Shown: in pieces, positions 1 through 64,000 of the stretch | Numbering within the stretch: position 1 is the stretch's first letter | Layout of the letters: every line of letters starts with the position of its first letter | IMG/VR virus record: IMGVR_UViG_3300034073_005389 | Span: 297,491 to 361,490 of that record | DNA length: 64,000 bases | Direction: 5' to 3' (one strand) | The notes under the pieces: model-generated | Database searches by the model: none | Told to the model about the DNA's origin: nothing | The model's input: the letters and a program-made list of their open reading frames with translations, nothing else | Made by a program: the position numbers and the translations under genes

Positions 1-2
1 CG

Positions 3-590
3 ACTTCAACAAAACTGCCGCCTAAATTTTATTTTAAAGGCTTAAGGCTACATGAATCTATGTGCGGTAAAAATCCGCATGGGAAATCAGTAATGTATCC
101 AACTAAACATTCAGATAAAACTATCGAAAAATTAAAAGAGTCAGGTAAAAAAAGAGTTTGGACTCAGGAACAAAAAATAAAACTTAGTGAAAGTATGAAA
201 AATGCTGTTAAAAAGCATCCGGAATCATACACAAATTCTAATAGAGGAAGGGTTAAACAAATAATATTTGATAATATCAAATTTCATGGTAAATGGGAAG
301 TTGCTTTCTATAAATGGTCAAAAGAAAACAATATTGAGATAAAAAAAAATATTGAAGGATTTAACTATTATTGGAGAGGTAATAGAACATATTTTCCTGA
401 TTTTTATCTTCCAAAATTAGAATTATTTATTGAAATAAAAGGATATGAAACATATCGAGACCAAGCAAAATGGTCTGCATTTCCTAAGAAACTTATAGTA
501 ATTAGAAAAGAACAAATTTTACAAATTAATAAAGGAATATTTCCTGGAATAGAAAGCATTCCTTTAACTAGTCCGACAAACAGGACTTGA
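3..590 (+). CDS. Free-standing homing-endonuclease-like protein (NUMOD3-like + PD-(D/E)XK), 5'-partial
   Basis: HSDKTIEKLKES/WTQEQKIKLSES NUMOD3-like repeats; YFPDFYLP...FIEIKG nuclease motif. The frame stays open upstream of the ATG at 60 (..GLRLHESMCGKNP), so the gene probably starts before the window. Confidence 0.7.
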   Translation, partial: TSTKLPPKFYFKGLRLHESMCGKNPHGKSVMYPTKHSDKTIEKLKESGKKRVWTQEQKIKLSESMKNAVKKHPESYTNSNRGRVKQIIFDNIKFHGKWEVAFYKWSKENNIEIKKNIEGFNYYWRGNRTYFPDFYLPKLELFIEIKGYETYRDQAKWSAFPKKLIVIRKEQILQINKGIFPGIESIPLTSPTNRT

Positions 591-883
591 ACCTGTAACC
601 ACGCGATTATGCTTACCACTACGATTTTCATCGCCTTTTTAAAGTTTGTGGTCTGGACTATACCTTCCCTCTCGGGTCTAACGTCTAGTCTCTACACCTT
701 CTCAAATTTATTGAGCTTGGCTCGGGATTAGCATATAAATTTCTTTACTTAGCTTTCCCCGAATTTGTCAGATTCTACCAAGATGTTTCACTTGGCAACC
801 CACGATAGTATATCATGAACATATATTGTTTTTAGATATACAATCTTCGAGTCGCATGCTCTAACCAATTGAGCTATTGTCGG
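572..883 (-). tRNA. tRNA with CAT anticodon (elongator Met or Ile2), interrupted by a group I intron
   Basis: 5' exon 883-850 CCGACAATAGCTCAATTGGTTAGAGCATGCGACT; 3' exon 611-572 CATAATCGCGTGGTTACAGGTTCAAGTCCTGTTTGTCGGA. Joined exons give a full cloverleaf; the C1-G72 pair argues against fMet. Confidence 0.92.
612..849 (-). ncRNA. Group I self-splicing intron (IC3-like), 238 nt, no ORF
   Basis: P AAATTCGGGGAA, Q AATCCCGAGC, R GTAGAGACTA, S AAGGTATAGTCC in order; preceded by exon U33 and ends in G. Confidence 0.92.
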
Positions 884-971
884 ATAAACTTTATTTCATC
901 ATCTCGATTTCGACGCTTACCTTGCCCCTCACTTATAGTCGGGCTGGTTGCCCGATGGGCAACCGCAAGCT

Positions 972-1352
972 TTAGCTATCGATTTGTTGTAGCTTTTCAA
1001 AAAACTTAATCACATTCTCTCTAGACAACTTATATAGATTACCTCCAAAATCTTTGGTATCCATATAATAATTATACTGAACCATATCGGTTATATTCTT
1101 AACCGGTCTATAATCTTTGTCAAGATTAAAAAGAAAACTAAAGTCTGGAGACTTTACTAAATTACGTGTCGTAAGGGCATATATCATACCCTCTCCTTGT
1201 TTTAAAGGAGAAAATTTTTCCACACCCATTAAAGAAACAAGATAATAATCTTGTTGTGCATTTTCTGGATTAGATGAATTATTATAATGAAATTCGGCAG
1301 GAGTCACCCAAGCCACATAATTTTTAAAATGTGTATGACCCAAACATAACAT
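972..1352 (-). CDS. Hypothetical protein
   Basis: 126-aa ORF co-directional with neighbours. Confidence 0.55.
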   Translation of the reverse strand: MLCLGHTHFKNYVAWVTPAEFHYNNSSNPENAQQDYYLVSLMGVEKFSPLKQGEGMIYALTTRNLVKSPDFSFLFNLDKDYRPVKNITDMVQYNYYMDTKDFGGNLYKLSRENVIKFFEKLQQIDS

Positions 1353-1378
1353 AAATAAATCTTTCTACTTCATCAAAA

Positions 1379-1675
1379 TCAATAATTTTCTACTTGCTCA
1401 ACAATTTCTAATTCTTGAAAAAATTCCTGCTCTACAGGGCGACCTTGGTCAATTGGTTCAATTCCACAATCTGTAGGAATTGCAATCAGCACAACTTGAT
1501 TATTAATCACTACTTCTTTGTAGTCAACAGGACAGCCCAATTCTTTAGGTAAAGATGATGAAAAATCCTCGGCAGAATCTTGAACAGTATCCTGCTCCAA
1601 CTCCTCTGATTCTGGTAACTCTTGGAAGTTATAACAACCAGTTAATACCAAACAAAGAATAAAAAAATGTCTCAT
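1379..1675 (-). CDS. Putative lipoprotein
   Basis: MRHFFILCLVLTGC signal peptide with lipobox-like LTGC. Confidence 0.6.
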   Translation of the reverse strand: MRHFFILCLVLTGCYNFQELPESEELEQDTVQDSAEDFSSSLPKELGCPVDYKEVVINNQVVLIAIPTDCGIEPIDQGRPVEQEFFQELEIVEQVENY

Positions 1676-1705
1676 GACTAAATACCAATTAATTAGTTAA
1701 CTTAA

Positions 1706-2194
1706 CTAATCTCCTTTATTATTTTTTAAAAATTCAGTAGCAGATTTATTAATACGCTCTTCTCTTTTATCTTCTTGCTCTCTATAATGATCTTTACATA
1801 GCGTCATGTACCAACTACCAAGAACTCTATTCTCTCCAGGAACACCACAAGTTTCACAAATATGAAAACTCATATTCTCTGCCATAGAAATGGCTCCAGA
1901 AATATAATCATTGGTGCAGCTAGTGTAAAACCTAAGACCACCAAATTTTTCTTTAACTTGAACCGCAGTAAATAAATCTAACAAACTCTTATTAGTTTTA
2001 TGATCAAAATCTTTATTTACTGGAGAATCTGGATTACTAACTCTCCACTCAATATGTTCAAGATGAGATTCAATTATTGAGCATAGATTATCTATTATCT
2101 TATACCAACCAGAACCACACTCTATGTGTGTTAGATTTTTAAACACTCTAGGATACTTTTCCAGTAAAGTAGAATACCAAACTTCTTTAGTCAT
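1706..2194 (-). CDS. Conserved phage protein with C-terminal Zn-binding motif
   Basis: GW...QVKEKFGGLRFY...CETCG...TLC..H pattern common in large phages. Confidence 0.7.
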   Translation of the reverse strand: MTKEVWYSTLLEKYPRVFKNLTHIECGSGWYKIIDNLCSIIESHLEHIEWRVSNPDSPVNKDFDHKTNKSLLDLFTAVQVKEKFGGLRFYTSCTNDYISGAISMAENMSFHICETCGVPGENRVLGSWYMTLCKDHYREQEDKREERINKSATEFLKNNKGD

Positions 2195-2355
2195 AAAAGC
2201 TCTTCTTTGTGTTCAGTATGAGTATCATCACAATGCTTCTCATGACATTTATGAGAATATTTTGTATGATACCATGTATGAAGTTTCTTAAACCATATTC
2301 CAACAAAAGGAATAAGAGACATAATTAAAAATAATTCATCAGCACAAAAATGCAT
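2191..2355 (-). CDS. Small His-rich membrane-associated protein (54 aa, not in ORF track)
   Basis: AGAGGAG RBS; MHFCADELFLIMSLIPFVGIWFKKLHTWYHTKYSHKCHEKHCDDTHTEHKEELL; ATGA overlap with next gene. Confidence 0.6.
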   Translation of the reverse strand: MHFCADELFLIMSLIPFVGIWFKKLHTWYHTKYSHKCHEKHCDDTHTEHKEELL

Positions 2356-2749
2356 ACTGGACTCCTCTTAAGAAATTTGCAACCGAGAATATATCACCTA
2401 CATATATTTTAGATATTAAAAATATATTTATAACTTTGTTAAAGCGGCAAAACTAGTAAGTCTACCACTGTAGTACAGCAACAAAGTTATAAATAATATT
2501 TTAAAGACTACCTTCTAAGTGATAAATCTCTCGACAAAAAATGGGATATATTATAGGGAAGAGTAGTTCTTTTATGATCTAAGAAGATCTGATCAAGTAG
2601 AAGAAAATAATATACAGTAAAATTAATACTATCTCCCAGAGTTTTTGGGAGAAGTTGACTTTCTCTTTAGAACTTCCATCAGGTGGATGGCAGGTAAAAG
2701 TCAATTAATATCCTAATTATTAGGGTTATACTAATATAAGATATTATTA

Positions 2750-3265
2750 CTATTTATTTTTAATTCTAGAAGTCTGGACAAACAGATCATTCATGCTCAA
2801 ATAGTAATCATTAACATCCAGCTCATAGTAACCACAATTTTTCAGCATTATGGCTGAGTTTTTCACATCTCCTGCATGAAAAAATGTTAATGCTCCTTTA
2901 CATCTATTTTTAATAACTTTCCAATAATTCCTAGCGCCTTCATGGAAGGAAAGGAAAGATCTAAATCTAGAACTAGCTACTTTGTAGTATGCCCTAGTGG
3001 CATGATTAACATGGGCTCCAATATTTCCTAAATTATAATTATATACTAATTTACCTTTACCATTTTCAAGTGCAATTTGTGACCAAGCCATATTTACAGT
3101 ATTTTTGGACGCTGGCTTATCAAAAACTTCTAAATAAGTTTCTTTTAAAACTTCTTTTAATTTTTCTTCTTGAATAGGTGTTTGGTGTTTTTTTATCTCA
3201 AAATTAGCAGAACATTCTTCAACAGGACCAAATGTTCCAAGTATAATACACAATGATTTTATCAT
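2750..3265 (-). CDS. Glucosaminidase/FlgJ-like peptidoglycan hydrolase
   Basis: QIALENG...YNLGNI...FRSF.SF.EG...GYY lysozyme-fold pattern. Confidence 0.65.
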   Translation of the reverse strand: MIKSLCIILGTFGPVEECSANFEIKKHQTPIQEEKLKEVLKETYLEVFDKPASKNTVNMAWSQIALENGKGKLVYNYNLGNIGAHVNHATRAYYKVASSRFRSFLSFHEGARNYWKVIKNRCKGALTFFHAGDVKNSAIMLKNCGYYELDVNDYYLSMNDLFVQTSRIKNK

Positions 3266-3327
3266 TATATTCTCCTTTTATGTTTGTTATGGTGGGAATA
3301 TAATATATAATTATGAATAGAAAATAG

Positions 3328-3400
3328 CTGAGGAAGAAGGATTCGAACCTTCAACTTACGGATTCAAAGTCCGTCATTCTGCCAATTGAATTATTCCTCA
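3328..3400 (-). tRNA. tRNA-Gln(TTG)
   Basis: Cloverleaf; ACGGA-CT-TTG-AA-TCCGT; GGTTCGAATCC. Confidence 0.93.
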
Positions 3401-3540
3401 ATGCACTAATTAAATTATTAGTGCAAAAATTTTAGTGCAAAACAATCTCTTCATCTGAACTATCAGCTGAATCTTCTAAGGAGATAAGAACTTCTCCATC
3501 TGGATAAATATATGTATACCATCCACGAGGAAATTTATCT

Positions 3541-3777
3541 TCACTCATCATCTTCTTCGTCCTCATCGCTATCAAAATCTTCTTCCTCTTCCTCTTCTTC
3601 ATCATCATCTGATTCAAATTCTACTAACTCACCATCTTCATCTTGCATAAGACCAGTAAGAATAACTATTTGACCATCGTCGTCAGTTGTAAGTTCAAAA
3701 CCATTTGGAAATAGTTCTTCCAATGCTTCTTCTAAATCTTCAAGAGTCATCATATGTATCTCCTTATTATTAAGCAC
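3541..3777 (-). CDS. Small extremely acidic protein
   Basis: 78 aa with D/E-only C-terminal tail. Confidence 0.65.
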   Translation of the reverse strand: MLNNKEIHMMTLEDLEEALEELFPNGFELTTDDDGQIVILTGLMQDEDGELVEFESDDDEEEEEEEDFDSDEDEEDDE

Positions 3778-3900
3778 TATTATAACAGTAGTTGTAAGAT
3801 TTTTACTTTTTAAGTAAAAATTTTGGCGCTATGTGATTGAACGTGATCTCACACACAGCAACCTGCTAACTATGGCAAATAGTTAGCAGGTGATTATCAT

Positions 3901-4239
3901 TCACTTCATATGAACGCGAACTACTCCGCCACCGTGACCACGAACCACAGTAAACTGAGTTCCAAGAGAAGTTTGAGCCTTAATATAGCTATGAACCTGC
4001 TTGCTAATTGCTGGGAACAAAGCTGGATCTTTAGAGATTGCAGTAGATACAGTGTAAACCAGCATAGTAGTTGGGATAGCAGAAGCACTATTATCAAATA
4101 CTGCGTGCATAGCGCGCTCAATATCTGTAGCTGGAACCTCATTTCGTGAAACCCAATCAGTTAGTGCCTTAGTATAAGCGGCAACTGAAGCGTTTACGTC
4201 AACTGAACCATCAACACCATGAACTGTGAACTTATCCAT
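3901..4239 (-). CDS. Winged-helix-like protein, paralog of 49469-49801 and 50578-50925
   Basis: DGSVD..A N-terminus and FTVVRGHGGGV wing-like C-terminus shared with paralogs. Confidence 0.6.
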   Translation of the reverse strand: MDKFTVHGVDGSVDVNASVAAYTKALTDWVSRNEVPATDIERAMHAVFDNSASAIPTTMLVYTVSTAISKDPALFPAISKQVHSYIKAQTSLGTQFTVVRGHGGGVVRVHMK

Positions 4240-4315
4240 TTTTAATTATATCTCCAATTATTATAATACTACTCAAACAATCTAAAATAGAACTATTCTA
4301 TTTTAGAAAACTAAA

Positions 4316-4648
4316 TCAATCTTCTGATACTGATTCAGAATTTGGGGCTACTTGAACCTCTACCTTTTTAGTGGGCTTCTTACTAGCATTTGGATCAGGC
4401 TTAAGAATACCACCATGAGCGCCACGCCTAACTAGTACACCAGGATATGACTCTAGCAAAAATCGAATTGTTGGATATAGTTGAGGACCAGTCATTCCGA
4501 ATTCTGCACCTAACTCAGCGGCAAGGGCAGTTGCAGGGATTTTATCTCCTGGATTTAGAGCTTCAATTCTCTCAGATGCCTTAACAAAAATTTCACGAAT
4601 CTTATTTAGAGAAGCCTCTACATGATCTACATTATGCATTTTATTCAC
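4316..4648 (-). CDS. Putative winged-helix DNA-binding protein
   Basis: PGDKIPATALAAELG helix and VRRGAHGGI Rrf2/GntR-like wing. Confidence 0.55.
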   Translation of the reverse strand: MNKMHNVDHVEASLNKIREIFVKASERIEALNPGDKIPATALAAELGAEFGMTGPQLYPTIRFLLESYPGVLVRRGAHGGILKPDPNASKKPTKKVEVQVAPNSESVSED

Positions 4649-4751
4649 TCCAATTTACTTTGTTACTAACTTGGTACAGGGTACCGCCTCTACTTATAAA
4701 AACCTAGGTTGCCCGATGGGCAACCCATATAATTACTTTATCTACAATAAC

Positions 4752-5078
4752 TCAATTTCGAGTTAAACCATTTTGGCGAATCCAAAGTCGAGCAGCCTTA
4801 ATTGCTCTAGTTGGTGCGTCTTTATAAGATACAATATCTTTCATTACCGCTTCTGAAATATCGTGCATAGTAGCTTCTCTATGCATGGAGATCTTTAGCG
4901 GTTCCTCCAAAAGACGACCAAGAGCAAGTTGTCGTGCTACTGCACGATTAAAACGATCTCTTGGATTTAAGACTGAAAGCTGATAAGTAGCTGTCCCACT
5001 ACTACGGTTCACTTGAATTGCAAGACAACCAACGGGATGACCATTTTCTGAACGAAGATACATAATACGACGTGACAT
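4752..5078 (-). CDS. Conserved hypothetical phage protein
   Basis: RBS; DRFNRAVARQLALGR motif. Confidence 0.6.
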   Translation of the reverse strand: MSRRIMYLRSENGHPVGCLAIQVNRSSGTATYQLSVLNPRDRFNRAVARQLALGRLLEEPLKISMHREATMHDISEAVMKDIVSYKDAPTRAIKAARLWIRQNGLTRN

Positions 5079-5152
5079 ATTTATTACTCCTTGTTAACTA
5101 AACTTGGTTTAATTAGGTATTGATATTAGACGATTAAGATAAGGATTAAGTT

Positions 5153-5854
5153 ATGAATAGAATAATTATTTGTGGAAAAGATTATAGCCTTGATTGCCCC
5201 ACTTTAACTTGGAAAGATAAAGGCGGATTTAATGCTTATCCTTACAAAAAGTTTAATTTAAGAAACTTAAAATTAGAAGATTTAAAGAAACAATCTTCTT
5301 GTTTTGTATTGCACCATTCAGTTACTTATACTGCGGCTACTTGCCAAGCCGTTTTAGTAAGCAGGGGTTTATCCTGTACTTTTCTAATTGATGATAATGA
5401 CGTAGATGGATATGCTACATTATATCAAACTTTAGATGTAAAAGAAGGTGCTTGGTCACATGGCGAAATGAATAATTTTGGTGCCGGAGTAGAAATTTGT
5501 TATATGCCCCAAGCATGGGAAAATAAAAATTTGTACTCCGAAAGTAATAGAAAAAAATTTAATGTTCCAGAACACTTTGTAGTGGATGATACAGTTCAAG
5601 GAAGAACATTAAAAGTCTTTGCGCCTACTGAAGCTCAAATAAAAACTTTAAAATGTTTAATTAAAACAGTATGTTCTGCTCTTGATATTCCTATGATTTT
5701 TCCTAAAAATCAGGAAGGAAATATTATTAAAAGTATTTTATCAGATCCTAAACAACATAAAGGATTACTGGGTCATTTTAATATTAGTAAACAAAAAAAC
5801 GACCCAGCAGGTTTAGATTTAGATTATCTTGAAAAATTTTTAAATGAAGAATAG
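5153..5854 (+). CDS. N-acetylmuramoyl-L-alanine amidase (Amidase_2-like)
   Basis: FVLHHS, AWSHG, GVEIC, GHF...KNDP zinc-amidase motifs. Confidence 0.8.
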   Translation: MNRIIICGKDYSLDCPTLTWKDKGGFNAYPYKKFNLRNLKLEDLKKQSSCFVLHHSVTYTAATCQAVLVSRGLSCTFLIDDNDVDGYATLYQTLDVKEGAWSHGEMNNFGAGVEICYMPQAWENKNLYSESNRKKFNVPEHFVVDDTVQGRTLKVFAPTEAQIKTLKCLIKTVCSALDIPMIFPKNQEGNIIKSILSDPKQHKGLLGHFNISKQKNDPAGLDLDYLEKFLNEE

Positions 5855-5934
5855 TTTTTTTATTTGGGGTTCGTTGCCTTACCCTCACTTCTAGTGAGGC
5901 GAGATGACCGATGGGAACCCCTCCTTGAATCACG

Positions 5935-7014
5935 CTATTTATTTAAATTATAGCCTTCTCCAACTAATTTTAGTTGCATTCTAGAATTTAATTTTGGTTC
6001 AAATCTTTCTTTTGTAGTTTTAACTACAAAACCTTCTCTAATATGCTTGCCGCCTAAGGTAGTCAATCCTTCAGCATAAGGATACATCTGATCTTTGCCA
6101 AGCCATTTCCCACGATACAACTCAGGGACCATATCTAATTGTAGATCGTTAATAATCTCAACAAATTTATCATAATCTAAATATCTTCCTGTTTTACGAT
6201 CCCAGATATCAAAAAATCTAATTCTTGACTGATACTTACCATTTACTGGTGTTGTATCGTACTTAAATCCTTTAACTAGTCCATATAGCTCTCCAAAGAA
6301 AACTAAATTAGGATATCTAGTTAATTTTTCTTCTAGATTATAACGGATAGCAATATCCCACCAAGAATCTCCACCATCTCTTCTTTTATAGAGATTTCTA
6401 GATTTTACCCAGAATTTTTCTCCATCAAAACAATAGGAAGAATTCGCCCCATGTATTTTTTCGTTAATTACTATTTCTTCGTCAGGAAGTAAGCAATTTG
6501 CATACTGTCTCAATCCAGATACATCATAAAATGGAATACTCCATCCTACAGGAGATTTTTCCGTTTTTCCTGGATTAAGTTTTGCTTGCTCAGTATGTTC
6601 TTCTTCATCTTCTTCCATCTTTTTAAGATTAAAGAATTCAACTACTGAATCCCCAACAGAAAAATTATATGGGGCAGGAACCAGCATTCCCTGACTATAA
6701 ATATTTCTAATTTTCTTTGCCTTGATAACTCTGTATTTATCGGGAACAGAACCTAAAGTATATTTAGTGCCAATTACTTTTACTTCTCCTGATTCTGTTT
6801 TTTGAGTAAGTTTTGGGCAAAGAAAATAAAATTGTTGAGTGTCAGGAACGATAGTATCAGTTGGAAAATAAGCCGCTACACTATTTACTTTAAATTCCCC
6901 AGTCTTAATTATTACTGGATAATCTCCAAGTACAGTTGCTATTTCTAAATTATCAGCATTAGGATGCTTTTCTATTTTTTCAATAATTACTACCTGTGGA
7001 TTCCATTCTGACAT
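5935..7014 (-). CDS. ATP-dependent RNA ligase (DRB0094/Rnl2-like with N-terminal OB domain)
   Basis: HPNADNL N-terminus, EKIHGAN motif I, FGELYG, FFDI, REGFVVK. Confidence 0.88.
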   Translation of the reverse strand: MSEWNPQVVIIEKIEKHPNADNLEIATVLGDYPVIIKTGEFKVNSVAAYFPTDTIVPDTQQFYFLCPKLTQKTESGEVKVIGTKYTLGSVPDKYRVIKAKKIRNIYSQGMLVPAPYNFSVGDSVVEFFNLKKMEEDEEEHTEQAKLNPGKTEKSPVGWSIPFYDVSGLRQYANCLLPDEEIVINEKIHGANSSYCFDGEKFWVKSRNLYKRRDGGDSWWDIAIRYNLEEKLTRYPNLVFFGELYGLVKGFKYDTTPVNGKYQSRIRFFDIWDRKTGRYLDYDKFVEIINDLQLDMVPELYRGKWLGKDQMYPYAEGLTTLGGKHIREGFVVKTTKERFEPKLNSRMQLKLVGEGYNLNK

Positions 7015-7108
7015 AATAATCTCCTTTAAGACTTAAAACTAAATATGGTCAGAAGAATACTAATACCTAGTATTATTTGTAATTTAAAAAATATTATATC
7101 CATAATTT

Positions 7109-7369
7109 TTACACAAACAAATCTAAACCATATTCAGTCAAGGTAATATACTCATCATATTTAGCTGTGCCACTTTTTAATTTATCTTTAAGATAAATTA
7201 AATGCTTACAAGTCTTGCTACCACGATGAATAAAAGAAGGACAATTACAAGACCACTTTACTCCCCTACCTCCTTCTTTTTTAGATTTGCCTGTCCTGCT
7301 AATTCTATAAGGAATATCTTTATTTTTATTACTAAAACTCCAAACTAAAGCTACAGTTTCTTGATCCAT
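7109..7369 (-). CDS. SWIM zinc-finger protein
   Basis: CNCP...CKHL. Confidence 0.75.
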   Translation of the reverse strand: MDQETVALVWSFSNKNKDIPYRISRTGKSKKEGGRGVKWSCNCPSFIHRGSKTCKHLIYLKDKLKSGTAKYDEYITLTEYGLDLFV

Positions 7370-8316
7370 TAATTTTTAATATCCTTAAAAAATTGTAACA
7401 AATTTGTTTCGGAAAAGTTTTTACGCTCTGATGAAGTACTAGATACTGCAAAATTTTGCTCTACTGCATCCAAATACATAGTAAATGTTCCATCAGAACC
7501 CATATAAAAAGTATTCCATGCTTCAGATGTAAAATACCTTTTGGCATTTAATTGTTGCAAAGCAAGGTTATCAAAAGATAAAATAATGTTATTATATTTG
7601 AAATATTTAACTAATTGAGTATACCACTCATATTTATTAGCTTCTACTTCTTTATTTTTTAAATAGTAATTTAAACCATTACCATATTTCTTATAGCCAA
7701 GAATTAATACCTTGCACTCTTTATTATTTTGTTGACAAAGTTGATATAATTGATCAATGTCGTCAACATGATTAATTCCCATTATTACATGAAATACTAG
7801 ATGATCAGTTAATGAAATAATAGGTTGAATATCGTTCAGATACTTCGAATCAGAATAAGAAATACCAATACCAAAAACTAAATTATCAGTAATTAATTTT
7901 TCAATTAAAGACTGATAATTTTTAACATGTTTTTGATTAATAGTAATATTAGGAATTAATCCTTGTTTTCTAACATTTTGTAGGAAGCTAATTAGCTTAG
8001 GATGAGCTAATGGATTACCTCCTCCAATTGCTATCTCTACACCAGCCGGTAGAACCGAAAGCTCTAATTCTAACCTCTCTAGGTCAGCATGTTTGCCTTT
8101 TAAATTAGACTTTTCATGGCAAAATGCGCATATAGGATTATCTGATGTTGGTTCGCAATAATTAGTGATCTTTACATCTAAAGATGATGGAAAGTCTACT
8201 GTTAATAGTTCTTGAGAACTATATTCTCTTTCAAGAGAGCCATCTTCAAATAATGTAACAGTAGTATTTCCATTTTGATACTTATGAAGAATTTGGCTCA
8301 TCTTTGATTTTATCAA
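7369..8316 (-). CDS. Radical SAM protein (variant CX8CX2C)
   Basis: DVKITNYC.......ICAFCHE, IAIGGGNPL; probable start MSQIL. Confidence 0.8.
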   Translation of the reverse strand: MIKSKMSQILHKYQNGNTTVTLFEDGSLEREYSSQELLTVDFPSSLDVKITNYCEPTSDNPICAFCHEKSNLKGKHADLERLELELSVLPAGVEIAIGGGNPLAHPKLISFLQNVRKQGLIPNITINQKHVKNYQSLIEKLITDNLVFGIGISYSDSKYLNDIQPIISLTDHLVFHVIMGINHVDDIDQLYQLCQQNNKECKVLILGYKKYGNGLNYYLKNKEVEANKYEWYTQLVKYFKYNNIILSFDNLALQQLNAKRYFTSEAWNTFYMGSDGTFTMYLDAVEQNFAVSSTSSERKNFSETNLLQFFKDIKN

Positions 8317-9079
8317 TAGTAAATTTAATATTTTCTATAGAATTTACTTTATAAGTGGGGATTTTATATCCAATAACAAAATCAGCATCATATAAAATAC
8401 AAATGCCATGCTCTATTAAAGAGAAACTATTTAGCTCTTTGCCATCTAAATCTTTAGACTTATTAAAGTTTGGATCAAATATTCTATAGTTAGAATAACT
8501 AATATTTTGATCAGATAACTTATAAGTCATAAGTTTAAGTGATTTTTTAATCTCTGATGTTTCAGGGTATCCTAAAAACTTTGTGACGAGATTTGTATTT
8601 TCTACTTTTAAGAAATGAGTATATTTACTTTCTGGATGATTATAAAATTCACAATCAGCATCTGAATTATCATTTCCAGTATACAGCCAGCAGCTTGGAT
8701 TAAAAATCCAATTTTTAAGAATTTCTTTAGATTGAAAGATTGTTTTTGCCTCACCATCTTCTGACCAAGAAGATTGGTGATCAATATTAGAATCTCTAAG
8801 ATCCCAATAAATATCTTTGGCTCCAGTTTGCTCTTTTAGCACTTCATTTAACATTTCCACTTCTTGTGGATGGTCTTGACAAAAGACGGCTGCATAATTT
8901 GCTTTTGTGGTAGCATCGTTATATTTTTCCCATTCCCAACCAAATAAGCCGCCAGTCAAAGTAATAATACCATTATCTGGTATAATAGAATCGTAAATGC
9001 CGCTAACATTGGACACAATGGAAACAGAATGAGTGCTAGATGAATTAGTTTCAAAAACTTTATTCCTAATATTTTTCAT
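8282..9079 (-). CDS. Conserved phage protein with N-terminal FETNSSS motif
   Basis: IRNKVFETNSSSTHS; overlaps radical SAM gene. Confidence 0.7.
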   Translation of the reverse strand: MKNIRNKVFETNSSSTHSVSIVSNVSGIYDSIIPDNGIITLTGGLFGWEWEKYNDATTKANYAAVFCQDHPQEVEMLNEVLKEQTGAKDIYWDLRDSNIDHQSSWSEDGEAKTIFQSKEILKNWIFNPSCWLYTGNDNSDADCEFYNHPESKYTHFLKVENTNLVTKFLGYPETSEIKKSLKLMTYKLSDQNISYSNYRIFDPNFNKSKDLDGKELNSFSLIEHGICILYDADFVIGYKIPTYKVNSIENIKFTIDKIKDEPNSS

Positions 9080-9101
9080 ATGTTACCTAATAACAATTTA
9101 G

Positions 9102-9183
9102 TGGGAAGTGATGAATTTGAACCACCGTAGTCTATGACAAAGCGTTTACAGCGCTCCCCCGTTAGCCACTTGGGTAACTTCCC
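9102..9183 (-). tRNA. tRNA-Tyr(GTA)
   Basis: GAGCG-CT-GTA-AA-CGCTT, long variable arm. Confidence 0.9.
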
Positions 9184-9770
9184 GAATACAGCATATGCAA
9201 GCTGACATATGCACTATATCTTTAAGGCATATATAGTTTGCCATTAAATCAATAATAATTCTGAGACCTAAAATTCATATACCGCTCTTGCTTTAAGAAT
9301 TTAATCTCATCTTCTAAAATTTTAATTTTTTTCTCTAGCTCTTCTATTTTAGCTAGTAAAATTTTTACATCTTCCAAAACTAATTTACCATTTTTTTATC
9401 AGATACCAAATGTTCTCCTATAGCATACCCAATATCTGTAAGTTGGTAATATACTGTACCATCTTTAATAAAAGAGCTAACCAAACCATTAGCTAGCATT
9501 TGCTCCATAGCAAGATGAAATTCAGTTAATGATAAATTTAAATCTTCAAAACAAAATGGAGATCGAGGACTCATTATATTCTCTTTCTATAATTTATTAA
9601 AAATTGTTTGTGATCGTTGCACAAAATTTGACCTGCTTTAATAAATAAAAAAGCATCTGCTTCAGACCAGCCTTTATAAATTAAAGCATCATGTATTGAT
9701 TGTATTGATTCTCCAATCAATATAGCTTGAGACACTATTGATATGATCTCATCAGCACGATCAATGCTGC

Positions 9771-10202
9771 TCATGGTCTACAGGCGTAGCAAGTATGCTT
9801 TCCGTCATTTGCGTCAGCAACTGCAAATTGATTATAGTTATTACATTTACGGCAAATAGCTCCGCTTTTATTTAAATTAATTTTAATCTGAGAAGAATTA
9901 GAAATTGACATTCCAATTGAATTAGGTTTACTAAGTTTTGTTGGGCAAATAATAAATCTCATTGTGTCTGAGAAATTCATCTCTAATACTGCTTGTTGAT
10001 AATTTCCTGTAGAAATTAAATTTTGAATATTATTTGATACAATAGGATCTAATTTTAAAAAATCTACTTCATTACAGTAGATGGCACAAGCTTGCTGATA
10101 TGCCTCTCTTTCAGAAGAATATATTGGGATAGGGGTAGATTCGTTTTTCCAAACAGAAAACCCCTCATCTTTATAACTGATCTTAATAAGATATTTATTC
10201 AT
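9771..10202 (-). CDS. Hypothetical protein with C-terminal CxxC-CxxC
   Basis: CRKC...CYAC. Confidence 0.6.
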   Translation of the reverse strand: MNKYLIKISYKDEGFSVWKNESTPIPIYSSEREAYQQACAIYCNEVDFLKLDPIVSNNIQNLISTGNYQQAVLEMNFSDTMRFIICPTKLSKPNSIGMSISNSSQIKINLNKSGAICRKCNNYNQFAVADANDGKHTCYACRP

Positions 10203-10358
10203 CTACTTTTCCTTTGGGGTAATACATATAACCTATGGCAGATAAATGTAAAATAATAAAAAAATAAAATAAATATTTTATATTATCATTGACAGTAAAA
10301 ACTACCATGGCGCATGTAATCAAATTCATAATTAGCGCTGGTAACAAGTTTTCATATT

Positions 10359-10730
10359 TCACTTAAAAACTTCCCATGTTCCATTAGAAAATAAATAAAA
10401 ATAATTCATAACAGAATCAGGAATTTTTTGTTTCATTTCAGAAACTGAAGAATAATTTATAGTTTCATAGATATCGTCTCCTTCTCTTCTATCTCTAGGA
10501 TAAGAGATTACCCAATTAGGAGTAGGACTATGGAAAGAGTGCGGCTCACCAATTTCATGGTTAAGCTCAGAAATTGGTCCTATTTTTATTAAATCTAACA
10601 CCTTATCTAATTTTAGATAAGATTTTTCTAAAATTGATAAGTGGTGCTTAGGATATCCATCCCAATGACAATAAATGCCTTCAATAGAATTGTCTAATTT
10701 AATATAGCCAATAAATGATCTGGTTGACAT
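10359..10730 (-). CDS. Conserved hypothetical phage protein
   Basis: MSTRS.IG...IYCHWDGYP motif. Confidence 0.75.
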   Translation of the reverse strand: MSTRSFIGYIKLDNSIEGIYCHWDGYPKHHLSILEKSYLKLDKVLDLIKIGPISELNHEIGEPHSFHSPTPNWVISYPRDRREGDDIYETINYSSVSEMKQKIPDSVMNYFYLFSNGTWEVFK

Positions 10731-10743
10731 AACTTTCCTTTAG

Positions 10744-10815
10744 AGCAGGCGACAAGACTTGAACTTGCAACATTTCGGATGGAAACCGAAGGCTCTGCCA
10801 TTGAGCTACGCCTGC
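10744..10815 (-). tRNA. tRNA-Gly(TCC)
   Basis: TTCGG-TT-TCC-AT-CCGAA; discriminator T. Confidence 0.9.
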
Positions 10816-10865
10816 AAATACTAAAAACAATATATCAAAACTATTAATAGTTGAATATAACTATT

Positions 10866-11354
10866 ATGAAATATAGTGTTCAAACAAGAATAAATTTTTT
10901 ACAAAAATTTGCTAATCAAAAAACATATTCAATTTATTCAGTAGAGCAATGGAAAAATATATTAAAAAGAGTAGCTGGAAATATTAACAACTCTTTTAAA
11001 GATAGCAAGACTCCTCCAGCTACTTTCTGGGAGAGAAACTATCTTACTGGAAAAGAAACACAATATTCTAATTGCATTATTAAATATGCTATTTTTGATA
11101 AAAATGAATTTCCGGCTATAGTTTTTATGTTTCCCAACCCAGACGTTTTTCGCTCTTGCTATTATAGGGCAGGTGATGGTCCTAAAAGAATGTCTTTAGC
11201 TAAGAAGCTGTTAGAAGAAGCTTTGCTTAAAGAAAATCCACCTATACCTGTTTCAGATTTTGAATATGACTTTAGTGGACAAATAAGTGAGGCAAAAGTG
11301 CCAATAAATTATGATATTCTTATTATCTGCCAACCTAAAGGCATTGGCAAATAA
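10866..11354 (+). CDS. Hypothetical protein (counter-oriented)
   Basis: ATG at 10866; N-terminus RINFLQKFA. Confidence 0.6.
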   Translation: MKYSVQTRINFLQKFANQKTYSIYSVEQWKNILKRVAGNINNSFKDSKTPPATFWERNYLTGKETQYSNCIIKYAIFDKNEFPAIVFMFPNPDVFRSCYYRAGDGPKRMSLAKKLLEEALLKENPPIPVSDFEYDFSGQISEAKVPINYDILIICQPKGIGK

Positions 11355-11361
11355 TTTGCTT

Positions 11362-12903
11362 TTATGCATAAAAACAAATTCTCGCCGCACCTTGCCGTCT
11401 AGCTTTTAGGATAATATCCTTAATATTTACCGGCACCGCACTTGTTAAGTAATTTTTGATATACCATTCTTCTGTTTCATCCGGGAACAGATGATGAATG
11501 AATTCATAAGTAGATTGATGAACAAAAGATGAATTAATTTCAAGCCAACGATCAAAACTATCAGTTACCATCCCACTGATATTTACTTCAGCCAACTTAG
11601 AAATATCAAAATTAATATCACTCATATTATTTTTTATTTCATCCTTCTGAACTTTGACACTCTTCAATTTCTTGATCAGCTTTATAATTTAGCCACTCTA
11701 ACCACTGATCTTCTAGATCATGTAGTGATACGAACTCTGTAAAGAGTTGAAGCATAGTATCTTCATTCCAACCAGTCTTTTCAGCAATATCGCTACCAGA
11801 AATATAATCAGGAATCATAGAAATATAATCCATAGTCTACAAAAATAAAAATTTAAAATAAAATTGGGGCATAGAGTTTCTATGCCCCAACCTTTTTTCA
11901 CATATGTCGTAAGTGCTCGGACCTCTGAGTCTCTGACATATTATTCCACTCGCACAACCCTTCATAAGTTGCATTTACTTCACGAACAATCTCCCAACCA
12001 TGAGAGACTTCAACCTCTTCTACTTGACCAATATCCTCATTAAAGATTTTGGCAGTATAAACTCTATCTCTCTTTTGCACAACAATCTTATGTACTTTTT
12101 CTCCAGGCTTACTTAGCCTGCCGCTAATTTGACAAACAAACATTTCAATCATCCTCCTCGTCTCGACGACGACGTTTAGATGGCAATTCAACTCCACTAA
12201 CAAAGTTATGTCTCTCTAAATCATCTCCATAAACAACGTAACTATCATCACCAAACTCTACCACGAAAGCATCTGCGTTCTGCACACGAGAAATAATTTC
12301 TCCAACTTTATTTAAAAGTTGAGACCTTCCAACATGCTTTACTCTATCACCAGGCATAAAATAATACTTATTAAACATAAATCTCCTACTTAAATACTGC
12401 CAGTTTTTCAAACTTAACTTTTTTAAAGCTCAATCCATTTAGCAACCATTGTGAACCAACTTCTACTCTAATAGATGATGGTACGTAAATCGGCTTACCC
12501 CAAGCTCTTTTATAAGCATTGGGGTGCCTAATAATGTCCCCTGATTTATTTGTATGATAGTAACTTTTACCTCGCAATTTAGGAGGTGAATCACCATCAA
12601 CAACTACAATTCGGCAATTATTTCTAGCACCGGCTACTTCTCTTATCCATTTCTTCAATAGTCGAGAAACATCTGTCTTTGCGCTTATTTTTTGCATAAA
12701 AATTTTTATTAGAACTTGATCTTTGTTTTAGATGCAGTTTGGTTATACAAACCCTTCTTCATATCAAACCAAGTAGTTGCCATGATATCTCCAGCATCTA
12801 CTAGCTTACGAGCAAATTGCTTTAGTGAAAGTCCCTTACCTTCTTTACGCCATCGTAGTTTAAGCTGCTGACCTGTTGTAAATTGCTCTGTTGCATTACT
12901 CAT
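11362..12903 (-). other. Run of six small hypothetical genes (11362-11667, 11639-11833, 11898-12203, 12145-12411, 12386-12697, 12709-12903)
   Basis: Abutting or overlapping co-directional ORFs. Confidence 0.55.
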
Positions 12904-13007
12904 ATTAACTTACTCCTTTTTATACTGATAAAATTATAAGAGCACCACGCCCTTATAAGAGTCTATTTTTTATAAATTACCTGTCAACCAGTCAGAAATT
13001 TTAAAAA

Positions 13008-13757
13008 TTAACTAACAATAAGTTGCTCAATAATTTGAATTGTAAATTCTGGACCAGAAGTCTGAATACACTCCACACCAGTAGAAGTAACCGGATAATC
13101 ATTTCCTCCAGGAAATAAAGCATCTCCCACAAATAACATATCTTCTACAGATAGATGTAGATATCTATCTAATTGTTGAATTCCAAATGCTTTATCAATA
13201 CCCTTCTTAGTTACATCAATAGATGTTGATCCACCAGTTTTAATATCAAACTCTGGTAAAAGTTCAGATATTTCTTTAATCAACACTAGTCTCTTTGAGA
13301 AATTTGGATCCCAACTCTTTTTTATTTCTACTGGTGCTTGTTGACCTAATGCAGAAAAAGTTACCTGAGAACCTCTGTTCTCTAACTTATCTCCCCAAGA
13401 TTCAGCGGGCAACACTACCTTAGTAGTGGAGAATACTTTTTCAAAAGCAGAGTATATTTTAGTAATTTCTTCTAAAGAAAAATTATCAGAATATAATTGC
13501 TCCCATAAATTACCAGTGGGATTACTATAAAAACTAGTTCCAGAAGTTGGAAGTAAAAATAATTTTTTATTTTCTTCATTTGAAGAATTTAAATTAGCTA
13601 GCAGCTGCGTTTGAAACTGATTCCAATTGCCGCCAGAAATAATAGCTACACTAAATTTTTGTAACAGCTTTTTTAAGCTGCTAGCCATAGATGTGCTAAT
13701 AGCTGATTTGCTTTCAGCCAATGTTCCATCTAAATCAAAAATAATTAACTTTTTCAT
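13008..13757 (-). CDS. HAD-IIB hydrolase, phosphomannomutase-like
   Basis: FDLDGTL, IISGG, ENRGSQVTFSALGQ, GDALFPGGND. Confidence 0.88.
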   Translation of the reverse strand: MKKLIIFDLDGTLAESKSAISTSMASSLKKLLQKFSVAIISGGNWNQFQTQLLANLNSSNEENKKLFLLPTSGTSFYSNPTGNLWEQLYSDNFSLEEITKIYSAFEKVFSTTKVVLPAESWGDKLENRGSQVTFSALGQQAPVEIKKSWDPNFSKRLVLIKEISELLPEFDIKTGGSTSIDVTKKGIDKAFGIQQLDRYLHLSVEDMLFVGDALFPGGNDYPVTSTGVECIQTSGPEFTIQIIEQLIVS

Positions 13758-14149
13758 TTACTTAAAAGCCAAGAAGATGACTGTACTTTTTCTCCTAAAC
13801 CATCTACTATAGATATTCCTAATTGTTTGCAAATTTTAGACTCAGGAATCTCTGACGAAAAACGATCTCCGCCCTTTGCAAAAATATTAGGCTTAATCGC
13901 AGCCAGACTTTCACAAACTGAAGTGTCTTGATCAATAGATAAAAATACTTCATCTACACATTTTAGAGCAGAAACAATAAACATTCTTTCCTGCTCATCC
14001 ATAAATTCTTTAGAATTTTTTAAAGCACGCTGCTTGTCATTATTAATGATAACAATTAAATAATCTCCAAGAGATTTTGCTTTTTGTAAATATTCTACAT
14101 GACCTTTATGTAATGGATTAAAATATCCGCTGGCTGCAACTTTTATCAT
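13754..14149 (-). CDS. Cytidylyl/adenylyltransferase family protein (TagD/RfaE-like)
   Basis: SGYFNPLHKGH (HxGH), KGGDR, SSS; start at MIKV. Confidence 0.88.
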   Translation of the reverse strand: MIKVAASGYFNPLHKGHVEYLQKAKSLGDYLIVIINNDKQRALKNSKEFMDEQERMFIVSALKCVDEVFLSIDQDTSVCESLAAIKPNIFAKGGDRFSSEIPESKICKQLGISIVDGLGEKVQSSSWLLSK

Positions 14150-14325
14150 AAACTTACCGCTCCCATGCGGTGCTATATAACATCTTAAGCATTTCTGGAG
14201 TAATAGGTCCGATAGTTGTAGGAGGTCCATTATGTGATGATGGAATCACAATAATATTGTAAGAATCAGTAGATGGATCGTACCTTAGAATTTTGTTAGG
14301 ACTAATTCTTGTAGAAGTAGTCCCG

Positions 14326-14586
14326 TTAATCTCTTTCCTGATCTCCATCTTCTTTGCTTTCATCAAATTTATCAAGTTCTACAGCTAACCAACCTTCTGC
14401 ATTTTCTAATGCTTCGTGAATGGTAGCGCATCCTTTAGTCTGTGGTAAAGATGTATCTCCTTCTACACATCCTACTAGCCACCATTTATTGGTAAAAAGA
14501 TCCTTGACCAAGGACACTTTGTGTGTTGGAGTAACACAAAGAGCCTTGGCTAAGGCAACAATTCTATTGTGAAGAGAATTTGTCAT
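14326..14586 (-). CDS. Hypothetical protein
   Basis: ATGA overlap with helicase stop. Confidence 0.55.
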   Translation of the reverse strand: MTNSLHNRIVALAKALCVTPTHKVSLVKDLFTNKWWLVGCVEGDTSLPQTKGCATIHEALENAEGWLAVELDKFDESKEDGDQERD

Positions 14587-16040
14587 TTACCACTCACCAA
14601 GAACAATTCTCTACGAGCCCTTGTATAAGCTACATAAGCCAAATTATTCTCTTCAATTCCTTTACCAACTTTGTAAGTATCTTTCAACATAAAGACTCGA
14701 TCTCTTTCTAGCCCCTTTGCCTTATGAGTAGAAGAAAGAATGACACGATCTTTATCGTCTCCATCCTTAAACAAGTGATTGATATTATCTTTCACTTCAT
14801 CCAAGGTCTTAGCTCCGTCACAAAGAACTCGCAAACATTCTGCCTTGTCAGAAACAATAGAAGAATCTCTACGAATATTTGCCAATCGAGCAACTTCCGT
14901 ATCTTCGTATTCTTCTAGCCAAGAAAGAAATCCAGCAACAGTCTTACTACTTGACTTTTTAATCAAAGAAGAAAGCTGCTGACCCATATCCCGACCTTGA
15001 ATATTAGCAGGAACTCTAGCCTTAAGCAAAGCCAAACACCACTTAATCAGTGGTGCATTAACTCTACTCAAAATAAAATCTCCAGGCTTAACCAAATTTT
15101 CCATCTGATTGACTGGAATCTCAGTTACTGAACCCTCTTCTGCATTAGGGGCAGCTTCAATTTCTGGAACCAGAGTTTGTGCTAGCTCTACAATGTTCTT
15201 AGCACAACGATATGTTACACTAAGAGGCATACGCTTGGAGCCAAGACGTTCTACAATATTGTCAATAGCGTTACTATCTGCTCCCCTGAATGAGTAGATT
15301 GCCTGATTTTTGTCACCAACGGAAATAATACGACCATTATCAGAAACTGAATTAAGCGCCAAATTAATTTGTGCGCTATTCAAATCCTGAGCTTCGTCAA
15401 TAAATACCATTCCGTATTTATCAAGTCTAAGATTCAAAACATTAGGAAGCCAAATCATATCATCAAAATCAACACGACTTGTATCTTTCTTAGTTGCTTC
15501 CATTACCTTGAGAACAGTAGTGGTAAATTGTTCACGAGTATCAGAACAAATATCTACCTGATGACGATCAATAATCTCATCAATTTGTTCAGTAGTATTA
15601 GCCAAATATCCCTTAGCCAAAGAGATTGCCTTAGCAAGATTAGTTCGCAGCTCGTAGTTATCTTCATCGCCACGATCTGCTTTAATATAAGCATCTAGCT
15701 TTTTGCTATCAGGTTGACTAAGCTTAGGAAATGCCCTGCGACAAGCAGCATATCCCAAACCATGCAAAGTCTTTACACTAACTTCAGAAGGCGCACGAGA
15801 TTCCAATTCAGTTTGAATAGACTTATTGAAAGCGCACATAAGGCTATTTTTGTTCTTAGGAACATGATAAAAACCTTCTACAATAGTAGAAGTTTTTCCA
15901 GTTCCTGCAAGAGCATCTACTTGAGTATTTCCATTTCCCTTGGCAATATCAGAAAAAATATCTTGCTGATATACAGACCAATTACGAGTTACTCGATTTT
16001 GCTTAATCGTCTGAGGATTATTAAAACGACGATAAGTCAT
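14583..16040 (-). CDS. UvrD/Rep-like superfamily 1 helicase
   Basis: ALAGTGKT, IDEAQD, GDKNQAIYSFRGA, HKAKGLE, YVAYTRAR. Confidence 0.93.
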   Translation of the reverse strand: MTYRRFNNPQTIKQNRVTRNWSVYQQDIFSDIAKGNGNTQVDALAGTGKTSTIVEGFYHVPKNKNSLMCAFNKSIQTELESRAPSEVSVKTLHGLGYAACRRAFPKLSQPDSKKLDAYIKADRGDEDNYELRTNLAKAISLAKGYLANTTEQIDEIIDRHQVDICSDTREQFTTTVLKVMEATKKDTSRVDFDDMIWLPNVLNLRLDKYGMVFIDEAQDLNSAQINLALNSVSDNGRIISVGDKNQAIYSFRGADSNAIDNIVERLGSKRMPLSVTYRCAKNIVELAQTLVPEIEAAPNAEEGSVTEIPVNQMENLVKPGDFILSRVNAPLIKWCLALLKARVPANIQGRDMGQQLSSLIKKSSSKTVAGFLSWLEEYEDTEVARLANIRRDSSIVSDKAECLRVLCDGAKTLDEVKDNINHLFKDGDDKDRVILSSTHKAKGLERDRVFMLKDTYKVGKGIEENNLAYVAYTRARRELFLVSGK

Positions 16041-16400
16041 ATAATTTTATCTTTATGTAAAAGATTACAGGTTGTTATTAAAGCTTACGGCGACTTCAAA
16101 AAAGATTTCAGGGATATTATCCTTGTCATATGCATCCATCATATGGCAAGTTTCTTCTGCCAATCCAGTATAATTAACTTCATTGGTAAAGGGATCAATG
16201 TGATTTCGAATCAAAGTACGCATCATCTTCTTAATCTGAATCTTGTTCGGCTTCATTTTGTTCTTTCTTGATTTCTTTATAGGGACAGTGTTTACAGTTA
16301 GAATTACAACAAAATCCGCGAGATAAAAGAAACTCGCGAGTAAAAATCATCCTATGATTTTCCCAATAATAATCAATACCTTCAACTAATTTCATATTTG

Positions 16401-16471
16401 CGCCTCACCCCCGAGTCGAACGGGGTAAACTGAGATTAGAAGGCTCTGTTGGGTAATCCGACCCGTGAGGC
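16401..16471 (-). tRNA. Atypical tRNA-Arg(TCT)-like gene
   Basis: Acceptor GCCTCAC/GTGAGGC and T arm perfect; no 8-9 linker; extended imperfect anticodon stem; loop CTTCTAA. Confidence 0.6.
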
Positions 16472-16649
16472 AAATAAATTGTTTTTTTATCGTCCCCCTA
16501 CTATAAACCATCAAGGCTGACCGATGGGAAAGCCTTTCTAATCTAGAAAAGAGAATAGAAGAGTTAATAAAAAAACAAAACTAACCCATAAAAAATATAT
16601 AGTTATATGTTCTTTTTTATATTTCCTGTAAATCATCCAGCATAATATA

Positions 16650-17786
16650 TCAGAACATATATCTAATATTACTATAAGGAGTATATCTGCTAATAATATC
16701 TTTCATTGTATTTTTTAAGTTTGATTTATCAGATTGAGAGTAGCTCAATACATTTGGCTTATTCCATTTAGGAACTAACTTTAGTGGACCATTAACCATT
16801 AAATTATGTGCCTTTGGTACACACTGAGAAATTGGCTCAAACATCTTCTCACTGTGAGTAAGAAAAATAATTTCATACGCCATTTGCTTTTTAGCCTTAT
16901 CTGATAAGGTGTCGTTAACTAGCGACAATAATTCACTATATTCATTTTTAAAATGATTTGTAATCACAATGGGGCTAAGATTAATATGCACCTCAAACCC
17001 AGCATCTACCAATTTATTGGCGGCATGAAGTCGATCAATAATCTTACTAGTATTTTGTTCTAGTATTTGTCGGTGATGCTCTGGCATTAATGACAATCTA
17101 ATTCTATGTTTATCAGGAAATTTGCAACCCTCAATAAAAACATCAATTTTAGATGATTTAGTAGCGAAACTAGTCATCACATGATGAGTATTATCAGCTA
17201 CCAAATTCATTACTTCTACCATATGACCGTGGTAGCTAGAATGCATAGTGGTACTATTACTAGTAACTACATCGCTATCACAACCTAAATCAATGGTAAC
17301 CATTTTATTATGGTGTTGATTTCTTTCTCGCTCGAATCTCTTCTTAGTTTCTTTAAAGAACTTTTCTTCACAAACTTCTTGATTTTGATCAATATAGATT
17401 GATAAATCTACCAATTTAAAAAGATCGTTATAAATCTTCAAGAAATTATTAGGATAATTTCTTTCTGTATAGCAGTAGCTACATCCAAATTTATAACAAC
17501 CTTGTTCCATCATTTGAGAAGGAAGAAAGTCTGTAGACCTACCATTACAATCTAAACTCCATTTAGCTTCTCTTTTTAAGAGTCCAACAAATCGTTTCTT
17601 TTGTAAGAAACGATCTTTAGGATGCAAGGAAATTAAATTGTAATTAGGATTGGTTAGCTCTGTATTCTTCTTGATAATAACTACTTGGCTAGTTGGATTA
17701 GCTGTCTTTAGATTTTGTGCTAAAGGAGAATTAATACAATCTTTATGCAAGAATAAAGTATTTTTCATTTTATTGTCTGTATTCAA
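16650..17786 (-). CDS. Spore photoproduct lyase-like radical SAM protein
   Basis: GCYKFGCSYCY, FATK, RIRLSLMP, GFEVHINLSPI. Confidence 0.75.
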   Translation of the reverse strand: MNTDNKMKNTLFLHKDCINSPLAQNLKTANPTSQVVIIKKNTELTNPNYNLISLHPKDRFLQKKRFVGLLKREAKWSLDCNGRSTDFLPSQMMEQGCYKFGCSYCYTERNYPNNFLKIYNDLFKLVDLSIYIDQNQEVCEEKFFKETKKRFERERNQHHNKMVTIDLGCDSDVVTSNSTTMHSSYHGHMVEVMNLVADNTHHVMTSFATKSSKIDVFIEGCKFPDKHRIRLSLMPEHHRQILEQNTSKIIDRLHAANKLVDAGFEVHINLSPIVITNHFKNEYSELLSLVNDTLSDKAKKQMAYEIIFLTHSEKMFEPISQCVPKAHNLMVNGPLKLVPKWNKPNVLSYSQSDKSNLKNTMKDIISRYTPYSNIRYMF

Positions 17787-18180
17787 AATCGTGCCTAGCC
17801 TCTTCTAAAGAAGAAAAATACCTGCCCAAATAAAAAGAATAATGATGCAATTCATCATTCTCTACTTTAAGATTTTCATAATGAGTTGAATATGGAGCCT
17901 TTGAATCTGGTAGATATCTTAGTACAATTCTATGAGGAAACTCTCCTGGTCTCATACGAAAAGACTTTGAATCAATAATAGATGACTCATCAACTATTTT
18001 CAATCATCATCTCCTAAAGAAAAAACAGATAAGAACTCCCACTCATTATTAGGAATTCCAATCCAATTAACTTCATTATTTTTAATTTTTTGAGCAGCAA
18101 TAAGAATTGCATCTCTTTGATGCGATGCATCAAGCACAATTCTTGCTTCTGCATCACCAGAAACAATATTTACTTCGTAC

Positions 18181-18543
18181 TTATTTTGTTTCATTTTCTC
18201 TACCAAAATCATCTTGAATACGAACTACATCATCTAATTCAGGCGTAGAAACTTCAATTACTTCTGTATCTTCAATTCCAGACATACGATGTACCATATT
18301 TGTTTTAATATGGTATGCGTCTCCTGGTAGCAATACAATTTGTTGTAATTGATTCTTATCTGAACCAATTTCTAATAAAAGTTTTCCAGATTTTACTAAA
18401 ATTGTCTCGTCTTTCTTTTCGTGGTACTGAAGCGATAGTCGCTTTCCAGCTTCCACAAAAAGAATTTTGCCCACATATTTATTGGTTTCTGCCCAAATTT
18501 TTTCATGCCCCCAAGGCTTGGGGATATATTTAATATTGTTCAT
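18181..18543 (-). CDS. Cupin domain protein (type II mannose-6-phosphate isomerase-like)
   Basis: KPWG, RLSLQYH..K.E, HR, DVVRIQDDFGR. Confidence 0.85.
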   Translation of the reverse strand: MNNIKYIPKPWGHEKIWAETNKYVGKILFVEAGKRLSLQYHEKKDETILVKSGKLLLEIGSDKNQLQQIVLLPGDAYHIKTNMVHRMSGIEDTEVIEVSTPELDDVVRIQDDFGRENETK

Positions 18544-18552
18544 TCACTCTCC

Positions 18553-18900
18553 TTAAGAGTGAATATAACCATCCTGCTCAATACCGAACGTAATATTATT
18601 CCATCGAAAAGTCCAGTAATCTCCCAAAGTATGGTAAATCATATTACCAAAAATAGACTTATCTGTAATATTATGAAATTCTGAAAACTTATTAATAGCT
18701 TCATTAATTTGAGGCAGGGGCTTCATTTTCCAATGCTCAAGCATTAGCAGCTCGCTAAAATGCTCTTTACAAATAGGAATAGGTTGACAACCAACCTCTC
18801 CAAAACTCTTTGGATCATAACATACAGCCATTCCAACTGCTTCATTATTATCAGGAGTAGGATTGCCATGGTTATCAACCCATTGAATACAACACTTCAT
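18553..18900 (-). CDS. Hypothetical protein
   Basis: 115-aa ORF in operon context. Confidence 0.55.
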   Translation of the reverse strand: MKCCIQWVDNHGNPTPDNNEAVGMAVCYDPKSFGEVGCQPIPICKEHFSELLMLEHWKMKPLPQINEAINKFSEFHNITDKSIFGNMIYHTLGDYWTFRWNNITFGIEQDGYIHS

Positions 18901-18902
18901 AA

Positions 18903-19466
18903 TTATCTCCTACAATAAATTTGAACTGAATCGTTAATGCCATTCCAACGAGGAATAAATATCTCTTTTACAAGAGAATAGTGCTGCTCTACATAGTCAA
19001 ACATCTTATCATTACCGGTACAACCATACTTACTTTCTCCAATCAGAATAAGATTCTTACCCTGATGAGCGGTAATATGATCATATCCCATATCTGTGTT
19101 ATATGGTGCCCAACACAACATTAAAGTTTTATCATGATGATTTTTCATGATTTCTGCATCACCAAGATGCACTCTATGATATTGAGCTTTATGCTGATAA
19201 ATATTATGAGTTTCTCCAGGAGGAGCGATATCATAACAAATAATATCTCCTCCAGCCTGGTGAATTAAACTAGCCCAATATCCAGTACCGGCTCCGCCTT
19301 CTACAATTGGGCTATACTTAACAATTTCTTTGATTGCTTCTTCGTTAGGAATTGCCCAACTATATTTAGTAGTAAGCTCTGTCCTTGCAGGATTAAATAA
19401 TCCTACATTTAGACGACGGCACCTTGCAATTTCTTTACTAGCTAATTCAAGGTACGGATTATACAT
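18903..19466 (-). CDS. SAM-dependent methyltransferase-like protein
   Basis: YSWAIP, VEGGAGTGYW glycine loop, LMLCW.P. Confidence 0.7.
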   Translation of the reverse strand: MYNPYLELASKEIARCRRLNVGLFNPARTELTTKYSWAIPNEEAIKEIVKYSPIVEGGAGTGYWASLIHQAGGDIICYDIAPPGETHNIYQHKAQYHRVHLGDAEIMKNHHDKTLMLCWAPYNTDMGYDHITAHQGKNLILIGESKYGCTGNDKMFDYVEQHYSLVKEIFIPRWNGINDSVQIYCRR

Positions 19467-19470
19467 ATAA

Positions 19471-20010
19471 TCACTCTGTAGGAATAATTTCCAGTCGCTC
19501 TACAGTAATCTTTTCTACTTGATTTGGCGTAATCTTAAATTGTCTAAAAGAATTAATTGGTGTCATTTTTCGGAGCTTATCCTTAGCAAGCGATAGAGGC
19601 GACTTATTGGTTTTCTTATACTTACCAGGAGCAAGTGTCTTTTTACTTACTACTGCTCCATAAAGATGAAGAGTGTCTGTTTTCTTATGAAGCTTTACAC
19701 CTTTGATTAGGGAGCCGTCAGCATCATAAAAATGATGATATGAATTTTCATCCAGAAAGGATGCCATCCTTGTAAGAGACGATTGATATCCATCAATAAG
19801 TTCAGACTTAGCTTGAAACTCTAGATCATTTAGAGGCTTATAACTTTGAAGTGCAGTAATTGATCGCTCCAAAGCAGATTGATAACTAATATGAAAAACA
19901 ATATTATAATCAGCAACTTCTCCAGCTAGATTGCGATAATGATGAAGCTGAAGAAAAGTAGCAGAAGGACGAATAGTAGCTAGAGTTCCAACAATATCAA
20001 ACTTGTTCAT
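19471..20010 (-). CDS. Hypothetical protein
   Basis: 179 aa, RBS, downstream of motif copy 20071. Confidence 0.65.
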   Translation of the reverse strand: MNKFDIVGTLATIRPSATFLQLHHYRNLAGEVADYNIVFHISYQSALERSITALQSYKPLNDLEFQAKSELIDGYQSSLTRMASFLDENSYHHFYDADGSLIKGVKLHKKTDTLHLYGAVVSKKTLAPGKYKKTNKSPLSLAKDKLRKMTPINSFRQFKITPNQVEKITVERLEIIPTE

Positions 20011-20206
20011 AAGTTTCCTTTTATTTAAAAATATTCGGTGAGATATGCACCCTTACTGTTAATCCTGCAAGATGACCGATGGGCACGTAGAATTATTTAT
20101 AAAAATTAAAAAAAAGTTAATAAAAATAGCAATATGCTTATATATTAATTGCTACCGTCACAATTTCTTTCTTTTAGAAAGAAAGAACAAAGAAGGCATA
20201 AATTTT

Positions 20207-20821
20207 ATGAAAAAAATATCTGCTCAACAAAAAATTAAAATTTTAGATAAGTTTGCCAAACACTTAGGGCATTTTACCAGCAAATTTGCTGCTGGACCTA
20301 ATGATATGTATGTCACAGATGCTTCTATGGAAGTAGCTAAAGTTTTAGAAAAACTAGTAAATGAAGATCAATACAAGGCTGTCAGATATGTAAAATCTCA
20401 GTTTCCTGGAGTAGATTTGGCGGAAGAACCAATGCCAGATACTTATGGCGGTATTAGTGCCAAGGCTGCTGGCGTAGGAATGATGAAAGCACTAAAGAAA
20501 ATAAGAAACTCTATACCTGCATTTAGTATGCCTTTTGAAAATGTTCAAAAATTTAGATCTAAATTAGAAGAAACTCTTTTAGATATTTCACAATTTGAAC
20601 TAAACTTTCCTACATCTTTTGAGGATATAGAAAAAGTAAAAGCTTATACTGATAGATTAAAAGAAATTAAAAATAAAAATATTACAATAGATCCTTATGC
20701 TTCAGATACTGAGCTTGATACTGAGCTTAAAAAGATCGAAGAAAGATCTAAAGAAATGGGTGATGTTTTACGATCACCTGGTTTTGGTAGCGCAACAGAA
20801 ACTGTCTTATCTAGAAGATGA
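20207..20821 (+). CDS. Hypothetical protein (counter-oriented)
   Basis: Probable start MKKISAQQKIKILDKFA after GAAGG. Confidence 0.6.
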   Translation: MKKISAQQKIKILDKFAKHLGHFTSKFAAGPNDMYVTDASMEVAKVLEKLVNEDQYKAVRYVKSQFPGVDLAEEPMPDTYGGISAKAAGVGMMKALKKIRNSIPAFSMPFENVQKFRSKLEETLLDISQFELNFPTSFEDIEKVKAYTDRLKEIKNKNITIDPYASDTELDTELKKIEERSKEMGDVLRSPGFGSATETVLSRR

Positions 20822-20847
20822 TAGATATTTAACAATCAAAAAATTAT

Positions 20848-20873
20848 TAAAACCGGCATCATGCCGGTTTTTA
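20848..20873. terminator. Bidirectional intrinsic terminator
   Basis: AAAAACCGGCAT-C-ATGCCGGTTTTT between convergent genes. Confidence 0.65.
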
Positions 20874-21215
20874 TTTGTCTAATTCACAAAGACTCCAAAA
20901 ATCTTCACAAGCATACCAATCAATGCTTTCAGCGCAAGATGGCTCTAGATAATCTAACCATCCACAATTATTGGGACAGTTATCAGAAGTGTGGCATTGA
21001 CAATTTGATAATAGATTAGCAATCTGCTTAGCAGCAGTACAAGCAAACTGATAATCTTCAGGTCGTCTAAGCTCCGAACAATGTAAACAATCAGGTTCGT
21101 CACCCTCTATCTCATGCGGATCAATTAAATCTAGCCAGGTGGATTCATTTTCTGAATCAGGAGAATATTCCTGGCAATTAACTAGAATAACTAGTACAAT
21201 CAAAAATTTCTTCAT
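20871..21215 (-). CDS. Cys-rich secreted or lipoprotein-like protein
   Basis: MKKFLIVLVILVNC signal; about 11 Cys. Confidence 0.6.
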   Translation of the reverse strand: MKKFLIVLVILVNCQEYSPDSENESTWLDLIDPHEIEGDEPDCLHCSELRRPEDYQFACTAAKQIANLLSNCQCHTSDNCPNNCGWLDYLEPSCAESIDWYACEDFWSLCELDK

Positions 21216-21479
21216 ATTAATTTTTAATATTTAAACCAATAATTAAACCTGTGGTAAAACAGATCCACATATTTAATATAATGAAAAACATTTAAAAGTT
21301 TTTATAAAACTCTGATTTATGTTTATTTAACGTTTCAAAATATTCTTGAGGAGTCCAGCCAGAATCTTCAATCATTTTAGTATGAGATTGTTCACTTTCA
21401 GCGAGCACCTCACTAATTTTACTAGAATAATAAGAAGTCAATTTGTTTATACAAACAATTAATTCTACAAATTGAAGTT

Positions 21480-21827
21480 TCATGCCTTGCCTTTATGGTT
21501 GGTTGGCTTAAACCCTTGAATAGTCTCAAACTGAATTCCAGGAGTAGTAGATAAATGTGCTCCTAGTTGACAGCTTTTAGACTTATGATACCCACTATTG
21601 TTCTGCCAAAAAGAAATATATGCTTTTTTGTCTTGTTCTGAGTTAAACTTTAGAATAGTGGCTTGTGATTGTTTCCCATCTGCTGCTTGAAAGCCAGCAT
21701 ATCGAATGGCTGTTTCTACAGAACAATCAGGGCAATTATTAATTTTTCCTCCAGCCCTATTCTTTTCTGAAGAATGCAAATCGAACTCTTCCCCACATTC
21801 AACACAAACTTTGATCATCATAATCAA
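21480..21827 (-). CDS. Zn-ribbon hypothetical protein
   Basis: CVEC...CPDC. Confidence 0.6.
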   Translation of the reverse strand: MIMMIKVCVECGEEFDLHSSEKNRAGGKINNCPDCSVETAIRYAGFQAADGKQSQATILKFNSEQDKKAYISFWQNNSGYHKSKSCQLGAHLSTTPGIQFETIQGFKPTNHKGKA

Positions 21828-22359
21828 AAAGGCAGATCGTCAAAAACATCCATTGTACGATAAGGGTAATTATCTGTTGGAGCAACTTGCATAGCATACT
21901 CTTGCTTGCTAAGCAAATGCCTAACATGCTCTAACTGCTCCAGCTTATCCATTTCAATACAACATTGATCGTCAAAATGATTACTAATAATAGTCTTTGC
22001 TTGCATTCTTCCCTCCAATAAAACCAATTTGTGAAGGATATAGTAGAGGAATTATTTCTTCAGAAATAAGCTCTTCCTCTGAATCAAAAGCTTGAACCTG
22101 CTCTTTATCATTGTCTGATTTGACCAGACGATGATAATCAAACAAATTCATATGAACTCTAAAAGAGTGCTTTAATACTCTTTTATATAGAGTACCTCTA
22201 CTTGAAACGCCAAGATAATATTCTACAGATCCATCTTGCCCAACCTTATAAAAGGTAATGCCCTTGTGTGTCTCGCCAAACAAATGATCTCGATAATGAT
22301 TAAAATCACCATTATCACCAGCAATATATTTGGTGGCTAGCTTATAAACTAAATCTTGA

Positions 22360-22761
22360 TTACTCATTCTCTTTCGCATTCCAAAAAGCAGTTGACCATT
22401 TTTGAAAAATATCTTCGGCATTATCACGATACCAACTATTGATCTCCTGCTGAAGATAAAAGTAAATAGCTGCCATACCATCATTCTGCATCGGATTATC
22501 ACCGACTCCAGCATCTTCATAAGCTTGAATAAAATCATTCTTATAAAGATACCAAAGATCTTCGATCTCCTTAGTATAAATAGGAACCGCAGAATCTACA
22601 ATCTCATGAATTGATCCATTGTAGTCTAGATCATTCCAAAGGTCTGGGCAACTAGATGGAGTATTAGCGTCAAGATACTCTGTTAGAGTATTCTTTACAT
22701 CTTCAATTGCAGACTCAACACGATCATTGAGAGTATCATTAACTTCAATGGTGCGCATCAT
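22360..22761 (-). CDS. ocr: Ocr (T7 gp0.3)-like DNA-mimic antirestriction protein
   Basis: IHEIVDSAVPIY..EI / YEDAG / AAIYFYL / AEDIF align in order with Ocr IHMAADNAVPHYYADI / FEDSG / ARIYEQL / AEDLL (Ocr recalled from memory); acidic. Confidence 0.7.
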   Translation of the reverse strand: MMRTIEVNDTLNDRVESAIEDVKNTLTEYLDANTPSSCPDLWNDLDYNGSIHEIVDSAVPIYTKEIEDLWYLYKNDFIQAYEDAGVGDNPMQNDGMAAIYFYLQQEINSWYRDNAEDIFQKWSTAFWNAKENE

Positions 22762-23786
22762 AAATCACCAATCAGTAGAAGAATTTTCCCAACGATTCTT
22801 GTTTGGATTGTTTTGACGCTTATCTCGACGATTCTTCATTGGTCCTCCCTTATGGCTAGAACCCATATCTTTTGCAATAAAATTACGAGGCAACTTTTGT
22901 TGACGAGGCTTAATCTTAGATCCCATGATACATTCTTTCAAGAAAAATTTTGCTTGTTAACTTCCCGAGTAATTTCTTCGTTAATTACAAAACTACCATC
23001 TAAATAAATACCATCTGGTAAATCATCAGTAGAAGATTCTACTATCTTTATAGCTTCTTGCATAGAAGAAGCTTTGACTTCAACAAAATCATGCATAATC
23101 CATTCAACTGCAATTTTATACTTTGTCATTTTCTCTCTGAGGCTTGCCCTCACTTATAGTCGGGCTGGTTAACCGATGGGAGCCCTTCATCATTACCTGA
23201 TAGCTTTTTAAGCTGTTCAATACAACGTTCAAACAAATAAAAGCTATTCTTATAAGGACCAACAGAGTCCCAAGTTTTTTGTTCCTGCTTTATTTCTTCA
23301 ATCAATTGCTTAATTTCTAAATTAATATTATTCATTTAAACTACTAAATTTTTCTTCTAGTTAAGAACTGTATTTAACATCTAAAAAACTTAGATAATGG
23401 TTACAACCTGTACAGGGGAATCAAAGTTAAAAACTTTACTCACTTGGGGTAATTGTATTTTTACAATCTTAGTGTCTTTATTTGTTCTTACTACATGTTC
23501 ATGCTGTAAGCTTCTAACTTGATGATATTGCCAAGTAGTCGCAATAACCATATTTGTGTCGTACTCTACAATACAATACATTGAATTGTCATCGTTATTT
23601 ATCATAAATATATTTTAACGCTGAGTAATTATTTGTAATAAATTTAAAATTATTGTAAATATAAGAATAACGTTTGTAATGTGTACTTTAGTTTCGAAAG
23701 TCATATACCTATCCTTTATAGAAAAAAGTTGTTCCCCTTTTCTACCTATCAATAGCCAATTGACCATCTCTCCCTGATAGATATTG

Positions 23787-23870
23787 TGCGGTTGACCAGA
23801 CTTGAACTGGTACGCTCTAACGAGCAGGAGATTTTAAGTCTCCGGTGTCTGCCGATTCCACCACAACCGC
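23787..23870 (-). tRNA. tRNA-Leu(TAA)
   Basis: GGAGA-CT-TAA-AA-TCTCC, long variable arm. Confidence 0.93.
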
Positions 23871-24195
23871 TAACTTTTTAGTTATAACTCTTCTTCAAAT
23901 GCTTGTCAAGCACTTGCTGCTTTGCTTTAGCAATTGCAGCCGCCCGCTGCATTTCATATAACATTTCTTTTCTATAATTTTCATCTTTCAATAATTCTTC
24001 TACCGTTCTATCATCAAAATCATTTTTCATAGGCTTGATTCCCAGTATCCATTAATAGGAAGATCAAATTTATTTTTTTCTTCTTCAGAAAAGAGATCGG
24101 CTTCTGATTGATTTACCCAACCCCACTGGTTATTCCAGTACAATGGAATTCCATCATCATCCATCTCAAAAGAATTTCGAATATAATATTCCATA

Positions 24196-24624
24196 TTACT
24201 CCAGAGAATTAATTTCTTCACAACTACAATCAAAATCAGGAGGATCCATATAAGATCCGCTATAGTGCGTCTCAGTATACTTTAACCACCTAGCCTTATT
24301 ATCGTTGCAATTCACTTTGCAAGTGAAACTAGTAGAATTGCTGCGACTACTAATACGTACCACGGCATCACGAACCTCTAATACTTCTACAGGTAGAAAT
24401 TCAATGGTATCAGGATCAGCTTCATAATACTGCTTCAACATCTCCAAAACTTGATCTTTGTTTTGAAGAATTTGATTGGCAGAATCTTTTTCTTCTTGAG
24501 CAAGAGATTGATAAAAATCTTCCATCAAATCAGAAGCATCAATTCCTTCTCTTTCAGATTCTGACTTCCAGAATTCAGAAGTTGTCATACAAGAAACGCC
24601 CAAAACATTATGATTGTACGGCAT
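24196..24624 (-). CDS. Hypothetical acidic protein
   Basis: 142-aa ORF. Confidence 0.6.
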   Translation of the reverse strand: MPYNHNVLGVSCMTTSEFWKSESEREGIDASDLMEDFYQSLAQEEKDSANQILQNKDQVLEMLKQYYEADPDTIEFLPVEVLEVRDAVVRISSRSNSTSFTCKVNCNDNKARWLKYTETHYSGSYMDPPDFDCSCEEINSLE

Positions 24625-24642
24625 AATTATATACTTTCATTA

Positions 24643-25257
24643 TCAATTCATTTTTTTTAATTCTAATAATTTTTGAAAAGATGAAGAAGTTAATAAGAAT
24701 GATTTAGAGTTATTTAACAAATCTCTTATTCGAGGCTCTAAATCTAAATCAGTAAATGATATTTGAATTTTATCTAAATTATATTTTTTTAAATCTTCAT
24801 CAATCTCTGAAAATTTATACTTCCATTTTAATGGAATTAATAATCCATTTTCTTGGATAAGACCATGAAGTCTTACATAGTCATCTGTTTTGGGATCTGT
24901 TTTTTCTACTAAAACTTGACCTTGAGGACTTCTACCAATAGAAGATTTTGCTAAATCACTCCACTTTTCTTGCCATTGTAAATCATCCCAATGATTAAAC
25001 AAATTTTGTGCATACTTAACTGGTAAAGTTTCTGGTACTGGAGGCTCATCAAAAGGCTCAAAAGTATAGTAAATACTTAAGTCAGGAAGAATAGATATTT
25101 TGTAATTTAAATAAGATAATAAATTTTCTCTGTATATTTCTTTTATAGAAAAATTTTTAATTTTAACAAGAGTTGGCTCATCATCTGATGACCCAAGGCT
25201 ATACTTAAATTTAAATTTATTAGCAAGTTTAAATATTCTATTGTAGAAATATTCCAT
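24643..25257 (-). CDS. Hypothetical protein
   Basis: GAGGTG RBS, 204 aa. Confidence 0.6.
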   Translation of the reverse strand: MEYFYNRIFKLANKFKFKYSLGSSDDEPTLVKIKNFSIKEIYRENLLSYLNYKISILPDLSIYYTFEPFDEPPVPETLPVKYAQNLFNHWDDLQWQEKWSDLAKSSIGRSPQGQVLVEKTDPKTDDYVRLHGLIQENGLLIPLKWKYKFSEIDEDLKKYNLDKIQISFTDLDLEPRIRDLLNNSKSFLLTSSSFQKLLELKKMN

Positions 25258-25526
25258 AATATCACCTCAATATTATTGATATGATATTATCATCCATATG
25301 ATTAGTTATCTCGTACAATATAATATTTATTTCCAAATTTATCAAATGCCCAGGTCCAACCATCTACCTCTAAAGAGGTAAATGACTTCTCTGGCACCAA
25401 CATCATTAGATTAGCATTATCAATACCAATTCTTTGCAGACCGGCAACCAAAGCCCCATGCTGATAAACTGTAAATTTCTTATCCATAATATTTATTTTG
25501 TTGAGGTTAATAGTTAATTAACTTAG

Positions 25527-25600
25527 CGTCCCCGATAGGATTTGAACCTATAACCTACGGATTAGAAGCCCGTTGCTCTATCCAATTGAGCTACGAGGAC
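25527..25600 (-). tRNA. tRNA-Arg(TCT)
   Basis: Canonical cloverleaf ACGGG-CT-TCT-AA-TCCGT. Confidence 0.93.
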
Positions 25601-25605
25601 TCAAT

Positions 25606-26130
25606 CTATTCTTTCTCTACGCCTAGTAGATGCTCTTTATATAGAGATTCTAAGTCTCGATCTGATAAATCAACGATCTTTTTTCTTCTAGGAGAATTAG
25701 GCATCGCTCTAGTTAATTCATCTATTAAAGGAGAAGATGGATCTTTCCTCTCTAATCTTCTAATTTTATACTCTAATGAGAGAATCTTTAGATCATTCTC
25801 GTGAAGTATTAAATAACTATAATCTTTTTCTTCTTCTGGCTCAGGCTCTACCAGAACTTTTTCTTTTTTAGAAACATTAGCAACTGGTTTTTCAACCGGC
25901 TCTATTACAGGAGCTTTAGGTTTTGGCTTTTCACTTTCAACAGGTTTGCTCTTAGGTCTCTTAGCTATTTCTTCATCTAAAATTTTATTAGCTAATCTTT
26001 TTCCCTCTGCAATACCATCCCCACCTAACATCATTTTTTCAAAACCACTTAGCTCAGACTCTATCAAAGATTCTGTGGTAGAGTTTACCTGCTCTTTAGC
26101 TTTATACAACTCTCCTAAACTAAGTTGCAT
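25606..26130 (-). CDS. Hypothetical protein with Pro/Lys/Glu linker
   Basis: 174-aa ORF. Confidence 0.55.
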   Translation of the reverse strand: MQLSLGELYKAKEQVNSTTESLIESELSGFEKMMLGGDGIAEGKRLANKILDEEIAKRPKSKPVESEKPKPKAPVIEPVEKPVANVSKKEKVLVEPEPEEEKDYSYLILHENDLKILSLEYKIRRLERKDPSSPLIDELTRAMPNSPRRKKIVDLSDRDLESLYKEHLLGVEKE

Positions 26131-26320
26131 TAAAGTTCTACCAGTTTTTTTTTAGAATATTCTTCCATTTTGCCACGAACTTGATCTTCACTTGGCTTCA
26201 TGGCTAAAGAGTATAAACTAATTTTATCTATATTGCTATTTTTTCTAATAGTAGAAGATCTAGACATAATATCACCCGTATTATATATGTATATATTACA
26301 AGCAATACTATTTTAAGTTT

Positions 26321-26914
26321 TCAATCATCAGAATTATTCTGATCTTCTTCTGCTTCCATTTCTCGAAGATACTCTACTTCTGATTCAGCTAAGAAATGCT
26401 CTAGCTCATTAACGTATTCTTCCAATTCATCAGCATTAGAATAATCACGATATTCATCGTGAAAACTACCATCTGTAGTATGAGCTACGCCCATAAAACG
26501 ATTACCTGACTCTAAATACTCCAGACGAATTCTAAGACCACGATCCTTATATTTATCATAAATATCTTCAAAAGCCGCTACTGGTGGTCCCCAAGCACTA
26601 TCAAAGTTTGATCTAAGTTCAAACTTATCGTGATCTTCTTCGAAAATTTCCAAATCATCAACTGGACCAACATCCCATTTAGTTCCCCAATTCTCTACAC
26701 ACCAATCATACCAAGATTTATATCCATATTTCTCTTGGTTTTGCTGCATCTTACTAGGCATATCGCCAGCTTCATTAGCATAAACTGCTTCAGTTTCAAG
26801 CAATTCTTGCGGGCATGGAACTAACTTTTGCAAAGACAATTTAGTCTCTGCAATCTCCTGAATTACATCTTTAGGTCCAGACAAAAATAAACTGTTTTGA
26901 CACCAATTAGGCAT
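26321..26914 (-). CDS. DUF1281/YubB-like ferredoxin-fold protein
   Basis: MPNWC, WCVENWGTKW, FDSAWGPP. Confidence 0.75.
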   Translation of the reverse strand: MPNWCQNSLFLSGPKDVIQEIAETKLSLQKLVPCPQELLETEAVYANEAGDMPSKMQQNQEKYGYKSWYDWCVENWGTKWDVGPVDDLEIFEEDHDKFELRSNFDSAWGPPVAAFEDIYDKYKDRGLRIRLEYLESGNRFMGVAHTTDGSFHDEYRDYSNADELEEYVNELEHFLAESEVEYLREMEAEEDQNNSDD

Positions 26915-27227
26915 TGCTGTTTTCCTTTACTCCAAAACGATCTTCGAACTCATTGCAAAGAAAAAAGTAATCAGGATGATCAGAAGAATTTCTCTTACAG
27001 AATAAATCTTTTTGACCATTTCCAATATAAACATATCCCACTTCAAATTCTTTACCAGTATTCTGTGCAATACGATACTGCCAAAAAATCTTATAATTAT
27101 TATCCTCTGCAATCTGATTCAATTCAGAACGTGAATAATATTGCCTCATGCCCTCTTACTTCCTACTACTAAACTCTTAGATTGACCGATGGGAAGCCTC
27201 ACGATATCTCTATTTGTCGAGAGATAA

Positions 27228-27719
27228 TTAGCCTCCACGATAACCGCGATAATCTTCTCGAAGATCACGAAGAATTTTGCCGCCCTTTATCTCAAAAATT
27301 CCTTTGAATTGAGCACCTCGCTCATAATATTTGAGCAAAAATCTAACCGCAGGGTACTTGTCACTCATCTTATGAATTACTGGAATCGGAGGACTCCATG
27401 CAGAATCAAAATAATATGTGGCACGACTACGAGAACCAGACAATCTAGAACTAACTAGCTTAGATCGATAAATTCCCCACTTAGTCCCCCAATTATCAAT
27501 ACACCATTGATAACCGCCAGAATTAAATCCATCTTTAATATAATTGCCCTGCTCACGAGCAAGAGCTGCCATTTCATCCATTTTCTTAAAATTTTCAGGG
27601 TATGGAATGTACTTATTAGCACTTAAAACTTCCAAACCTTCTTGCGAAAATTCCATGAAATCTATCACAAAGATTTCTTTACCATAAACAAACAAATCTT
27701 GTGAACAATGATTAGGCAT
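27228..27719 (-). CDS. DUF1281/YubB-like protein (paralog of 26321-26914)
   Basis: MPNHC, WCIDNWGTKW, FDSAWSPP. Confidence 0.75.
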   Translation of the reverse strand: MPNHCSQDLFVYGKEIFVIDFMEFSQEGLEVLSANKYIPYPENFKKMDEMAALAREQGNYIKDGFNSGGYQWCIDNWGTKWGIYRSKLVSSRLSGSRSRATYYFDSAWSPPIPVIHKMSDKYPAVRFLLKYYERGAQFKGIFEIKGGKILRDLREDYRGYRGG

Positions 27720-27949
27720 ACATCACTTCTTTTCCGAATGATCAGAACATTCACCCTGACAATAAATAGTACAATCAGGATAATTAATTAGTTGAGCAAA
27801 TTGCTCTCTAGTAGTGCTATTTTGAAACAATCTTCGCCATGCAACAGTTGCAGCACCAAGATCGCTTCCCCACCTACGGAAAATAGCTCTTGCCAAAATA
27901 ACATGATCAATATGAGAAAAATCTTTCATAGAATATCCTATGTTAATTG

Positions 27950-28384
27950 TTAATCTTTAGTGTAGTAAATGTATCCGGTCTTACCCATTGTGTCATACGA
28001 CAATCCTAAATCAATTAGGTTCTGACCCAACTCTGAATCAGGATCTGCCTCAGTACGAATAGCAAAACTGCTTTTCTTGCCAAACATTCCACGACCAGAA
28101 TAATCTAAATCAACCGTATAGTCAAGGTCTGAGCCAGAAAACAATTCATATACTTGATCTTCAAGATCCTCAGTATCAGGACCAAACTTATCAGAATAAT
28201 TATCTTCTGCCCAATTATAAATTGCCTCAATCGCCCCAGGATTATCCTCTAGGAAATTAACCAATGAAGCCAGATTAGCCCCACTAGATCCAATTCTAAA
28301 AAACCTATTCCGATCTGTATAGCCCAAATGCTCTGACAAACAGATTAGATCATTTACAGAGGAATTTAAATCTTCAATCTTCAT
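27950..28384 (-). CDS. Hypothetical acidic protein
   Basis: FLEDNPGAIEAI and YSGRGMFG motifs. Confidence 0.6.
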   Translation of the reverse strand: MKIEDLNSSVNDLICLSEHLGYTDRNRFFRIGSSGANLASLVNFLEDNPGAIEAIYNWAEDNYSDKFGPDTEDLEDQVYELFSGSDLDYTVDLDYSGRGMFGKKSSFAIRTEADPDSELGQNLIDLGLSYDTMGKTGYIYYTKD

Positions 28385-28415
28385 AAAATCTTTCTTCTAA
28401 GGAAAAAGTAAATAA

Positions 28416-28631
28416 TTATCCTTTACGACTAACAGTTCCATAACCGTCACCGAAACCATTACCGTAACGGTCACTATAATTATAACCGTAACCATAACCG
28501 TCACCGTCACCGCCACTGTAACCGTAACCGTTACCGTAACCTTCACCGCCAAAGCCACTGTAACCGTAACCGTAACCATTACCGTAACCGTAACCGTCAC
28601 GGCTTCCAACTAGCATAAAATATTCTTCCAT
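28416..28631 (-). CDS. Gly/Tyr-repeat protein, copy 5 (71 aa)
   Basis: MEEYFMLVG-(GX)n-TVSRKG. Confidence 0.75.
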   Translation of the reverse strand: MEEYFMLVGSRDGYGYGNGYGYGYSGFGGEGYGNGYGYSGGDGDGYGYGYNYSDRYGNGFGDGYGTVSRKG

Positions 28632-28635
28632 ATAT

Positions 28636-28965
28636 TTACCTCTTACGACTAACAGTTCCGTAACCGCAACCGTCACTGTCACCATAACCGTAACCGTAAC
28701 CGTAACCGTAACCGTCACCACGACCATTACCGTAACCATTACAATTACCGTAACCATTACCGTAACCGGAACCGTCACCGGAACCGTCACCGGAACCATT
28801 ACCATTACCATTACCATTACCGTAACCATTACCGGAACCATTACCGGAACCATTACCGGAACCATTACCGGAACCATCACTGTAACTGTAACTGTAACCG
28901 TAACCGTAACCATTACCGTAACCGTAATGGTCACGGCTTCCAACTAACATAAAATATTCTTCCAT
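28636..28965 (-). CDS. Gly/Tyr-repeat protein, copy 4 (109 aa)
   Basis: MEEYFMLVG-(GX)n-TVSRKR. Confidence 0.75.
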   Translation of the reverse strand: MEEYFMLVGSRDHYGYGNGYGYGYSYSYSDGSGNGSGNGSGNGSGNGYGNGNGNGNGSGDGSGDGSGYGNGYGNCNGYGNGRGDGYGYGYGYGYGDSDGCGYGTVSRKR

Positions 28966-28969
28966 ATAT

Positions 28970-29242
28970 TTACCTCTTACTAACAGTTTCGTAACCGTAA
29001 CCGTCACCGTAACCGGAACCATCATCATAACCGTAACCATAACCGGAACCATAATCGTTACCGTAACCATTACCGTAACCATAACCGTTACCGTAACCAT
29101 TACTGTAGCCGTAACCGTAACCGTCACCATAACCACGACCATTACCGTAACCGTAACCATTACCGTCACCGCAACCGTCACCATTAAAGGAAACGTCACC
29201 GGAACCATAACCATTACCGACTAACATAAAATATTCTTCCAT
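28970..29242 (-). CDS. Gly/Tyr-repeat protein, copy 3 (90 aa)
   Basis: MEEYFMLVG-(GX)n-ETVSKR. Confidence 0.75.
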   Translation of the reverse strand: MEEYFMLVGNGYGSGDVSFNGDGCGDGNGYGYGNGRGYGDGYGYGYSNGYGNGYGYGNGYGNDYGSGYGYGYDDGSGYGDGYGYETVSKR

Positions 29243-29246
29243 ATGT

Positions 29247-29492
29247 TTACCTCTTACGACTAACAGTTCCGTAACCGGAACCGCCACCGTAACCGTTACC
29301 GTAACCGTAACCGCCACCGTAACCGTTACCGTAACCGGAACCGCCACCGTAACCGTAACCGTAACCGTAACCGCCACCGTAACCGTAACCGTCACCGTAA
29401 CCGTTACCGTAACCGTCACTGTAACCGTAACCGTAACCGTAACCGTAACCGTCACCGGAACCATTACCGACTAACATAAAATATTCTTCCAT
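29247..29492 (-). CDS. Gly/Tyr-repeat protein, copy 2 (81 aa)
   Basis: MEEYFMLVG-(GX)n-TVSRKR. Confidence 0.75.
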   Translation of the reverse strand: MEEYFMLVGNGSGDGYGYGYGYGYSDGYGNGYGDGYGYGGGYGYGYGYGGGSGYGNGYGGGYGYGNGYGGGSGYGTVSRKR

Positions 29493-29496
29493 ATGT

Positions 29497-29676
29497 TTAC
29501 CTCTTACGACCAACAGTTTCGTAACCGTAACCGTCACCGTAACCGGAACCATCATCATAACCGGAACCATAACCGGAACCATAATCGTTACCATAACCGT
29601 TACCGTAACCATAACCATTACTGTAGCCGTAACCGTAACCGTCACCATTACCAACTAACATAAAATATTCTTCCAT
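29497..29676 (-). CDS. Gly/Tyr-repeat protein, copy 1 (59 aa)
   Basis: MEEYFMLVG-(GX)n-ETVGRKR; GAAGGA RBS. Confidence 0.75.
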   Translation of the reverse strand: MEEYFMLVGNGDGYGYGYSNGYGYGNGYGNDYGSGYGSGYDDGSGYGDGYGYETVGRKR

Positions 29677-29703
29677 ATATAAGTCCTTCAATGGAAGGTA
29701 AGA

Positions 29704-29737
29704 TAATCCCCATCATCATTATGATGATGGGGATTAT
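29704..29737. other. Strong hairpin between the DUF6948-like gene and the Gly/Tyr array
   Basis: TAATCCCCATCATCAT-T-ATGATGATGGGGATTA; no U tract on the minus strand. Confidence 0.6.
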
Positions 29738-29742
29738 TAGTT

Positions 29743-30069
29743 TCAAAGCCCCCAGTCAGAAGAAACTGGAACCCTGAAAATTTCAGATTCCTTAGGAAAA
29801 TCTACAACATGATCCATCTTCCTAAGAGTAACGCTCTTACTCTTAGGATCTTTAAGCACACCGTCGAATCCACAAGATTCCCACTTAAAAACCCAAACTG
29901 CATTACTCAGTCGAACTCGACCATTTTCTTCTGTTACATCACCTGCAAAAACCCAACCACGATCTACCACAACAACACAACGATTACCAGAAGGAACTAC
30001 AGTTCCAACAGAATCCTTACGAACATAATCAACGCCATTAATCGAAATAGTTTCAACAATAGTATTCAT
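29743..30069 (-). CDS. Sm-like/DUF6948-like phage protein
   Basis: INGVDYV, VVVDRGWVFAG, L.NA..V.KW pattern; family name from memory. Confidence 0.55.
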   Translation of the reverse strand: MNTIVETISINGVDYVRKDSVGTVVPSGNRCVVVVDRGWVFAGDVTEENGRVRLSNAVWVFKWESCGFDGVLKDPKSKSVTLRKMDHVVDFPKESEIFRVPVSSDWGL

Positions 30070-30123
30070 AACTTTCTCCTTTAAAAAATAGTAAAAATTT
30101 ACTTCCTGATATCAATCTTAATC

Positions 30124-30555
30124 TTAACCCTGAACCTCTACCACATAATAAAAATTAAAATTAAAACAATTAAGCAATCGAGCCCAATCACTATCAGATG
30201 GCTCAACCACAGATTGACCTCCTTGGTTATCATCAAAATAAGTAACGTTATCCCACCACTCTGATGCCGTCTTTCCAAATAGCTTCATAAAGATTCCATC
30301 TTTACCATCTAGCTCATCACTAGAACCACGATGATCCAAAACTTCATCTAAACTATAACCATAATCTTTAATACTTCCATCTTCAAGAATATTTCTAAAT
30401 TGCTCAATATTCTTTTGAAGCATCACTTTTTCAGCAGCCTCTTTACTAGTAAAGACTCTACTAGGATTACCTCCCTCACTAGGAAGATAAACCTCATCGT
30501 TATAATCAAAACCAGCTTCCATCAACACAAAATAACTCATTGTTACCTCAATCAA
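30124..30555 (-). CDS. Hypothetical protein
   Basis: FDYNDEVY motif. Confidence 0.6.
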   Translation of the reverse strand: MIEVTMSYFVLMEAGFDYNDEVYLPSEGGNPSRVFTSKEAAEKVMLQKNIEQFRNILEDGSIKDYGYSLDEVLDHRGSSDELDGKDGIFMKLFGKTASEWWDNVTYFDDNQGGQSVVEPSDSDWARLLNCFNFNFYYVVEVQG

Positions 30556-30904
30556 CTTTAATTGTTAGGTTTTTATTTTGCTTACGCTGTGAACCTAACA
30601 TCCAATCTTGGATGTTAATATTTTGCATCCATTGATCTAGACTAGGAATAAATCCTAAATCTTCAATCACATGATCTTCAGCAATATCCCGAACAGAAAC
30701 TAACTTACCATCAGAATTAGTAATTGTAATTCCGTAAGTTTTCTCTACAATAAAAATTCCAAATGCAGAATGGAAAATAGCTCGGTGCTGCATCGAAGCA
30801 CATGCTGCTTTACTACTATCCATGAAATTATGGATGTCAATATAATCTTCCCACTTACCGCCATGCTTTTTAGCAGAATTCTTAGCGTGAATCAAAGGCT
30901 TCAT
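30548..30904 (-). CDS. Conserved His-motif phage protein (DUF6915-like)
   Basis: HAKNSAKKHGG, IHNFMDSSK, HRAIFHS, EDHVIEDLG. Confidence 0.7.
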   Translation of the reverse strand: MKPLIHAKNSAKKHGGKWEDYIDIHNFMDSSKAACASMQHRAIFHSAFGIFIVEKTYGITITNSDGKLVSVRDIAEDHVIEDLGFIPSLDQWMQNINIQDWMLGSQRKQNKNLTIKVD

Positions 30905-31397
30905 ATATTCACTTATAAAGTTTTACAATATGTTCAGCAATTTCTCGTCGATGACATTCTGCCACAATCTCATACAATTCTTGATTGTCTTTGTCTTGCA
31001 CGCAAACATGATACTCGCCAAACGGAGTCTTGCGAAGCAAAACATTCCCAAAACTTTCATCGGTAGATAGTTTGCGATAAAAACAACCTACCGAACCATT
31101 AGGAACTTGAATCATATTCACCTCGTACGAGCCGAACTTTCGGCGTAAAAGATTTCTTCCAATTCTTCAATAGAACGATCTAGCATCAATAAAGCATTGA
31201 CTAGTTTAATACAAACTCCGCTTCGATTGTATTTATTAGTAATAACCTCAACTGCCGATAAAGCGGCATCAGCCAAATCGTTATGCTTACAATATTCATC
31301 TGCTGCATCAGGCGCAAGATCATTCAGAATAAGATACAATGTTTTACGAAGTCTTTTTTGAGAATTAATATCCATTTTCAATCCTTAATAGGATAAG

Positions 31398-31481
31398 TGC
31401 CGCCAACAAGACTCGAACTTGTACGCTTGCAATAAGCAGAAGATTTTAAATCTTCGGTGTCTGCCATTCCACCATGGCGGC
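31398..31481 (-). tRNA. tRNA-Leu(TAA)
   Basis: GAAGA-TT-TAA-AA-TCTTC. Confidence 0.92.
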
Positions 31482-31526
31482 TAATAAAGAACTCTTTACT
31501 TAAGTTACTAACTAATAAAGAACTCT

Positions 31527-34500
31527 TTACTTAAGAGAGTTCTTGTTTTCAATTTCTTTCTTATGCTGATTTGTATAACTTCTAACGATGCTAGAGATAT
31601 CAACAACAGAGCAATCATTAGCCGTTACAAACAAACAGCCACCACCAAATTCTCCAGACCTCATTTTACTACACACACTTGCCCAAGTCATACTAAAATA
31701 ACCTTCTGCATCAAACTTAGACAAAAAGACCTTCATAATCTCAATGAGATGCTCAATATCACCACCAGAAAAACTATGCTCGTCTGCGTAGAATGTTACC
31801 TCATCTTTATGAAACTGATAATCAAAATTAGGAAAATTAGTACAATCACTAATATCTTCCAGATTAAAACCAAGCTGGACTAGCTTTTCCTGCTTAAGTT
31901 TAAGATCATTTTCATCGCTCAAGAAAAGAACTTCATACATCCAATCACTTTCCTCTGGAGTGTTAAGAGATACTGATTGAGCCCAAAGATTATAATTATT
32001 TGCCATATCAAAACACCTCTACGTTATCAGGATGAGCCAACAACATCCTAACATAGATTTTTTGCTTATCACCTCGATGCAAATAACCAGCCTCCTCCAA
32101 CTCTACTACATAATAAAGAGATGGATTTTCTACCCCAATATTATTGGTAATGGCTGTACCAATAATTCTTCCAATAGACTCGCTTTCATAATCCTTGTCA
32201 ACATACACTTTTGTTCCAATCGGAATCATATCAATCTCCAATAGAGATAGAGGCAGTGACCCAAGAGAGAGTAACATTATTTTTCATATCACTCTCATCA
32301 AATTGCTTACTAGCAGTCTTACAAAAGAGACTATTCAATCCTCGCTCAAACATCTCAACAGCCGCCTTCATCTTACTAGATGAAGAATACAGTGGATGAC
32401 GACGATAGGTTACAAAATATCCAGTATCATCAGTCCAGCTATTTTGGCGCACAGTAGTTCCAAAATCTTCAATAATCAAGACATCATAATCCAAACCAGC
32501 CGACTTACCCGAATCAGCAGCCAACTTTCCAACCTTATTCAAAAGGCTCCGCACATAAGAGTTATTGATATCACGAATTTGAAAAGATTGCTTGATCATA
32601 TCTTACCTCTCAATAATCATCATAACGATGCGCCCGATCATATGCCATATCTTCATACCGATTATCATCATAGTGGGATGATGAACTGTCATAAATAATC
32701 TGATCTAGCTTAGCTCCAATCTCATTCAATTCAGAATCCGAAACTTTCTCCATCCAATTATTGCCGTCAATATCTTGAATAGATGTAATCTCTGAATCCA
32801 AATCCTCTGGATAACAATCTTCTGGAAGTCGATGAAGGCAGGCTGGAGTGTAACTACCATTACCCTCTACATAAAGAGTAAATCCTTCACAATCCAAAAA
32901 TTTAATATCAAGACCTTGCTTTTCAGCTTCTTCTTTGGTCAAAAGCTGCTTTGTCTTAGGATGCACATAACGATTGATTTCATATTGAAAATCGAACATA
33001 ATTAATCTCCTAACAATGATTAAAATGACAAGCTACTTGCTCCGCCTTCTCTCGACAATCAAAAAAACCAATCAAACATCCGTTAAATATAATATACCAC
33101 TTACCAATATCTTCTTCCTCCAAAGAAGAAAAACACTTCAAATCTTCTTCAGAAATTTGAAAGATTCTCATAGTTATTCATTCCTTGGATTGTCAATCAA
33201 TCTTGCCCCTCACTTATAGCTCGGCAAGTTGACCGATGGGAACACCCAACATTAACAACTACTCTGAAATATTCTTATACCTAACACCCGACAACCTAAC
33301 CCTTTTGACCGACAACTTAATTTACTCTGATGGAATATTTACAAAAATTGGCTTTTGTACCGTCAAAGGCTGATAAACCCACTGATCACCATATCGAACT
33401 AATCGAATAGGCTCCATGCCAAAAGAAAAAGAAATCTTATAAATAGAAGAATCTTTTTCAGCTGCAATCATAGCATCAGAAAGTTGCTGAAAATATCGAA
33501 TACCATTTATTTCAGAACGAGTTTGAACTTGCATTTTTAACCTAACAGTTTAACATTGAATCCAAGAAAGCCATTCACACTTCTTTTTAATCGAAATGTT
33601 GGCTCTAACATCATCTGCCACTTCCATCATAATAAGTGACAATACTCGATGCGCCTTTTCTGGATCAAGATCGCTAGGCAATTCAGTACAATATGAACTA
33701 TTGTCTACCTCTACCCACTCGTTATTTTCAAATTTAAATACGTCAAACCGCATCAACAACTTATCCTCAGGATCGTCTGGATTATAATCTCCATTATATC
33801 CTTCGTTGGTTTCGTCATGCAATTCAACCTTTACATCATTGTCAATCAATTTGTAATTCATTATTCACCACTCAAATCACTGAGTCTAAACTTCTTCCAT
33901 AAAAACTAGTCGGAGTCGGCACCATAGGCGGATTGATATTGTAAATAAATACAATATCCGGCTCCGTAATCAACTTCAACTTTTCCACTGGGAAAGTTTC
34001 TATCTCAGTACCATAAGACTTCTCAAAAAATGATTTCTCATTCAATTGAATCCTAGCTGGATAAAATGATCCTTGGTAAGTAACAAATACTCCACCAAAC
34101 AAATCATACAAATAATCACCAGATTGCAAAGTAATCTTCTTATACTGATTACCTAATACATTCGCCCGACCTATATAATGCTCAGTCTTATAACATCCAA
34201 CCAAAATAAAAATATCAAAACTTTCCACTACCTCAAAATAAGAGTTAGTAGAAACTTCTGATAGATTATTGCGATACTTCATTTTTTTTCTATGCCTTAT
34301 CATTTACAGCAAACACAATTTGCTTTAATACCACCCCACAAGGATCTTTAAAAGAAAGAGTTGGTGGTGTCGGAATAATATTTGGCGTTTGATAATGCCC
34401 TAAACTCTGAGTAAGATGCACAATCAATTGACATGCTTCTTCCCTGGAAAGAACTATTCCTTGAATATTATTTGAGATTTTTTCTGTTGCCATTACCTAA

Positions 34501-35085
34501 TAATCCTTATTAGACTCTGCCTTATCTAGATTGCTAATAATCTGATTGATATCATTAACAATCTTCTCAGCAGAAGAAGTGCTTACATTCTTTCCATTAC
34601 TAAGAAATGACTGTATCAGAAAAGTCATTGCCTTTAGCTTAGTAACATCTTCTACCGCAATTAAATAGAATCCATCAGGAATATTAGCTTCCATTTCAAT
34701 AAAATCCAGCTTCTTTGGCAGCCCCACAGCCATCAAACAAAATAATATCATCACAATAATCAATATTATCTCCATAAGTTTCTCCAGCTGCCAATAAAAT
34801 TACACTATTCCTCAGTTGAATCTTATTCATAAACCTATGACTGTTTTCCCAGCCAGCCTGGCAAGAAAATAAAGCATCCATAAATGCCTTCTTGGCATTC
34901 TCAATCTCAAGAGGAATATCTTCCAAATCCTCCTCGGTATATTCATCTCCCAACTGTAGAATATCCGAATATGTATTTACTGCTACCAAATCATCCATGT
35001 TTTGGATGTACATTTCTGCTTTCTTCCAATCAGGATTAATGTTCTTTTTGATTTCCAAAACAGCAGAAATTAGTTCAGCACCCAT
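31527..35085 (-). other. Run of about ten small, mostly acidic hypothetical genes
   Basis: 31527-32006, 32008-32277, 32231-32599, 32610-32999, 33322-33534, 33550-33861, 33872-34303, 34290-34493, 34497-34775, 34696-35085; co-directional, mostly with RBS. Confidence 0.55.
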
Positions 35086-35119
35086 TGTTTACTCCAGAAG
35101 TAATTTGGTCATTCATAAA

Positions 35120-35554
35120 TCACCAACTAGATTGGTAATAAATACTTCCACCCTCTGTAACCAATTCCAATGCCTTCTTGCAAATCTTTACAGTATTTGC
35201 CAAATCATCCAAGTAATAATCATCATACTCTGTGCTACCAAAGAAAAATCCACTAGCAGTAGGCAAAATATCCCTACCACTCTTAGGATCATTCAAGACA
35301 GTCTCACAATCAGTAATCAATTCCTTCAACATATCAGGAGATACATAATAATTCCCGCAATCATCCTGCCCATCCTGAACATGCTGCACAAACCAATTGT
35401 GAATTGCATTTGCCTTGCGCCAATATCCAATTTCCTCTACTACATGAGAAATCTTACTGCAATCAATATCAGCAGGTTGACCATTCTTAGTAATGGTGAC
35501 AGTATATCCAGGATCAATATAAGTCTTACGAGTCAAAAACATATCAAGTCCCAT
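35120..35554 (-). CDS. Conserved hypothetical phage protein
   Basis: MGLDM, YWRKANAIHNWF, GFFFGSTEYD, YQSSW. Confidence 0.8.
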   Translation of the reverse strand: MGLDMFLTRKTYIDPGYTVTITKNGQPADIDCSKISHVVEEIGYWRKANAIHNWFVQHVQDGQDDCGNYYVSPDMLKELITDCETVLNDPKSGRDILPTASGFFFGSTEYDDYYLDDLANTVKICKKALELVTEGGSIYYQSSW

Positions 35555-35823
35555 AATGCTTCTCCTTCAAAATTTCTTCTACCAACTTTTCAGGCTCATT
35601 TTGCCTATAACTACTACGCCAAGGCAAAATGCCTTTTTCAATTGGTAACAAATCTGTTACATTATTAATTTGTTCCACTGAATCTAAATCAGTAATCTCT
35701 TGGTGCTGATGCAATTTGGCAATATCAATTGCCTGATTTGCATCCTCAGCTTCTACTAAAAGCTGTGTAAGAAAAGAAACTCTGTATAACTTCATAATTA
35801 CTCCACAAATATTTTATATAAAG

Positions 35824-35899
35824 CGCGCCTGGCAGGACTCGAACCTGCATGAATCCAATTAGCTTTCTCCTGCTTAGAAGGCAGGCGGCATACAGACGC
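35824..35899 (-). tRNA. D-armless tRNA-Arg(TCT)-like gene with enlarged variable region
   Basis: Acceptor GCGTCTG/CAGGCGC, anticodon arm CCTGC-CTTCTAA-GCAGG, perfect T arm; D arm replaced by 7 nt. Confidence 0.65.
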
Positions 35900-36113
35900 C
35901 TATCAAGCAAAAATAATTACCGCAAACTACTTTTGCCAGTCAATTGCATAATTGCCATATCAGCTTGGTCAATGGTCTTATACTCTCCAAGACAAACCGG
36001 AAATGGCGAAACATCCTCATAAAAATCATTTTCATCATCACATGCCTCAATCTGAATCCAAACCTTAAACTTTAAACTACCATTTTTATTAAGCTTCAAC
36101 GGCTCATCTTTCA

Positions 36114-36638
36114 TCAGCTTACCTCCAATTTTCCATTGTAATCTTCCAAAGCCTCATTCCCAGCTTCTTCGGCATCCTTCTTAAAATAAAATCCATAACA
36201 ACTATCTACCACCTGATCATCATCAATCACTTGATAACCATATACCTCGCCAGATAGATAGTGAGAAAATACCTCTACCTCAACCTTAAGAAAATCAATT
36301 ACCCTTTGCTTCAAAGCAGCAGTAATTCTCTTTACATCAAAATGCTCTCGAACTTGCTGCTTGCTAATATAAATAATTCCACACTTACCACTATCCCAAG
36401 GACAACTAAACCCAACCGTATTTAGCACTACCCCACTGTGAATATAAGCATATACCGGGACTACAATATTGTCACCGTCTTTCTCAATCTTGTCAATCTC
36501 CTCCCAACTAACTTGCTTATCTCCCAGATTATACCTAGAAGAAGTATATAGCATAGTTCCAAGATTGCAATACGCAACCCGAGGAGACATAGGATCGTTA
36601 TCCATTACAATCTCAAGATGTGCCATTTTATTCCTCAC
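36114..36638 (-). CDS. Conserved hypothetical phage protein
   Basis: VYAYIHSG, WDSG..G.IY, GEVYGY, DSCYGF. Confidence 0.75.
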   Translation of the reverse strand: MRNKMAHLEIVMDNDPMSPRVAYCNLGTMLYTSSRYNLGDKQVSWEEIDKIEKDGDNIVVPVYAYIHSGVVLNTVGFSCPWDSGKCGIIYISKQQVREHFDVKRITAALKQRVIDFLKVEVEVFSHYLSGEVYGYQVIDDDQVVDSCYGFYFKKDAEEAGNEALEDYNGKLEVS

Positions 36639-36880
36639 AGATTAGAATTGCTTATTAGCCACAACTTCTGGATTATCCAACTCTACCACAAAACAATTCT
36701 TCAAATTAAATAAATTAGCATACTCTGCCGCCAAATCCGCATTGGTAAATGGTCCGTAAAACTTATACCCAGTCACCAAATTGCCAATTACCAAAATAGC
36801 CATTTTGCTCATTTTTTTATCCCCTCAACCAACACCCTCACTACTAACTATCTCAGTTAACCGATGGGAACCCCCTCCCA

Positions 36881-37315
36881 TCACTCCAAAAGATATTGCT
36901 CAATCAAGCTCAACATCTTCTTAGAAAGAAAGTTATTATATACCTCTTGAGCAAAATCTTCCGCAAATTGTTCTTCATCCCATGGTCGATTATATGACCG
37001 ACCAGGATAACTATCCCTCAATAAAGAAAACATTTTGTCATTATTCACATAAGCACTTTCTGCCATCACATGACCATATTCATGCAATACAGAAAGTATA
37101 AACTCTGGCTTATTCTCCAATAACATTGGAGCAAGCCAAAAAATAGGTCCCCTGCCACCATTCTTATATTGAGAATAACTACGATACATAGCAACAAAAT
37201 TATTATTTGGTTGCTTGATTTTGATCATAAACTTATCCTCAATACCAACGGAGGCAAGCTTATTCAAAGCCAATTGCTTATAATCAAGTAATTTATTGAT
37301 AATAGTTGAGTTCAT
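36881..37315 (-). CDS. Zincin-like metallopeptidase
   Basis: LHEYGH...EEQFAEDFA. Confidence 0.6.
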   Translation of the reverse strand: MNSTIINKLLDYKQLALNKLASVGIEDKFMIKIKQPNNNFVAMYRSYSQYKNGGRGPIFWLAPMLLENKPEFILSVLHEYGHVMAESAYVNNDKMFSLLRDSYPGRSYNRPWDEEQFAEDFAQEVYNNFLSKKMLSLIEQYLLE

Positions 37316-38066
37316 AAAAATAAACCCGACGCAAATATCCTAGATTCTCAGCAAGATCGCAAGCATCAAGAAAACGAAAATAATTTTTATTGTTTTCTGA
37401 AGGAGGATCATAAATGTGAAAATGATAACGCAATTTGGGCTTCTTCCCGCCCCAACCCCGTAAATCTCCATCCGAAGTTAAAAACCAAACAATATTATCA
37501 ATCTCTCCAAGATAATCTATTTGTTTCATTATTAACCTCGCTAGTTAAACCTAAGATTATTATCTTAATAATCTATTTATTAAAAATAAGATTTTAGTAG
37601 TATAATCAACCTTCAACTTGATTCATTCGCAAACCATGATCCATATCCAATACAGATTCCACAATCTCACTAATCTCAAATCCTTGATCCAACAAAATCT
37701 TTACCTGCTCAAGAATCTCATTGGAACTAATCTCTCGTTCAAATGGTCCCCTATCACAAGATACAAGAATCTCGTCAACCTGCTTCTCTACATGATTAAC
37801 AATCTTTTGCAACATCTGATCTTGCGTAATCATTTTACCTATCTCCCAATACTAAATAGATTATTCCTTGCCTAGATATTGAAACCTATGCTGCTCTCCA
37901 TCTACTTCTAAAACTAGAGCTTTATCATCCCAATAACATTTAGCGGTCTTTAACGAATCGCTGCCTCGTAAAGCGTAATACCTATCCTGGGATATCCCTA
38001 GGTTAAGCCAATAAGCAGCAGTACTAATAGCTTTGCTAGGTCTCATTATTTCTCCTATTATATTAG

Positions 38067-38149
38067 TGCTCAGAGGGGGACTTGAACCCCCACGACCATA
38101 AGGTCCGCAGATTTTAAGTCTGCTGCGTATGCCATTCCGCCATCCGAGC
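38067..38149 (-). tRNA. tRNA-Leu(TAA)
   Basis: GCAGA-CT-TAA-AA-TCTGC. Confidence 0.93.
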
Positions 38150-38526
38150 TAAACTAAAAACTAAATCCAAACCCATGTCTGATATTGATGAAAATCTCGC
38201 ACCATCTCCAAATATTCCACTTGGTCAATGGTCAATTGCGGCTCCTGCTTTTGCAAAATCTCAATGTTGTGCTTATATTCCTTCTCAGAAATAGGACTCA
38301 GAATAATATTCTCCTCAATCATTGCAATCATCCTCCCCATCTTCCTCATCCACAATAAACTCATTGCACTCTGCCATATCCTGAACATCAGATTCACTCA
38401 TATAGTTCAAACATGCCAGAATCAAGGTATCCTTATCCAGAATACCCTCCTCCACCATTTGCAACAACTGATTGGTAAACTTACGAGTCATAACTATCTC
38501 CCTTTACTAAAATATTTATATTCTGA

Positions 38527-38991
38527 TCAGAATGGAATATGATTATCCTCAATCCTATCATCCATTGATGCAATAGATACCGGCATACTAACTTTCACAA
38601 AAGTCTTATGCTCCACCGGCATCTCATTCCAAGCAATCAACAATTGCTGATCCTGTTGGCTCATCTCAACCAATCTCTTAGCGAAATCCTCAATATAATT
38701 GTTCAAATGATATTGATAATACTCACTATCAGTCATCATGCTTTCCGCCGCACCAAAACTCCATCCCTCTCCATCAGGATTACTATTATAATCACTAATC
38801 ACCTGATTCAAATGCCGCGCAGCCAAAGCATAAACAACTTGCTCTAGCTTATCCAAATAAGCAGTATTCTCGTCTACTTCTCCAGTCCCACGACAATGAT
38901 AACAATCTTCCTGAAAATATCGACCATCTTCGTAATCTTCATGGTAGCCAATGCCATAACAGCTAGAACAAATAGCCATAATACTCCTCAA
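38527..38991 (-). CDS. Protein with DnaJ-type Zn-finger repeats
   Basis: CSSCYGIG...CYHCRGTG; ends in IPF. Confidence 0.6.
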   Translation of the reverse strand: MRSIMAICSSCYGIGYHEDYEDGRYFQEDCYHCRGTGEVDENTAYLDKLEQVVYALAARHLNQVISDYNSNPDGEGWSFGAAESMMTDSEYYQYHLNNYIEDFAKRLVEMSQQDQQLLIAWNEMPVEHKTFVKVSMPVSIASMDDRIEDNHIPF

Positions 38992-39074
38992 AAGATTAGG
39001 AATCCAATCTATCAGGGGCTAAACAAACCCCTCACCTATAACCCTACAGGTTAACCGATGGGTAACTCCTCACC

Positions 39075-39782
39075 TTACCCCAATAACCTTACCTTGCTAC
39101 CAGATGCCATACTCTGCCCCAAATGAATGGACTTTCCCCTATCCATCCCAGCATTATATGCCCCAAGATCAAATCTGCTCGAACTAGTTACCTTACTAGT
39201 ACGCAAAGTATGCATCTTGTTCATAAATGCAATTGCCTCATTCTCACGAGAGTTAATCTTAATAATAGAACTCTCACTGGCATTTGCCTTAGCTTCTTCT
39301 CTAGACTTATTCAACTGTTGCCTAATGCCAGCCACAAATCCCTGACAATAAGAAGCTGCAAAAATATTTCCTTTTCCACGAGCCTCTTTCTCAGAAAGAC
39401 GCTGACATTCCATCACCAACCAATTAAACATATAATTGGTAATATGAATATCACTGGTCCTACCAATTAGCTTATACCGGCTTACCTTGCGACCATTAGG
39501 ATAATATGCAGAATTAAATACCGCACATCCATAATGCTTGGCAAGCACTACCACCAAAGAACTCTTCCAAGGTACAATCCGACCAGTCTCATAAATAAAT
39601 CCATCATCCTCAACCAATGGATCAAGATCCTTCTCCTCAGTAGAATAATCCGCCTCAGACAAACGATATTGGTCAATTAGCTTATTGGCAGCAGCAGCCG
39701 CCGCCGCTGCCTCATTCGCATTACTGCTATTAGACAAACTCAATAGCTTCTGGACTTTGCTGATAACTGTAGATAGTTCCAT
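39075..39782 (-). CDS. DUF2786-domain protein
   Basis: KVQKLLSLS...NEAAAA..AANKLI. Confidence 0.75.
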   Translation of the reverse strand: MELSTVISKVQKLLSLSNSSNANEAAAAAAAANKLIDQYRLSEADYSTEEKDLDPLVEDDGFIYETGRIVPWKSSLVVVLAKHYGCAVFNSAYYPNGRKVSRYKLIGRTSDIHITNYMFNWLVMECQRLSEKEARGKGNIFAASYCQGFVAGIRQQLNKSREEAKANASESSIIKINSRENEAIAFMNKMHTLRTSKVTSSSRFDLGAYNAGMDRGKSIHLGQSMASGSKVRLLG

Positions 39783-39783
39783 C

Positions 39784-40131
39784 TCAAACCTCCTCTACAA
39801 ACTGAGCCTCAAAATCCTTAATGTACTTTCGCTCTCCATTCAAATAATGAATCACCGTCACATTATGATCAAACCTAAATGTAGAATAATCTTGAGTAGG
39901 AACTTCATTAGCATGGTCTAATGAAAATGTAATCTCATCCCCACCATACCAACGATCCCCGCAACAATCACAATCTTTCCCGTTCAAAACCCCATCAAAA
40001 TAAATGCCAATCTTCTGGGCTCGCTGATAACAATCATCTTCATCAACTCCCTCCACTACCACAGTAGAAGAAATGTCATCATCCAAATCATAAGAACCAC
40101 CGGAATTATTCTGACGAAATTGATAAAACAT
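39784..40131 (-). CDS. Conserved hypothetical phage protein
   Basis: QNNSGG, GIYFDGV, DCDCCGDRW. Confidence 0.75.
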   Translation of the reverse strand: MFYQFRQNNSGGSYDLDDDISSTVVVEGVDEDDCYQRAQKIGIYFDGVLNGKDCDCCGDRWYGGDEITFSLDHANEVPTQDYSTFRFDHNVTVIHYLNGERKYIKDFEAQFVEEV

Positions 40132-40420
40132 AATACTCCTTACTTATTAGGATTAACTTTCAACAGCTCCATAGCCTTATGGAAAGAATAATACTTTCCA
40201 TTCACCATCATACTGTGATCTAATACATCAGCAAAAGCTAAATACAACGTACTAGGATAACTAGTAGTTTGATACAAACTCATCAATTGCTGATATTTAG
40301 TCTCATCTACTCCTTCTTCTAACCAATCAAAAAGAGTAATAGCTAACTGATCTTCAAAGTTTTTCATAGATATTACTAATATTTATTTATATATTTTATT
40401 TTCAACCTTATAGGAATACT

Positions 40421-41038
40421 ATGAATAAGTATAGTTCTCTACTAAATAAAGTAAATTTGTTCTATAAATTAGCCAATCAAAGTAGTAAAGTAATAGACCC
40501 AGAAATCCAAAAGATTCTTGGAGTAGCAGCTGATGGTCAATTAGGTCCTCAGACTAGAAAAGCTATTGACGCTAAAAAAGCTGAATTGGCAAAAAAATTC
40601 AATATACAACCTAGCTCTATATCAGATAGTACTTTGTTTAGTCATCTTCTTACTGGAAGCCCTATAACTCAAAGTTTTCAACAAGCAGAAAAAACTACTG
40701 GTCCAACAACTAGTACCATTCCAAGTGAATTAAAAGGCTTTATTCCAGAAAGCACTGTTGAAAGCTTTCAACAAGCAGCACCAACAACCACTCCAGCAGT
40801 AGATTTTAATACTGCTTATGAAGCATACATAAAAGGCTTGCAATCACCAGTTACTAGCTTCCAACAAGCACAACCAACTACTGCCCCAACAACTACTACT
40901 ATTCCTCCAGGGCTTCAAGGATTTATTCCATCAACCCAAACTCAAAGCTTTCAACAAGCACAACCATCTACCACTCCAGCAGTAGATTTTAATACCGCTT
41001 TTAATGAGTATATGAAAAAACTACAACAAAAGCCTTAA
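40421..41038 (+). CDS. Peptidoglycan-binding-like domain protein with T/P/Q repeats
   Basis: QKILGVAADGQLGPQTRKAI; SFQQA x4, PAVDFNTA x2. Confidence 0.65.
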   Translation: MNKYSSLLNKVNLFYKLANQSSKVIDPEIQKILGVAADGQLGPQTRKAIDAKKAELAKKFNIQPSSISDSTLFSHLLTGSPITQSFQQAEKTTGPTTSTIPSELKGFIPESTVESFQQAAPTTTPAVDFNTAYEAYIKGLQSPVTSFQQAQPTTAPTTTTIPPGLQGFIPSTQTQSFQQAQPSTTPAVDFNTAFNEYMKKLQQKP

Positions 41039-41066
41039 TCTACCAACCTAAAACAGTAAAGTAAAC

Positions 41067-41100
41067 AAGAAGCAGAATATATTTATATTCTGCTTCTTTT
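41067..41100. terminator. Intrinsic terminator
   Basis: AAGAAGCAGAATAT...ATATTCTGCTTCTTTT. Confidence 0.65.
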
Positions 41101-41106
41101 ATTTAT

Positions 41107-41182
41107 TGGTCCGGAGAGGGAGAATCGAACTCACCAATGGGAGCTTTATAAGAACTCCTGCCATAACCAATGACTTCTCCGG
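41107..41182 (-). tRNA. Atypical tRNA-Ile(TAT), CCA encoded
   Basis: CCGGAGA/TCTCCGG-A-CCA; GGAGTT-CT-TAT-AA-AGCTCC; short D loop. Confidence 0.7.
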
Positions 41183-41241
41183 GTATCTTACTTTAAGCTA
41201 AGTAAATTACTTCTTATTTACCAATTGCATTAAAGAAAATC

Positions 41242-41562
41242 CTATGAGTGCATGACGTCTTGTATCTTGAGCAGGGGCACTTTCCGAGCCCAATCCTCAT
41301 CAGTCTTTATGTCAGGATACTGAGTCCCATTCCACCAATAATAATGGGACTTAATTGCGCCAGATTCGTAATACCAGATGGATGCAGGACCGTCCTCACG
41401 ATGCCGATTGCCGTTGAGGTCCCATTCCTGGCGCATGACGGCGCCGGATTTGTAATAATGGATAAGTGCGGGACCGTCCTCACGATGCAACTTGCCTTTG
41501 AGGAACCATTCCTGGGACCTGATGGCGTTGGATTTGTAGTACATAAAGATCTTGGGTTCCAT
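41242..41562 (-). CDS. MORN-variant (HREDGPA) repeat protein
   Basis: Two HREDGPA repeats; higher GC than flanks. Confidence 0.75.
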   Translation of the reverse strand: MEPKIFMYYKSNAIRSQEWFLKGKLHREDGPALIHYYKSGAVMRQEWDLNGNRHREDGPASIWYYESGAIKSHYYWWNGTQYPDIKTDEDWARKVPLLKIQDVMHS

Positions 41563-41570
41563 AATTCCTC

Positions 41571-43004
41571 CTACGAATTCATCGTATCTTCTATCAGGAA
41601 TAGTCTTAAAGAAAATCCCGTGATTTCCTCAATCATAAAGTCTAGATCCGAAATAAACAACTGATCCCGCTCGTCAAGCCCCTTCAATAAAGCAAATACA
41701 AGCTTCTTCGCCTCCAAATAAGGTATCTCACATTTGTCCTCTCCAAGAATAAAAATAATACTTTCCCCAAATGAAGATACATCTAATCCATTATACTCAA
41801 ATAACTTCATTTCCTAATAAGATCCCTAACCGCCCATAAAGGCAAAGTCACTACCTTATCTCCAGCAAGAAACTGCAAATCAGGATCAAATGCCACCAAC
41901 TTCCATCCTGTCTTTTTACAAAGACTATTAGCTTCTGCTTTCCAAGCCTTACTATATTCTGTAGTGTTATTGGTAAACTTGCCATTAGGCAAACGTCGAA
42001 TAGTGCTCATTTCGCCTCCAACCTAATAACCTCATTCCGCCAATAACGAAACAAAGTCCTATACTGAAAATAAGTCTCAAACGTACTAGTGCAATACTGC
42101 TTGTACTTATCTCCATACTCCTTACGCATATTCTTGAGCAATAGCTTCCAATCAAGATATCCTTGCCGATAACTATTCAACATAGACTTGGCAAATACCA
42201 ACTTTACATTATCTTCCCACGACAAATACCTATCTGCCATGTCATTATCCTCAGAATAAAAAATAGGCTTCATACTTTCTCCTTACCTACAATCACCAAG
42301 ATTGACCGATGGGAAACACTGACCATTATCAAGAATCCCATAAGACTTCTTGATAAAATATCTCACTGGAAAACCAACCTCAAGCTTCGCTCTTTCTCCA
42401 GCTTCTCCAACTCGCTCTGGTAATAAAGCAGATCCGACTTGCAAGCTTTCATCCTTTGCTTACAGCCACGCACATATGCCACCGCATAGGTATCCAGCCT
42501 TCCACGGTGCTGCTCAATGTGACTCAAATACATCTGAATGGATTTCTGACAACCCTCGATTTTCATTTGCAAAAATGACATTTTGTTATCCAAACCCATT
42601 TGTTGCCACATAATACCGCTCCTGTATAAGTGTATACAAAAAACTAAATAACTTCAATCAACAAATGTGTCGTGAAGATCATCCAACATATTCTCAATCT
42701 CATCACGAGGAACATCTGCCGCCACATTATCAAAACTAGACCAATACTTGGACCAAGTAGTCTTGGAAAATCTCTTATCCCTCTCTGGATGAAACCACTC
42801 ATCATTCAGAATAAGAGCCACCTCAAAACGATCATAATAATCCGATTCCATGCCATCCCTCCGAGGGGAACAATAATGAGTTTGACTTGCTTGAATGGAA
42901 ACCGTCAAATCCCCAATCTGAATAGGCTGAAAATGAGTATAGCTGCCAGGAACCCGCGTCAATACAAAATCAATCATGGCTATTCTCCTATCAAATAGGG
43001 TCAA
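41571..43004 (-). other. Run of five small hypothetical genes
   Basis: 41571-41810, 41807-42010, 42007-42273, 42363-42611, 42654-43004 (last has SIQAS.THYCSPR motif). Confidence 0.55.
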
Positions 43005-43429
43005 ACAGGATCAATCAATTTCCCGTTTACGTAGTATTGCTCATAGGTAACCTTCCCACTATTATCATAATGAATAATAGCAGGTCCATTTTCTCTATGA
43101 AAATTGTTATTCTGCCAATATTCTTCAACACTTACCTGTCCATCCTCATAATAAGAGGTGCAAGTAGGTCCATCTTCTCGATGAATCATCCCATGATGAT
43201 AATAATATTCCAATATCTTATTGCCACTCTCGCTCCAAGCAATACAAGCAGGTCCATTATCCCTATGCCGTTCCCCATTCATATAATACCACTCATAATA
43301 AAGAACGCCATTAGAATGATAAGTAAAAATCTTACAGCTCTTTTGGCTAAGCTCAATCTCAGCATAGCGAATAGCATCGCTTACATACTTGAAAGTAGTC
43401 GTCTGCCCTTCACATTCTACCATATACAT
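43001..43429 (-). CDS. MORN-variant (HREDGP) repeat protein
   Basis: HRDNGPA, HREDGPT, HRENGPA. Confidence 0.75.
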   Translation of the reverse strand: MYMVECEGQTTTFKYVSDAIRYAEIELSQKSCKIFTYHSNGVLYYEWYYMNGERHRDNGPACIAWSESGNKILEYYYHHGMIHREDGPTCTSYYEDGQVSVEEYWQNNNFHRENGPAIIHYDNSGKVTYEQYYVNGKLIDPV

Positions 43430-43432
43430 AAA

Positions 43433-43708
43433 TCACCTATAAAGATATCCACCATATGGATCGCATTCTTGCAATAGACGATCTATGTCATTATATAGAT
43501 TATATCTTATTCCTTTTGCTGGTGCTTTCCAACTAGCGGGCTTATAAATATCCCCAGTATTGTTATCCACAAAGGCATGTGAACTATTTTGCCCATTATA
43601 TTGACGAATAACCTTGGTATATTTATAGCCAGTCTCACTGAAAAACTTGGTATGTTTATCAGCTTTACTCTCCAAAGCTGATAGCCATCTATCCATGTAT
43701 AGATTCAT
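43433..43708 (-). CDS. Conserved hypothetical phage protein
   Basis: HAFVD..TGDIYKPASWKAPAKGIRYN. Confidence 0.75.
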   Translation of the reverse strand: MNLYMDRWLSALESKADKHTKFFSETGYKYTKVIRQYNGQNSSHAFVDNNTGDIYKPASWKAPAKGIRYNLYNDIDRLLQECDPYGGYLYR

Positions 43709-43783
43709 TATATCTTTGCCCTATCAAGAAAGATAAACAATCTTGCCCTTCACTTATAGTCGCCTAAGTTGACCGATGGGTAG

Positions 43784-44920
43784 CTACCATAAAGGAACAA
43801 CTCTGCCTTTTATATATTCTAATTGATTACTTAAAGTCTTATCATACTCTCTAGCATAATCTAAAAATACTTTTTTAATATTAGGAATATCTTTTTTGGG
43901 AGCTATTTTGTATATCTTATACGAAAGATTTCTTAACCAATCATATTTCGTGGGGGGAATGTTAGCAATAGATTTATTAATATTATCTATCAGACGTTGA
44001 GGATTAGTTGCCATCACACCCCCCATATCAGTATAATATATATCTATAGGAGATAAACTGTCTACAAACTTAGATATCCCACCTTGTTTCCTATGATATA
44101 ACATCATATCAGGAAATAAATCTTGTAAAGAAGATTCACTTATATTCTTAGTAGAAATAGCTCCAGGTATTGGATTATTAATAAAAAATAGAGACATGAT
44201 TATGGTGTTCCATAAATCAACTTTATATTCCAAGAAAGATGATACATCATCCAATAATGGATGATATTCTTTCTCTGTATATACTTTTACCGATATCTCA
44301 TAATCTTTAGAAATTGCATCTATTATTTTTTCTGGAAGTGAATCCGAAAAAAATTGATCAAATAATTCAGTTGGACCACCAAGTAAGTGATGACCTATAT
44401 CGTGATCAAGTGCTAATGGATTCTTAGCATCATTAATATCTAAATCGTTAGCTAATATCGTAACGCTATTCTCAGCATTACTAAATAACTTATTCCAATT
44501 ATCTAATAAATACTCTGCCTTTTCCTTCACACGTTGATCTACATCCTTTGAATCAGGTCTTAAAAGACCTTCAAGTTTCTCTTTGAAATCTTCTACCGGT
44601 AAACCATATTTTCCTAGATCAAATGTATAATTGGTAAATATAATGTGATATGGTATGTCGGTCCCACCAAAATAACTCCTATATTCCTCAATAGGAGATA
44701 TATTAGCTCTTCCACCAGTAGAAGGTATTTCCTCTTTTGTAGAAGGAATACCCTCTAAAATAGGCTCCTCGCCCTCATCACCCTCATCACCCTCATCACC
44801 CTCATCACTATAATGTATTAGATTTCCACCTAGATCTCCACCTAGATAATCAGGTAATACTGTAAGCCTAGCTATCTTATAATAAAAATCTATTTTTCTT
44901 AGTAATCTCTTATCCAACAT
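43784..44920 (-). CDS. Hypothetical protein, possible HDxxH metal site
   Basis: 378 aa; DEG x4 repeat; LDHDIGHH. Confidence 0.65.
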   Translation of the reverse strand: MLDKRLLRKIDFYYKIARLTVLPDYLGGDLGGNLIHYSDEGDEGDEGDEGEEPILEGIPSTKEEIPSTGGRANISPIEEYRSYFGGTDIPYHIIFTNYTFDLGKYGLPVEDFKEKLEGLLRPDSKDVDQRVKEKAEYLLDNWNKLFSNAENSVTILANDLDINDAKNPLALDHDIGHHLLGGPTELFDQFFSDSLPEKIIDAISKDYEISVKVYTEKEYHPLLDDVSSFLEYKVDLWNTIIMSLFFINNPIPGAISTKNISESSLQDLFPDMMLYHRKQGGISKFVDSLSPIDIYYTDMGGVMATNPQRLIDNINKSIANIPPTKYDWLRNLSYKIYKIAPKKDIPNIKKVFLDYAREYDKTLSNQLEYIKGRVVPLW

Positions 44921-45253
44921 ACTAAGAATAAGTATTTATTAGCTGGCGGCTACTTATAAACAATAAAACTAAAATATTATCCAATGTAGCCCCATGTACA
45001 AATAGATATCACTTCTCCAGTTCCTTTACCAATCTTTCAATCTGATTCCATTCTCTTTCAGATAAATGAACCCTAAACTCACCTTCATTGGAATCAGAAC
45101 AACTAGATCGTAGAACCCTTATTCGGGATAACCTAAGAACTAATTCATTTGCGATTGGAACATTGAATCCAAATAATGGATCATTATCTTTTGTCTCACA
45201 CTTATTACTGCAATCACACATATAGGCGCGCTCCTATTGTCAAAATATAATAG

Positions 45254-45337
45254 TGCTCAAAGTGGGACTCGAACCCACACGGTTATTATAACCCGCAGAT
45301 TTTAAGTCTGCTGCGTATGCCATTCCGCCATTTGAGC
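45254..45337 (-). tRNA. tRNA-Leu(TAA)
   Basis: GCAGA-CT-TAA-AA-TCTGC; closely related to the 38067 copy. Confidence 0.93.
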
Positions 45338-45424
45338 AATATACCCACTTTTATACCATAAGGGATTAGTGGGAACACCTGCCGTTTTTTATCTAGGAGG
45401 ATAACGGTCAACCTAAATCTCTAC

Positions 45425-45865
45425 TCAATAATCATCATACGATGAGTACCGACTCTCCATATAATCGTAATACGATTCCATCTCATTGTGATGCTCATAT
45501 GGGCGCGCAAGTCGAACACCCAACACATTCAACATCTCCTCAATCACATTCATGCGAATGAGTGGTTCATTTTTCTTCTCATCTACTTCTTTATAGAAGT
45601 TCTCAATAGCCTCTTCTCGAAGCTCTGCAATCTCATCCTTAGAAAGATTAGGATTCTTCTCCAAAGCCGCGTATTCTGCCTCATACGCAATCTCATCTGC
45701 CAAATCGCCCAACATATCATGTTCTTCATCAGCAGGACAAATATAATCCGTACTACGATCCAAACGATTCCATTCATCAACCAACTTACTAATCATCTCA
45801 AGCTTGATACGCGATTGCATGCTTTCGTCATTGAGAGAATCATCCAAAATCACATAGCTTCGCAT
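45425..45865 (-). CDS. Acidic hypothetical protein, paralog of 54281-54739
   Basis: RPYEH.NE.E.Y..YME C-terminal motif. Confidence 0.7.
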   Translation of the reverse strand: MRSYVILDDSLNDESMQSRIKLEMISKLVDEWNRLDRSTDYICPADEEHDMLGDLADEIAYEAEYAALEKNPNLSKDEIAELREEAIENFYKEVDEKKNEPLIRMNVIEEMLNVLGVRLARPYEHHNEMESYYDYMESRYSSYDDY

Positions 45866-45899
45866 ATATATACCTCTGTGTGAATGTTTGTTTACAGTA

Positions 45900-45985
45900 T
45901 GGTGCCGCCAACAGGACTTGAACCTGTATGCTCAATGAGCAAAAGATTTTGAATCTTCCGTGTATGCCGATTCCACCATGGCGGC
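45900..45985 (-). tRNA. tRNA-Leu(CAA), CCA encoded
   Basis: GAAGA-TT-CAA-AA-TCTTT; body resembles Leu-TAA at 31398. Confidence 0.92.
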
Positions 45986-46166
45986 TTATTTAGGGTAAGT
46001 AACAACCTACCCTTCACTTCTAATGAATTAGGTTAACCGATGGGAAACCCTGTTCATAACAATAGGCAGTTTAGACACATGCCCAGGTGTATCTTACTAT
46101 AATCACCATGCTACCAAATGTCAACTCTCAAGTATTTTATAAATATATAGGCTGTCAATGGCAAGA

Positions 46167-46400
46167 TTAGATTTCCACCATTGCCAAACGCACATTGGTA
46201 AACGTATACGGAACACCATCCGGCGTCTTATCAGGAAGATAGGAAAGCAGCTTCCTAGCCGCTTCATCCCTATTAGGAGAAGTACGAATACACTCAAGCA
46301 TCAGTCGATACAAGGGTTCATCATTACCCAGCCAAAGACACACATTCCAAGCGTTGTAGTTCTTATGCCCGTTATACTTCTTAGACATTTGTGCCTCCAC
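46167..46400 (-). CDS. Conserved hypothetical phage protein
   Basis: YNG..NY..WNV.LW..NDE.LY, TPDG. Confidence 0.75.
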   Translation of the reverse strand: MEAQMSKKYNGHKNYNAWNVCLWLGNDEPLYRLMLECIRTSPNRDEAARKLLSYLPDKTPDGVPYTFTNVRLAMVEI

Positions 46401-46413
46401 TAGACTTGAGTAG

Positions 46414-46734
46414 TTAGACCCACATTCCTTCGTGGAAAGGAACTACATTTCCATCCTTTTTCCGAAAAAACCATTTGAACTTTCGCTGAAAAAGATCTCC
46501 ACGAGAACCAATAGCCTGATTGATTCTCCTCTTGGTGGTTACACCCCTATAGTTGTTTGTAAGCAACTGAACATCCCCGTTCTTATTCCAAGTCACCACT
46601 GGAGTATTATGGTAAAACAAACCAATGGCATCAGCGGTAATACGAGCAACCCTCGTTGCCTTCTTACCACGAACATTCTTGCTATTCTTGCCATTCAAGA
46701 ACTGTTCCGCCGAAACATAGCTACAAGGAATCAT
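46414..46734 (-). CDS. Hypothetical basic protein
   Basis: TTKRRIN motif. Confidence 0.65.
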   Translation of the reverse strand: MIPCSYVSAEQFLNGKNSKNVRGKKATRVARITADAIGLFYHNTPVVTWNKNGDVQLLTNNYRGVTTKRRINQAIGSRGDLFQRKFKWFFRKKDGNVVPFHEGMWV

Positions 46735-47087
46735 AAATACCTCTTCAACTATTAGAGTAATAGGTTACAATAACTGCTTGATATTCACCAGCAGTATTTA
46801 CCACAACTCCAAGTACCGCTCCCATTCCTCCAGGAAAAGAACTTCTCTCATAAGCAATAACATGCTTACGACCATGCATATAAGCATCTTCAGCAGAAGA
46901 AAATAGTTCTGGCAAAACCACAGGTTCTCTAGGAAACGGATTATGAAAACTATAAAAGGGAAGCCCATTAGAATAATGACCCTTTGGATTTAGGTCTAAA
47001 ACCTGAATGTTCATTGTAAACCTCTTATAAGAAAACTTCTTGATTATAAGATTAGGTATTTCAGAATAAGCCCCTGGCTACTTCCAC

Positions 47088-47150
47088 TACAGAAGCGCGG
47101 AATCGAACCGCACGCAGTTTCTAGTTTCGTGCACAAAACTATACTTCTGC
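47088..47150 (-). ncRNA. Reduced tRNA-like RNA (acceptor + T arm + one hairpin)
   Basis: GCAGAAG/CTTCTGT, TGCGG-TTCGATT-CCGCG, TAGTTTTG-TGCA-CGAAACTA. Confidence 0.5.
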
Positions 47151-49067
47151 TTATTCAGATAAGTTAGCTACTCTTACCTTGAAATACCTAATCTTATAAA
47201 CAAAAATATTAGGCAGTTTATACACATGCCCAGGTGTCAACATGATTGACTCCTTCATTCCAGAAACTATTTTACCACTTATACAAACACATAACAAAAA
47301 CAATACCACCCGAAACAAACCAAGAGCCAACCATAACCAAAAACCCAGTTTGTGCCGACATACTAACCTCTATAGTTATGTGATTTGTTGAATACAAAAA
47401 GGCAGTTTATACACATACCCAGGTGTATAAACTACGCTCAGTCTTCGATCCCGCCTTTGCGGAAGGCTTGGAAGACTTTACCAATGAAATAAGCGGGGAT
47501 GCAGATGAGCTTGGGGGGATTATGCGCCTCGGGTCCGGCGAGAACCAAGATTTCGTATTCGTCAGTCTCCGTGTTGTATCCAACAAGAACGTCATCGTTC
47601 AGAACGAGTTTGTTTTTCATGTGCTATCCTTTCAGAGTGAACTTTGAACCGCCATGTTTAGAGCAACAGAACAATCCATTCAGGAGTAACTTTGCACTAG
47701 ACACTTTGCCGCATTACGAATGATCCTCATCACAGCCTCCTTGTAGAATCACACACATTTGTGTATTATAATAAACCAACAAGCCGAGAGACTAAATAAA
47801 AATATGTCTCTCTTTCTTGCTGCAACAAGCAAACGATTATAGCTTATCTACTTGCAGGTAAATAAACCTTATCGTTTCTTTATAATCACTTGTTGGCTTA
47901 TTGTAATACACAAGGCAGTTTATACACTTGCCTAGGTGTTTGGGTTATTTGGTAAAAATAAGTGGGGCATTTGGTAAAAATAGGATTTGCACCTATTTCT
48001 CCCTATCCAGGGCGAGTTAGCTATACTCCTTTACCACTATCCCCGGTCCTATTAGATTGATAGGTAATCTCACTAATAGGTATTAGGTAGTTTAGACACT
48101 TGCCTAGGTGTGTATGGCTATTCTCTGAAAGGCTCCCAGGTTACTATCCTCGGTCCTATTAGATTGACTAAGAGGTAATAAAAATGGCAACCATCCAAAC
48201 ATCTTTATCCACGGTTGCCATCACCGGATAAAGAAATAGCAACCATCTCAACATACTTTACCCACGGTTGCCATCACCGAGTAAAGCTGGAACGGTTTCA
48301 GGTAAATCCGCCAACCAAAACTATTAGGCAGTTTATCCACTTGCCCAGGTGTATTCCTCACGGCAAGAAATACCTTCCATCCACCGCATCAACCTTATCC
48401 AGCATATCCAGAATCTTGTTCTTCTCCTCGCCTTCCGACAATCCTCGAACCACCAACATCAGATTGTCCCAGGCATCCTGATCAATGCCGTATTCATCAT
48501 CCAAAAGAGACTCAATGAAGTTGAACATTGTGCTTACCTCCAATCCAACCCAACCTTGTCCCCTACCTACAATCTCCCAAGTTTACCGATGGGAACCCCC
48601 ACTTATTGCCAACAAAGCCGAAACCTTGTTGGCAATCCTGTCAATCCTCTACCCGCTCCAAATAACTCTCCTCCTCATTAGAGGTTTTTTTGTAACCCGT
48701 AGCCACCACAATCTCTCCCGAACTGTCCTCCGAGAATACCGCATCAGGACAAACTTGCAACACCAGTTGCACCATTTCCGCAAAAGTGATCTTCATCACC
48801 ACCCAACCTTGTCAGGAGATACCACCAAACAAAAATACGGATTCCCAGGTTTCATCAATCGCAACTTGTTTCCCAGCTTTCCCATAAAACAATACACGCC
48901 AGCATAACCAGAAACACTTGCATACACCAAATCACCAATCCGCAAGTTCATTATGCCTCCTGTTTTATCTCCAACCAACCGCTCCCCCCACCTCTAATCA
49001 CCCAAGTTGACCGATGGGAGCCGTTTGCACTTACCAGGAAGCCCATTACAGGCTTCCCAGTAAATAA

Positions 49068-49394
49068 TCACTTTTGAAGCGCCTTCTTTTCCATATTCTC
49101 CGTGGCAACTTCCACCAGTTGCCGAACATACTTATACATCATCACTCTGGCTTTATTCAAATGATTTCCCGTCAACTTCTTACCACTCATTAGCCATTTG
49201 GCATAATAAGTGCCAAGCCTGGCATCAGGTCCATTGAAGCCTTTGCCATTCGTGTGCAATGTGGTATTGCTGGTTTGCTCATCCATGGTTTGACGAGCAA
49301 AAATAGCCAATACCGCCCTCTCCACCGCATAATCATTGCAAAGCAACAAATAACGAATGTAATCCGGACTATTCTTTTCCATCTTTTCCTCCAA
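49068..49394 (-). CDS. Conserved hypothetical phage protein
   Basis: RQT.DEQ...T.H.NG.GF...DA, KY..QL. Confidence 0.75.
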   Translation of the reverse strand: MEEKMEKNSPDYIRYLLLCNDYAVERAVLAIFARQTMDEQTSNTTLHTNGKGFNGPDARLGTYYAKWLMSGKKLTGNHLNKARVMMYKYVRQLVEVATENMEKKALQK

Positions 49395-49413
49395 AAAAAG
49401 ATTTTCAAGAACT

Positions 49414-49459
49414 TGGACGGAGGGAAAGGAATCGAACCTTTCCTACAACCATTCTCCGT
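49414..49459 (-). ncRNA. tRNA-minihelix-like element ending in CCA
   Basis: CGGAG-AATGGTTGTA-GGAAAGG-TTCGATT-CCTTTCC-CTCCG-T-CCA, intergenic. Confidence 0.5.
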
Positions 49460-49468
49460 ATTCTCTAA

Positions 49469-49801
49469 CTACTTGCGCGAAATACCACCATTCTGCCCAC
49501 GACTCGCCACAAACTTATTGCTCCCAGCAAGATAATCAGCAATCCGCTTGCTCAATCGACCATAATCCTCATACCGATTGCTAATCTTAGCAAACACCTG
49601 CCCAATCAGCAATGGCTTCACCACCTTTGCGTTATTGTTCTCATCAAAAATACTATTCAAAGCATTCTCAATCAGAATATCCTCCGAAAGATTGACATTC
49701 TCCCATTCCACCAAATCCCCCATAAACTTATTCAGCGTAGCCTCATGATCAATCGCACCCGCGTCATTACGAATAACATAGGAAACAAAATCAATCTTCA
49801 T
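49469..49801 (-). CDS. Winged-helix-like protein (AT-rich copy)
   Basis: SYVIRNDAGAIDHEATL.KFM.DL...IADYL...RGQNGG. Confidence 0.65.
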   Translation of the reverse strand: MKIDFVSYVIRNDAGAIDHEATLNKFMGDLVEWENVNLSEDILIENALNSIFDENNNAKVVKPLLIGQVFAKISNRYEDYGRLSKRIADYLAGSNKFVASRGQNGGISRK

Positions 49802-49869
49802 AATCTTTTTTTCCTTTCAGCAACCAACCATTCCCCCCACCTCTAATCACTCAGGTTGACCGATGGGCT

Positions 49870-50300
49870 AACCCATACATACTTATCTGCCTATTTACCC
49901 ATTCACACATACATACATTTTTTCTGCCCGCTTACGCACACCCGTATACCCACCAACCATAAACATACTCTCCCATTCATACACACCCCTACTTACACTC
50001 CCCCAATAACCTATAAACTATAATAAATACATTCCACCCAAACTAACTACCCAATATCTCAATACCTACACCCCCACACACATCTATATGCAAAATTTAT
50101 TCTACCTATACCTTATACAATACCACTATTCCTTATTTCCATAACTTACATTTCTCCCGCCCCCATTCTTTATTTCCCTAAATCTGCACCCCATTTCTTT
50201 CTTATTTCTACTTATTTATAAAATAGATTATGTAGTTTAGTGTATATGTGTATTGATGTGTCTATGTTTGTGTGCAGTATAATAAATAAAAAAAGTTTGT
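49870..50300. other. Non-coding strand-skewed boundary segment
   Basis: About 350 nt nearly G-free (C/A/T) on +, flipping to C-poor G/T-rich at about 50225; no ORFs. Confidence 0.7.
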
Positions 50301-50451
50301 TTTTGGCTAGGGCAAAAACCATTGTGTGCAGTTGTTTGAATCTATGCCTAAATGTGTTTTGCGCCCTAGCCAAAAAGCATTTTTTTTAGGGCTAGGGCTT
50401 ATGCCACACCCAATTGCCAACCGAATGCATTTATCCAAAAACACAAACACA

Positions 50452-50557
50452 AAAAAAAAAGCCAATGGCGGGATTTCCGCCATTGGCTTTCACACACGCA
50501 AAAAAAGACAAAAAAAAAGACAAAAAAAAAGCCCCAGCGCATTGGCGCTGGGGCTTT
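50452..50557 (-). terminator. Two tandem intrinsic terminators closing the GC-rich cassette region
   Basis: GCCAATGGCGG..CCGCCATTGGC and GCCCCAGCGC..GCGCTGGGGC, each preceded on + by long A runs. Confidence 0.8.
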
Positions 50558-50577
50558 GGGAGACGGTCAGTCAGGTT

Positions 50578-50925
50578 TCACCGAGCGATGCGCTCGACTC
50601 CGCCATTCTGACCACGCTGGGCGTGGAATCGCGTCTTGTCTCCCAAGTAATCCGCGATCTTCTTAGAGAATTCCCCGAACTGAGTGAACGAAACACCCTT
50701 TCCGAGAAGGTACTGGAACGCTTCGCCCACCACCAGGGGCTTGGGCATGCGTTTGTTATCGTGACGGTCAAAGACCGAGTTGACGGCTTCGCGGATGAGT
50801 TCGAACTCATCCGCCGAAGCGGACTCGAAAGCGATGAGGTCTTGCATGAACTTGTGGAGCGTTTGCTCGTGATCGATGGAACCATCATCCGAGCGAACCA
50901 CGTAGCTAGCGAGATTGATCTCCAT
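50578..50925 (-). CDS. Winged-helix-like protein (GC-rich copy)
   Basis: SYVVRSDDGSIDHEQTL.KFM.DL...IADYL...RGQNGG; GGAGG RBS. Confidence 0.7.
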   Translation of the reverse strand: MEINLASYVVRSDDGSIDHEQTLHKFMQDLIAFESASADEFELIREAVNSVFDRHDNKRMPKPLVVGEAFQYLLGKGVSFTQFGEFSKKIADYLGDKTRFHAQRGQNGGVERIAR

Positions 50926-51222
50926 GACTGTATCCTCCGAAGGGCGTTGCGGCGTGATTGCCTGCCCTCAATATTGGTTCTGCAGGTTGACCGATGGGTG
51001 CAACCGGGACAAAAAAACCTTTACTCAGGGGCATGTTGACCGATGGGTACAATCCATCTAAAAAACCAAAACCCCCGTTGAATAGCAGAGGTTGACCGAT
51101 GGGCGCTTTGACGCGCAGGTACATTGTAGATTAGAGGTTGACCGATGGGAACCCGATTGCACTTGGCAAAAAAAAATCCCAGGTGCCTAAGCACCTGGGA
51201 TAAGATAAGACTCACTTTAGTA

Positions 51223-51396
51223 CTAGCTGGTTCGCACCTGGTAACCCACCGCCTTCTCCAGGCTCTTGTCGGTTTGGCTCAGGTTCAGCTTGAGCGCTTC
51301 CTTACGAGCCGTAAGCAAACACTCGTACACCTTCACCACCGACTCAGACAAGGAGTTGCTTTCCAGGTCCAGCTGCAGACGAACGATCTTGTACAT
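51223..51396 (-). CDS. Cassette hypothetical protein
   Basis: AGGAGG RBS, start MYKIV. Confidence 0.6.
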   Translation of the reverse strand: MYKIVRLQLDLESNSLSESVVKVYECLLTARKEALKLNLSQTDKSLEKAVGYQVRTS

Positions 51397-51518
51397 AGAG
51401 CCTCCTATCAGGAATGACCCTGACACAGTAGTATTGCCTGGTTGACCGATGGGTGCGATCCATTAAAACTTGCTCAGGTACAGATGTACCTGAGCAAGTT
51501 AGGCTAAGCTACTACCTG

Positions 51519-52079
51519 TCAGCCGTGAGAGAAGCTGACCTTGGTGGGTCGGGTTGCCATCAGCTTGAAGTCGCTGGTGAACGTACGCTCCTTCATCACA
51601 GGTCCAGAACGCTTACCCATCACCCTGGCGATTGCCTCGTCACGGTCCACTTCCATCGTGATGTGATTAGTGGAGCCGTCTTTGTTGGTGATCTTGGAGT
51701 CAATCACCCCTCGACAACCTGGCGGTCCAGCATCTAGCTTGCGATCCACCCACCTGGACGCTTCCCCACTCATGTAGAAACCCATCTCCTCCAACACTCC
51801 ACCCTTCGCATCGTAGATGCAGGCGTTGATGGGCTTCTGCACCTTCTCACGCTGGCGTGTAGCCTTGGCTTCCTGCTTCTTCTCAGGAACCCTGAGAAGG
51901 TCTTGCAAGACCGCCTCTTGCACCAGCTTGAGCGCTGGCGTCGGATACAGCTCTCCCTTCTCCAGGCGAGCCAGAATCGAGACAGCCTCGGGAATCCCCG
52001 AAAGGAACTCCCTTTGAGCCTGCAAGAAAGCGGCAGCGGAAACCTTACCAGCGGACTGACGCAGGAACTTCTTGTGCAT
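51519..52079 (-). CDS. Cassette hypothetical protein
   Basis: GGAGG RBS, start MHKKF. Confidence 0.7.
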   Translation of the reverse strand: MHKKFLRQSAGKVSAAAFLQAQREFLSGIPEAVSILARLEKGELYPTPALKLVQEAVLQDLLRVPEKKQEAKATRQREKVQKPINACIYDAKGGVLEEMGFYMSGEASRWVDRKLDAGPPGCRGVIDSKITNKDGSTNHITMEVDRDEAIARVMGKRSGPVMKERTFTSDFKLMATRPTKVSFSHG

Positions 52080-52189
52080 AGGAACCTCCAAACAAAGCCG
52101 TGATTGGCTCACCTATGTTTGTGCAAGTTGACCGATGGGTTCAAGCCACTGAAAACGCTCTTGAGACCATGTGGTCTCAAGAGCCTAGA

Positions 52190-52399
52190 CTAGAAGCTCA
52201 AAGGCGATCCATCCTCGTGTTCAGACTCCTCCGGCAACATGTCAATGAATGGGGCTGCCGTCTCCCAATCATCCTCACAGGCACCTCCCCTGAGGTTGAG
52301 CGTGTGAATACGCTCAAAATCAGGAATATAGCTGTCCATCTCATCTTCCAACATGGGGACGGATCGAGGAACGTATTGCTTTCCCATAACTACCTCCAT
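52190..52399 (-). CDS. Cassette acidic hypothetical protein
   Basis: Between motif 52432 and 3' hairpin. Confidence 0.55.
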   Translation of the reverse strand: MEVVMGKQYVPRSVPMLEDEMDSYIPDFERIHTLNLRGGACEDDWETAAPFIDMLPEESEHEDGSPLSF

Positions 52400-52528
52400 G
52401 AACCATGATTGGTTCACAATAGGTTTAGCAAGTTGACCGATGGGCTACCTGGATTGCACTCAACAAAAAAAAACGCCCTAGTACTCGTGTGTGAGTACTA
52501 GAGCGTTTAGGTGTGTGAGACTGTTTAG

Positions 52529-53110
52529 TTACACGCCGAGAGCAGCAAGCCGCTCATCGATGTTATTGATGCGTTCTTGTTCCCACGCTTCCGCACCAGG
52601 ATCATCTTGGTTGTGAGCGTGTAGCAGTGCTTCCACTGCCACTCGACGCTGAGCAATCAAGTTGTCAATCTCTCGCTGCCTGGGATTGGGCATACCTTTG
52701 ACGTAGCCCTGCAAGGTAGCTTGAGCGGTTGGTGCTGGAGACTTGCCGTATCGCTCTTGTTGGATCAAGTACCTGGCTCGTTGCCTGGCACGATCCAACT
52801 GCAAGCTGTACAGCTCACCAGTGTATGCGCCCGTGAACTTCTCAATGGCTCTGATGATTTCTTTCTTTGTCTCCGCTTCGGACTTTTCCTTGTTTGCCAG
52901 ATTGCACTCATGGATGAACGTTTTAGCGTCCTCCAAGGTTGCAACCTTGGTCGGCATGGGCGGAGGCGTTTGAGCAGGCTTGACAGGCTTGCTTACCACC
53001 TTTCGCTCCTCGGGAATGGTCCGGATTTGGATTGTCTGACGCTTCTCTTGCAACTTGGCAAGAGACGCAGCATACAACGCAATCATTTCGCGGAGATCGA
53101 CTTTGTTCAT
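52529..53110 (-). CDS. Cassette hypothetical protein
   Basis: GGAG RBS, start MNKVD. Confidence 0.7.
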   Translation of the reverse strand: MNKVDLREMIALYAASLAKLQEKRQTIQIRTIPEERKVVSKPVKPAQTPPPMPTKVATLEDAKTFIHECNLANKEKSEAETKKEIIRAIEKFTGAYTGELYSLQLDRARQRARYLIQQERYGKSPAPTAQATLQGYVKGMPNPRQREIDNLIAQRRVAVEALLHAHNQDDPGAEAWEQERINNIDERLAALGV

Positions 53111-53231
53111 GTTTACTCCAATCCACTGACAAGTGCCAGTAGACACCTATGGTTGTGCTGGTTGACCGATGGGTGTGAGCCGCTGAAACAAAATGCTCAG
53201 GTCTATATAGACCTGAGCACCTGTCAACTCG

Positions 53232-53480
53232 TCACCTCTCGTCAGTGAGAACCATCACGAACTCCTTGTCAAGCAAGATCTTGAGCGCATCATCCTGTTC
53301 GGATGGATGCAGCTGTACTTCCAAGGGGAAGAATCGGCTCCAATCATAGGCTCGAACCCGGTATTCTTCCGGCTCACCTGCACAGTCCCAAGTAGGACCT
53401 TTGGCTGGAACATAGTCCAGCTCCAGGTCTACGGTAATGGTTTTGTGGTTGCGTACGATCTGCATCTGAATGTCTTTCAT
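53232..53480 (-). CDS. Cassette hypothetical protein
   Basis: AGGAGG RBS. Confidence 0.65.
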   Translation of the reverse strand: MKDIQMQIVRNHKTITVDLELDYVPAKGPTWDCAGEPEEYRVRAYDWSRFFPLEVQLHPSEQDDALKILLDKEFVMVLTDER

Positions 53481-53574
53481 AAAACCTCCTGGGTCAATGG
53501 TGGTGTAGTAAGTTGACCGATGGGTGCATACAACTGAAAACGCTCATGGAACCATATGGATCCATGAGCATAAA

Positions 53575-53820
53575 CTAGATGATGTTGAGCCTGCTCCAAA
53601 ACCTTTGGCTTTCTTTCCCTACCTCACACAGAGGCAAAGGAGCGACTTCATTTTGAGCAAGCATGCGCCTGACTTTACGCCCTTCCTGGTCCTCCTTGAA
53701 ACCAGGAAGGCAAATAAAGTCTCTGGAAACGGCTTCAGAGAATGCGTCCTCCAACGCAATCTCGAACTGTTTCTCAGACTCGAACTTATAGCCACTGATA
53801 GTGTAAATGCACTGTGCCAT
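53575..53820 (-). CDS. Cassette hypothetical protein
   Basis: GGAGG RBS, start MAQCI. Confidence 0.6.
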   Translation of the reverse strand: MAQCIYTISGYKFESEKQFEIALEDAFSEAVSRDFICLPGFKEDQEGRKVRRMLAQNEVAPLPLCEVGKESQRFWSRLNII

Positions 53821-53939
53821 AAATAGCACCTCCGTAACCTACTTACTGCTTGTTGACCGATGGGTTACCTGGATTGAACTTAACAAAAAAACCCAGGCTT
53901 ACATGGACTCATTAGAATCCACATAAACCTGGGCTCTCA

Positions 53940-54167
53940 CTACCTCACCAACACGAAGGTGTTGGGTTGACCCAGCCAGCTGTTGAGCTGGGTCGCCATC
54001 TGCCTTGCATCTTGGTATGTGTACTCTTGTACACGAGTTATGCCGTTGCGAGTGTCTCGCAACTTCCAACCTTTCTCCTCGAACAATGCCAGGAAACAAT
54101 CCTGGCAAATCGGCTTGCAGTTGAACTTGCATGTGCTTGCGCTTTTATCACACATCTGGCAGTTCAT
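53940..54167 (-). CDS. Cassette Zn-finger-like protein
   Basis: CQMC...CQDC. Confidence 0.6.
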   Translation of the reverse strand: MNCQMCDKSASTCKFNCKPICQDCFLALFEEKGWKLRDTRNGITRVQEYTYQDARQMATQLNSWLGQPNTFVLVR

Positions 54168-54280
54168 AATGCCTTTCCATCTACTCTGTTTGGTGAGTAG
54201 ACACCTATACCTATCTATGTTGACCGATGGGTGCACACAACTGAAACGTTGTGCAGGAGTTGCCTCCTGCACAACCTTTC

Positions 54281-54739
54281 TCAGTAGTCGTCGCGACCCG
54301 ACCACCGATCCTGTTCCATGTACTGCATGTACCTCTCCTCCTCGTTCCAGTGCTCGTAGGGTCGCATCATACGAGCGTTGTAGTCTCTGAGTACCGACTC
54401 CAGCGCCTCCCGCTTGGCGTGGAGCCTGTTGATGTAGGCGTCTCGCTGCGCCTCCATCTCTTCGTTCACCTGCTCTCGTAGGTGATCGCGCTCCTCCTTG
54501 GTCAAGTCGCGACCAAGAGCAGACTCACGACTACAGAACTCCTCATACGCACGCTCTTGGAAGAGGTCATCCTCCATCTCACGTGCGTGGTCGTCCCAGT
54601 GGTAACGCTCGATCTGAGCATTGGTATCATTCCACTGAGAGGCGAGACCCTTGATGATCTCCTCCTTTGCCTGAGCGATCAGGCGCTCGTGGTCCGTAGC
54701 GTTTTCGGGGCACTCGATGTTGATCACGTATCCACGCAT
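54281..54739 (-). CDS. Cassette acidic protein, paralog of 45425-45865
   Basis: RPYEHWNEEERYMQYME. Confidence 0.7.
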   Translation of the reverse strand: MRGYVINIECPENATDHERLIAQAKEEIIKGLASQWNDTNAQIERYHWDDHAREMEDDLFQERAYEEFCSRESALGRDLTKEERDHLREQVNEEMEAQRDAYINRLHAKREALESVLRDYNARMMRPYEHWNEEERYMQYMEQDRWSGRDDY

Positions 54740-54867
54740 ATCAGCCTCCAGACAAGCCTTGATTGGCTCACTTATGTTTTTGCATGTTGACCGATGGGTA
54801 CAGCCCACTGAAAAAAAACCGTGTCAGGAAATTCCTGACACGGCTAGGTATGTACGCTAGTTGGCGA

Positions 54868-55074
54868 TCACTTGACCTTGATCACCAGACCGTTTTGCAC
54901 GGTCACCTCTGCGTACCAGGTATGGGGCTGCGGGTAGTGCGGTCCACCTACCGCAGTAGTCCCATTCTCTGGCGGGTTGCCGAGACCAGGTGCGTAAATA
55001 TGCACCGGTTTCCCGGCAGCCACATCATCCTTGAGTTGCTTCTTGGTCTTGTAGTTCTTGGTGGTGTAGAACAC
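54868..55074 (-). CDS. Cassette conserved small phage protein
   Basis: KTKKQLK...GPHYPQPHTWYA. Confidence 0.75.
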   Translation of the reverse strand: MFYTTKNYKTKKQLKDDVAAGKPVHIYAPGLGNPPENGTTAVGGPHYPQPHTWYAEVTVQNGLVIKVK

Positions 55075-55202
55075 TGAACCCTCCTAGACAAAGCCGTGAT
55101 TGGCTCAATGGTAGTTGTGCAGGTTGACCGATGGGTACGGACCACTGAAACATGCTTGGAAGCATTCGCTTCCAAGCACGTTTTGTTGAGAGTGTTGTTA
55201 GA

Positions 55203-56827
55203 TTACTTCTTGTTGCTCTCCTTGTAGAGTACGATCAGCTGTTCGTATACCTGGCTGTGATGGTACAATCCTTCCTGCCATTCCAGCAGGAGTTTTTTCA
55301 CCCTTTCCTGCTGAATCTCGTTGAGAGCGTTGTACAGGTACAGACCTGGCAGTTCCCCATCCCACAGCTGGGTGAGAAGCCTCTCCTCTTCCATGACCAG
55401 AGCCTTGATCTTCTGGTCGTACGCCAACTGCTTGCGCAGCTTGGCGATACGGTTTTTGATCTGGTGTACGGTGTTGCGGTTGCGGTTGCTCATGTGAGAC
55501 TCCGAGAAAGCCGTGTGTGGAGTTGTACGGCTCACATACAGTTATGCGGGTTGACCGATGGGTTAACTTGTTTGCATTTAACAAAAAAAACCCTTGGCTT
55601 GCTTGCGCAAACCAAGGGCTTTATCACTGCAACGAAAGCAAGAACATCTCTCCTTTCTGAGTGAAAGACTTGAGAATCATACCGCCAGCCATGGAGTAAA
55701 CTCCAAGGTCTGTGCCAGGATGAACTTTGCTGTTGAACTTTGCCACACGATCTCCATTGGGAGCCATGTAGGCAATGGTCAGCCCTTGCTCCAGGGCTTT
55801 CTCGAACTCAACGTGGCTAATCTGCATAGCTACCTCCTCGTATTGAAGTATGTATATTGACCGATGGGTGCAAACAACTAAAACTGCAAGCACCTGATTG
55901 CTCAGGTGCTTGCAAGAGTCAGTACATGCTGATGCTGTTCTCAATCTCTTGGTCTTGGCTCAACCGAGCCGCCTCCTTCCAGCGGCGCTGAACCATCCAA
56001 CGGGTGACCAGCCCGTTGTACTTGAATGCTTTTTCGCACGCTTCTACGGTTTTCCGCCATGCCTCTGCCGCCTTTTGGTTACCGGTGGCGGCAGCGAACT
56101 GCCCCTCCACCGAAGCCAGGATGGAGAGAGAGATGAAAGGCGTGCTGGATCGCATGATCTTCATGTTTATCTCCTAGAGCCATTGGTTGATTGGCTCACT
56201 TGTAGTTGTGCAGGTTGACCGATGGGTACATACCACTAAAACTGCAAGTACCTGATTGCTCAGGTACTTGCGTGTTTCATGAGTTCACGTATTCCTCCTC
56301 TGCCTTATTGATGATGCGGTGCGCCAAGTTGTCAATCTCATCCATCTCTGCCTCGGTGGCTTGGTCGAGCGCACCCGCAGACACAAGCTCCATCACCTTC
56401 AGATGAAGGTTGCCGATGTTATGGCAACCATTCACGTAGTTGTATTCTCCTCGGATCTTTCCGAAATGGTTCTTGTTACAAGCAAACCCGTTGTTACGGA
56501 GATGCTTGATGACCAGGGGGATCAGCCTACCCAGTTGCATAACTTGCCTTTCCGAGCCATAGTGGCTCACTTATGTTTTTGGAAGTTGACCGATGGGTAC
56601 AACCAACTGAAACATGCTCAGGATTGCTCCTAAGCATGCTTGTCTCAGAGAGATAGGCGAGATACCACCCTGCACCCCTGACGAACCAACGAGGCAAACA
56701 TGCGCTCCCAGTTGTCCTCAGAGACGAGCATGGTTGCCTCGTCTCCTTCTTTGGTAATGTACCACAGGCGTACATTACATTTTTCTTTGATCCCAGGGCT
56801 AACTGCCCTGGGTTTTAGCTTACTCAC
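55203..56827 (-). other. Five single-gene cassettes with small hypothetical proteins
   Basis: 55203-55493, 55624-55827, 55919-56164, 56277-56540, 56645-56827; each between a motif copy and a 3' hairpin. Confidence 0.6.
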
Positions 56828-57039
56828 GTCTACTTATCCTTTCTTGCGTGAACAATAGTCCAACGCAAAGAAAAAGAACCCCATAGAACATGAAGTCAAA
56901 TAACTCCATAACTATGTTTGTACATGTTGACCGATGGGTGCGAACCATTGAAACAAGAACCCAGGATTGCTGTTGCAATCCTGGGTTCTTATCTGCTCAC
57001 CCACCGGAATCCGTTAGGACTCAACAGTGGGTGAGTGTG

Positions 57040-57900
57040 TCAACCGAGCGCCAGCTTCGCCAGGGCGATTGCGCCCTCCCGACTGCGGGCGCCGCCGATG
57101 AACCGTGCGTTGTGGCAGAATACGGAATCATGAACTCCAGTCACTGCCGCCAGCTGTTCGTTTCGTAGCCCCGCCCATGCCTCGGGGAGCGGTCGGCGTT
57201 GCCCGAAGCTCCCCATGCTGGGCGGAACGCACTGGACCAGCCAGTCGTCCGCTTGGGGGAACACGAGGAAGAGCGCGTGGGTGCTCTCCTCCACCACCGT
57301 CTGCATGACCGGCATGAACCGGTCCAGAACGATGATCTTCCCCTCGATTGCGTTGGAGATGGCGTGGCGAGCGCCCTCCAACGCGAGCATCCGACCCTGC
57401 GCAGAGGCGATCACCCTGCGCAGGTGTGCCTCTGCAAACTCGACGGCGCGGGCGAATGCGTCGTCGAAGTTTTGCGCCTCGTGCCAGCAGGGGTTGAACC
57501 CGCTGACCACATCAGAGAAGGTGTGGTGATCCACACCTTCAGTAATGCTGCGGGTGCCGTACCCGCAGTCGAGGGCGTCAACCGCCCAGATGAGGTCGCT
57601 TTCGACCTCCCCCTCCACGCCGGGGGCGATGGAAGCACCAAAGTGCTTCCACACGAGACCGGCGCTGCTGTAGGGCACCCCATTGGGGCGCACGCCAGCG
57701 CCCCCCTTCTGGTGGTGGTCGAATCGTAGCGTGGTGGGGTCATAGACCCCTCCCACGTCCACAACAACCATCCCCATCTCGATCACCTTGGGATCGCGGG
57801 TCCGGATAACCGGACCCTCGAACCCCGCCATGCGCAAAATAGCGCAGGCGAGAACGTCGTCGGCGTGGAAGGGACCATTGTGAGTGACAATACTGCTCAT
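57040..57900 (-). CDS. MYG1/UPF0160-family DHH exonuclease
   Basis: THNGPFHADD, RTRD, DVGGVYD, FDHHQ, SSAGLVW, FCH. Confidence 0.9.
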   Translation of the reverse strand: MSSIVTHNGPFHADDVLACAILRMAGFEGPVIRTRDPKVIEMGMVVVDVGGVYDPTTLRFDHHQKGGAGVRPNGVPYSSAGLVWKHFGASIAPGVEGEVESDLIWAVDALDCGYGTRSITEGVDHHTFSDVVSGFNPCWHEAQNFDDAFARAVEFAEAHLRRVIASAQGRMLALEGARHAISNAIEGKIIVLDRFMPVMQTVVEESTHALFLVFPQADDWLVQCVPPSMGSFGQRRPLPEAWAGLRNEQLAAVTGVHDSVFCHNARFIGGARSREGAIALAKLALG

Positions 57901-58032
57901 GTGAGCCTCCTAGAAAGCCGTGTGTGAAGTTGTACGGCTCACATACAGTTGTGCAAGTTGACCGATGGGTACAAGCCATGTAGAAAATCGGTGAGTCAGA
58001 ATCTCGAAAGACTCAATGACTCACCGAGTGTG

Positions 58033-58506
58033 TCAACCGTAGAGCGTTCGGAGGGTCGCGCAAACGCGCGTCGCCTCCGATTGTTGGAACCGCTCCACTT
58101 TCTGGAGCAGTTCGATTGACTCTTCCCGGTCCATGCCGGGAAGCTGACGGAGTGCCAGCAACAGCAGTTTGCTGCTGGCGGTGGGTGCGCCGTCGAAGCG
58201 CACCACCTCACCGTTGAGGGTGAGGGAGAAGGGCTCATCGCCCTCCTCGCCCTCGCCCTCGCCCTCATTGCCGAGTGCCTCACCGAGTGACCATGCGGTC
58301 ACTCGGTGGGAGGAGGTGCCTGAGTGCCCGTCAAGGCGCACCGACACCCCCTCCTCGTGGGTGAGGGTAAGAACTGCGGGGAGGAGTAACGTACTCCTCC
58401 CGATGTGGTGCCTGAACGAGCCGAGGACAATCGCCCCCAGCTCGTTCAGCACCACCTGGCGGGGTTCAAACCCCGCCATGGCTGCGAAACCAGTTGCAAT
58501 AATCAT
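58033..58506 (-). CDS. Cassette hypothetical protein
   Basis: AGGAGG RBS, start MIIAT. Confidence 0.6.
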   Translation of the reverse strand: MIIATGFAAMAGFEPRQVVLNELGAIVLGSFRHHIGRSTLLLPAVLTLTHEEGVSVRLDGHSGTSSHRVTAWSLGEALGNEGEGEGEEGDEPFSLTLNGEVVRFDGAPTASSKLLLLALRQLPGMDREESIELLQKVERFQQSEATRVCATLRTLYG

Positions 58507-58680
58507 TGCAACCTCCTTGCAGAGTCTATCCACTACCCGTAATAGATCAGCATGACCTGTCATCAGGTAACAGCTTCGACTCTCACATACAGTTGTGCAA
58601 GTTGACCGATGGGTACAAGCCATGTAGAATCAGTGAGCCGGAATCCCGAAGGACTCAACAGCTCACTGATTCCGGGACAC

Positions 58681-58911
58681 CTACAGATCGTAGACGCCCC
58701 GTTGTCCCACGATTGACCAAGAGGAGTACTCCTCTTGGTCAATCATGGTTGTGTGTCCGACGATGAGGTTTTCAAACCTCTCGTCGGTCACCAGTTTGTA
58801 GGCGTCGCCACGTAGCAACGCCTTTGCCGCCCGCATGGCGAGCGGCAGAGGGAGACCCGTCTTTCGACGGATCTCCCTCCCCAAAACCACACGTCTTCGT
58901 TTCAGTGTCAT
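58681..58911 (-). CDS. Cassette basic hypothetical protein
   Basis: GGAGG RBS, start MTLKRRR. Confidence 0.6.
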   Translation of the reverse strand: MTLKRRRVVLGREIRRKTGLPLPLAMRAAKALLRGDAYKLVTDERFENLIVGHTTMIDQEEYSSWSIVGQRGVYDL

Positions 58912-59059
58912 TTGACACCTCCACTTACTTGTTTGCAAGTTGACCGATGGGTGCGTGCCAGTTAGATTGACCAGCCGGAATCCCGAAGGACTCAACAGCT
59001 GGTCAATACTACCCCCTCACTGAAGCTCAACCCTCTCAGGGAACTTCAGTGAGGGACCT

Positions 59060-59407
59060 TCACACCTCACACCAGGGAATAGTCTCCCTGGTGAAATCCT
59101 CCTCCACCTCATGCCAGCCGAACTGGTCGGCATGAGGTGAAACCCTCCCCACGTAGCGGACCAAACGAAATGGTCCGCTGTGGGGGTAGTCCGTATCGTA
59201 CGCGGCGGACTCTTCGTCCACCTCGTACGCCACCACCCACGCCATTCCGGCGTGGAAGCCACGCGCCCACGGGGGCGCGTCGTCGCCCCGAAGAGCCCAG
59301 AGCCCTTCGGGGTGGGTATAGAGGAGGTCACGGACCTCCTCCATGGTGGGGATGGGGAGGTCCGTCTCCGGAACCTCCCCATCCCAATCAGGAAACATCA
59401 CCCTCAT
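59060..59407 (-). CDS. Cassette acidic hypothetical protein
   Basis: AGGAGG RBS, start MRVMF. Confidence 0.65.
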   Translation of the reverse strand: MRVMFPDWDGEVPETDLPIPTMEEVRDLLYTHPEGLWALRGDDAPPWARGFHAGMAWVVAYEVDEESAAYDTDYPHSGPFRLVRYVGRVSPHADQFGWHEVEEDFTRETIPWCEV

Positions 59408-59575
59408 GGTGACCTCCTTGTAGAGTCTATCCACTACCCGCAACAGATCACCACGATCTATTATCAGGCAGTAGCTTCGACCCTCACATACAGTTATGCA
59501 AGTTGACCGATGGGTGCACGCCAGTTAGATTGACCAGCCGGAATCCCGAAGGACTCAACAGCTGGTCAATCTCAC

Positions 59576-59797
59576 TCACTGCGGGAGGAAGCTCCGAAGA
59601 GCCTCCATCGCCACAGCGAGGGTTGCGCCCCCGCCCGTGCGGTCCCACGCCCCTCGGGCGTGGTTCTCCGCTGCTGGCACGTAGGTGACGTGCCAGCAGC
59701 GCCCGCAGGCGCACCCATCCGGGGAAGGTGGCGTGATCTCCACCTTCCCCGGACCCCAGGCGGCACAAGCCGCCTGTACCAGAGATTCGAAGTCCAT
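59576..59797 (-). CDS. Cassette hypothetical protein
   Basis: AGGAGG RBS, start MDFES. Confidence 0.6.
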   Translation of the reverse strand: MDFESLVQAACAAWGPGKVEITPPSPDGCACGRCWHVTYVPAAENHARGAWDRTGGGATLAVAMEALRSFLPQ

Positions 59798-59972
59798 GTG
59801 GACCTCCTCAGAGAGCGTATCCACTACCCGCAATAGATCACCACGATCTATCATCAGATAGAGGTTTCCACCCTCACATGCAGTTATGCAGGTTGACCGA
59901 TGGGTGCGAGCAGTGTAGAAACTCGGCAAGCCGGAATCCCTTACGGGACTCAACAGCTTGCCGAGGGGGGAG

Positions 59973-60185
59973 TCAATGAAGCTTGAAAAGCTTCATTGCC
60001 TCCCCCGCTGTCATTTTTTGCGGGAAGTCGTATTCATATACGACCCCCGCTACGTCGTACGTGAGTCCGAGGTACACAAGTACCTCGGACTCTGGGGGGA
60101 GGACTGCCAGCCTCTGGCAGTCCTCCCCGTGCAAATATGGATAGCCCCATAAATCGGGGCTCATCCACTCGTAGAATTCCTCCAT
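59973..60185 (-). CDS. Cassette protein, paralog of 61286-61489
   Basis: M.EFYE...LP..SEV.VY.G..Y...G.VY....P..MTA.EA.K.F. Confidence 0.7.
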   Translation of the reverse strand: MEEFYEWMSPDLWGYPYLHGEDCQRLAVLPPESEVLVYLGLTYDVAGVVYEYDFPQKMTAGEAMKLFKLH

Positions 60186-60447
60186 GGAATTCTCCTTAGA
60201 GAGCGTATCCACTACCCGCAATAGATCACCATAATCCATTATCAGGTAACAGCTTCAACTCTCACATACAGTTACGCAGGTTGACCGATGGGTGCAAGCC
60301 ATGTATATTAACAAAAAAATTGAAATACTCATATACTCTTGTGTGAAAAGAAATAAGTAACTTATACAAGTTGACCGATGGGTGCAAGCCGTGTAGAGTA
60401 ACGAGCCGGAATCCTTTGCAGGACTCAACGACTCGTCACTCGCATTG

Positions 60448-61110
60448 TTACTTGCGATTTTTCTTGCCACCAAAGTGGCTCAGAAAACTCGCAATCGCAC
60501 CCGCCGATGCGGGCTCACCTCGCACCGGAGGCGGAGGGGGAGGAGGAGGGGGAGGAGGAGGAGGGGGAGGGTATTCTGAATAATACCTCTCCTTATAATA
60601 CTCCTCCTTCAATCCCCCTGCACTCATGACAAAGCGCGAATACGCGATTTTGTCATGAAAGTTCTCCCAAGAGACCGACCAATCAGCCTCAATTGGGAGA
60701 ACCAGCCACTCTTTGCTGCGGTTTCCATACCGGGACGTGCTCAAATCCCGGTGAAGTTTACACCCCCGGAACACCGGGTCCCCCAGGGTGTAGCGTTTCC
60801 CCCCTTGGGGGATTGCCCTGACCGTGACGCATTGCGCCACGATCAGATCGTCGGCAGCCTTTTCAGCTGCCTTGCGTGCGGCTTCTTCAGCCGCTTTGGC
60901 TGCTTGCGCAGCCTCCCGCGCAGCTGCCTGCGCCGCCCGCTCCGCCCGCTCCTCCGCCAGACGAGCCTCTACCTGGGCGGCAAATGCCGGGTCCAGGTAG
61001 CTCCTTCCCGCCGCCCCGATAGGCGGCGGAGCCGCTTGCCCCCACGGATCGTAGGAGCCGCGCTGCGTGCCGGGCTCCTCCCCGTTGAGATAACGGTTCC
61101 AGTCACCCAT
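60448..61110 (-). CDS. Cassette protein with Ala/Glu/Lys helix and poly-Pro tract
   Basis: GGAGG RBS; AAEEAARKAAEK; run of about 14 Pro. Confidence 0.7.
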   Translation of the reverse strand: MGDWNRYLNGEEPGTQRGSYDPWGQAAPPPIGAAGRSYLDPAFAAQVEARLAEERAERAAQAAAREAAQAAKAAEEAARKAAEKAADDLIVAQCVTVRAIPQGGKRYTLGDPVFRGCKLHRDLSTSRYGNRSKEWLVLPIEADWSVSWENFHDKIAYSRFVMSAGGLKEEYYKERYYSEYPPPPPPPPPPPPPPPVRGEPASAGAIASFLSHFGGKKNRK

Positions 61111-61285
61111 AGGTGACCTCCTTGTAGAGTCTATCCACTACCCGCAATAGATCACCATGATCTATTATCAGGTAGAGGCTTCCACTCTCACATGCAGTTA
61201 TGCAGGTTGACCGATGGGTGCGAGCAGTGTAGAAACTCGACAAGCCGGAATCCCTTGCGAGACTCAACGGCTTGCCGAGCGACGG

Positions 61286-61489
61286 TCAGAGGAAGGCTTT
61301 TTGAGCCTCCTCTGCCGTCATTACTTCCGGGGCGCCGTGTTGGTACACGTACCCCGACATTTCGTATTCAATTCCGAAGTACACGCGTACTTCGGAATCG
61401 ATCGGGAGGGCGCGGAGGCGGACTTTATCCGCCTCCGCGAGCCAGGCGCGACCTACGTCGCCCCCCCCGCACTCGTAGAATTCCTGCAT
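61286..61489 (-). CDS. Cassette protein, paralog of 59973-60185
   Basis: See paralog alignment; AAGGAG RBS. Confidence 0.7.
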   Translation of the reverse strand: MQEFYECGGGDVGRAWLAEADKVRLRALPIDSEVRVYFGIEYEMSGYVYQHGAPEVMTAEEAQKAFL

Positions 61490-61804
61490 GGAATTCTCCT
61501 TAGAGAGCGTATCCACTACCCGTAACAGATCACCACGATCTATTATCAGATAGGGGCTTCCACTCTCACATATAGTTGTGCAGGTTGACCGATGGGTGCA
61601 GACCATGTATATTAACAAAAAAATTGAAGCAATCAACCGCTACTCGGTATTACTTGCGTGCCTTGTCGAGAAAATAATAAGTAAATAAATAAATACAAAA
61701 CAATAACTTGAATAGCCATAGATTCAAATAAGTTGACCGATGGGTGCAAACCACCAAAACTTGAACCCCCGGACTCACCTATACAGATGAGCCGGGGGTC
61801 CATC

Positions 61805-62035
61805 TCAGTCGGCACCTCCTTTCTCGGTTGCGGTGGCGGCGGTGGCGTACCCGTGGAACCACGGGTCGCCACCACCGATGAGGTGGGCGTCGGAGGCTGC
61901 CCAGTCAGCCTCCGACATGTTGTTGAGGGCGCGGGGACCCCAGTAGGGTCCCGCCCCCGAACCAAAGGTAAAGGCGTCACCTGGGGACGCCTCTACCTCC
62001 CAGGTTTTACCCTGGAAAACAACGACGCACTTCAT
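61805..62035 (-). CDS. Cassette hypothetical protein
   Basis: Between motif 62096 and 3' hairpin. Confidence 0.55.
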   Translation of the reverse strand: MKCVVVFQGKTWEVEASPGDAFTFGSGAGPYWGPRALNNMSEADWAASDAHLIGGGDPWFHGYATAATATEKGGAD

Positions 62036-62259
62036 GTGCGCCCCTTTCTGAGAGCCTCGGCGGGATTGCCATAGCTCTCACATACAGTTACGCAGGTTGA
62101 CCGATGGGTGCGAACCATGCAAACAAAAAAGTGGATGGTCTTTCGACCATCCACTCATCTAGCTGCGGTCTCGCTCCAGATTGGTGGAGTCCCCGCTCAG
62201 GACTGCTAGAGTCCCCTCAGGTTACGCCTGAGGACGTTCCCTCGTCACCACCGAGAAGA

Positions 62260-62619
62260 TCAGACGATCTCTCGGAAAGCGACGAACCCGAATACGGCGG
62301 TCTTGGTGACCGAACCGTCAGGGTTCGTCACTTCGACGGAGCGTCGCTCCGTCGTGGTGACGACCACCCGTCGCCCCTTGGAGAGCAGGCTCCGGATGGT
62401 GGTGTAGACCAGGGAGGTTTCTCCCATGATCATCACCACGTCTCCGGGAGCGCATTGCTCCACCAAAGTGGCGGCGAGGGTGGCAACTTCCGCCATGGTG
62501 GCGGAAGCGGGGACGTTCGGGAACGCGATGTCCCTGATGTCCCCGCCGAGCGCCTTGGCGGCGCTCAGCTGGTCCTCGCCCCACTTCTGGGACGGGTGGT
62601 TAGAAATGTTCACAAACAT
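62260..62619 (-). CDS. csx20: Csx20-like CRISPR-associated (putative ring nuclease) protein
   Basis: FVNISNHPS.KW...Q..AA..G.I.D..FP.V, MGE, TTER, K...F.FV.FRE pattern recalled for Csx20-type proteins. Confidence 0.65.
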   Translation of the reverse strand: MFVNISNHPSQKWGEDQLSAAKALGGDIRDIAFPNVPASATMAEVATLAATLVEQCAPGDVVMIMGETSLVYTTIRSLLSKGRRVVVTTTERRSVEVTNPDGSVTKTAVFGFVAFREIV

Positions 62620-63149
62620 TTCCAACCTTCCTATCGGCTTGATCGGGCTCCTCTATCAAGCCCAGCCGATAACCCTACCACAAGCGATGAATCAACATGA
62701 CTCATCATCAAGCGGCAGGCTCACTTATAGTTGTGCAGGTTGACCGATGGGTGCAGACCCCTGAAATAAAAAACCCCCCGGTCACTCCTGCCCACTATCA
62801 CCCGGTGCCTTTCAGCGTTGGTGAAGTGTTTTTATGGCAATAATTGGAGGGACCGGGGGGGATGCTAGGTCATAACAGCATCCTCCTATAACTGTCACTT
62901 CACTTAGTAACAGTTACACTAATAGATAAGTATGTTGACCGATGGGTGCGGACCCCTGAAATAAAAAAACCCCGCCACGCTGCAAAGCGTGGCGGGGCAC
63001 AACAGGGCATAGAGATAACCCTTTCCGTAGCCTATAGTAGTAAGATAACTCCTTCCGGCAAAATGCTCCGAAGTTATCTTCGTACCTTAGCTACACTAAT
63101 AGATAAGTATGTTGACCGATGGGTTAACTTGTTTGCATTTAACAAATAA

Positions 63150-63468
63150 AAAAACCCTGACCAGCTTTCGCCAGTCAGGGTTTGTATGAACGGCGTAGGG
63201 ACTCTGCCTCCCTCTTTCACCCTCTAAGTCACGGGCTCCGTTCTACTTGGTCCTTTGAGCATCGCAATGGTGTGCGTGCTCGTTTTTCCTCCGCGCCGAC
63301 CCCAGGGTAGGACTCTTTGCCCCGTATCGGGTTTGCGTGTGCGCTTATCCCGCCCTGTCTATCCAGGTTTCAGGCGGTTCTTTCCCGGCGCGCACAATGG
63401 GTCCTATAAAGGACCGTCAGTAGGGGAACACATAAGTGTCCGAGATCCCCAGATGCAACTAGCATCCT
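63150..63468 (-). ncRNA. Candidate structured non-coding RNA (~320 nt)
   Basis: Between motif 63484 and a terminator; no RBS-led ORF; nested long-range stems. Confidence 0.5.
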
Positions 63469-63616
63469 ACTATAACTCAGTATGTTGACCGATGGGTACA
63501 AACCATGTAGAATCTCGACAAGCCAGAATCCCTTGCGGAACTCAACAGCTTGTCGAGTCTCTCTCCCCACCTCTACCAGAATCCGTTAGGACTCGATGAT
63601 AGAGGTGGGGAGGTGT

Positions 63617-63859
63617 TTACTTGCGGCGGCTAAGCTGGTGGGCTCGCGCCCAGCCAGCCGCCGACGCCGCCCATGCCGCCACCGCCGCCGTGAGGCAGGC
63701 GATGGCGAGCAGGGCGATTCTGGCGGGGGCGTTTTTCGCCCCCGCCGCCCTCGCCGCCCAGTGGGCGGCGAGGGCGCGCCAAAGCGCGCTCCTCTCCGCC
63801 GCCCAGGCGGCGCGCGCCGACCTGAGGTCGGCGCGGATTCGAAAGAGGGACTTTTCCAT
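63617..63859 (-). CDS. Cassette Ala/Arg/Trp-rich small protein
   Basis: Purine-rich RBS, followed by conserved 3' hairpin. Confidence 0.55.
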   Translation of the reverse strand: MEKSLFRIRADLRSARAAWAAERSALWRALAAHWAARAAGAKNAPARIALLAIACLTAAVAAWAASAAGWARAHQLSRRK

Positions 63860-64000
63860 GGTCCCTTCCCTTCAAGCCCCATTGACACCCATAGACAATC
63901 GTCTCTCACCATGAGAGATTGGACTTCTCTGGCATGCCATGCGGCTCATGTATGGTTTGCTAGGTTGACCGATGGGTACAAACCATGTAGAAATTCGACA

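Follow-up and report, generated by a model that had tools for sequence, protein, structure and literature searches.

What kind of locus places dozens of very short genes in a row, each behind an identical stretch of sequence, and does such an arrangement reflect a functional and evolutionary module or merely repetitive DNA? This question is raised by a 361-kb uncultivated phage genome, in which the last 13 kb of the stretch analyzed here (64,000 nucleotides, hereafter the window) were described in an earlier note as an array of about 30 self-contained expression cassettes, and interpreted as a modular, recombination-shuffled, immediate-early host-takeover or anti-defence island. The following analysis confirms the observation itself, and supports the interpretation only in part.

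Organization of the array

A search of the window with the 13-mer CCCATCGGTCAAC, allowing up to one mismatch, recovered 50 matches, all on the minus strand and none on the plus strand; 0.02 are expected by chance. Of these, 34 lie between 50986 and 63976: 33 exact, and one ...CAAT variant at 55868. The earlier note gave this count correctly but not the strand; both genes and motif are on the minus strand. Direct reading and parsing of the sequence confirm a repeating order of motif, conserved TAnnnGTG block, 5′ leader hairpin in fixed register, Shine–Dalgarno (SD) site, short ORF or no ORF, 3′ hairpin, and next motif. Twenty-six units carry an SD-preceded ORF of 57–286 aa, and eight carry none; the latter comprise three highly structured RNAs, two AT-rich units, and three mini units of 46–56 nt.

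Several details differ from the earlier description. There are at least four leader families (A–D) plus short leaders, rather than two leader types. Three types of 3′ junction can be distinguished: T1, a bulged hairpin without a U tract; T2, a hairpin followed by GTTTTCAGTGG; and T3, a hairpin with U7–9 followed by GTTAAATGCAA. The motif extends beyond 13 nt, as a TAnnnGTG(AG) block follows at fixed spacing, and 16 further copies are scattered through the AT-rich first 50 kb. The window ends at an assembly break, and the array continues two cassettes beyond it; the full array has 36 units (14.3 kb) and starts just after tandem repeats. The features are as follows, all on the minus strand, with units numbered C1 to C34 in the direction of transcription; L165 and L167 are relatives recovered from metagenomes, discussed below.

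50441–64000: part of the array inside the window, 34 units, transcribed from 64000 down to 50441; GC-rich (0.49–0.59) in a 32% GC genome
63497–63976: C1, promoter, a leader unique to this unit, ORF 63617–63859 (80 aa, Ala-rich, membrane-like), then a hairpin plus a T1 bulged hairpin
63124–63496: C2, no ORF; highly structured RNA of about 331 nt (z=-4.6) ending in an intrinsic terminator (T3 junction)
62947–63123: C3, no ORF; structured small RNA (z=-5.9) with terminator; 98.9% conserved in L165
62752–62946: C4, no ORF; structured small RNA (z=-6.8) with terminator; its first 20 nt match C3; 98.5% conserved in L165
62109–62751: C5, long structured leader, ORF 62260–62619 (119 aa, Csx20-like, candidate cA4 ring nuclease), terminator
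61745–62108: C6, ORF 61805–62035 (76 aa), 3′ hairpin
61597–61744: C7, AT-rich, unstructured 148-nt unit without ORF; 97% conserved in L165
61219–61596: C8, leader A, ORF 61286–61489 (67 aa, paralog of C11), T1
60383–61218: C9, leader A, ORF 60448–61110 (220 aa, with a proline run of about 16 residues), T1; at a different place in L165
60293–60382: C10, AT-rich 90-nt unit without ORF; replaced by a 26-nt mini unit in relatives
59905–60292: C11, leader A, ORF 59973–60185 (70 aa), T1
59515–59904: C12, leader A, ORF 59576–59797 (73 aa), T1
58952–59514: C13, leader A, ORF 59060–59407 (115 aa), hairpin plus T1
58614–58951: C14, short leader, ORF 58681–58911 (76 aa), T1
57970–58613: C15, leader A, ORF 58033–58506 (157 aa), T1
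56939–57969: C16, leader B, ORF 57040–57900 (286 aa, MYG1/UPF0160 DHH-type phosphoesterase), T1 plus a second hairpin
56598–56938: C17, ORF 56645–56827 (60 aa, GTG start), T2
56227–56597: C18, ORF 56277–56540 (87 aa), T2
55869–56226: C19, leader C, ORF 55919–56164 (81 aa), T2
55563–55868: C20, motif variant ...CAAT, short leader, ORF 55624–55827 (67 aa), T3 terminator
55136–55562: C21, leader B, ORF 55203–55493 (96 aa), T2
54799–55135: C22, leader C, ORF 54868–55074 (68 aa), terminator; cargo replaced behind the same leader in L167
54232–54798: C23, leader C, ORF 54281–54739 (152 aa), T2
53865–54231: C24, leader D, ORF 53940–54167 (75 aa, Cys-rich), T3
53525–53864: C25, short leader, ORF 53575–53820 (81 aa), T2; whole unit absent from L167
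53174–53524: C26, short leader, ORF 53232–53480 (82 aa), T2
52445–53173: C27, leader D, ORF 52529–53110 (193 aa), T3
52140–52444: C28, leader similar to type C, ORF 52190–52387 (65 aa), T2
51454–52139: C29, leader C, ORF 51519–52079 (186 aa), T2
51150–51453: C30, ORF 51223–51396 (57 aa), T3
50999–51149: C31–C33, three mini units of 46, 56 and 49 nt, each a motif plus remnants of a terminator junction and no cargo, probably scars left by cassette loss; conserved in L167
50441–50998: C34, ORF 50578–50925 (115 aa; paralogs at 49469–49801 and 3901–4239), followed by two strong intrinsic terminators (50528–50557 and 50457–50491) that close the array
947–49867: 16 further copies of the same promoter type in the AT-rich region, with motif starts at 49867, 49018, 48593, 46044, 43780, 42313, 39062, 36868, 33240, 27193, 23180, 20083, 16528, 5915, 4720 and 959; consensus gggtT-CCCATCGGTcAAC-N9-TAtAaGTgaGGGg
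3327–45985: 11 tRNA genes downstream of those promoters (Leu-UAA x4, Arg-UCU x2, Ile-UAU, Gln-UUG, Gly-UCC, Tyr-GUA, Leu-CAA), reading codons common in the AT-rich genes

The abrupt rise in GC, from 0.32–0.40 to 0.49–0.59, could suggest an assembly chimera or a recent foreign insertion unrelated to the AT-rich phage. However, the same motif occurs in both compartments, and the same sequence, with identical junctions, is present in three independent sample assemblies, in one of them internal to the contig and AT-rich on both sides; as far as sequence data can go, this reading is refuted.

Evidence for a probable phage-specific promoter

The 13-mer is best explained as the upstream half of a promoter of roughly 34 nt, although this is inferred from sequence alone. 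The downstream TAnnnGTG block is conserved at fixed distance in both array and non-array copies. All 16 non-array copies lie outside same-strand genes, most of them 40–180 nt before the next same-strand gene or tRNA. The first leader helix begins 28–30 nt after the motif start in 49 of 79 distinct cassettes, across unrelated leader families. No sigma-70 match was found on the gene strand, in agreement with the earlier note's statement that the motif is not a sigma-70 consensus. A close relative, contig L123 (helicase 89% identical), instead has CCTCCCATCTGCTGGTAGG at four intergenic sites, one of them about 450 nt before the same helicase gene as a window copy, and keeps a looser TAnnGTG-like downstream block. 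The motif is confined to the stretch of about 65 kb inspected and is absent from the flanks. No RNA polymerase, sigma factor or activator gene was found in the roughly 100 kb inspected, so the component that reads the motif is only inferred.

It is also possible, though unlikely, that the 13-mer is mainly the binding site of a phage regulator: a repressor site, like the one-directional 13–14-bp stoperators of cluster A mycobacteriophages, or an activator box, like the MotA box of T4 middle promoters, with host RNA polymerase using only the downstream TAnnnG block. The site is asymmetric, 13 nt long, intergenic, present in many copies, and in one orientation relative to transcription; if TAnnnG is taken as -12 to -7, the box sits at about -34 to -22, where a MotA box sits. 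The box also differs in the close relative while the downstream block is broadly kept. However, the downstream block has a conserved G where sigma-70 needs T at -7, and runs straight into the leader hairpin, which places the likely start too close for a -10 hexamer. Stoperators have no partner element at a fixed distance, and no regulator gene was identified.

An antisense role is a more remote possibility, in which the reverse complement of the motif would act as the -35 element (TTGACC) of host sigma-70 promoters, using TAGAAT or TATATT 17 nt away. Nine of 34 copies give TTGACC-N17-TAGAAT/TATATT/TAGATT with 9–10 of 12 matches on the plus strand, all nine at T1-type or AT-rich junctions. The remaining 25 have no usable -10 on that strand, and the overall excess of promoter-like sites is modest (15 found, 7.5 +/- 2.9 expected). 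This reading explains only 6 of the 13 invariant bases and none of the downstream block, and there are no plus-strand genes; at most, it would be an added antisense function in one half of the array.

RNA structures and inferred transcript boundaries

The bulged 3′ hairpin and the 94-nt leader behave as RNA structures on the gene strand. For the T1 hairpin, 91.6% of cells are paired against 71.7% when shuffled (0/500 shuffles as high), 90 cells show changes on both sides against 34.5 (0/500), and an invariant apical stem contains a conserved G.U pair. Leader A is 98% paired, and 12 of its 24 pairs vary only through wobble-compatible changes on one side.

These structures raise the possibility that the array is transcribed as a few long RNAs, cut into single-gene mRNAs at the motif and/or the T1 hairpin, as RNase III sites do in the T7 early region. 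T1 is a structure of about 18–20 bp with a conserved UU bulge and no U tract, and units C8–C16, which have no canonical terminator between them, may be read through as longer transcripts. However, strong U7–9 terminators lie directly upstream of several motif copies (C2–C5, C20, C24, C27, C30), so downstream genes need their own promoter; the motif shows no consistent flanking stem in the array; and motif copies also precede isolated genes and a tRNA in the AT-rich region. Processing as a full alternative is improbable, but processing at T1 can coexist with the promoter model and is in fact part of it.

Variation among related phages

The earlier note proposed comparing related phages for cassette gain, loss or reordering with breakpoints inside the repeats, and this comparison came out in favor of shuffling. 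Four metagenome contigs, representing two or three relatives, share the exact motif. Unit C25 is missing from L167, with the crossover inside ACCCATCGGTCAAC. The C22 cargo is replaced between the SD site and the last 16 nt before the next motif, and C16 is replaced by a 196-aa cargo; C9 is relocated, and C10 is replaced by a 26-nt unit. Cargo turnover is near-complete in a further variant (contigs L168/L170), which shares about 5 of 26 cargos with the window. Within the array, promoter plus leader A copies are 84% identical on average, against 43% for their cargos, which are unrelated apart from C8 and C11.

Site-specific recombination at the 13-mer or the T1 hairpin by a dedicated recombinase, as in an integron, could also move cassettes. 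The C25 crossover lies inside the 14-nt motif with unrelated sequence on both sides; T1 resembles an attC site in being a 3′ hairpin with conserved bulged bases and a covarying stem; and the reverse complement of the motif, GTTGACC, matches 6 of 7 positions of the integron core site GTTRRRY. However, other breakpoints lie elsewhere in the shared parts (inside leader A, at the SD site, and 16 nt before the motif), which fits homology-driven exchange. No integrase or recombinase family appears in the gene tables of about 100 kb, and every cassette has its own promoter, unlike integron cassettes. This alternative is considered very doubtful.

Cargo and codon usage

Two of the 26 cargos have recognizable families. 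C16 is MYG1 (Pfam E=6e-76), as the earlier note had proposed. The Csx20-like assignment of C5, also proposed there, is confirmed as a homology, but the match falls below the family's trusted cut-off (NCBIfam E=3.7e-13, 49.9 bits against a cut-off of 70); Csx20 is a proven cA4 ring nuclease (bioRxiv 10.1101/2024.09.24.614671). The other 24 cargos are ORFans, with no detectable family or function. Of the duplicated genes mentioned in the note, one pair is confirmed (C8/C11, 46% aa identity). Substitutions by codon position are 150/104/301, which supports coding; however, the nonsynonymous to synonymous codon count is high (207:233), and a few ORFs (C1, C6, C12, C18) show no excess of third-position changes, so some may not be real genes.

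Codon usage separates the array from the rest of the phage. GC3 is 0.75 and 0.67 in the two halves of the array, against 0.25 elsewhere, and TTA, AGA and ATA make up 0–3% of their codon families in the array, against 32%, 38% and 17% elsewhere; these are codons decoded by the phage's own tRNA-Leu(UAA), Arg(UCU) and Ile(UAU). The array starts directly after a tandem-repeat region, which follows an operon with a weak endolysin-like gene, and it heads a one-directional gene block of about 75 kb. Early expression is inferred from this position, the host-like GC-rich codon usage, and the avoidance of codons read by phage tRNAs. It is also possible that the GC-rich composition has other causes, such as recent acquisition from GC-rich donors or escape from silencing of AT-rich DNA; and if the component reading the motif must first be made, the array would be middle rather than immediate-early.

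Proposed model and comparison with known systems

The explanation we favor, with reasonable though not high confidence, is that the region is a tandem array of 36 autonomous expression cassettes. In this view, each unit starts with a promoter consisting of the invariant 13-mer, a 9-nt spacer and a TAnnnGTG(AG) block, read by a phage-encoded or virion-delivered RNA polymerase, sigma factor or activator. Transcription would probably start about 26–28 nt after the motif start, so that the mRNA begins with a protective 5′ stem-loop, followed by a strong SD site and one small gene, or, in three units, by a structured small RNA in place of the gene. The unit would end in a 3′ hairpin about 17–19 nt before the next promoter (T1 and T2 junctions), either an intrinsic terminator or the conserved bulged hairpin without a U tract, the latter most likely acting as a protein-recognised RNA processing or stabilising element. 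Because the same promoters, leaders and 3′ junctions flank otherwise unrelated cargo, general homologous or short-homology recombination between these parts, within a genome or between co-infecting relatives, would delete, insert, replace and move whole cassettes without breaking expression, making the array a hypervariable accessory-gene store.

The modular construction from reusable parts, the lack of a sigma-70 consensus, and the exchange of cassettes among relatives are supported by the sequence comparisons, whereas transcription start, termination, early timing, the polymerase, and a host-takeover or anti-defence role remain inferences. Less certainly, the array may be the first-expressed gene set, with host-like codon usage that would make it independent of the phage tRNAs serving the AT-rich remainder of the genome. 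Part of its cargo would counter host defence, for example the Csx20-like candidate ring nuclease and the MYG1 phosphoesterase, but this suggestion rests on those two proteins alone.

The earlier note compared the array with the PeSL promoter/stem-loop cassettes that shuffle early genes in T4-type phages, and this analogy is apt as a description of how the array works. The array is nevertheless not a member of the PeSL family proper: its promoter is not of the sigma-70 type, and no close T4-type relative was found. What is new here is thus a PeSL-like arrangement built on a different, apparently phage-specific promoter.

Organization of the cassette array

A search for CCCATCGGTCAAC with up to one mismatch recovered 50 matches in the window, all of them on the minus strand, against 0.02 expected from shuffled sequence. 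Thirty-four lie between 50986 and 63976 (33 exact and one ...CAAT variant), and the rest are spread every 1-10 kb through the first 50 kb. The window, from IMG/VR contig UViG_3300034073_005389 (JGI Ga0310130_0000007), has two compositions: GC is 0.30-0.40 up to about 48 kb, and then rises to 0.49-0.59 in the array. A local peak of 0.43 near 28-30 kb coincides, at 28416-29654, with internal DNA repeats of 75-82% identity and three overlapping paralogous ORFs, which look like a repeat-containing protein gene or tandem duplications. The observation made in the earlier note holds: reading and parsing the minus strand recovers the repeating order described there, namely motif, leader with stem-loop, Shine-Dalgarno (SD) site, short ORF, 3' hairpin, and next motif. 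Of the 34 units, numbered C1 to C34 in the direction of transcription, 26 carry an ORF of 57-286 aa and eight carry none.

The motif as half of a longer promoter-like element

Alignment of all copies shows a second conserved block at fixed spacing from the motif:
Array copies: TtT.a.tgG..tGcA-CCCATCGGTCAAC-cTGCAcAAc-TaTAaGTGAG
Scattered copies: gggtT-CCCATCGGTcAAC-N9-TAtAaGTgaGGGg

In 49 of 79 distinct cassettes from this phage and its relatives, the first helix of the leader begins 28-30 nt after the motif start, with the mode at 29, and this holds across leader families of unrelated sequence. It argues that transcripts start just upstream of that point and carry a 5'-terminal stem-loop. No sigma-70-type hexamer pair accompanies the motif on the gene strand. 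All 16 scattered copies lie outside same-strand genes, and most sit 40-180 nt before the next same-strand gene; one (46044) is about 60 nt before tRNA-Leu(CAA). Several array copies directly follow canonical hairpin-plus-U7-9 terminators, and the genes behind them therefore need their own start. A promoter is by far the simplest reading, although it is inferred from sequence alone.

On the plus strand, between 58602 and 63513, the reverse complement of nine motif copies reads TTGACC-N17-TAGAAT/TATATT, a good sigma-70-like promoter pointing antisense. The best two lie at the AT-rich, ORF-less units C7 and C10, and C10 carries a second one (TTAACA-N18-TATACT at 60308-60337). We also considered whether the 13-mer sits in the loop of a DNA or RNA hairpin. 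In AT-rich-region copies (959, 4720, 23180, 39062), the bases just upstream are complementary to the 3' end of the motif or its flank (GGTTG...CAACC, GTTA...TAAC, GGCT...AGCC), and in the related contig L123 (positions 2553 and 5062) long inverted repeats form stems of 8-11 bp that enclose the motif. In the array, however, the flanks do not covary consistently, and this reading was not adopted. About 135 nt downstream of the copy at 959, a group I intron lies at 630-824 on the minus strand (Rfam RF00028, 52.1 bits, just above the gathering score of 50).

Recognition appears to be phage-specific. L123, a relative whose helicase is 89% identical, carries CCTCCCATCTGCTGGTAGG instead at four intergenic sites, one of them about 450 nt upstream of the helicase gene, as a motif copy does in the window; a looser TAnnGTG-like block follows downstream. 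The upstream block has thus changed together with something in the phage, while the start region stayed broadly similar, which is the behavior expected of a private polymerase, sigma factor, or activator. The motif is limited to the array plus the following 50 kb or so: there is none in the 7.4 kb upstream of the array and none in the 10 kb beyond the last copy at 959, and a composite pattern finds nothing elsewhere in the 361-kb contig. In an IMG/VR scan for the 14-mer ACCCATCGGTCAAC, only the source contig has many copies and the rest are single chance hits; a scan for the L123-type motif found several copies only on its own 36-kb contig, with no array present. Gene tables covering about 100 kb around the array show no polymerase, sigma factor, or recombinase.

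Extent and surroundings of the array

The window end coincides with the contig end, but the possibility that the array lies at a physical genome end was rejected. The same genome, 100% identical over 11.7 kb, was assembled from two other samples, these assemblies break elsewhere, and in one of them the array is internal; the window end is therefore an assembly break. Two more cassettes precede C1, and the first promoter (variant ...GGTCAGC) follows directly on about 1 kb of non-coding AT-rich DNA. That DNA contains two blocks of degenerate tandem repeats (6824-7355 of L292, a contig of the same genome), with an 11-nt unit TAGATAGTAAA and a 22-nt unit ATCATTTTGTGGATAGTAGCGG of about 14 copies, which could be a replication origin or a packaging site; the related contig L170 has a (TAGA)n-like low-complexity stretch at the equivalent place. 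The non-coding DNA in turn follows a terminator and a same-strand operon that includes a weak endolysin-like gene. The array therefore has 36 motif copies in about 14.3 kb, is sharply bounded in GC on both sides, and heads a one-directional block of about 75 kb of small genes and tRNAs.

Other features were noted in this genome and its relatives:
L291, 11634-15359 (3-6 kb beyond the window start): adjacent genes for a class II aminoacyl-tRNA synthetase (PF00152), a TilS-like ATP_bind_3 protein, and a SpoU methylase, a translation-related cluster that fits the large tRNA set
L127, 7690-8740 (IMGVR_UViG_3300035180_003361, a relative with 50% helicase identity): a CRISPR-like array with 15 copies of the 36-nt repeat GTATCAGAGGCAGCTCATAGCCTTACAATATGAGAC and spacers of about 36 nt
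L129 and L131 (relatives with 43-48% helicase identity): genes made of many MORN-like 23-aa repeats, which account for the most frequent 11-mers in those loci

Reusable leaders and 3' junctions

The reusable leaders and 3' junctions are:
Leader A: 94 nt, in C8, C9, C11, C12, C13, C15, and the cassette before C1
Leader B: C16, C21
Leader C: GAGCCAATCAcGGCT, in C19, C22, C23, C29 and, more loosely, C18 and C28
Leader D: C24, C27
Short leaders: C14, C20, C25, C26
T1 junction: a bulged hairpin with a variable basal stem, a UU bulge, and a conserved apical stem GAGUCC/GGAUUC, without a U tract and followed by TCTACAtGG
T2 junction: a hairpin followed by GTTTTCAGTGG
T3 junction: a hairpin, U7-9, then GTTAAATGCAAACAAGTTAA

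Promoter plus leader A copies are 84% identical on average, while their cargos align at 43%, which is noise, apart from the C8/C11 paralog pair. T1 behaves as an RNA structure on the gene strand. In 30 copies, 91.6% of cells are paired against 71.7% after shuffling (0 of 500 shuffles as high), and 90 cells have changes on both sides against 34.5 (0 of 500). All eight basal pairs covary, and the apical stem keeps a G.U pair, which is G-C in the two exceptions. Leader A is 98% paired, and 12 of its 24 pairs vary on one side only, through wobble-compatible changes; because the shuffle control is weak for this case, we regard it as supportive rather than decisive. None of these parts matches an Rfam family: searches at the gathering threshold and at E<=1 returned no family for the leaders, T1, or the C2-C4 RNAs, but only terminator-like sub-threshold hits. 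An IMG/VR scan for the T1 core recovered only single chance matches without basal stems. By inference, the 5' hairpins would stabilize the mRNAs and T2 and T3 would terminate transcription, while T1, which has about 18-20 bp and a conserved sequence but no U tract, would be a protein-recognized processing or 3'-stabilizing element, comparable to the RNase III sites between T7 early genes.

Units without an ORF

C2 (331 nt, z=-4.6), C3 (z=-5.9), and C4 (z=-6.8) fold far better than shuffles and end in terminators. C3 and C4 are 98.5-98.9% conserved in a relative (L165) in which coding cassettes are 79-96% identical; they are likely small RNAs. C7 and C10 are AT-rich and unstructured, and C7 is also well conserved in that relative (97.3%). 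C31-C33 are units of 46-56 nt made of a motif plus remnants of terminator junctions, and probably mark places where cargo was lost.

Rearrangement among relatives

The earlier note had proposed comparing related contigs for cassette gain, loss, or reordering with breakpoints inside the repeats, and this comparison came out in favor of shuffling. A metagenome scan for two motif copies 324-354 nt apart returned six contigs, of which two were set aside: L169 is a WD40-repeat gene that encodes the peptide PIGQ, and L166 is an AT-rich contig with two copies that lack the downstream block. The comparisons rest on the remaining four contigs, representing two or three relatives. L165 and L167 come from one assembly and are probably adjacent pieces of one genome; they share 79-99% nucleotide identity with the matching window cassettes but differ by whole units:
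C25: absent, with the crossover inside ACCCATCGGTCAAC and unrelated sequence on both sides
C22: cargo and terminator replaced, with breakpoints between the SD site and the last 16 nt before the next motif
C9: behind C15 instead of behind C8, with the crossover within the 106 nt of promoter plus leader A
C10: replaced by a 26-nt mini unit
C16 (MYG1): replaced by an unrelated 196-aa cargo behind leader A

L168 and L170 are one phage found in two samples. They keep the motif, T1-type hairpins, and the block C16-C17-C18, but share only about five of 26 cargos with the window. Breakpoints are spread over the shared parts, which fits general homologous or short-homology recombination, as in the PeSL cassettes of T4-type phages, better than a site-specific mechanism.

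Coding potential and cargo

Differences between orthologous ORFs fall 150/104/301 on codon positions 1/2/3; as a set, the ORFs are therefore coding. There are 233 synonymous and 207 nonsynonymous codon changes, which is fast protein evolution, and a few ORFs (C1, C6, C12, C18) show no third-position excess and may not be genes. The C9 protein has a run of about 16 prolines (window 60520-60580), which appears longer in the relative (L167, 10400-10523).

Only two cargos have a family. C16 is MYG1/UPF0160, with a full-length match to PF03690 above the gathering score (E=6e-76, 256.5 bits, residues 4-285). C5 is Csx20-like: it matches NCBIfam NF040559 at E=3.7e-13 and 49.9 bits, below the trusted cut-off of 70, over profile positions 36-123 of 124; the JGI record lists PF27247 MJ1673, and there is no PDB sequence match. 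Cellular Csx20 degrades the type III CRISPR messenger cA4 (bioRxiv 10.1101/2024.09.24.614671), and a phage copy could act as an anti-CRISPR in the way viral ring nucleases do, though for C5 this remains a hypothesis. All other cargos are ORFans in Pfam, as are ten cargos from relatives searched against Pfam; those window cargos also checked against PHROGs, NCBIfam, or PDB sequences gave nothing. A near-identity search of the array against 50,697 cultivated phage records found no match. MYG1 homologs in 185,579 genomes reach at most 47% identity and fall in scattered phyla, and are therefore uninformative about the host.

Codon usage and phage tRNAs

Array ORFs have GC3 of 0.75 (C1-C16) and 0.67 (C17-C34), against 0.25 for 35 ORFs in the rest of the window. 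TTA, AGA, and ATA make up 0-3% of their codon families in the array, against 32%, 38%, and 17% elsewhere. The 11 phage tRNAs include Leu(UAA) four times and Arg(UCU) twice, spread among small ORFan genes at 23786-45337 on the minus strand, as well as Ile(UAU). The array would therefore need little from the phage tRNAs, while the AT-rich genes lean on them. Together with the position of the array at the head of the one-directional block, this is the main, indirect, argument that the array is expressed first, in a host with a much higher GC content than the phage. It is also possible that the GC island reflects recent acquisition from GC-rich donors, or avoidance of silencing of AT-rich DNA.

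Interpretation and significance

The interpretation offered in the earlier note, a recombination-shuffled immediate-early island for host takeover and anti-defense, is partly supported. The modular architecture, the conserved promoter-like element, the T1 structure, the codon split, and the exchange of whole units between relatives rest on direct sequence comparison, whereas promoter activity, start sites, termination, and processing, early timing, the activity of C5 on cA4, and any anti-defense role are inferences.

This finding extends promoter/terminator-mediated gene shuffling, so far described for sigma-70 PeSLs in T4-type phages, to an apparently unrelated huge phage, with an inferred private promoter and a far denser, cleaner architecture. 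It also supplies a catalogue for screening, with about 60 distinct small proteins and several structured RNAs from one fast-turning-over locus across the relatives seen here; these are the kind of genes that have yielded anti-defense factors, and they include a phage-borne Csx20-like candidate ring nuclease. The sharp codon split, together with the matching phage tRNA set, makes the idea of early genes in host codons and late genes in phage-tRNA codons directly testable within one genome. The invariant promoter, the leader families, and the T1 hairpin are compact, orthogonal-looking regulatory parts.

A more far-reaching possibility, which we consider unlikely on present evidence but of great interest if true, is that the array is a dedicated cassette platform of a huge-phage lineage, the functional counterpart of an integron. 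In this view, one invariant 13-mer would serve both as the address of a private transcription apparatus and as a portable recombination site, letting co-infecting relatives trade ready-to-express anti-defense genes and small RNAs. The conserved bulged hairpin would be the handle of a phage RNA-binding or RNA-cutting protein, and the whole island would be written in host-like GC-rich codons so that it works before the phage's own tRNAs exist, giving a physically separated two-codon-regime genome.

Comparison with known systems

The array shares an array-of-cassettes logic with integrons: a one-directional run of small single-gene cassettes, with highly variable cargo mostly of unknown function. 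However, no integrase or recombinase Pfam family appears in the gene tables on either side of the array, and every unit begins with the promoter motif, whereas integron cassettes are promoterless and expressed from one common promoter. Integron cassettes each end in an attC-type imperfect hairpin with bulged bases and recombine at a fixed point; T1 is a 3' hairpin with a conserved UU bulge and a covarying stem, but only about a third of the units have it, and breakpoints do not fall at one point.

Stoperators of cluster A mycobacteriophages resemble the motif in being asymmetric, 13 nt long, intergenic, present in tens of copies, and in one orientation relative to transcription. Here, however, the motif is coupled at fixed distance to a second conserved block and to the 5' hairpin of the mRNA, and it follows terminators, which fits initiation rather than blockage. 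Promoters of phage-encoded single-subunit (T7-type) RNA polymerases are long and nearly invariant, with a TATA-like block just before a G-rich start and one orientation along the genome. The architecture here is similar (TAtAaGTGAGGG), but the invariant block lies at about -27 to -15, further upstream than the T7 footprint, and no T7-type RNA polymerase gene was seen in the roughly 100 kb inspected.

Early regions of phages with their own transcription signals, such as the T7 class I region with its RNase III sites and the SPO1 host-takeover module, likewise present a dense run of small genes at the head of a one-directional block, bulged hairpins between genes that could serve as processing or 3'-stabilizing sites, and many strong promoters and terminators. 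In those phages, however, the early promoters are of the host sigma-70 type and gene content is fairly stable, whereas here the promoter appears phage-specific and the content turns over between close relatives. Codon-usage differences between early and late phage genes, and phage tRNAs that serve late genes, are also documented (e.g., PMC5683454). As in those cases, the presumed early genes look host-like and the rest of the genome matches the phage tRNA set, but the split in this genome is extreme and physically sharp.

The array works like the PeSL (promoter-early stem-loop) cassettes in the hyperplastic regions of T4-type phages (Arbiol et al., 2010, PMC2839356; Comeau et al., 2014, PMC4122927), the analogy drawn in the earlier note. 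Both have a composite stem-loop/terminator plus strong promoter plus SD between small ORFan genes; here the 3' hairpin ends about 17-19 nt before the motif at T1/T2 junctions, and SD and ATG follow the leader. Both have many similar copies concentrated in a variable region, and in both, indels and replacements between close relatives have crossovers inside the elements (here the C25 indel, the C22 replacement, and the C9 relocation), so that genes can be shuffled without losing expression. The array nevertheless fails the defining feature of a sigma-70 promoter, its roughly 34-nt element having the consensus CCCATCGGTCAAC-N9-TAnnnGTG, and no close T4-type relative was found; it is therefore not a member of that family. 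No listed top hit of the helicase in cultivated phages is a T4-type phage, with identity of at most 39%, and no T4 core gene appears in the roughly 100 kb inspected of the 361-kb genome. The principle of cassettes and shuffling is thus already known, but the private promoter, the uninterrupted 36-unit array, the several families of long structured 5' leaders and the sequence-conserved T1 hairpin without a U tract, the cassettes that apparently encode only small RNAs, and the sharply separated codon regime of a GC-rich island in an AT-rich genome appear to be new.

What the first reader, a model, noticed from the sequence alone, without database searches (positions are those of the whole stretch)
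56995..63612. Conserved bulged RNA hairpin replaces classical terminators in the most GC-rich cassettes
Seen: ten hairpins whose outer stems vary with full compensation while the core UG-UU(bulge)-GAGUCC/GGAUUCCG is nearly constant. G-U pairs and UUCG/GNRA loops work only on the minus-strand RNA, and long U tails are absent. Inference: a sequence-specific protein-binding or processing site (compare RNase III sites between T7 early genes) or a phage-polymerase terminator.
Basis: partly seen in the sequence, partly recalled or inferred. Interest (0 to 1): 0.62.

Follow-up and report, generated by a model that had tools for sequence, protein, structure and literature searches.

The report
Conserved bulged hairpin between phage cassettes
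A 371-kb freshwater/subsurface phage has a conserved bulged RNA hairpin after the first dozen mini-genes of a 50-plus cassette array, in the slot where other cassettes have ordinary terminators; the motif is real and undescribed, but the module it belongs to resembles known phage terminator-promoter cassettes.

Summary
Ten hairpins (window 56996-63612, minus strand) share the core G-[UU]-GAGUCY-loop-RGAUUC-C. An eleventh is cut by the window end.

- **Structure:** Every modelled pair forms in all ten copies, and 11 of 17 pairs show compensatory changes. With four related metagenome contigs there are 27 distinct copies in 9 outer-stem families. The five inner pairs, including a G.U wobble, stay essentially invariant.
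- **Strand:** There are 53 G.U cells and no A.C cell, and 16 of 27 loops are GNRA or UUCG. The folded strand is therefore the mRNA-sense strand.
- **Distribution:** No Rfam family matches. No copy was found elsewhere in the phage record, in 185,579 species genomes or in IMG/VR.
- **Context:** The hairpin starts 1-8 nt after a stop codon. It lies about 25 nt upstream of a phage-specific bipartite promoter present about 50 times, only in this array. The phage encodes a sigma factor, and no RNA polymerase gene was detected.
- **Shuffling:** Cassette order differs between populations, with breakpoints in the repeated promoter/leader.

Best reading: it is the terminator/insulator half of a PeSL-like composite terminator-promoter module. 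Its apical core is a recognition site for an unidentified factor. Processing, antitermination and DNA-level roles are not excluded.

The parts
56996..57035 (-). Bulged hairpin 1 (loop UAAC). It starts 4 nt after the MYG1-family gene stop and is followed by a second, ordinary hairpin at about 56955-56990.
57988..58027 (-). Bulged hairpin 2 (loop UUCG). Flanking pairs are CA/UG and the top pair is U-A. It is followed by AUUUUCUAC.
58626..58673 (-). Bulged hairpin 3 (loop UUCG).
58966..59007 (-). Bulged hairpin 4 (loop UUCG). It has the same outer stem as hairpin 5 but follows a different ORF.
59527..59572 (-). Bulged hairpin 5 (loop UUCG).
59922..59965 (-). Bulged hairpin 6 (C-G closing pair plus GUAA loop).
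60396..60441 (-). Bulged hairpin 7 (U-A closing pair plus GCAA loop).
61235..61280 (-). Bulged hairpin 8 (C-G closing pair plus GCAA loop).
63514..63557 (-). Bulged hairpin 9 (C-G closing pair plus GCAA loop). It is the second hairpin of a tandem pair.
63563..63612 (-). Bulged hairpin 10 (loop UAAC, bulge UC). It is the first of a tandem pair and begins a few nt after the stop (63617-63619) of the 80-aa ORF.
63995..64000 (-). 3' arm of an eleventh copy, cut by the window end. The full copy (UUCG loop) is seen in L167 around position 9837.
57958..57970 (-). One of the promoter -35-like motifs (sense-strand ACCCATCGGTCAA) that follow the hairpins by about 23-26 nt. The other hairpin-adjacent copies are at 58602-58614, 58940-58952, 59503-59515, 59893-59905, 60371-60383, 61207-61219, 63485-63497 and 63965-63977.
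57971..57987 (-). Example of the conserved linker (A/U)UUCUAC(A/C)UGG between hairpin and promoter. Its complement supplies a TAGAAT-like -10 box for an antisense sigma-70-like match.

Best explanation
The hairpin is an RNA structure in the 3' untranslated end of cassette mRNAs. It is the terminator/insulator half of a composite stop codon - hairpin - UUCUAC linker - phage promoter - leader module repeated along a unidirectional array of more than 50 mini-genes.

- **Shown:** the fold, its strand, its position, its lineage-wide conservation, and cassette shuffling at the module.
- **Inferred, lower stem:** the long, very stable lower stem with its GNRA/UUCG loop stops or attenuates host-core RNA polymerase and shields the upstream mRNA 3' end.
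- **Inferred, apical part:** the invariant apical part (a two-nucleotide U bulge above a G-C pair, then G-C, A-U, G.U, U-A, C-G) is read sequence-specifically by a factor not yet identified, from phage or host. That factor would make 3'-end formation efficient or regulated where the U tract has shrunk.
- **Side effect:** the repeated modules also serve as homology for recombination that reorders, deletes and duplicates cassettes.
For: - **Structure and strand:** 27 distinct copies from five assemblies are 98.9% paired. The outer 11 pairs show 3-5 pair types each, and the five inner pairs are invariant in 133 of 135 cells. There are 53 G.U cells and no A.C cell. There are nine independent outer-stem families. 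GNRA or UUCG loops make up 16 of 27.
- **Spacing:** the spacer between the two core arms is 4 or 6 nt, and the extra two bases always pair. That fits a hairpin and not a double-stranded operator.
- **Slot:** the hairpin starts 1-8 nt after a stop codon and ends about 23-26 nt before the promoter motif, where other cassettes have a hairpin plus T run.
- **T runs:** in 5 of 34 hairpin units at least four T lie in the stretch between hairpin and next promoter. One relative (L163:7883-7928) has a long T run straight after the stem.
- **Module travels with the promoter:** an identical hairpin-plus-promoter block follows unrelated ORFs (58966-59007 and 59527-59572).
- **Shuffling:** cassette order differs among freshwater populations, with joints at the promoter motif. 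A 220-aa cassette indel is explained by a crossover inside the repeated leader.
- **Polymerase:** a phage sigma factor is present and no phage RNA polymerase was detected.
- **Precedents:** PeSL stem-loops are tested terminators placed between stop codon and promoter (PMC2839356). Conserved terminator motifs are reported in phiKZ and 201phi2-1 (PMC10914365, PMC11512511).
Against: - No transcript data exist, so no 3' end is mapped.
- Most copies fail a T-run criterion. Bacterial core polymerase terminates poorly without a U tract (own knowledge).
- A hairpin starting 1-8 nt after the stop would be partly covered by a terminating ribosome.
- No candidate binding protein was found. ProQ/FinO, dsRBD and RNase III searches were negative, and all cassette proteins but one are orphans.
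- Pure termination does not require an invariant bulge and wobble.
Confidence: 0.5

Rival explanations
1. The hairpin is a processing site and not a terminator. Read-through transcripts are cut in or beside the hairpin by host RNase III or another endonuclease, as between T7 early genes. This leaves a protective 3' hairpin on the upstream message.
For: The hairpin has 17-21 bp with a one-sided two-base bulge, which is the size and asymmetry of T7 R sites (own knowledge). Copies are U-poor and sit in an early-looking unidirectional array. The linker after several copies fits the RN/WUU RNase E preference (own knowledge; sequence).
Against: No RNase III or dsRBD gene was found in the phage. Every cassette has its own promoter, so cistron separation is not needed. 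RNase III does not normally need an invariant sequence. No RNA data are available.
Confidence: 0.18
2. The hairpin is a nut- or TAR-like protein-binding site. A phage protein binds the U bulge and G.U helix on nascent RNA, possibly through an arginine-rich peptide. It then modifies RNA polymerase (antitermination through the roughly 35 downstream terminators) or controls mRNA fate.
For: All 13 copies of this phage lie in the first 8.3 kb at the head of the array, upstream of the classical terminators. The core is invariant but the loop is free. A conserved linear motif follows the hairpin, a boxB/boxA-like arrangement. A 76-aa head-cassette protein (58681-58911) starts with an Arg-rich stretch.
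Against: The long outer stems are unnecessary for a binding site. Each hairpin lies upstream of the next promoter, so it is present only in transcripts coming from the cassette before it. The Arg-rich protein has no detectable relatives or family. Nothing links it to the RNA.
Confidence: 0.12
3. The hairpin acts at the DNA level. The sense strand folds as single-stranded DNA and is the site of a recombinase or nickase that captures or moves cassettes, in the manner of an integron attC site or an HUH enzyme.
For: The context is a cassette array with polarity and a GC gradient from its head. The hairpin is imperfect, with extrahelical bases and strand specificity. Cassette order varies between populations. 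Both arms contain GANTC.
Against: No tyrosine recombinase or Y1 HUH transposase was found in the record, and none near the array head. The conserved part is apical and not at the stem base as in attC. Observed breakpoints lie in the promoter/leader repeats and fit homologous recombination. RNA-type tetraloops are enriched. GANTC is neither enriched nor avoided genome-wide.
Confidence: 0.07
4. The core has no function of its own. It is kept by descent and gene conversion among repeated modules, and only hairpin stability is selected.
For: Modules clearly recombine and copy each other. The motif is confined to one phage lineage.
Against: The variable 3' outer arm lies between the invariant core and the invariant promoter, so homogenisation by proximity does not explain the pattern. 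The G.U wobble and the bulge, both destabilising, are never repaired in 27 copies, while outer pairs changed up to five ways.
Confidence: 0.08
5. The element serves a plus-strand (antisense) sigma-70-type promoter, TTGACC-N17-TAGAAT, whose transcript starts at the hairpin base.
For: Five hairpin-adjacent plus-strand promoter matches score 9-10 of 12. TAnnnT at the right spacing occurs in 15 of 26 hairpin modules against 8 of 74 others.
Against: Eleven of 26 lack the key last T (TAGAAA and similar). The predicted start would remove the 5' outer arm. The plus-strand fold has A.C mismatches and is 4-15 kcal/mol weaker. No plus-strand genes or terminators follow.
Confidence: 0.05

Closest known systems
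PeSL (promoter-early stem-loop) regulatory cassettes of T4-like phages (Arbiol et al. 2010, PMC2839356; Comeau et al. 2014, PMC4122927)
   Same: Both are composite intergenic modules containing the upstream stop codon, a stem-loop with G-T pairs, a promoter, a Shine-Dalgarno sequence and a start codon. Both are densely repeated around orphan genes in a hyperplastic region. In both, recombination between modules causes cassette indels and reordering.
   Different: The promoter here is a phage-specific bipartite motif (ACCCATCGGTCAAC ... TATAAGTGAG) and not a sigma-70 consensus. The stem-loop lies upstream of the promoter and has an invariant bulged apical core over a freely varying base. PeSL stems are simple G/C or A/G runs. 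The phage gave no T4 capsid-family (Gp23) match, though the search's control genomes did not ring either. Mini-circles were not tested.
Conserved terminator motifs of giant phages phiKZ and 201phi2-1 (PMC10914365; PMC11512511)
   Same: Many terminators of one jumbo phage share a sequence motif that folds into the terminator stem-loop.
   Different: Those motifs were mapped by 3'-end sequencing, mostly score as intrinsic terminators, and belong to phages that carry their own RNA polymerases. Here there are no RNA data, the U tract is weak, and no phage polymerase was detected.
RNase III sites between T7 early genes (own knowledge)
   Same: Both are long hairpins with an asymmetric interruption and no U tail, placed between early genes that are all transcribed in one direction.
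   Different: T7 sites share shape and not an invariant core. T7 early genes share upstream promoters, whereas each cassette here has its own. Cleavage is untested.
Integron attC sites
   Same: Both involve a cassette array and a strand-specific imperfect hairpin with extrahelical bases, placed just after the ORF.
   Different: attC conserves the R box at the stem base and varies at the tip, which is the reverse of this hairpin. No integrase was found. Cassettes here carry their own promoters, and breakpoints lie in promoter/leader repeats.
Lambda nut boxB and HIV/BIV TAR hairpins bound by arginine-rich peptides (own knowledge)
   Same: Both are small conserved RNA hairpin determinants. TAR has a U-rich bulge directly followed by G-A-G, as here. 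In nut sites a conserved linear box lies next to the hairpin.
   Different: In boxB the loop is the determinant, whereas here the loop varies. No binding protein has been identified. The position is at the 3' ends of genes and not in a promoter-proximal leader.

Membership tests
Any Rfam family | A score at or above the family's gathering threshold | tested here: not met
   No hit overlaps a hairpin at gathering threshold across the whole window. None overlaps at E <= 5 in 50000-64000.
Intrinsic (Rho-independent) terminator | A stable G+C-rich hairpin at a gene's 3' end on the sense strand | tested here: met
   Folding energy is -24 to -34 kcal/mol with z -6 to -8.8. The hairpins start 1-8 nt after stop codons.
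Intrinsic (Rho-independent) terminator | A U tract immediately after the stem (at least 5 T in 8) | tested here: not met
   None of the ten window copies passes. Tails are UUUC, AUUC or UUUUC. A minority of related copies do have T runs.
Intrinsic (Rho-independent) terminator | Transcripts end there | not testable with these tools
   No RNA run holds the sequence.
PeSL-type composite terminator-promoter cassette | A stem-loop and a promoter joined in one repeated intergenic motif between stop codon and next start codon | tested here: met
   The stop, hairpin, linker, promoter, leader, SD and ATG order is seen in every hairpin cassette.
PeSL-type composite terminator-promoter cassette | Association with indels and reshuffling of orphan genes between close relatives | tested here: met
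   Joints fall at promoter motifs in other metagenomes. The 220-aa cassette is missing in L160, and L160 carries a chimeric leader.
PeSL-type composite terminator-promoter cassette | A sigma-70 consensus early promoter on the sense strand | tested here: not met
   The sense-strand motif is CCCATCGGTCAAC-N9-TATAAGT. Sigma-70-like matches occur only on the antisense strand.
Integron attC | Conserved R''/R' (RYYYAAC / GTTRRRY) pairing at the stem base, with a variable tip | tested here: not met
   The base of the stem varies and the tip-proximal helix is invariant. GTTGAGT occurs, but its TT is bulged and it lies on the 5' arm near the tip.
Integron attC | An IntI-type tyrosine recombinase beside the array | tested here: not met
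   PF00589 is absent from the record although it rings in all 14 control genomes. Nothing was found among genes at the array head.
RNase III processing site | About two helical turns of double-stranded RNA, often with an asymmetric internal loop | tested here: inconclusive
   The hairpins have 17-21 bp with a 2-nt bulge, which is compatible. Cleavage cannot be tested here.
IS200/IS605- or REP-type HUH hairpin | A Y1 HUH transposase (TnpA or RAYT) in the genome | tested here: not met
   PF01797 is absent.

The most novel reading that the evidence does not exclude
The array is a polar, integron-like gene-capture system of a jumbo phage. New GC-rich cassettes would enter at the head, next to an iteron-rich region, and then drift toward the phage's 32% GC as they move down the array. 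The bulged hairpin, folded as single-stranded nucleic acid, would be the recognition site of a still unrecognised capture or shuffling enzyme.
Probability: 0.06. Interest if true: 0.85.

Novelty: new variant of a known kind. Interest (0 to 1): 0.52.

Why it matters
If the core is a protein recognition site, this would be a clean natural example of a sequence-specific 3'-end signal layered on a generic terminator hairpin, in a phage that appears to use host core polymerase with its own sigma factor. That would make it testable how large phages insulate and time dozens of tiny orphan genes.

It also extends the PeSL idea, in which regulatory modules double as recombination substrates for gene shuffling, beyond T4-like phages. 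Here it appears in an uncultivated 371-kb freshwater/subsurface phage. The compact module (strong hairpin plus orthogonal promoter) could also serve as a synthetic-biology part. The motif can be submitted as a new RNA family.

Tried and rejected
- **Rfam:** gathering and E-value scans found nothing at the hairpins.
- **IMG/VR scans:** exact-pattern scans for core, promoter, core+promoter and core+linker gave only single chance hits or none. The three core+linker hits do not fold into the hairpin.
- **Species genomes:** two scans of 185,579 species genomes, one for the promoter and one for hairpin+linker, returned zero matches, so there is no host clue.
- **Phage collection:** near-identity BLAST found no match. 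The UvrD helicase has only 39% or lower relatives.
- **Integron or HUH mobility:** no tyrosine recombinase and no Y1 transposase were found.
- **Phage polymerase terminator:** no T7-like or Rpb1/Rpb2-type domains were found. Pfam can miss divergent phage polymerases, and 9.8 kb of the genome is not in the record.
- **Phage RNA-binding or processing genes:** RNase III, dsRBD and ProQ/FinO were not found.
- **GANTC idea:** both arms are GANTC, but the site is neither enriched nor avoided in the genome.
- **Double-stranded operator:** rejected because the half-site spacing varies between 4 and 6 nt and the outer arms covary.
- **CRISPR-repeat mimic or Cas12a-repeat resemblance of the UCUAC linker:** considered from memory; only 3 bp could form, so dropped.
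- **Arg-rich 76-aa cassette protein as binder:** no Pfam, PHROG or Atlas lead.
- **RNA evidence:** no RNA run holds the stretch.
- **Possible decayed copy at 42323-42359:** E 0.074 and no bulge, so not claimed.


Full report
**Setting**

The window is the last 64 kb of a 361,490-bp IMG/VR virus record with 32% GC. It encodes phage-type functions: a UvrD helicase, an RNA ligase, an amidase, a spore-photoproduct-lyase-like protein, 11 tRNAs and a group I intron. Genes and tRNAs lie almost entirely on the minus strand.

The same phage was assembled elsewhere as 366-371 kb contigs. L167:9860-20243 is 100% identical to the record's last 10.4 kb. The preceding 9.8 kb of L167 is missing from the record, so the record is truncated inside the array.

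**The array**

The plus-strand motif TTGACCGATGGGT occurs 50 times in the window with up to two mismatches, always on the plus strand. About one match is expected by chance. Its 9-nt core occurs 48 times in the genome, all in the last 58 kb.

In the gene orientation it reads ACCCATCGGTCAAC, followed 9 nt later by a TATAAGTGAG-like box. A Shine-Dalgarno sequence and a small ORF follow 30-100 nt downstream. I take this as a bipartite promoter.

The phage encodes a 209-aa sigma factor with regions 2 and 4. No T7-like or multisubunit polymerase domain was detected. This suggests host core polymerase with a phage sigma factor, which is an inference.

GC rises from 0.32 to about 0.6 toward the array head. 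In L167 the head follows about 550 bp of AT-rich iteron-like repeats. All cassette proteins tested are orphans except one MYG1-family exonuclease.

**The observation**

Ten hairpins with the described core lie at 56996-63612 on the minus strand. An eleventh is cut by the window end, and two more lie beyond it, giving 13 in the phage. All 13 are in the first 8.3 kb of the array.

- A covariance model finds no other copy in the record.
- On the ten copies every modelled cell pairs, and 11 of 17 pairs show double changes. No shuffle of 500 reaches this.
- z-scores are -6.0 to -8.8 for the minus-strand RNA, against -3.1 to -5.6 for the plus strand.

A metagenome scan for hairpin-plus-promoter returned four contigs from related populations. 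Together these give 27 distinct copies in nine outer-stem families.

- Of 459 cells, 98.9% pair. Each outer pair shows 3-5 pair types.
- The inner G-C, A-U, G.U, U-A and C-G pairs are invariant in all but two cells.
- The bulge is UU in 23 copies, UC in 3 and UA in 1.
- Loops vary, but 16 of 27 are GNRA or UUCG.
- There are 53 G.U cells and no A.C cell, so the mRNA-sense strand is the folded one.
- The two core arms are 4 or 6 nt apart, and the extra bases always pair. This argues against a double-stranded operator.

**Position and module**

Each hairpin starts 1-8 nt after a stop codon. It is followed by (A/U)UUCUAC(A/C)UGG and, about 23-26 nt after the core, by the promoter motif. Other cassettes carry a hairpin plus T run in the same slot.

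- Units with the core hairpin average 0.60 GC (n = 34), against about 0.50 for the rest (n = 82).
- Some related copies are followed by a T run (L163:7883-7928).
- An identical hairpin-plus-promoter block follows unrelated ORFs (58966-59007 and 59527-59572). The hairpin therefore travels with the promoter module and not with the gene.

**Shuffling**

No RNA run holds the region. DNA contigs from the source subsurface study and from several independent freshwater studies do hold it. They carry the cassettes at 90-99% identity but in other orders. Joints fall at promoter motifs, for example 57969 or 58613 joined to 60368.

L160 lacks the 220-aa cassette. Its leader at 2968-3085 is a chimera of the window leaders at 61218 and 60292. 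This is the signature of a crossover within the repeated promoter-leader.

**Interpretation**

The architecture matches the PeSL cassettes of T4-like phages. Their stem-loops were shown to terminate, and their repeats mediate modular shuffling (PMC2839356, PMC4122927). Conserved terminator motifs are also reported for the giant phages phiKZ and 201phi2-1.

What is distinct here is the invariant destabilising bulge and wobble in the apical helix, over a freely varying base. The variable 3' arm sits between the invariant core and the invariant promoter. Homogenisation by proximity therefore cannot explain the pattern, and selection on the core sequence is the simplest reading.

I conclude that the hairpin is the 3'-end-forming half of the module (a leaky terminator or insulator that also protects the 3' end). 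I also conclude that it carries a recognition determinant for an unknown factor. Confidence is 0.5.

**Rivals**

- **A nut- or TAR-like binding site:** the head-of-array position, the conserved adjacent linear motif and an Arg-rich 76-aa cassette protein are suggestive only.
- **A DNA-level recombination site:** no integrase or HUH enzyme was found, the conserved part is at the wrong end for attC, and breakpoints lie in the promoter/leader.
- **An antisense sigma-70-like promoter:** matches exist, but the key T is missing in 11 of 26 modules and the fold is weaker on that strand.
- **Mere descent:** contradicted by the conservation pattern.

**Distribution and novelty**

No Rfam family matches. 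Hairpin-specific patterns found nothing in 185,579 species genomes and only chance hits in IMG/VR. The motif is so far confined to one uncultivated phage lineage. I rate it a new variant of a known kind (composite terminator-promoter cassettes). The hairpin itself is an undescribed RNA motif.

Noticed in passing
window 948-63977 (50 sites); G000 303397-361458: A phage-specific bipartite promoter-like motif (sense ACCCATCGGTCAAC-N9-TATAAGTGAG) precedes about 50 small genes, all in one orientation and only in the last 58 kb of the genome. The phage encodes a 209-aa sigma factor (G000 around 27957-28586) that could read it.
   Followed up: partly
window 28000-64000; L167 8600-20243: GC falls smoothly from about 0.63 at the array head to 0.32 along the direction of transcription. 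Paralogous cassettes differ in GC: 50578-50925 at 0.55 against 49469-49801 at 0.43, with 46% protein identity. The shift is therefore at least partly in situ, through amelioration or biased conversion, and not only foreign origin.
   Followed up: partly
L167 8050-8600 (beyond the window end): The array head abuts about 550 bp of AT-rich iteron-like tandem repeats (periods 11, 22, 37 and 59 nt). This could be an origin, a terminus or a packaging-related region. The IMG/VR record is cut 1.2 kb inside the array and lacks 9.8 kb of the 371-kb genome.
   Followed up: partly
window 58496-58613, 59397-59514, 59787-59904, 60175-60292, 61101-61218, 61479-61596 (minus strand): A conserved, structured 5' leader of about 75 nt lies between promoter and Shine-Dalgarno sequence. 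There are 13 distinct copies across assemblies, with a nested-helix consensus fold around a central hairpin and visible covariation. It may be a translational control element.
   Followed up: partly
window 63150-63480, 62960-63110, 62760-62930 (minus strand): Three promoter-to-terminator units have no credible ORF. The 326-nt one folds with z -4.3 and matches no Rfam family. They may be phage non-coding RNAs or decayed cassettes.
   Followed up: partly
window 53891-53934 (minus strand); also L161 around 6459: A classical terminator with a T run carries the same two hexamers in swapped order (GGAUUC-loop-GAGUCC) at its tip, without a bulge.
   Followed up: no
window 58602-58630, 58940-58968, 59503-59531, 60371-60399, 63485-63513 (plus strand): Near-consensus sigma-70-type promoter matches (TTGACC-N17-TAGAAT and similar) point antisense into the hairpins. 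They are formed by the complement of the phage promoter plus the linker.
   Followed up: yes
window 50987-51150; 60281-60383; 61585-61745: Promoters are stacked without genes: four motifs within 160 nt, and AT-rich mini-units of 90-150 nt between promoters. They look like scars of cassette loss by recombination between modules.
   Followed up: no
window 630-824; 23786-45985: There is a group I intron on the minus strand. There are four tRNA-Leu(UAA) genes, one tRNA-Leu(CAA) and two tRNA-Arg(UCU) genes scattered among the cassettes.
   Followed up: no
window 57040-57900 (minus strand): A 286-aa MYG1/UPF0160-family exonuclease (E 6e-76, 64% GC) is the only head cassette with a recognisable family.
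   Followed up: no

Follow-up and report, generated by a model that had tools for sequence, protein, structure and literature searches.

Why would a phage encode, as a gene of its own, a small protein of the Csx20 family, whose CRISPR-linked members degrade the signal molecule cyclic tetra-adenylate (cA4)? The question is raised by a 119-aa ORF at the end of the IMG/VR record IMGVR_UViG_3300034073_005389 (361,490 bp). The window, i.e., the whole stretch of DNA that was analysed, comprises the last 64 kb of this record; the record encodes a product 100% identical to that of the csx20-like gene, 1.4 kb from the contig end. A preliminary description of the window had taken the ORF for a stand-alone Csx20-like protein in a phage early cassette, and for a captured host ring nuclease repurposed against type III CRISPR immunity. 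Below, the gene, its family, its relatives and its genomic setting are considered in turn, and the possible functions of the protein are weighed.

The csx20-Like Gene and Its Transcription Unit

The csx20-like coding sequence lies on the minus strand (62260..62619), as read from the ORF and its translation. It runs from the ATG at 62619 to the TGA at 62262–62260 and encodes 119 aa of the PF27247/MJ1673 family; its GC content is 0.63 and its GC3 is 0.83. Direct reading of the sequence places a ribosome-binding site, AGGAAGG, 6 nt 5' of the ATG (62626..62632, minus strand). The alternative TTG start at 62625, chosen by the ORF lister, is unlikely because it directly abuts this site. RNA folding indicated a structured 5' leader with two hairpins (62633..62722, minus strand), and the minimum free energy of the leader fold (62735–62610) is −50.3 kcal/mol (z = −5.1). 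When the leader is compared with that of the copy on contig L001, which comes from another sample, one compensatory change, A-U to G-C, can be noted.

A conserved element of about 45 nt, tttcagNggNttgcaCCCATCGGTCAACctgcacaacTAtAaGTGAG, is found on the minus strand, 121 nt 5' of the csx20 ATG. The promoter-like element tttcaggggtctgcaCCCATCGGTCAACctgcacaacTATAAGtgag occupies positions 62720..62766 of the minus strand, with the core box at 62752–62740 and TATAAG at 62729–62724. The preliminary description had credited the gene with a motif promoter of its own, and the 13-nt box at 62740–62752 is indeed one of 41 copies of the core TTGACCGATGGGT (plus-strand reading) that were found in the window with no more than one mismatch, the chance expectation being 0.07. 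Read from its position alone, the repeated element would function as a promoter. At the other end, the unit is closed by a terminator-like hairpin of 12 pairs followed by a T-run (62129..62156, minus strand), which was found by the terminator scan and is visible in the sequence; the next promoter box beyond it lies at 62109–62097. The csx20 gene is a monocistronic unit consisting of box, structured leader, ribosome-binding site, ORF and terminator. Three subsurface metagenome runs contain a 674-nt contig that spans 62082–62755 with zero differences, and one freshwater run contains a diverged copy of the region; the gene is supported by independent samples.

The Source Phage and the Search for cas Genes

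The source of the window is a jumbo phage of 361 kb, whose sequence is found in subsurface and freshwater metagenome runs. Besides csx20, the window contains 11 tRNA genes, a UvrD-type helicase, an RNA ligase, radical-SAM and SPL-like enzymes, and a group I intron; none of its ORFs is longer than 485 aa. A megablast search of 50,697 deposited phage genomes with the 60–64 kb and 5–17 kb regions gave no match, and all matches of the UvrD helicase to deposited phages were below 40% identity. A tblastn search of the same 50,697 genomes with the window protein and two other family members was also empty; therefore, the published phage examples of Csx20 must be distant from the group to which the window protein belongs.

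It had also been stated earlier that the window contains neither cas genes nor a CRISPR array, and the searches agree with this. No CRISPR-like repeat array was found in the 64 kb. Among the 61 ORFs of at least 100 aa located at 1–49.4 kb, no Cas family was found by Pfam (all 22 families listed), and PADLOC gave no Cas family among the best 25 of 54 listed. All of these 25 are of the GajB/RTasHel helicase type with one member each, consistent with the single UvrD ORF; as they are the best 25 of 54, a weak Cas match (E worse than ~1e-10) could be hidden. The Pfam and PADLOC matches listed for the 61 ORFs are to helicase, methyltransferase and housekeeping-type families. A Cas10 scan of viral contigs, based on a three-sequence alignment from which the patterns picked fell outside the GGDD motif, confirmed nothing and counts neither for nor against a phage-encoded Cas10.

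Family Membership and Conserved Residues

The protein aligns with the PADLOC Csx20 profile (PDLC01397) over nearly its whole length, residues 1–117 of 119 matching profile positions 1–113 of 114 (E = 6.9e-21). The C-terminal part of the PADLOC fusion model CARF2--CARF_HEPN_CSX20 matches it as well (E = 4e-20). The NCBIfam model CAS_Csx20 (NF040559) aligns over residues 32–117 with E = 3.7e-13 and a score of 49.9 bits, which is below the equivalog cut-off of 70 bits; therefore, identical function cannot be assumed. PF27247 (MJ1673) is pre-annotated on 35 of 35 database homologs, the Pfam copy used being without the PF27247 model. The Atlas cluster of the window protein has 163 members, 96% of them with PF27247 and most of them labelled as tailed phages. 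There is no PHROGs family for the protein, and Pfam gave no DUF1874 match in it at E up to 10. A link between Csx20 and the MYG1 exonuclease, suggested by the Atlas, was dropped: profile similarity is absent (probability 0.05%).

A profile built from 32 members retrieved 4,530 cluster representatives at E ≤ 1e-3 among 1.84 billion proteins. Among the representatives are natural tandem doubles (P0036 and P0037) and many C-terminal fusions to parts of 450–670 aa. By homology, the window protein is almost certainly a member of the Csx20 family, as the name given to it in the preliminary description implies.

All five motifs listed in the preliminary description are present in the 119-aa ORF: NxSNHPSxxW as N4-I-S-N-H-P-S-Q-K-W13, FPxV as F33-P-N-V36, MGE as M65-G-E67, TTER as T89-T-E-R92, and FVxFRE as F112-V-A-F-R-E117. 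In an alignment of 67 members, 17 proteins from type III loci were compared with 15 proteins of the phage clade, and a position was counted as conserved when at least 85% of the proteins in each set had the same residue. The window protein keeps 19 of the 19 such positions (F2, N4, S6, N7, H8, P9, S10, W13, Q17, D30, F33, P34, G66, E67, R92, F110, F112, F115 and R116). Judging by the alignment, the motifs are conserved family positions and not chance strings. N35, L70 and K106–T107 are near-invariant in the phage group only.

Predicted Fold

The AlphaFold2 monomer of the window protein was obtained with a pLDDT of 97.3 and a pTM of 0.85. Its topology is a beta-alpha-beta-alpha-beta-alpha core followed by a long two-stranded beta-hairpin. 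In the model, the first strand leads into the SNHPS loop and the third core strand into the GE loop; by analogy with known CARF proteins, we take these loops to lie where the ligand is bound. The protein is probably homodimeric, and the tandem doubles mentioned above fit a dimeric working unit.

A Foldseek search against the PDB revealed no strong match, the best E value being 3e-3. Weak matches (E = 1e-2 to 5e-2, TM 0.35–0.42) were found with Sso2081 (7ygh), Sis0455 (7z56), cA4-bound Cam1, and Csa3; Sso2081 and Sis0455 are cA4 ring nucleases. A PDB sequence search with the family profile gave chance-level matches only and no Csx20 structure. Csx20 has been described as a derived CARF-like Rossmann fold (PMC12409355), and the list of weak matches obtained with the model fits this description.

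Relatives, Genomic Contexts and Phylogeny

Relatives with 50–95% identity (P0001, P0004, P0005, P0008 and P0018) are encoded on phage-like contigs of up to 144 kb, among small unannotated ORFs. No arrays were found in these five contigs. When 53 larger neighbour ORFs from these contigs and 15 IMG/VR loci were searched, no type III proteins were present among the best 25 of 217 PADLOC families; as these are the best 25 of 217, a weak match could be hidden. The contexts of four other phage-like loci (L006, L007, L008 and L011) and of five short contigs of the window's phage type (L001–L005) were also read, and no type III gene was noted within 10 kb among the matches listed. Strong PHROG matches are present in two contexts of the 50–95% relatives.

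A survey of cellular genomes (one genome per species, 185,579 species) revealed 24 loci with relatives of 30–47% identity, 17 of which are type III loci. This agrees with the link of Csx20 to type III CRISPR from which the preliminary description had set out. Arrays lie within 10 kb in 11 of the 17. According to PADLOC, the neighbour ORFs of the type III loci include Csm3 (15), Cas7 of type III-D (9), Csx1 (9) and Cas10 (8). Csx1 is encoded directly upstream of csx20 in L015, L019 and L023, a Csx1-like ORF lies directly downstream of it in L014, and in L024, L025 and L027 a CARF-HEPN part is fused to a C-terminal Csx20 domain; a self-limiting cA4 effector would be expected to have just such a CARF-HEPN-Csx20 architecture. 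A neighbour cluster of seven members presumably corresponds to Csx1, as read from the PADLOC counts rather than from member-by-member mapping. RT-Cas1 is found in L020 and a Cas7 of type III-D in L021. Ring nucleases are reported to co-occur only with cA4-dependent effectors, and Csx20 especially with Csx1 (PMC12409355); the context analysis of the relatives of the window protein reproduces this Csx20–Csx1 linkage.

The other seven of the 24 cellular loci are without cas genes. Among them are two contigs of ‘Peribacteria’ MAGs, which carry the closest genomic relatives (45–47% identity), one of these contigs having a strong PHROG match. One more of these seven loci has a sequence identical to that of a viral contig in IMG/VR.

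In the maximum-likelihood tree (67 sequences, 128 columns, unrooted), the window protein and phage-like metagenome sequences are on one side of a branch, and every type III-locus member is on the other. The support of this branch is moderate (84/66), and the grouping is present in 98% of the bootstrap trees. Other viral sequences from IMG/VR are scattered among the CRISPR-linked ones, with at least seven label changes; therefore, exchange between viruses and CRISPR loci must have occurred more than once. The nearest type III-locus relatives are no more than 46% identical to the window protein, which belongs to a well-populated phage-borne group. Thus, the suggestion of a captured host ring nuclease, in the sense of a recent capture, does not stand: by sequence, the csx20 of the window is not a recent acquisition from a host locus, and the unrooted tree leaves the direction of transfer out of this statement.

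Strain Variation and Selection

The copy of csx20 on contig L001 encodes a protein with 95% identity to that of the window. There are 8.5 synonymous and 8.5 non-synonymous differences between the two genes, corresponding to a dS of 0.099, a dN of 0.033 and a dN/dS of 0.33 (17 differences), and purifying selection on csx20 is modestly documented by this comparison. The stretch of L001 that comprises the csx20 unit and the next two units downstream is colinear with 62947–61117 of the window at 93.6% identity. The window unit at 63481–63181 is absent from L001, and three further units are in a different order. The unit boundaries in this comparison coincide with the repeated element.

The Repeated Element and the High-GC Cassette

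All 41 copies of the box share one orientation, and 35 of them are located at 49.8–64 kb, with spacings of about 50 to 1,000 nt, typically about 350 nt. Most copies lie 5' of a small ORF that is equipped with a ribosome-binding site, and GGAGG-type sites are found 5' of most of the other cassette ORFs. When the copies are aligned, a TAtAaGTGAG element can also be noted 10 nt downstream of the box. A search with the promoter box beyond the window returned the cassette itself and single chance matches in other contigs. By its sequence, the repeated element is not of the sigma-70 promoter type. The combination of a box near −30 and a −10-like hexamer resembles activator-dependent middle promoters, such as those of phage T4, no less than it resembles early promoters. 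The word ‘early’ in the preliminary description of the cassette thus finds no backing in the repeated box and the TAtAaG element, which are unlike a sigma-70 early promoter. In a search for RNA evidence of the transcription start or its timing, no RNA run was among those listed.

The high-GC cassette (49800..64000, minus strand) comprises about 30 promoter-led units, including csx20, and was delimited by composition, the unit list, codon usage and the shuffling of units between strains. Its GC content is 50–59% vs. 32–37% in the first 46 kb of the window. The codons UUA, AGA and AUA, which are served by phage tRNAs, account for 30, 33 and 15% of all codons for Leu, Arg and Ile in genes of the low-GC part vs. 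1, 5 and 1% in those of the cassette; in csx20, the three are missing altogether. This avoidance gives indirect support for early expression, as it fits translation before the phage tRNAs accumulate, and it fits acquisition from a GC-rich source equally well. Since the contigs of the sequencing runs are interrupted at the repeated box, less confidence can be placed in the order of the units inside the cassette.

The explanation of the high-GC end as an assembly chimera was considered and rejected. Copies of the box are also present in the low-GC part (27182, 33229, 42302, 43769 and 49007), the GC content climbs gradually between 46 and 58 kb, and related contigs from other samples have a common architecture.

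A Pfam scan of 24 cassette ORFs gave no match. An Rfam scan of the ORF-free units adjoining csx20 gave no match at gathering thresholds, and the sub-threshold matches were terminator-like only.

Proposed Function and Alternative Explanations

The Csx20-family protein of the phage is, on balance, probably a viral cA4 ring nuclease acting against type III CRISPR. This reading is the most plausible because the protein belongs to the Csx20 family, stands alone in a phage, has relatives linked to Csx1, and belongs to a family for which cleavage of cA4 has been published: in vitro, a Csx20 encoded in a type III locus removed a 100-fold excess of cA4 completely within 1 h (PMC12409355). The conserved residue set is complete, and no CRISPR system that the protein might serve was found in the 64 kb; therefore, a viral ring nuclease explains csx20 best. 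In this form, the candidate anti-type III role proposed in the preliminary description is retained with respect to the family, the phage location and the Csx1-linked relatives, whereas the early timing and the recent capture that accompanied it are not. Catalysis by the protein is likely; the counter-defence role, cA4 as the substrate and the timing of expression are what we infer from the family and the setting.

The proposed course of events is as follows. The phage would transcribe csx20 as its own unit from the phage-specific promoter-like box. If a type III complex recognised phage RNA, the host Cas10 would make cA4. The Csx20-like protein would bind this cA4 and cut it to linear products, and cA4-dependent effectors such as Csx1 would never be activated or would be switched off.

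The same effect on type III signalling could be achieved by a sponge for cA4 or other cyclic oligoadenylates, or by a very slow nuclease. Phage sponges for cyclic nucleotides are known, and neither the fold model, nor the Foldseek matches, nor the residue conservation separates binding from catalysis. The related Csx15, a small CARF-like protein, is mainly a cA4 binder, with good binding and very slow cleavage (PMC13148439; PMC12409355). We nevertheless consider a sponge rather unlikely here: the Csx20 that was tested cleared its excess of cA4 within the hour, Csx20 has been seen in phages and Csx15 has not (PMC13148439, PMC12409355), and binding alone would not obviously need the polar residues S6, N7, H8, S10, E67 and R92, all of which are kept. 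It may also be that the main target is another cyclic-oligoadenylate pathway (cA3 CBASS, a type III system with NucC, or a guard system such as Panoptes), or that the specificity is broad. Csx20 also degraded cA3 completely, at tenfold more enzyme (PMC12409355), and the residues conserved only in the phage group may reflect a shifted specificity. Such a target appears improbable in view of the cellular relatives, which are tied to cA4-activated Csx1 and not to cA3 effectors, and of the reported co-occurrence of ring nucleases with cA4 effectors only.

Two further explanations take the protein out of counter-defence. It might be the off-switch of a type III system or of a cyclic-oligoadenylate-dependent effector that is encoded in another part of the jumbo-phage genome, some huge phages being known to carry CRISPR-Cas, and the search for cas genes covered 64 of the 361 kb of the contig. 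We hold this to be very improbable: the cellular csx20 genes have cas genes at a distance of a few kb and usually adjoin csx1 or are fused to it, whereas the csx20 of the window is monocistronic among ORFans, in 64 kb with no array and no cas gene among the matches listed, and the other phage-like contexts that were read have no type III gene within 10 kb among the matches listed. Alternatively, the fold may have been reused for a function outside cyclic-nucleotide signalling, or the gene may be a passenger with no role in infection. The matches to solved structures are indeed weak and all other genes of the cassette are ORFans, but the residue set held in common with the type III-locus members is fully retained. 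In addition, 95% protein identity is kept in a rearranged strain, with more synonymous than non-synonymous change per site, and the phage group is large, as the size of the Atlas cluster indicates. There is little probability left for this explanation.

The setting of csx20 allows a wider and more tentative reading. Possibly, csx20 is one unit of a modular counter-defence array, the units of which, about 30 in number, would be acquired, lost and rearranged between strains by recombination at the repeated element, and represents an old, specialised lineage of viral ring nucleases, not a recent host capture. The array would be a high-GC region of at least 14 kb in a phage of 33% GC, and each unit might consist of the 45-nt element, a leader, a small ORF or a non-coding RNA, and a terminator. 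As codons dependent on phage tRNAs are avoided in the units, a naive host could translate them at the very start of infection. Were this possibility true, the remaining ORFan units, together with the three that have no ORF, would form a pool of unknown anti-defence factors, and the cassette would be a compact place in which to seek further counter-defence genes.

Comparison with Known Systems

The closest known system is the CRISPR-associated Csx20 (PF27247, NF040559; Hoikkala et al. 2025, PMC12409355). Like it, the window protein is about 120 aa in length and matches the profile over its full length, its predicted fold may likewise be CARF-like, and both have NxSNHPSxxW, FP, GE, ER, and FxFxxFR in the C-terminal hairpin. 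Unlike it, the gene of the window is phage-encoded, lies outside a CRISPR locus and is a promoter-led single-gene unit; its product belongs to a separate phage-borne group, shares at most 46% identity with the type III-locus members and scores below the equivalog cut-off. In the fusions of Csx1 with Csx20 (L024, L025 and L027), the C-terminal domain aligns over the whole window protein, which is such a domain in isolation, without the effector part. Csx1-Crn2, a self-limiting ribonuclease, is an analogue of these fusions.

AcrIII-1/Crn2 (DUF1874) is described as a viral cA4 ring nuclease and an anti-CRISPR (Athukoralage et al. 2020, as cited in PMC12409355). The action proposed for the window protein would be analogous: a small enzyme encoded by a virus would remove cA4 and thereby leave cA4-dependent type III effectors of whatever type without their activator. 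The fold and family of AcrIII-1, for which activity in vivo has been demonstrated, are unrelated to those of the window protein. A viral SAVED protein (PMC12751052) and the Crn4b homologues (PMC12830947) are further viral ring nucleases. Ring nucleases are a general viral answer to type III CRISPR because the second messenger is removed whichever effector the host uses.

Homologs of csx20 have also been found in acr-aca14 operons and proposed as co-opted anti-CRISPRs (PMC13551039). Like the gene of the window, they are Csx20 members on a mobile element without cas genes, with a proposed role in counter-defence; unlike them, the csx20 of the window is accompanied by no RHH/Aca gene, is not part of a shared operon, and is preceded by a different repeated control element.

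The activity of Csx20 and its occurrence in phages, namely in four phage genomes, are already published (PMC12409355), as are csx20 on mobile genetic elements and the idea of its co-option (PMC13551039). The csx20 of the window belongs to a distinct and populous phage-borne group, which is unrepresented among the 50,697 deposited phage genomes. The cassette in which it is found, modular, promoter-led and of host-like GC within a low-GC jumbo phage, is a more unusual feature than csx20 itself. In the literature surveyed, the viral ring nucleases with experimental backing are AcrIII-1 and the viral SAVED protein (PMC12751052). If the phage Csx20 group works as predicted, it would add a third, widespread viral ring-nuclease fold. 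Its phage-borne and CRISPR-borne versions would then be a natural pair for asking whether the viral enzymes are adapted to act fast, as is the case for AcrIII-1 in comparison with Crn1.

Composition and Codon Usage of the Phage Contig

The jumbo-phage contig is divided sharply by base composition: GC content is 32–37% up to approximately 46 kb of the window (1–64000), versus 50–59% between 50 kb and the end of the contig, with the transition at approximately 46000–52000. In the low-GC genes, UUA, AGA, and AUA account for 30, 33, and 15% of their own codon families, respectively; in the high-GC cassette, the corresponding values are 1, 5, and 1%. These three codons are decoded by tRNAs of the phage itself. 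The eleven tRNA genes at 3327–45985 all lie on the minus strand, and the set is biased to AT-rich codons (four Leu-UAA, two Arg-UCU, and Ile-UAU).

The minus strand also carries a group I intron (630–824; Rfam, 52 bits) and a 1.2 kb hexamer repeat, CCGTAA, with approximately 166 copies (28400–29700). The repeat codes for several small paralogous ORFs, each of which has the N-terminus MEEYFMLVG followed by a low-complexity peptide rich in Gly, Tyr, Asn, Asp, and Ser.

Repeated Promoter-Like Element and Unit Shuffling

A conserved element of approximately 45 nt is present in 35 copies on the minus strand at 49856–63977, and further copies can be noted at 27182, 33229, 39051, 42302, 43769, and 49007. 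It comprises the core ACCCATCGGTCAA and, 10 nt further on, TAtAaGTGAG, a layout unlike the sigma-70 type. About 30 units begin with this element and terminate in hairpin-plus-T-run terminators. Among the matches listed in the IMG/VR scan, multiple copies were found only in contig IMGVR_UViG_3300034073_005389.

A comparison of window 57938–63620 with L001:1334–6091, a contig from another sample, indicated that cassette units have been gained, lost, and reordered between strains. L001 does not contain the unit 63481–63181, and three cassette units follow a different order in it. The strain breakpoints coincide with the repeated element, at which contigs from the sequencing runs also branch.

Cassette Units around csx20

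Besides csx20, the only annotatable gene of the cassette belongs to the MYG1/UPF0160 metal-dependent exonuclease family (57040–57900, minus strand; Pfam, E = 6e-76); it has a GC content of 0.64 and its own promoter-like box. Any role of its product in the degradation of signals, linear oligoadenylates included, is purely speculative. Another gene (60448–61110, minus strand) encodes a 220-aa protein with a helical, Ala/Glu-rich middle and a run of 15 prolines near the C-terminus; a family search with this protein gave no match.

Directly upstream of csx20, three putative promoter-to-terminator units without an ORF are located on the minus strand (62765–62935, 62960–63112, and 63150–63485). They are candidate phage small RNAs; an Rfam search matched them to no family. 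The 320-nt ORF-free unit folds far more stably than shuffled sequence (z = −4.5). The csx20 leader (62633–62722, minus strand) folds as a pair of hairpins (z = −5.1), with a single compensatory A-U to G-C change relative to the L001 copy. Among the other cassette units, different leader sequences are shared and conserved, such as one translating as ‘GDLLRVVDxLxKE’.

Forms of the Csx20 Family

In the phage-like contig L008, a TnpB/Cas12f-like gene (5157–7115) lies approximately 3 kb from the csx20 homolog; it matches Pfam Cas12f1-like_TNB and PADLOC Cas12f (E = 9e-82).

Some members of the Csx20 family are natural tandem doubles of approximately 290–300 aa with two full domains (P0036, P0037, and others); these resemble the presumed dimer in covalently linked form. 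In three cellular loci (L024, L025, and L027), Csx20 is found as a C-terminal fusion to CARF-HEPN (Csx1-like) effectors.

What the first reader, a model, noticed from the sequence alone, without database searches (positions are those of the whole stretch)
63150..63468. ORF-less cassette encoding a candidate ~320-nt structured RNA
Seen on minus: motif promoter, then CTACT..GGTCCTTT pairing with AAAGGACC.AGTAG about 170 nt later, enclosing TGTGCGC/GCGCACA and CCGCCTG/CAGGGCGG stems, then further hairpins and a U-tailed terminator. No RBS-led ORF. It does not match the tmRNA, RNase P or hammerhead signatures I can recognise.
Basis: partly seen in the sequence, partly recalled or inferred. Interest (0 to 1): 0.62.

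Follow-up and report, generated by a model that had tools for sequence, protein, structure and literature searches.

The report
Orphan noncoding RNA cassette in jumbo phage
A giant freshwater phage carries, in a row of tiny self-contained early genes, one unit that has a promoter and a terminator but no protein frame. It most likely makes a ~320-base RNA of an undescribed family, whose sequence is kept almost unchanged between strains and whose job is still unknown.

Summary
On the minus strand, 63497-63146 is a complete transcription unit: one of 50 copies of a phage-specific promoter motif, a ~285-nt body with no credible ORF, and a 14-bp hairpin plus U7 terminator.

Rfam 15 and ARAGORN find no known family.

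The window is the last 64 kb of a 361-kb freshwater or subsurface jumbo phage. The unit sits in a GC-rich array of about 35 one-gene cassettes.

- **For a functional RNA:** a sister strain (L091) differs by 1 base in the 285-nt body, against 5-16% in flanking ORFs. All four known variants fit the fold: two C-to-U changes at G-paired sites, a 2-nt loss in a loop, and a 37-nt self-pairing insert in a loop. A 37-nt core hairpin recurs exactly in otherwise diverged contigs of a salt-lake RNA library.
- **Against over-reading:** the fold (z -3.2) is weaker than that of the coding neighbours (z -7 to -15). No divergent full-length homolog was found, so covariation is untested. Other strains lack the cassette, and transcription of this locus is not shown.

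Best guess: an accessory, early, trans-acting RNA, possibly a counter-defence decoy, since a Csx20-like ring-nuclease gene lies just downstream. The mechanism is inferred.

The parts
63466..63497 (-). Promoter: 14-nt motif ACCCATCGGTCAAC (63497-63484), a 9-nt spacer, then TATA/GTAGG. The likely start is the G at 63470.
   Evidence: 50 copies, all on the minus strand and only in the last 63 kb of the genome. A downstream box sits at fixed spacing, and copies lie behind terminators and ahead of ORFs. The start site is inferred by analogy, not mapped.
63400..63470 (-). 5' module of three hairpins: GGAUGC/GCAUCU (63467-63451), GGGG..GACAC/GUGUU..CCCC (63450-63423) and GGUCCU/AGGACC (63415-63400).
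   Evidence: Pair probabilities are 0.57-0.94. The C-to-U change at 63425 in run X12 turns a G-C pair into G-U in the second hairpin.
63397..63402 (-). CCCAUU, a promoter-like remnant 18 nt before the core.
   Evidence: Salt-lake relatives have CCCATCTTTCAC or CCCATCCATCAC at the same place (loose ends). CCCATC is the shared heart of the array promoters in G000, G004 and L093. This is an inference.
63347..63383 (-). Conserved 37-nt core hairpin: CCGCCUG / loop / CAGGGCGG followed by GAUA.
   Evidence: It is identical over 37 nt in one contig of RNA run X20 and differs by 4-5 letters in two others. All three contigs run on into unlike sequence. Inner helices have probability 0.68-0.99.
63320..63337 (-). 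Second block shared with the salt-lake relative: CGCAAA followed by CCCGAUACGGGG.
   Evidence: The loose end of the X20 contig reads CGCAAAACCGGTACGGGG in the same register.
63257..63281 (-). Hairpin GAGCA-CGCA / loop CACCAU / UGCG-A-UGCUC.
   Evidence: Probability is 0.95-1.00. The 2-nt loss at 63270 in run X6 falls in its loop.
63188..63243 (-). 3' three-way junction: closing stem GAACGG/CCGUUC, hairpin GCCC/GGGU with a variable loop, and hairpin AGGGA/UCCCU.
   Evidence: Probabilities are 0.94-0.98. L091 carries a 37-nt insert between 63229 and 63228, which folds as an extension of the first hairpin. X6 shows a replacement at the same site.
63146..63183 (-). Intrinsic terminator: 14-bp stem, GAAA loop, seven U.
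   Evidence: In strains lacking the RNA body, the same terminator directly follows the upstream ORF cassette.
62752..63123 (-). Two further ORF-less cassettes, A (63123-62947) and B (62946-62752), each with its own promoter and terminator. They form one ORF-less block with the RNA.
   Evidence: Cassette A is absent together with the RNA in L101-L104. One X6 contig skips 62755-63482, removing all three.
62260..62625 (-). The next coding cassette, a 121-aa Csx20-like protein. It is context, not part of the RNA.
   Evidence: PADLOC Csx20 at E 7e-21. NCBIfam CAS_Csx20 at E 4e-13, below its cut-off. Homologs carry PF27247.

Best explanation
The locus is a stand-alone gene for a noncoding RNA of about 315-325 nt (about 360 nt in strain L091). 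It starts near 63470 and ends at the U-tract near 63146.

It is one accessory cassette in a GC-rich array of about 35 self-contained, promoter-led units at the end of an AT-rich 361-kb freshwater jumbo phage. The array reads inward from the end of the record, and I take it to be the early, host-takeover region.

The RNA looks like a fusion of two parts: a 5' hairpin module, and an older unit built around a conserved 37-nt hairpin core that still carries a decayed promoter remnant.

I think it acts in trans as an RNA. The conserved core hairpin would serve as a binding site for a host or phage protein, so the RNA would work as a decoy or sponge in counter-defence or host takeover.

**Shown:**
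- the anatomy of the unit
- the absence of an ORF
- the absence of any known family
- nucleotide-level conservation
- presence/absence variation among strains

**Inferred:**
- the start site
- early timing
- trans action
- the protein-binding decoy role

**My odds:**

| Claim | Probability |
|---|---|
| Noncoding RNA gene | about 0.7 |
| Under selection as an RNA | about 0.6 |
| Decoy in counter-defence specifically | about 0.25 |
For: **A complete unit without a frame**
- Promoter motif, body and terminator are all present.
- There is no sense ORF above 31 aa and no ribosome-binding site.

**No known family**
- Rfam and ARAGORN are negative.

**Conservation (G000 against L091)**

| Region | Difference |
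|---|---|
| RNA body | 1 substitution in 285 nt (0.4%) |
| Flanking ORFs | 16.5%, 5.2%, 7.9%, 5.6% |
| Synonymous sites of the Csx20-like ORF | 8 synonymous codon changes in 122 codons |

**All four variants are fold-compatible**
- The change at 63293 makes a G-U or A-U pair.
- The change at 63425 makes a G-U pair.
- The 2-nt loss falls in a hairpin loop.
- The 37-nt insert is self-pairing and sits in a hairpin loop.

**A conserved core elsewhere**
- The 37-nt core recurs exactly in an RNA-library contig from a salt lake. Its flanks are diverged but alignable.

**Context**
- The next coding cassette is a Csx20-like protein.
- Csx20 is a cA4 ring nuclease of type III CRISPR loci (10.1101/2024.09.24.614671).
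- RNA-based anti-CRISPRs are known in phages (PMC10651486).
Against: - No divergent full-length homolog was found in IMG/VR, JGI metagenomes, GTDB genomes, INPHARED or 39 related phage records. There is therefore no covariation evidence.
- The fold z-score (-3.2) is lower in magnitude than that of every GC-rich neighbour.
- Promoters, terminators and UTR modules of the array are equally conserved, at about 0.5%, while the ORFs evolve fast with many non-synonymous changes. Low divergence is therefore not unique to the RNA. It could also reflect recent cassette exchange.
- Strains L101-L104 and one X6 contig lack the cassette, so it is dispensable.
- Expression of this locus is not shown. The X20 contigs are from a relative, and an RNA library can hold DNA.
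Confidence: 0.45

Rival explanations
1. It is non-functional filler. Two cassette fragments (a promoter with a 5' leader, and an orphaned promoter-proximal piece) were fused by recombination between promoter repeats. The result is transcribed but has no role. It looks conserved only because it spread recently among strains.
For: - The cassette is present or absent among close strains, with break points at the promoter motif.
- A promoter-like remnant lies inside the RNA.
- Empty cassettes and stacked promoters exist in the array at 51149-50999.
- Its fold is unremarkable for this region.
Against: - 0.4% divergence sits beside ORFs at 5-16% on both sides on the same contig. A recent-transfer tract would have to stop exactly at ORF borders.
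- All four variants spare the helices.
- The 37-nt core is kept exactly in a distant relative whose flanks have diverged.
Confidence: 0.2
2. It encodes a small protein: the 31-aa frame starting at the AUG at 63465, 5 nt from the start site, or another micro-ORF.
For: - An AUG lies close to the inferred 5' end, and the frame is intact in G000 and L091.
- Cassette B beside it has a strong ribosome-binding site followed by AUG ACC UAG, so micro-frames occur here.
Against: - There is no ribosome-binding site, and the AUG is not at the very 5' end. It lies inside a hairpin of probability 0.94.
- The frame covers only the first third of the RNA, yet the remaining two thirds are just as conserved.
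- The only substitution inside the frame (63425) changes Pro to Leu (my own reading of the codon).
Confidence: 0.07
3. It is a cis-acting element of the array rather than a trans-acting RNA. Candidates are a long 3' extension of the upstream ORF's transcript, a transcriptional insulator, or a DNA-level structure at the genome end.
For: - In L101-type strains the same terminator ends the upstream ORF cassette, so the body sits between an ORF and its ancestral terminator.
- The whole terminal 7 kb is unusually rich in hairpins on both strands.
Against: - It has its own full promoter copy.
- The upstream cassette already ends in two strong hairpin modules.
- It is less hairpin-rich than its surroundings.
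Confidence: 0.1
4. It is a protein gene read with TGA as a sense codon. Frame 2 has four TGA and no TAA or TAG from the AUG to a TAA beyond the terminator.
For: One search shows only TGA stops in that frame.
Against: - About 1 in 12 random frames of this length and composition would lack TAA and TAG (my estimate), and there are three frames.
- The 37-nt insert in L091 and the 2-nt loss in X6 would shift the frame.
- The frame would run through the terminator.
- The genome's genes are open under code 11, including frames up to 2378 aa and a MYG1 match at E 6e-76.
- No suppressor tRNA is found in the window.
Confidence: 0.01

Closest known systems
RNA anti-CRISPRs (Racrs) and phage crRNA-like RNAs (PMC10651486; 10.1101/2024.10.29.618823)
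   Same: - A small phage-encoded noncoding RNA expressed from its own promoter.
- It lies among counter-defence genes, here beside a Csx20-like ring-nuclease homolog.
- Its conserved unit is a hairpin of CRISPR-repeat length (37 nt).
   Different: - Racrs are defined by mimicry of a host CRISPR repeat. No CRISPR repeat matching the core was found: 0 exact matches to the central 22-mer of the core in 185,579 species genomes.
- The host is unknown.
- This RNA is about ten times longer than a solitary repeat.
- The phage has no CRISPR array.
Stable phage-encoded RNAs of unknown function, such as T4 species 1 and 2 RNAs, and sRNAs mapped in jumbo-phage transcriptomes (PMC8244752, PMC11512511)
   Same: A discrete, non-tRNA, promoter-to-terminator RNA gene in a large virulent phage that also carries many tRNA genes.
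   Different: There is no sequence or Rfam relation. Those RNAs were found by RNA mapping, whereas this one is predicted from sequence only.
6S RNA and other protein-sequestering RNAs (CsrB/RsmZ type)
   Same: The proposed logic is the same: a structured RNA that titrates a protein. The RNA carries a remnant resembling the array's promoter motif.
   Different: - There is no rod-with-bubble shape.
- There is no Rfam 6S, CsrB or Rsm match above noise.
- GGA motifs are not clearly enriched (my count).
Integron gene-cassette arrays
   Same: - The setting is a long one-directional row of short, independently gained and lost units delimited by a repeated site.
- Empty units occur.
- Content differs between strains.
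   Different: - The repeat is a promoter, not an attC recombination site.
- Each unit has its own promoter and terminator.
- No integrase was seen next to the array.

Membership tests
Any Rfam 15 family (incl. RNase P, tmRNA, 6S, hammerhead and other self-cleavers, group I/II introns, riboswitches, GOLLD/ROOL/HEARO/raiA) | Covariance-model score at or above the family's gathering threshold. | tested here: not met
   Nine gathering-level matches in the window, none in 62600-64000. At E<=10 the only matches overlapping 63146-63470 fall on the terminator hairpin and 3' end (63124-63220): NsiR1 at 25.2 bits against a threshold of 39, plus weaker sub-threshold hits.
tmRNA / tRNA | A tRNA-like domain with acceptor and T arms, and for tmRNA a tag frame. 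| tested here: not met
   ARAGORN finds 11 tRNAs elsewhere in the window and nothing in 62600-64000.
Riboswitch or other cis-regulatory leader | Lies in the 5' UTR of the gene it controls, on the same transcript. | tested here: not met
   The body is followed by a strong terminator and then a new promoter. The next two units are also ORF-less.
Racr (RNA anti-CRISPR) | Sequence and structure mimic of a CRISPR repeat used by the host. | tested here: inconclusive
   Host unknown. The central 22-mer of the 37-nt core has no exact match in GTDB species genomes or IMG/VR. Only exact words were searchable.
Racr (RNA anti-CRISPR) | Inhibits Cas complex formation or crRNA loading. | not testable with these tools
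   Needs an assay in a host with a matching CRISPR-Cas system.
Structured noncoding RNA (generic claim) | Compensatory base changes supporting helices across homologs. | tested here: inconclusive
   Only near-identical copies are available. There is one one-sided change per helix, no double compensatory change, and no broken pair. Indels fall in loops.
Structured noncoding RNA (generic claim) | Folding energy beyond composition-matched shuffles and beyond local background. | tested here: inconclusive
   z is -3.2 to -4.4 against shuffles. This is weaker than the neighbouring coding cassettes, at z -7 to -15.
Protein-coding cassette | An open frame with a ribosome-binding site, kept in frame among strains. 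| tested here: not met
   Indels of 37 nt and 2 nt occur among strains.

The most novel reading that the evidence does not exclude
The RNA would be the first described member of a new class of phage counter-defence RNAs, built around a conserved 37-nt hairpin. It would be carried in an integron-like early array whose transcripts, coding ones included, are selected for extreme secondary structure.

Together with a phage-borne Csx20-type ring nuclease, this would form a layered strategy against RNA-guided (type III CRISPR) or RNA-sensing immunity. Structured messages would hide from guide RNAs, the ring nuclease would destroy the alarm signal, and decoy RNAs would occupy the effector.
Probability: 0.1. 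Interest if true: 0.85.

Novelty: new variant of a known kind. Interest (0 to 1): 0.55.

Why it matters
Phage-encoded noncoding RNAs that act on the host are few, and most were found by chance. This candidate is clean: it has defined ends and no family, is strongly constrained, is dispensable, and sits next to a likely anti-CRISPR enzyme in a modular early array. That makes it directly testable by deletion, pull-down and structure probing.

The setting may matter more than the RNA. The array shows that a clade of environmental jumbo phages keeps a GC-rich, cassette-built, fast-evolving early region inside an AT-rich genome. Its messages fold far more strongly than chance allows.

Tried and rejected
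**Searches for homologs that found nothing**
- Known-family search: Rfam at gathering and at E<=10.
- INPHARED phages: megablast and blastn.
- Paralogues in the own genome.
- BLASTN of the RNA against five large related records.
- Fuzzy scan for the core in all held DNA.

**Exact-word scans**
- Five words from the core or from the salt-lake flank were run in IMG/VR. The one match, L106, is a chance hit inside a coding region.
- The same core 22-mer in JGI metagenomes gave only strain L091.
- Two scans of GTDB genomes gave none.

**Covariance model**
- Model R1 of the core (63291-63398) found nothing in 39 related phage records or the fetched arrays.
- The single E=0.26 hit, in G001, appears to lie inside a gene on the opposite strand by my reading of the sequence, so I take it as spurious.

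**Indirect routes to homologs**
- Looking for gene-caller artefacts over the RNA, and for homologs of the upstream 80-aa ORF, in the 5.8-billion protein set gave nothing.
- Following Csx20-like homologs into their contigs gave arrays but no RNA homolog.

**Alternative readings rejected**
- TGA-recoded frame: rejected, see rivals.
- Pseudogene remnant: translated frames, with X at the stops, match nothing held.
- CRISPR array in the phage: none.
- 7-of-8 resemblances to type III crRNA tags that I recalled from memory: dismissed, because matches of that quality are expected by chance in 320 nt.
- Relatives of a virus record cannot be drawn by the genome search.
- PF00940 (T7-type polymerase) gave no hit, but its control did not ring either, so that search says nothing.

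**Compliance with operator notes**
- Read laying was given 2,501 letters.
- No other genetic code was adopted.

Full report
**Where the window lies.** The window is the last 64 kb (297,491-361,490) of a 361,490-bp virus record, estimated 97% complete.
- The genome has about 32% G+C, and nearly all long frames lie on the minus strand.
- It encodes a large terminase, RIIA, an NAD-dependent ligase, a large DNA polymerase and many tRNAs.
- Near-identical DNA occurs in subsurface, freshwater and lake metagenomes from several studies.
- It is an environmental jumbo phage without a close isolate: the best terminase identity in INPHARED is about 26%.
- I found a sigma-70 region 2 match, but no multisubunit RNA polymerase domains.

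**The array.**
- The motif CCCATCGGTCAAC, followed after 9-10 nt by a box like TATAAGTGAGG, occurs 50 times. All copies are on the minus strand and all lie in the last 63 kb.
- About 35 copies are packed into 50,000-64,000. There G+C rises from about 0.33 to 0.50-0.59.
- In this stretch the DNA is cut into units of 150-1,000 nt. Each unit has the motif, often a 5' hairpin, one short ORF with a ribosome-binding site, and a terminator.
- Position, orientation and spacing make a promoter the natural reading. The polymerase or sigma that reads it is unknown.
- The record ends 24 nt beyond a motif copy, and strain L101 continues 1.4 kb further upstream with more units. The array is therefore cut by the assembly.
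- A related phage (G004, terminase 77% identical over the matched part) has the same arrangement: 19 copies of the variant CCATCGATCGAC in a 13-kb stretch of 0.5-0.6 G+C, beside a 0.31-0.38 genome.
- A third type of array (L093) uses CCACCCATCTCGCC. CCCATC is the shared core of all three.

**The unit in question.**
- From the motif at 63497-63484, the likely first base is G at 63470.
- The unit ends at a 14-bp hairpin with seven U (63183-63146).
- Between them lie 285 nt in which no sense frame exceeds 31 aa, and none has a ribosome-binding site.
- Rfam and ARAGORN give nothing.

**Is it a structured RNA?** Thermodynamics alone is lukewarm.
- z is -3.2 for the body and -4.4 with the terminator.
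- The central part has two competing folds within a few kcal/mol.
- Robust elements in both strains are three 5' hairpins, the core hairpin, the hairpin at 63281-63257, and a 3' three-way junction.

The comparative evidence is better.
- Strain L091 (93% identical overall) differs in the body by a single C-to-U change. The ORFs on either side differ by 5-16%, with 8 synonymous codon changes in the 122-codon Csx20-like frame.
- That substitution, and a second one seen in run X12, each leave a G-U or A-U pair.
- A 2-nt loss in run X6 lies in a hairpin loop.
- A 37-nt insert in L091 sits in a hairpin loop and folds onto itself as a stem extension.

Two cautions apply. Four compatible variants are suggestive, not proof. 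The array's promoters, terminators and UTR modules are conserved to the same degree (about 0.5%), while its ORFs change fast and mostly non-synonymously.

**A conserved core.**
- In a salt-lake metatranscriptome (X20), three contigs match only 63346-63385. One matches exactly over 37 nt, and all then diverge.
- The reported flanks still align loosely with the window. CCCAT lies about 18 nt upstream, and CGCAAA followed by CCG.UACGGGG lies downstream.
- These are therefore diverged relatives, not chimeras.
- In them the core follows a CCCATC..TCAC motif like the array promoters. In the window the equivalent is a decayed CCCAUU.
- I infer that the present RNA arose by fusing a promoter with a 5' hairpin module onto an older unit that began near the core.
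- I could not retrieve these contigs, and every other search for homologs failed (see Tried and rejected). Covariation therefore remains untested.

**Dispensability.**
- Strains L101-L104 join the upstream cassette directly to the terminator at 63181. They also lack cassette A.
- One X6 contig skips 62755-63482 and has a 29-nt mini-unit in its place.
- Break points lie at the ACCC of the promoter motif.
- The RNA is thus an accessory cassette, gained or lost by recombination between promoter copies.

**What it does.** There is no direct evidence. The context is as follows:
- It lies in the terminal, presumably early, part of the genome.
- It forms a block of three ORF-less units.
- The next gene is a Csx20 homolog. 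Csx20 is a cA4 ring nuclease, and viral ring nucleases are known anti-CRISPRs.

Phage RNAs that disarm CRISPR by mimicry are known. I therefore favour a trans-acting decoy whose conserved hairpin binds a protein, with low confidence in the specific target. The rivals are a recombination by-product, a micro-protein and a cis element. Each is scored separately in its own section.

**Verdict.** This is a real, well-delimited, ORF-less transcription unit, most likely a gene for a new noncoding RNA under purifying selection. Its fold is plausible but unproven, and its function is unknown. The surrounding array is at least as noteworthy as the RNA itself.

Noticed in passing
window 57000-64000, both strands: The terminal 7 kb is hyper-structured. 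For 150-nt windows the mean MFE z is -5.1 on the minus strand, with 83% below -3, and -4.1 on the plus strand (Wilcoxon p 0.006). The rest of the window gives -1.2 to -2.0, and a GC-matched control phage (L106) gives -0.9. Whole cassettes reach z -13.7 and -15.3. They are built of consecutive near-perfect hairpins inside real ORFs. A related array (L093) shares this (mean -3.5), but G004's does not. Between strains most substitutions break the predicted pairs, yet the overall folding energy stays high.
   Followed up: partly
window 62260-62625 (-): A 121-aa stand-alone Csx20-like protein sits in the early array: PADLOC E 7e-21, NCBIfam E 4e-13 (below its cut-off), and homologs carry PF27247. 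Csx20 is a cA4 ring nuclease, so this is a candidate phage anti-type-III-CRISPR enzyme. Homologs lie in similar GC-rich arrays in other metagenomes.
   Followed up: partly
window 62752-62946 (-), cassette B: This ORF-less unit carries a strong ribosome-binding site followed by AUG ACC UAG, a two-codon frame inside a hairpin. The frame is conserved in L091 and L101. It recalls the two-codon bar minigenes of phage lambda (from memory, not tested). Cassette A (63123-62947) is a further ORF-less hairpin RNA unit.
   Followed up: no
window 50999-51150 (-) and the X6 joint 62755/63482: Promoter copies are stacked 46-56 nt apart with almost nothing between them, which I read as empty cassettes. The same mini-unit replaces the three ORF-less cassettes in one strain. 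This suggests cassette turnover by recombination between promoter repeats.
   Followed up: partly
window cassettes with promoters at 61596, 61218, 60292, 59904, 59514, 58613 (-): Six different ORF cassettes share a conserved 5' leader of about 85 nt, beginning GTGAGAGTGGAAGCC and containing CTGATAATAGATCGTGGTGATCTG. It may be a common regulatory leader.
   Followed up: no
window 57040-57900 (-): A MYG1/UPF0160-family exonuclease homolog (Pfam E 6e-76) is one of the array cassettes. Its coding sequence folds with z about -6.7.
   Followed up: no
window 61805-63859 ORFs, against L091: The array ORFs evolve fast and mostly by amino-acid changes: 20 non-synonymous against 7 synonymous codons, 16 against 3, and 9 against 8. 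All non-coding modules are nearly invariant.
   Followed up: partly
window 1-46000: Eleven tRNA genes lie here, all on the minus strand and nearly all reading A/U-ending codons: Leu-UAA four times, Arg-UCU twice, Ile-UAU, Gln-UUG, Tyr-GUA, Gly-UCC and Leu-CAA. There is also a group I intron match at 630-824. The tRNA set fits an AT-rich phage in a GC-richer host, and the GC-rich early array may match host codon usage.
   Followed up: no
L092 (G004:C1) 10340-10980 and 5670-6160 (-): The related phage's array also has ORF-less units. One ends in five tandem copies of a 17-nt unit (GATGCCTTACAAGCGGC) and has a duplicated 18-nt unit. Another holds tRNA-like sequences, including an ARAGORN call with an abnormal anticodon loop.
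   Followed up: no
G000:C1:28299-28415 (-): This is the only sigma-70 region 2 match in the genome, in a 235-aa frame. It may be the factor that reads one of the phage's promoter classes.
   Followed up: no
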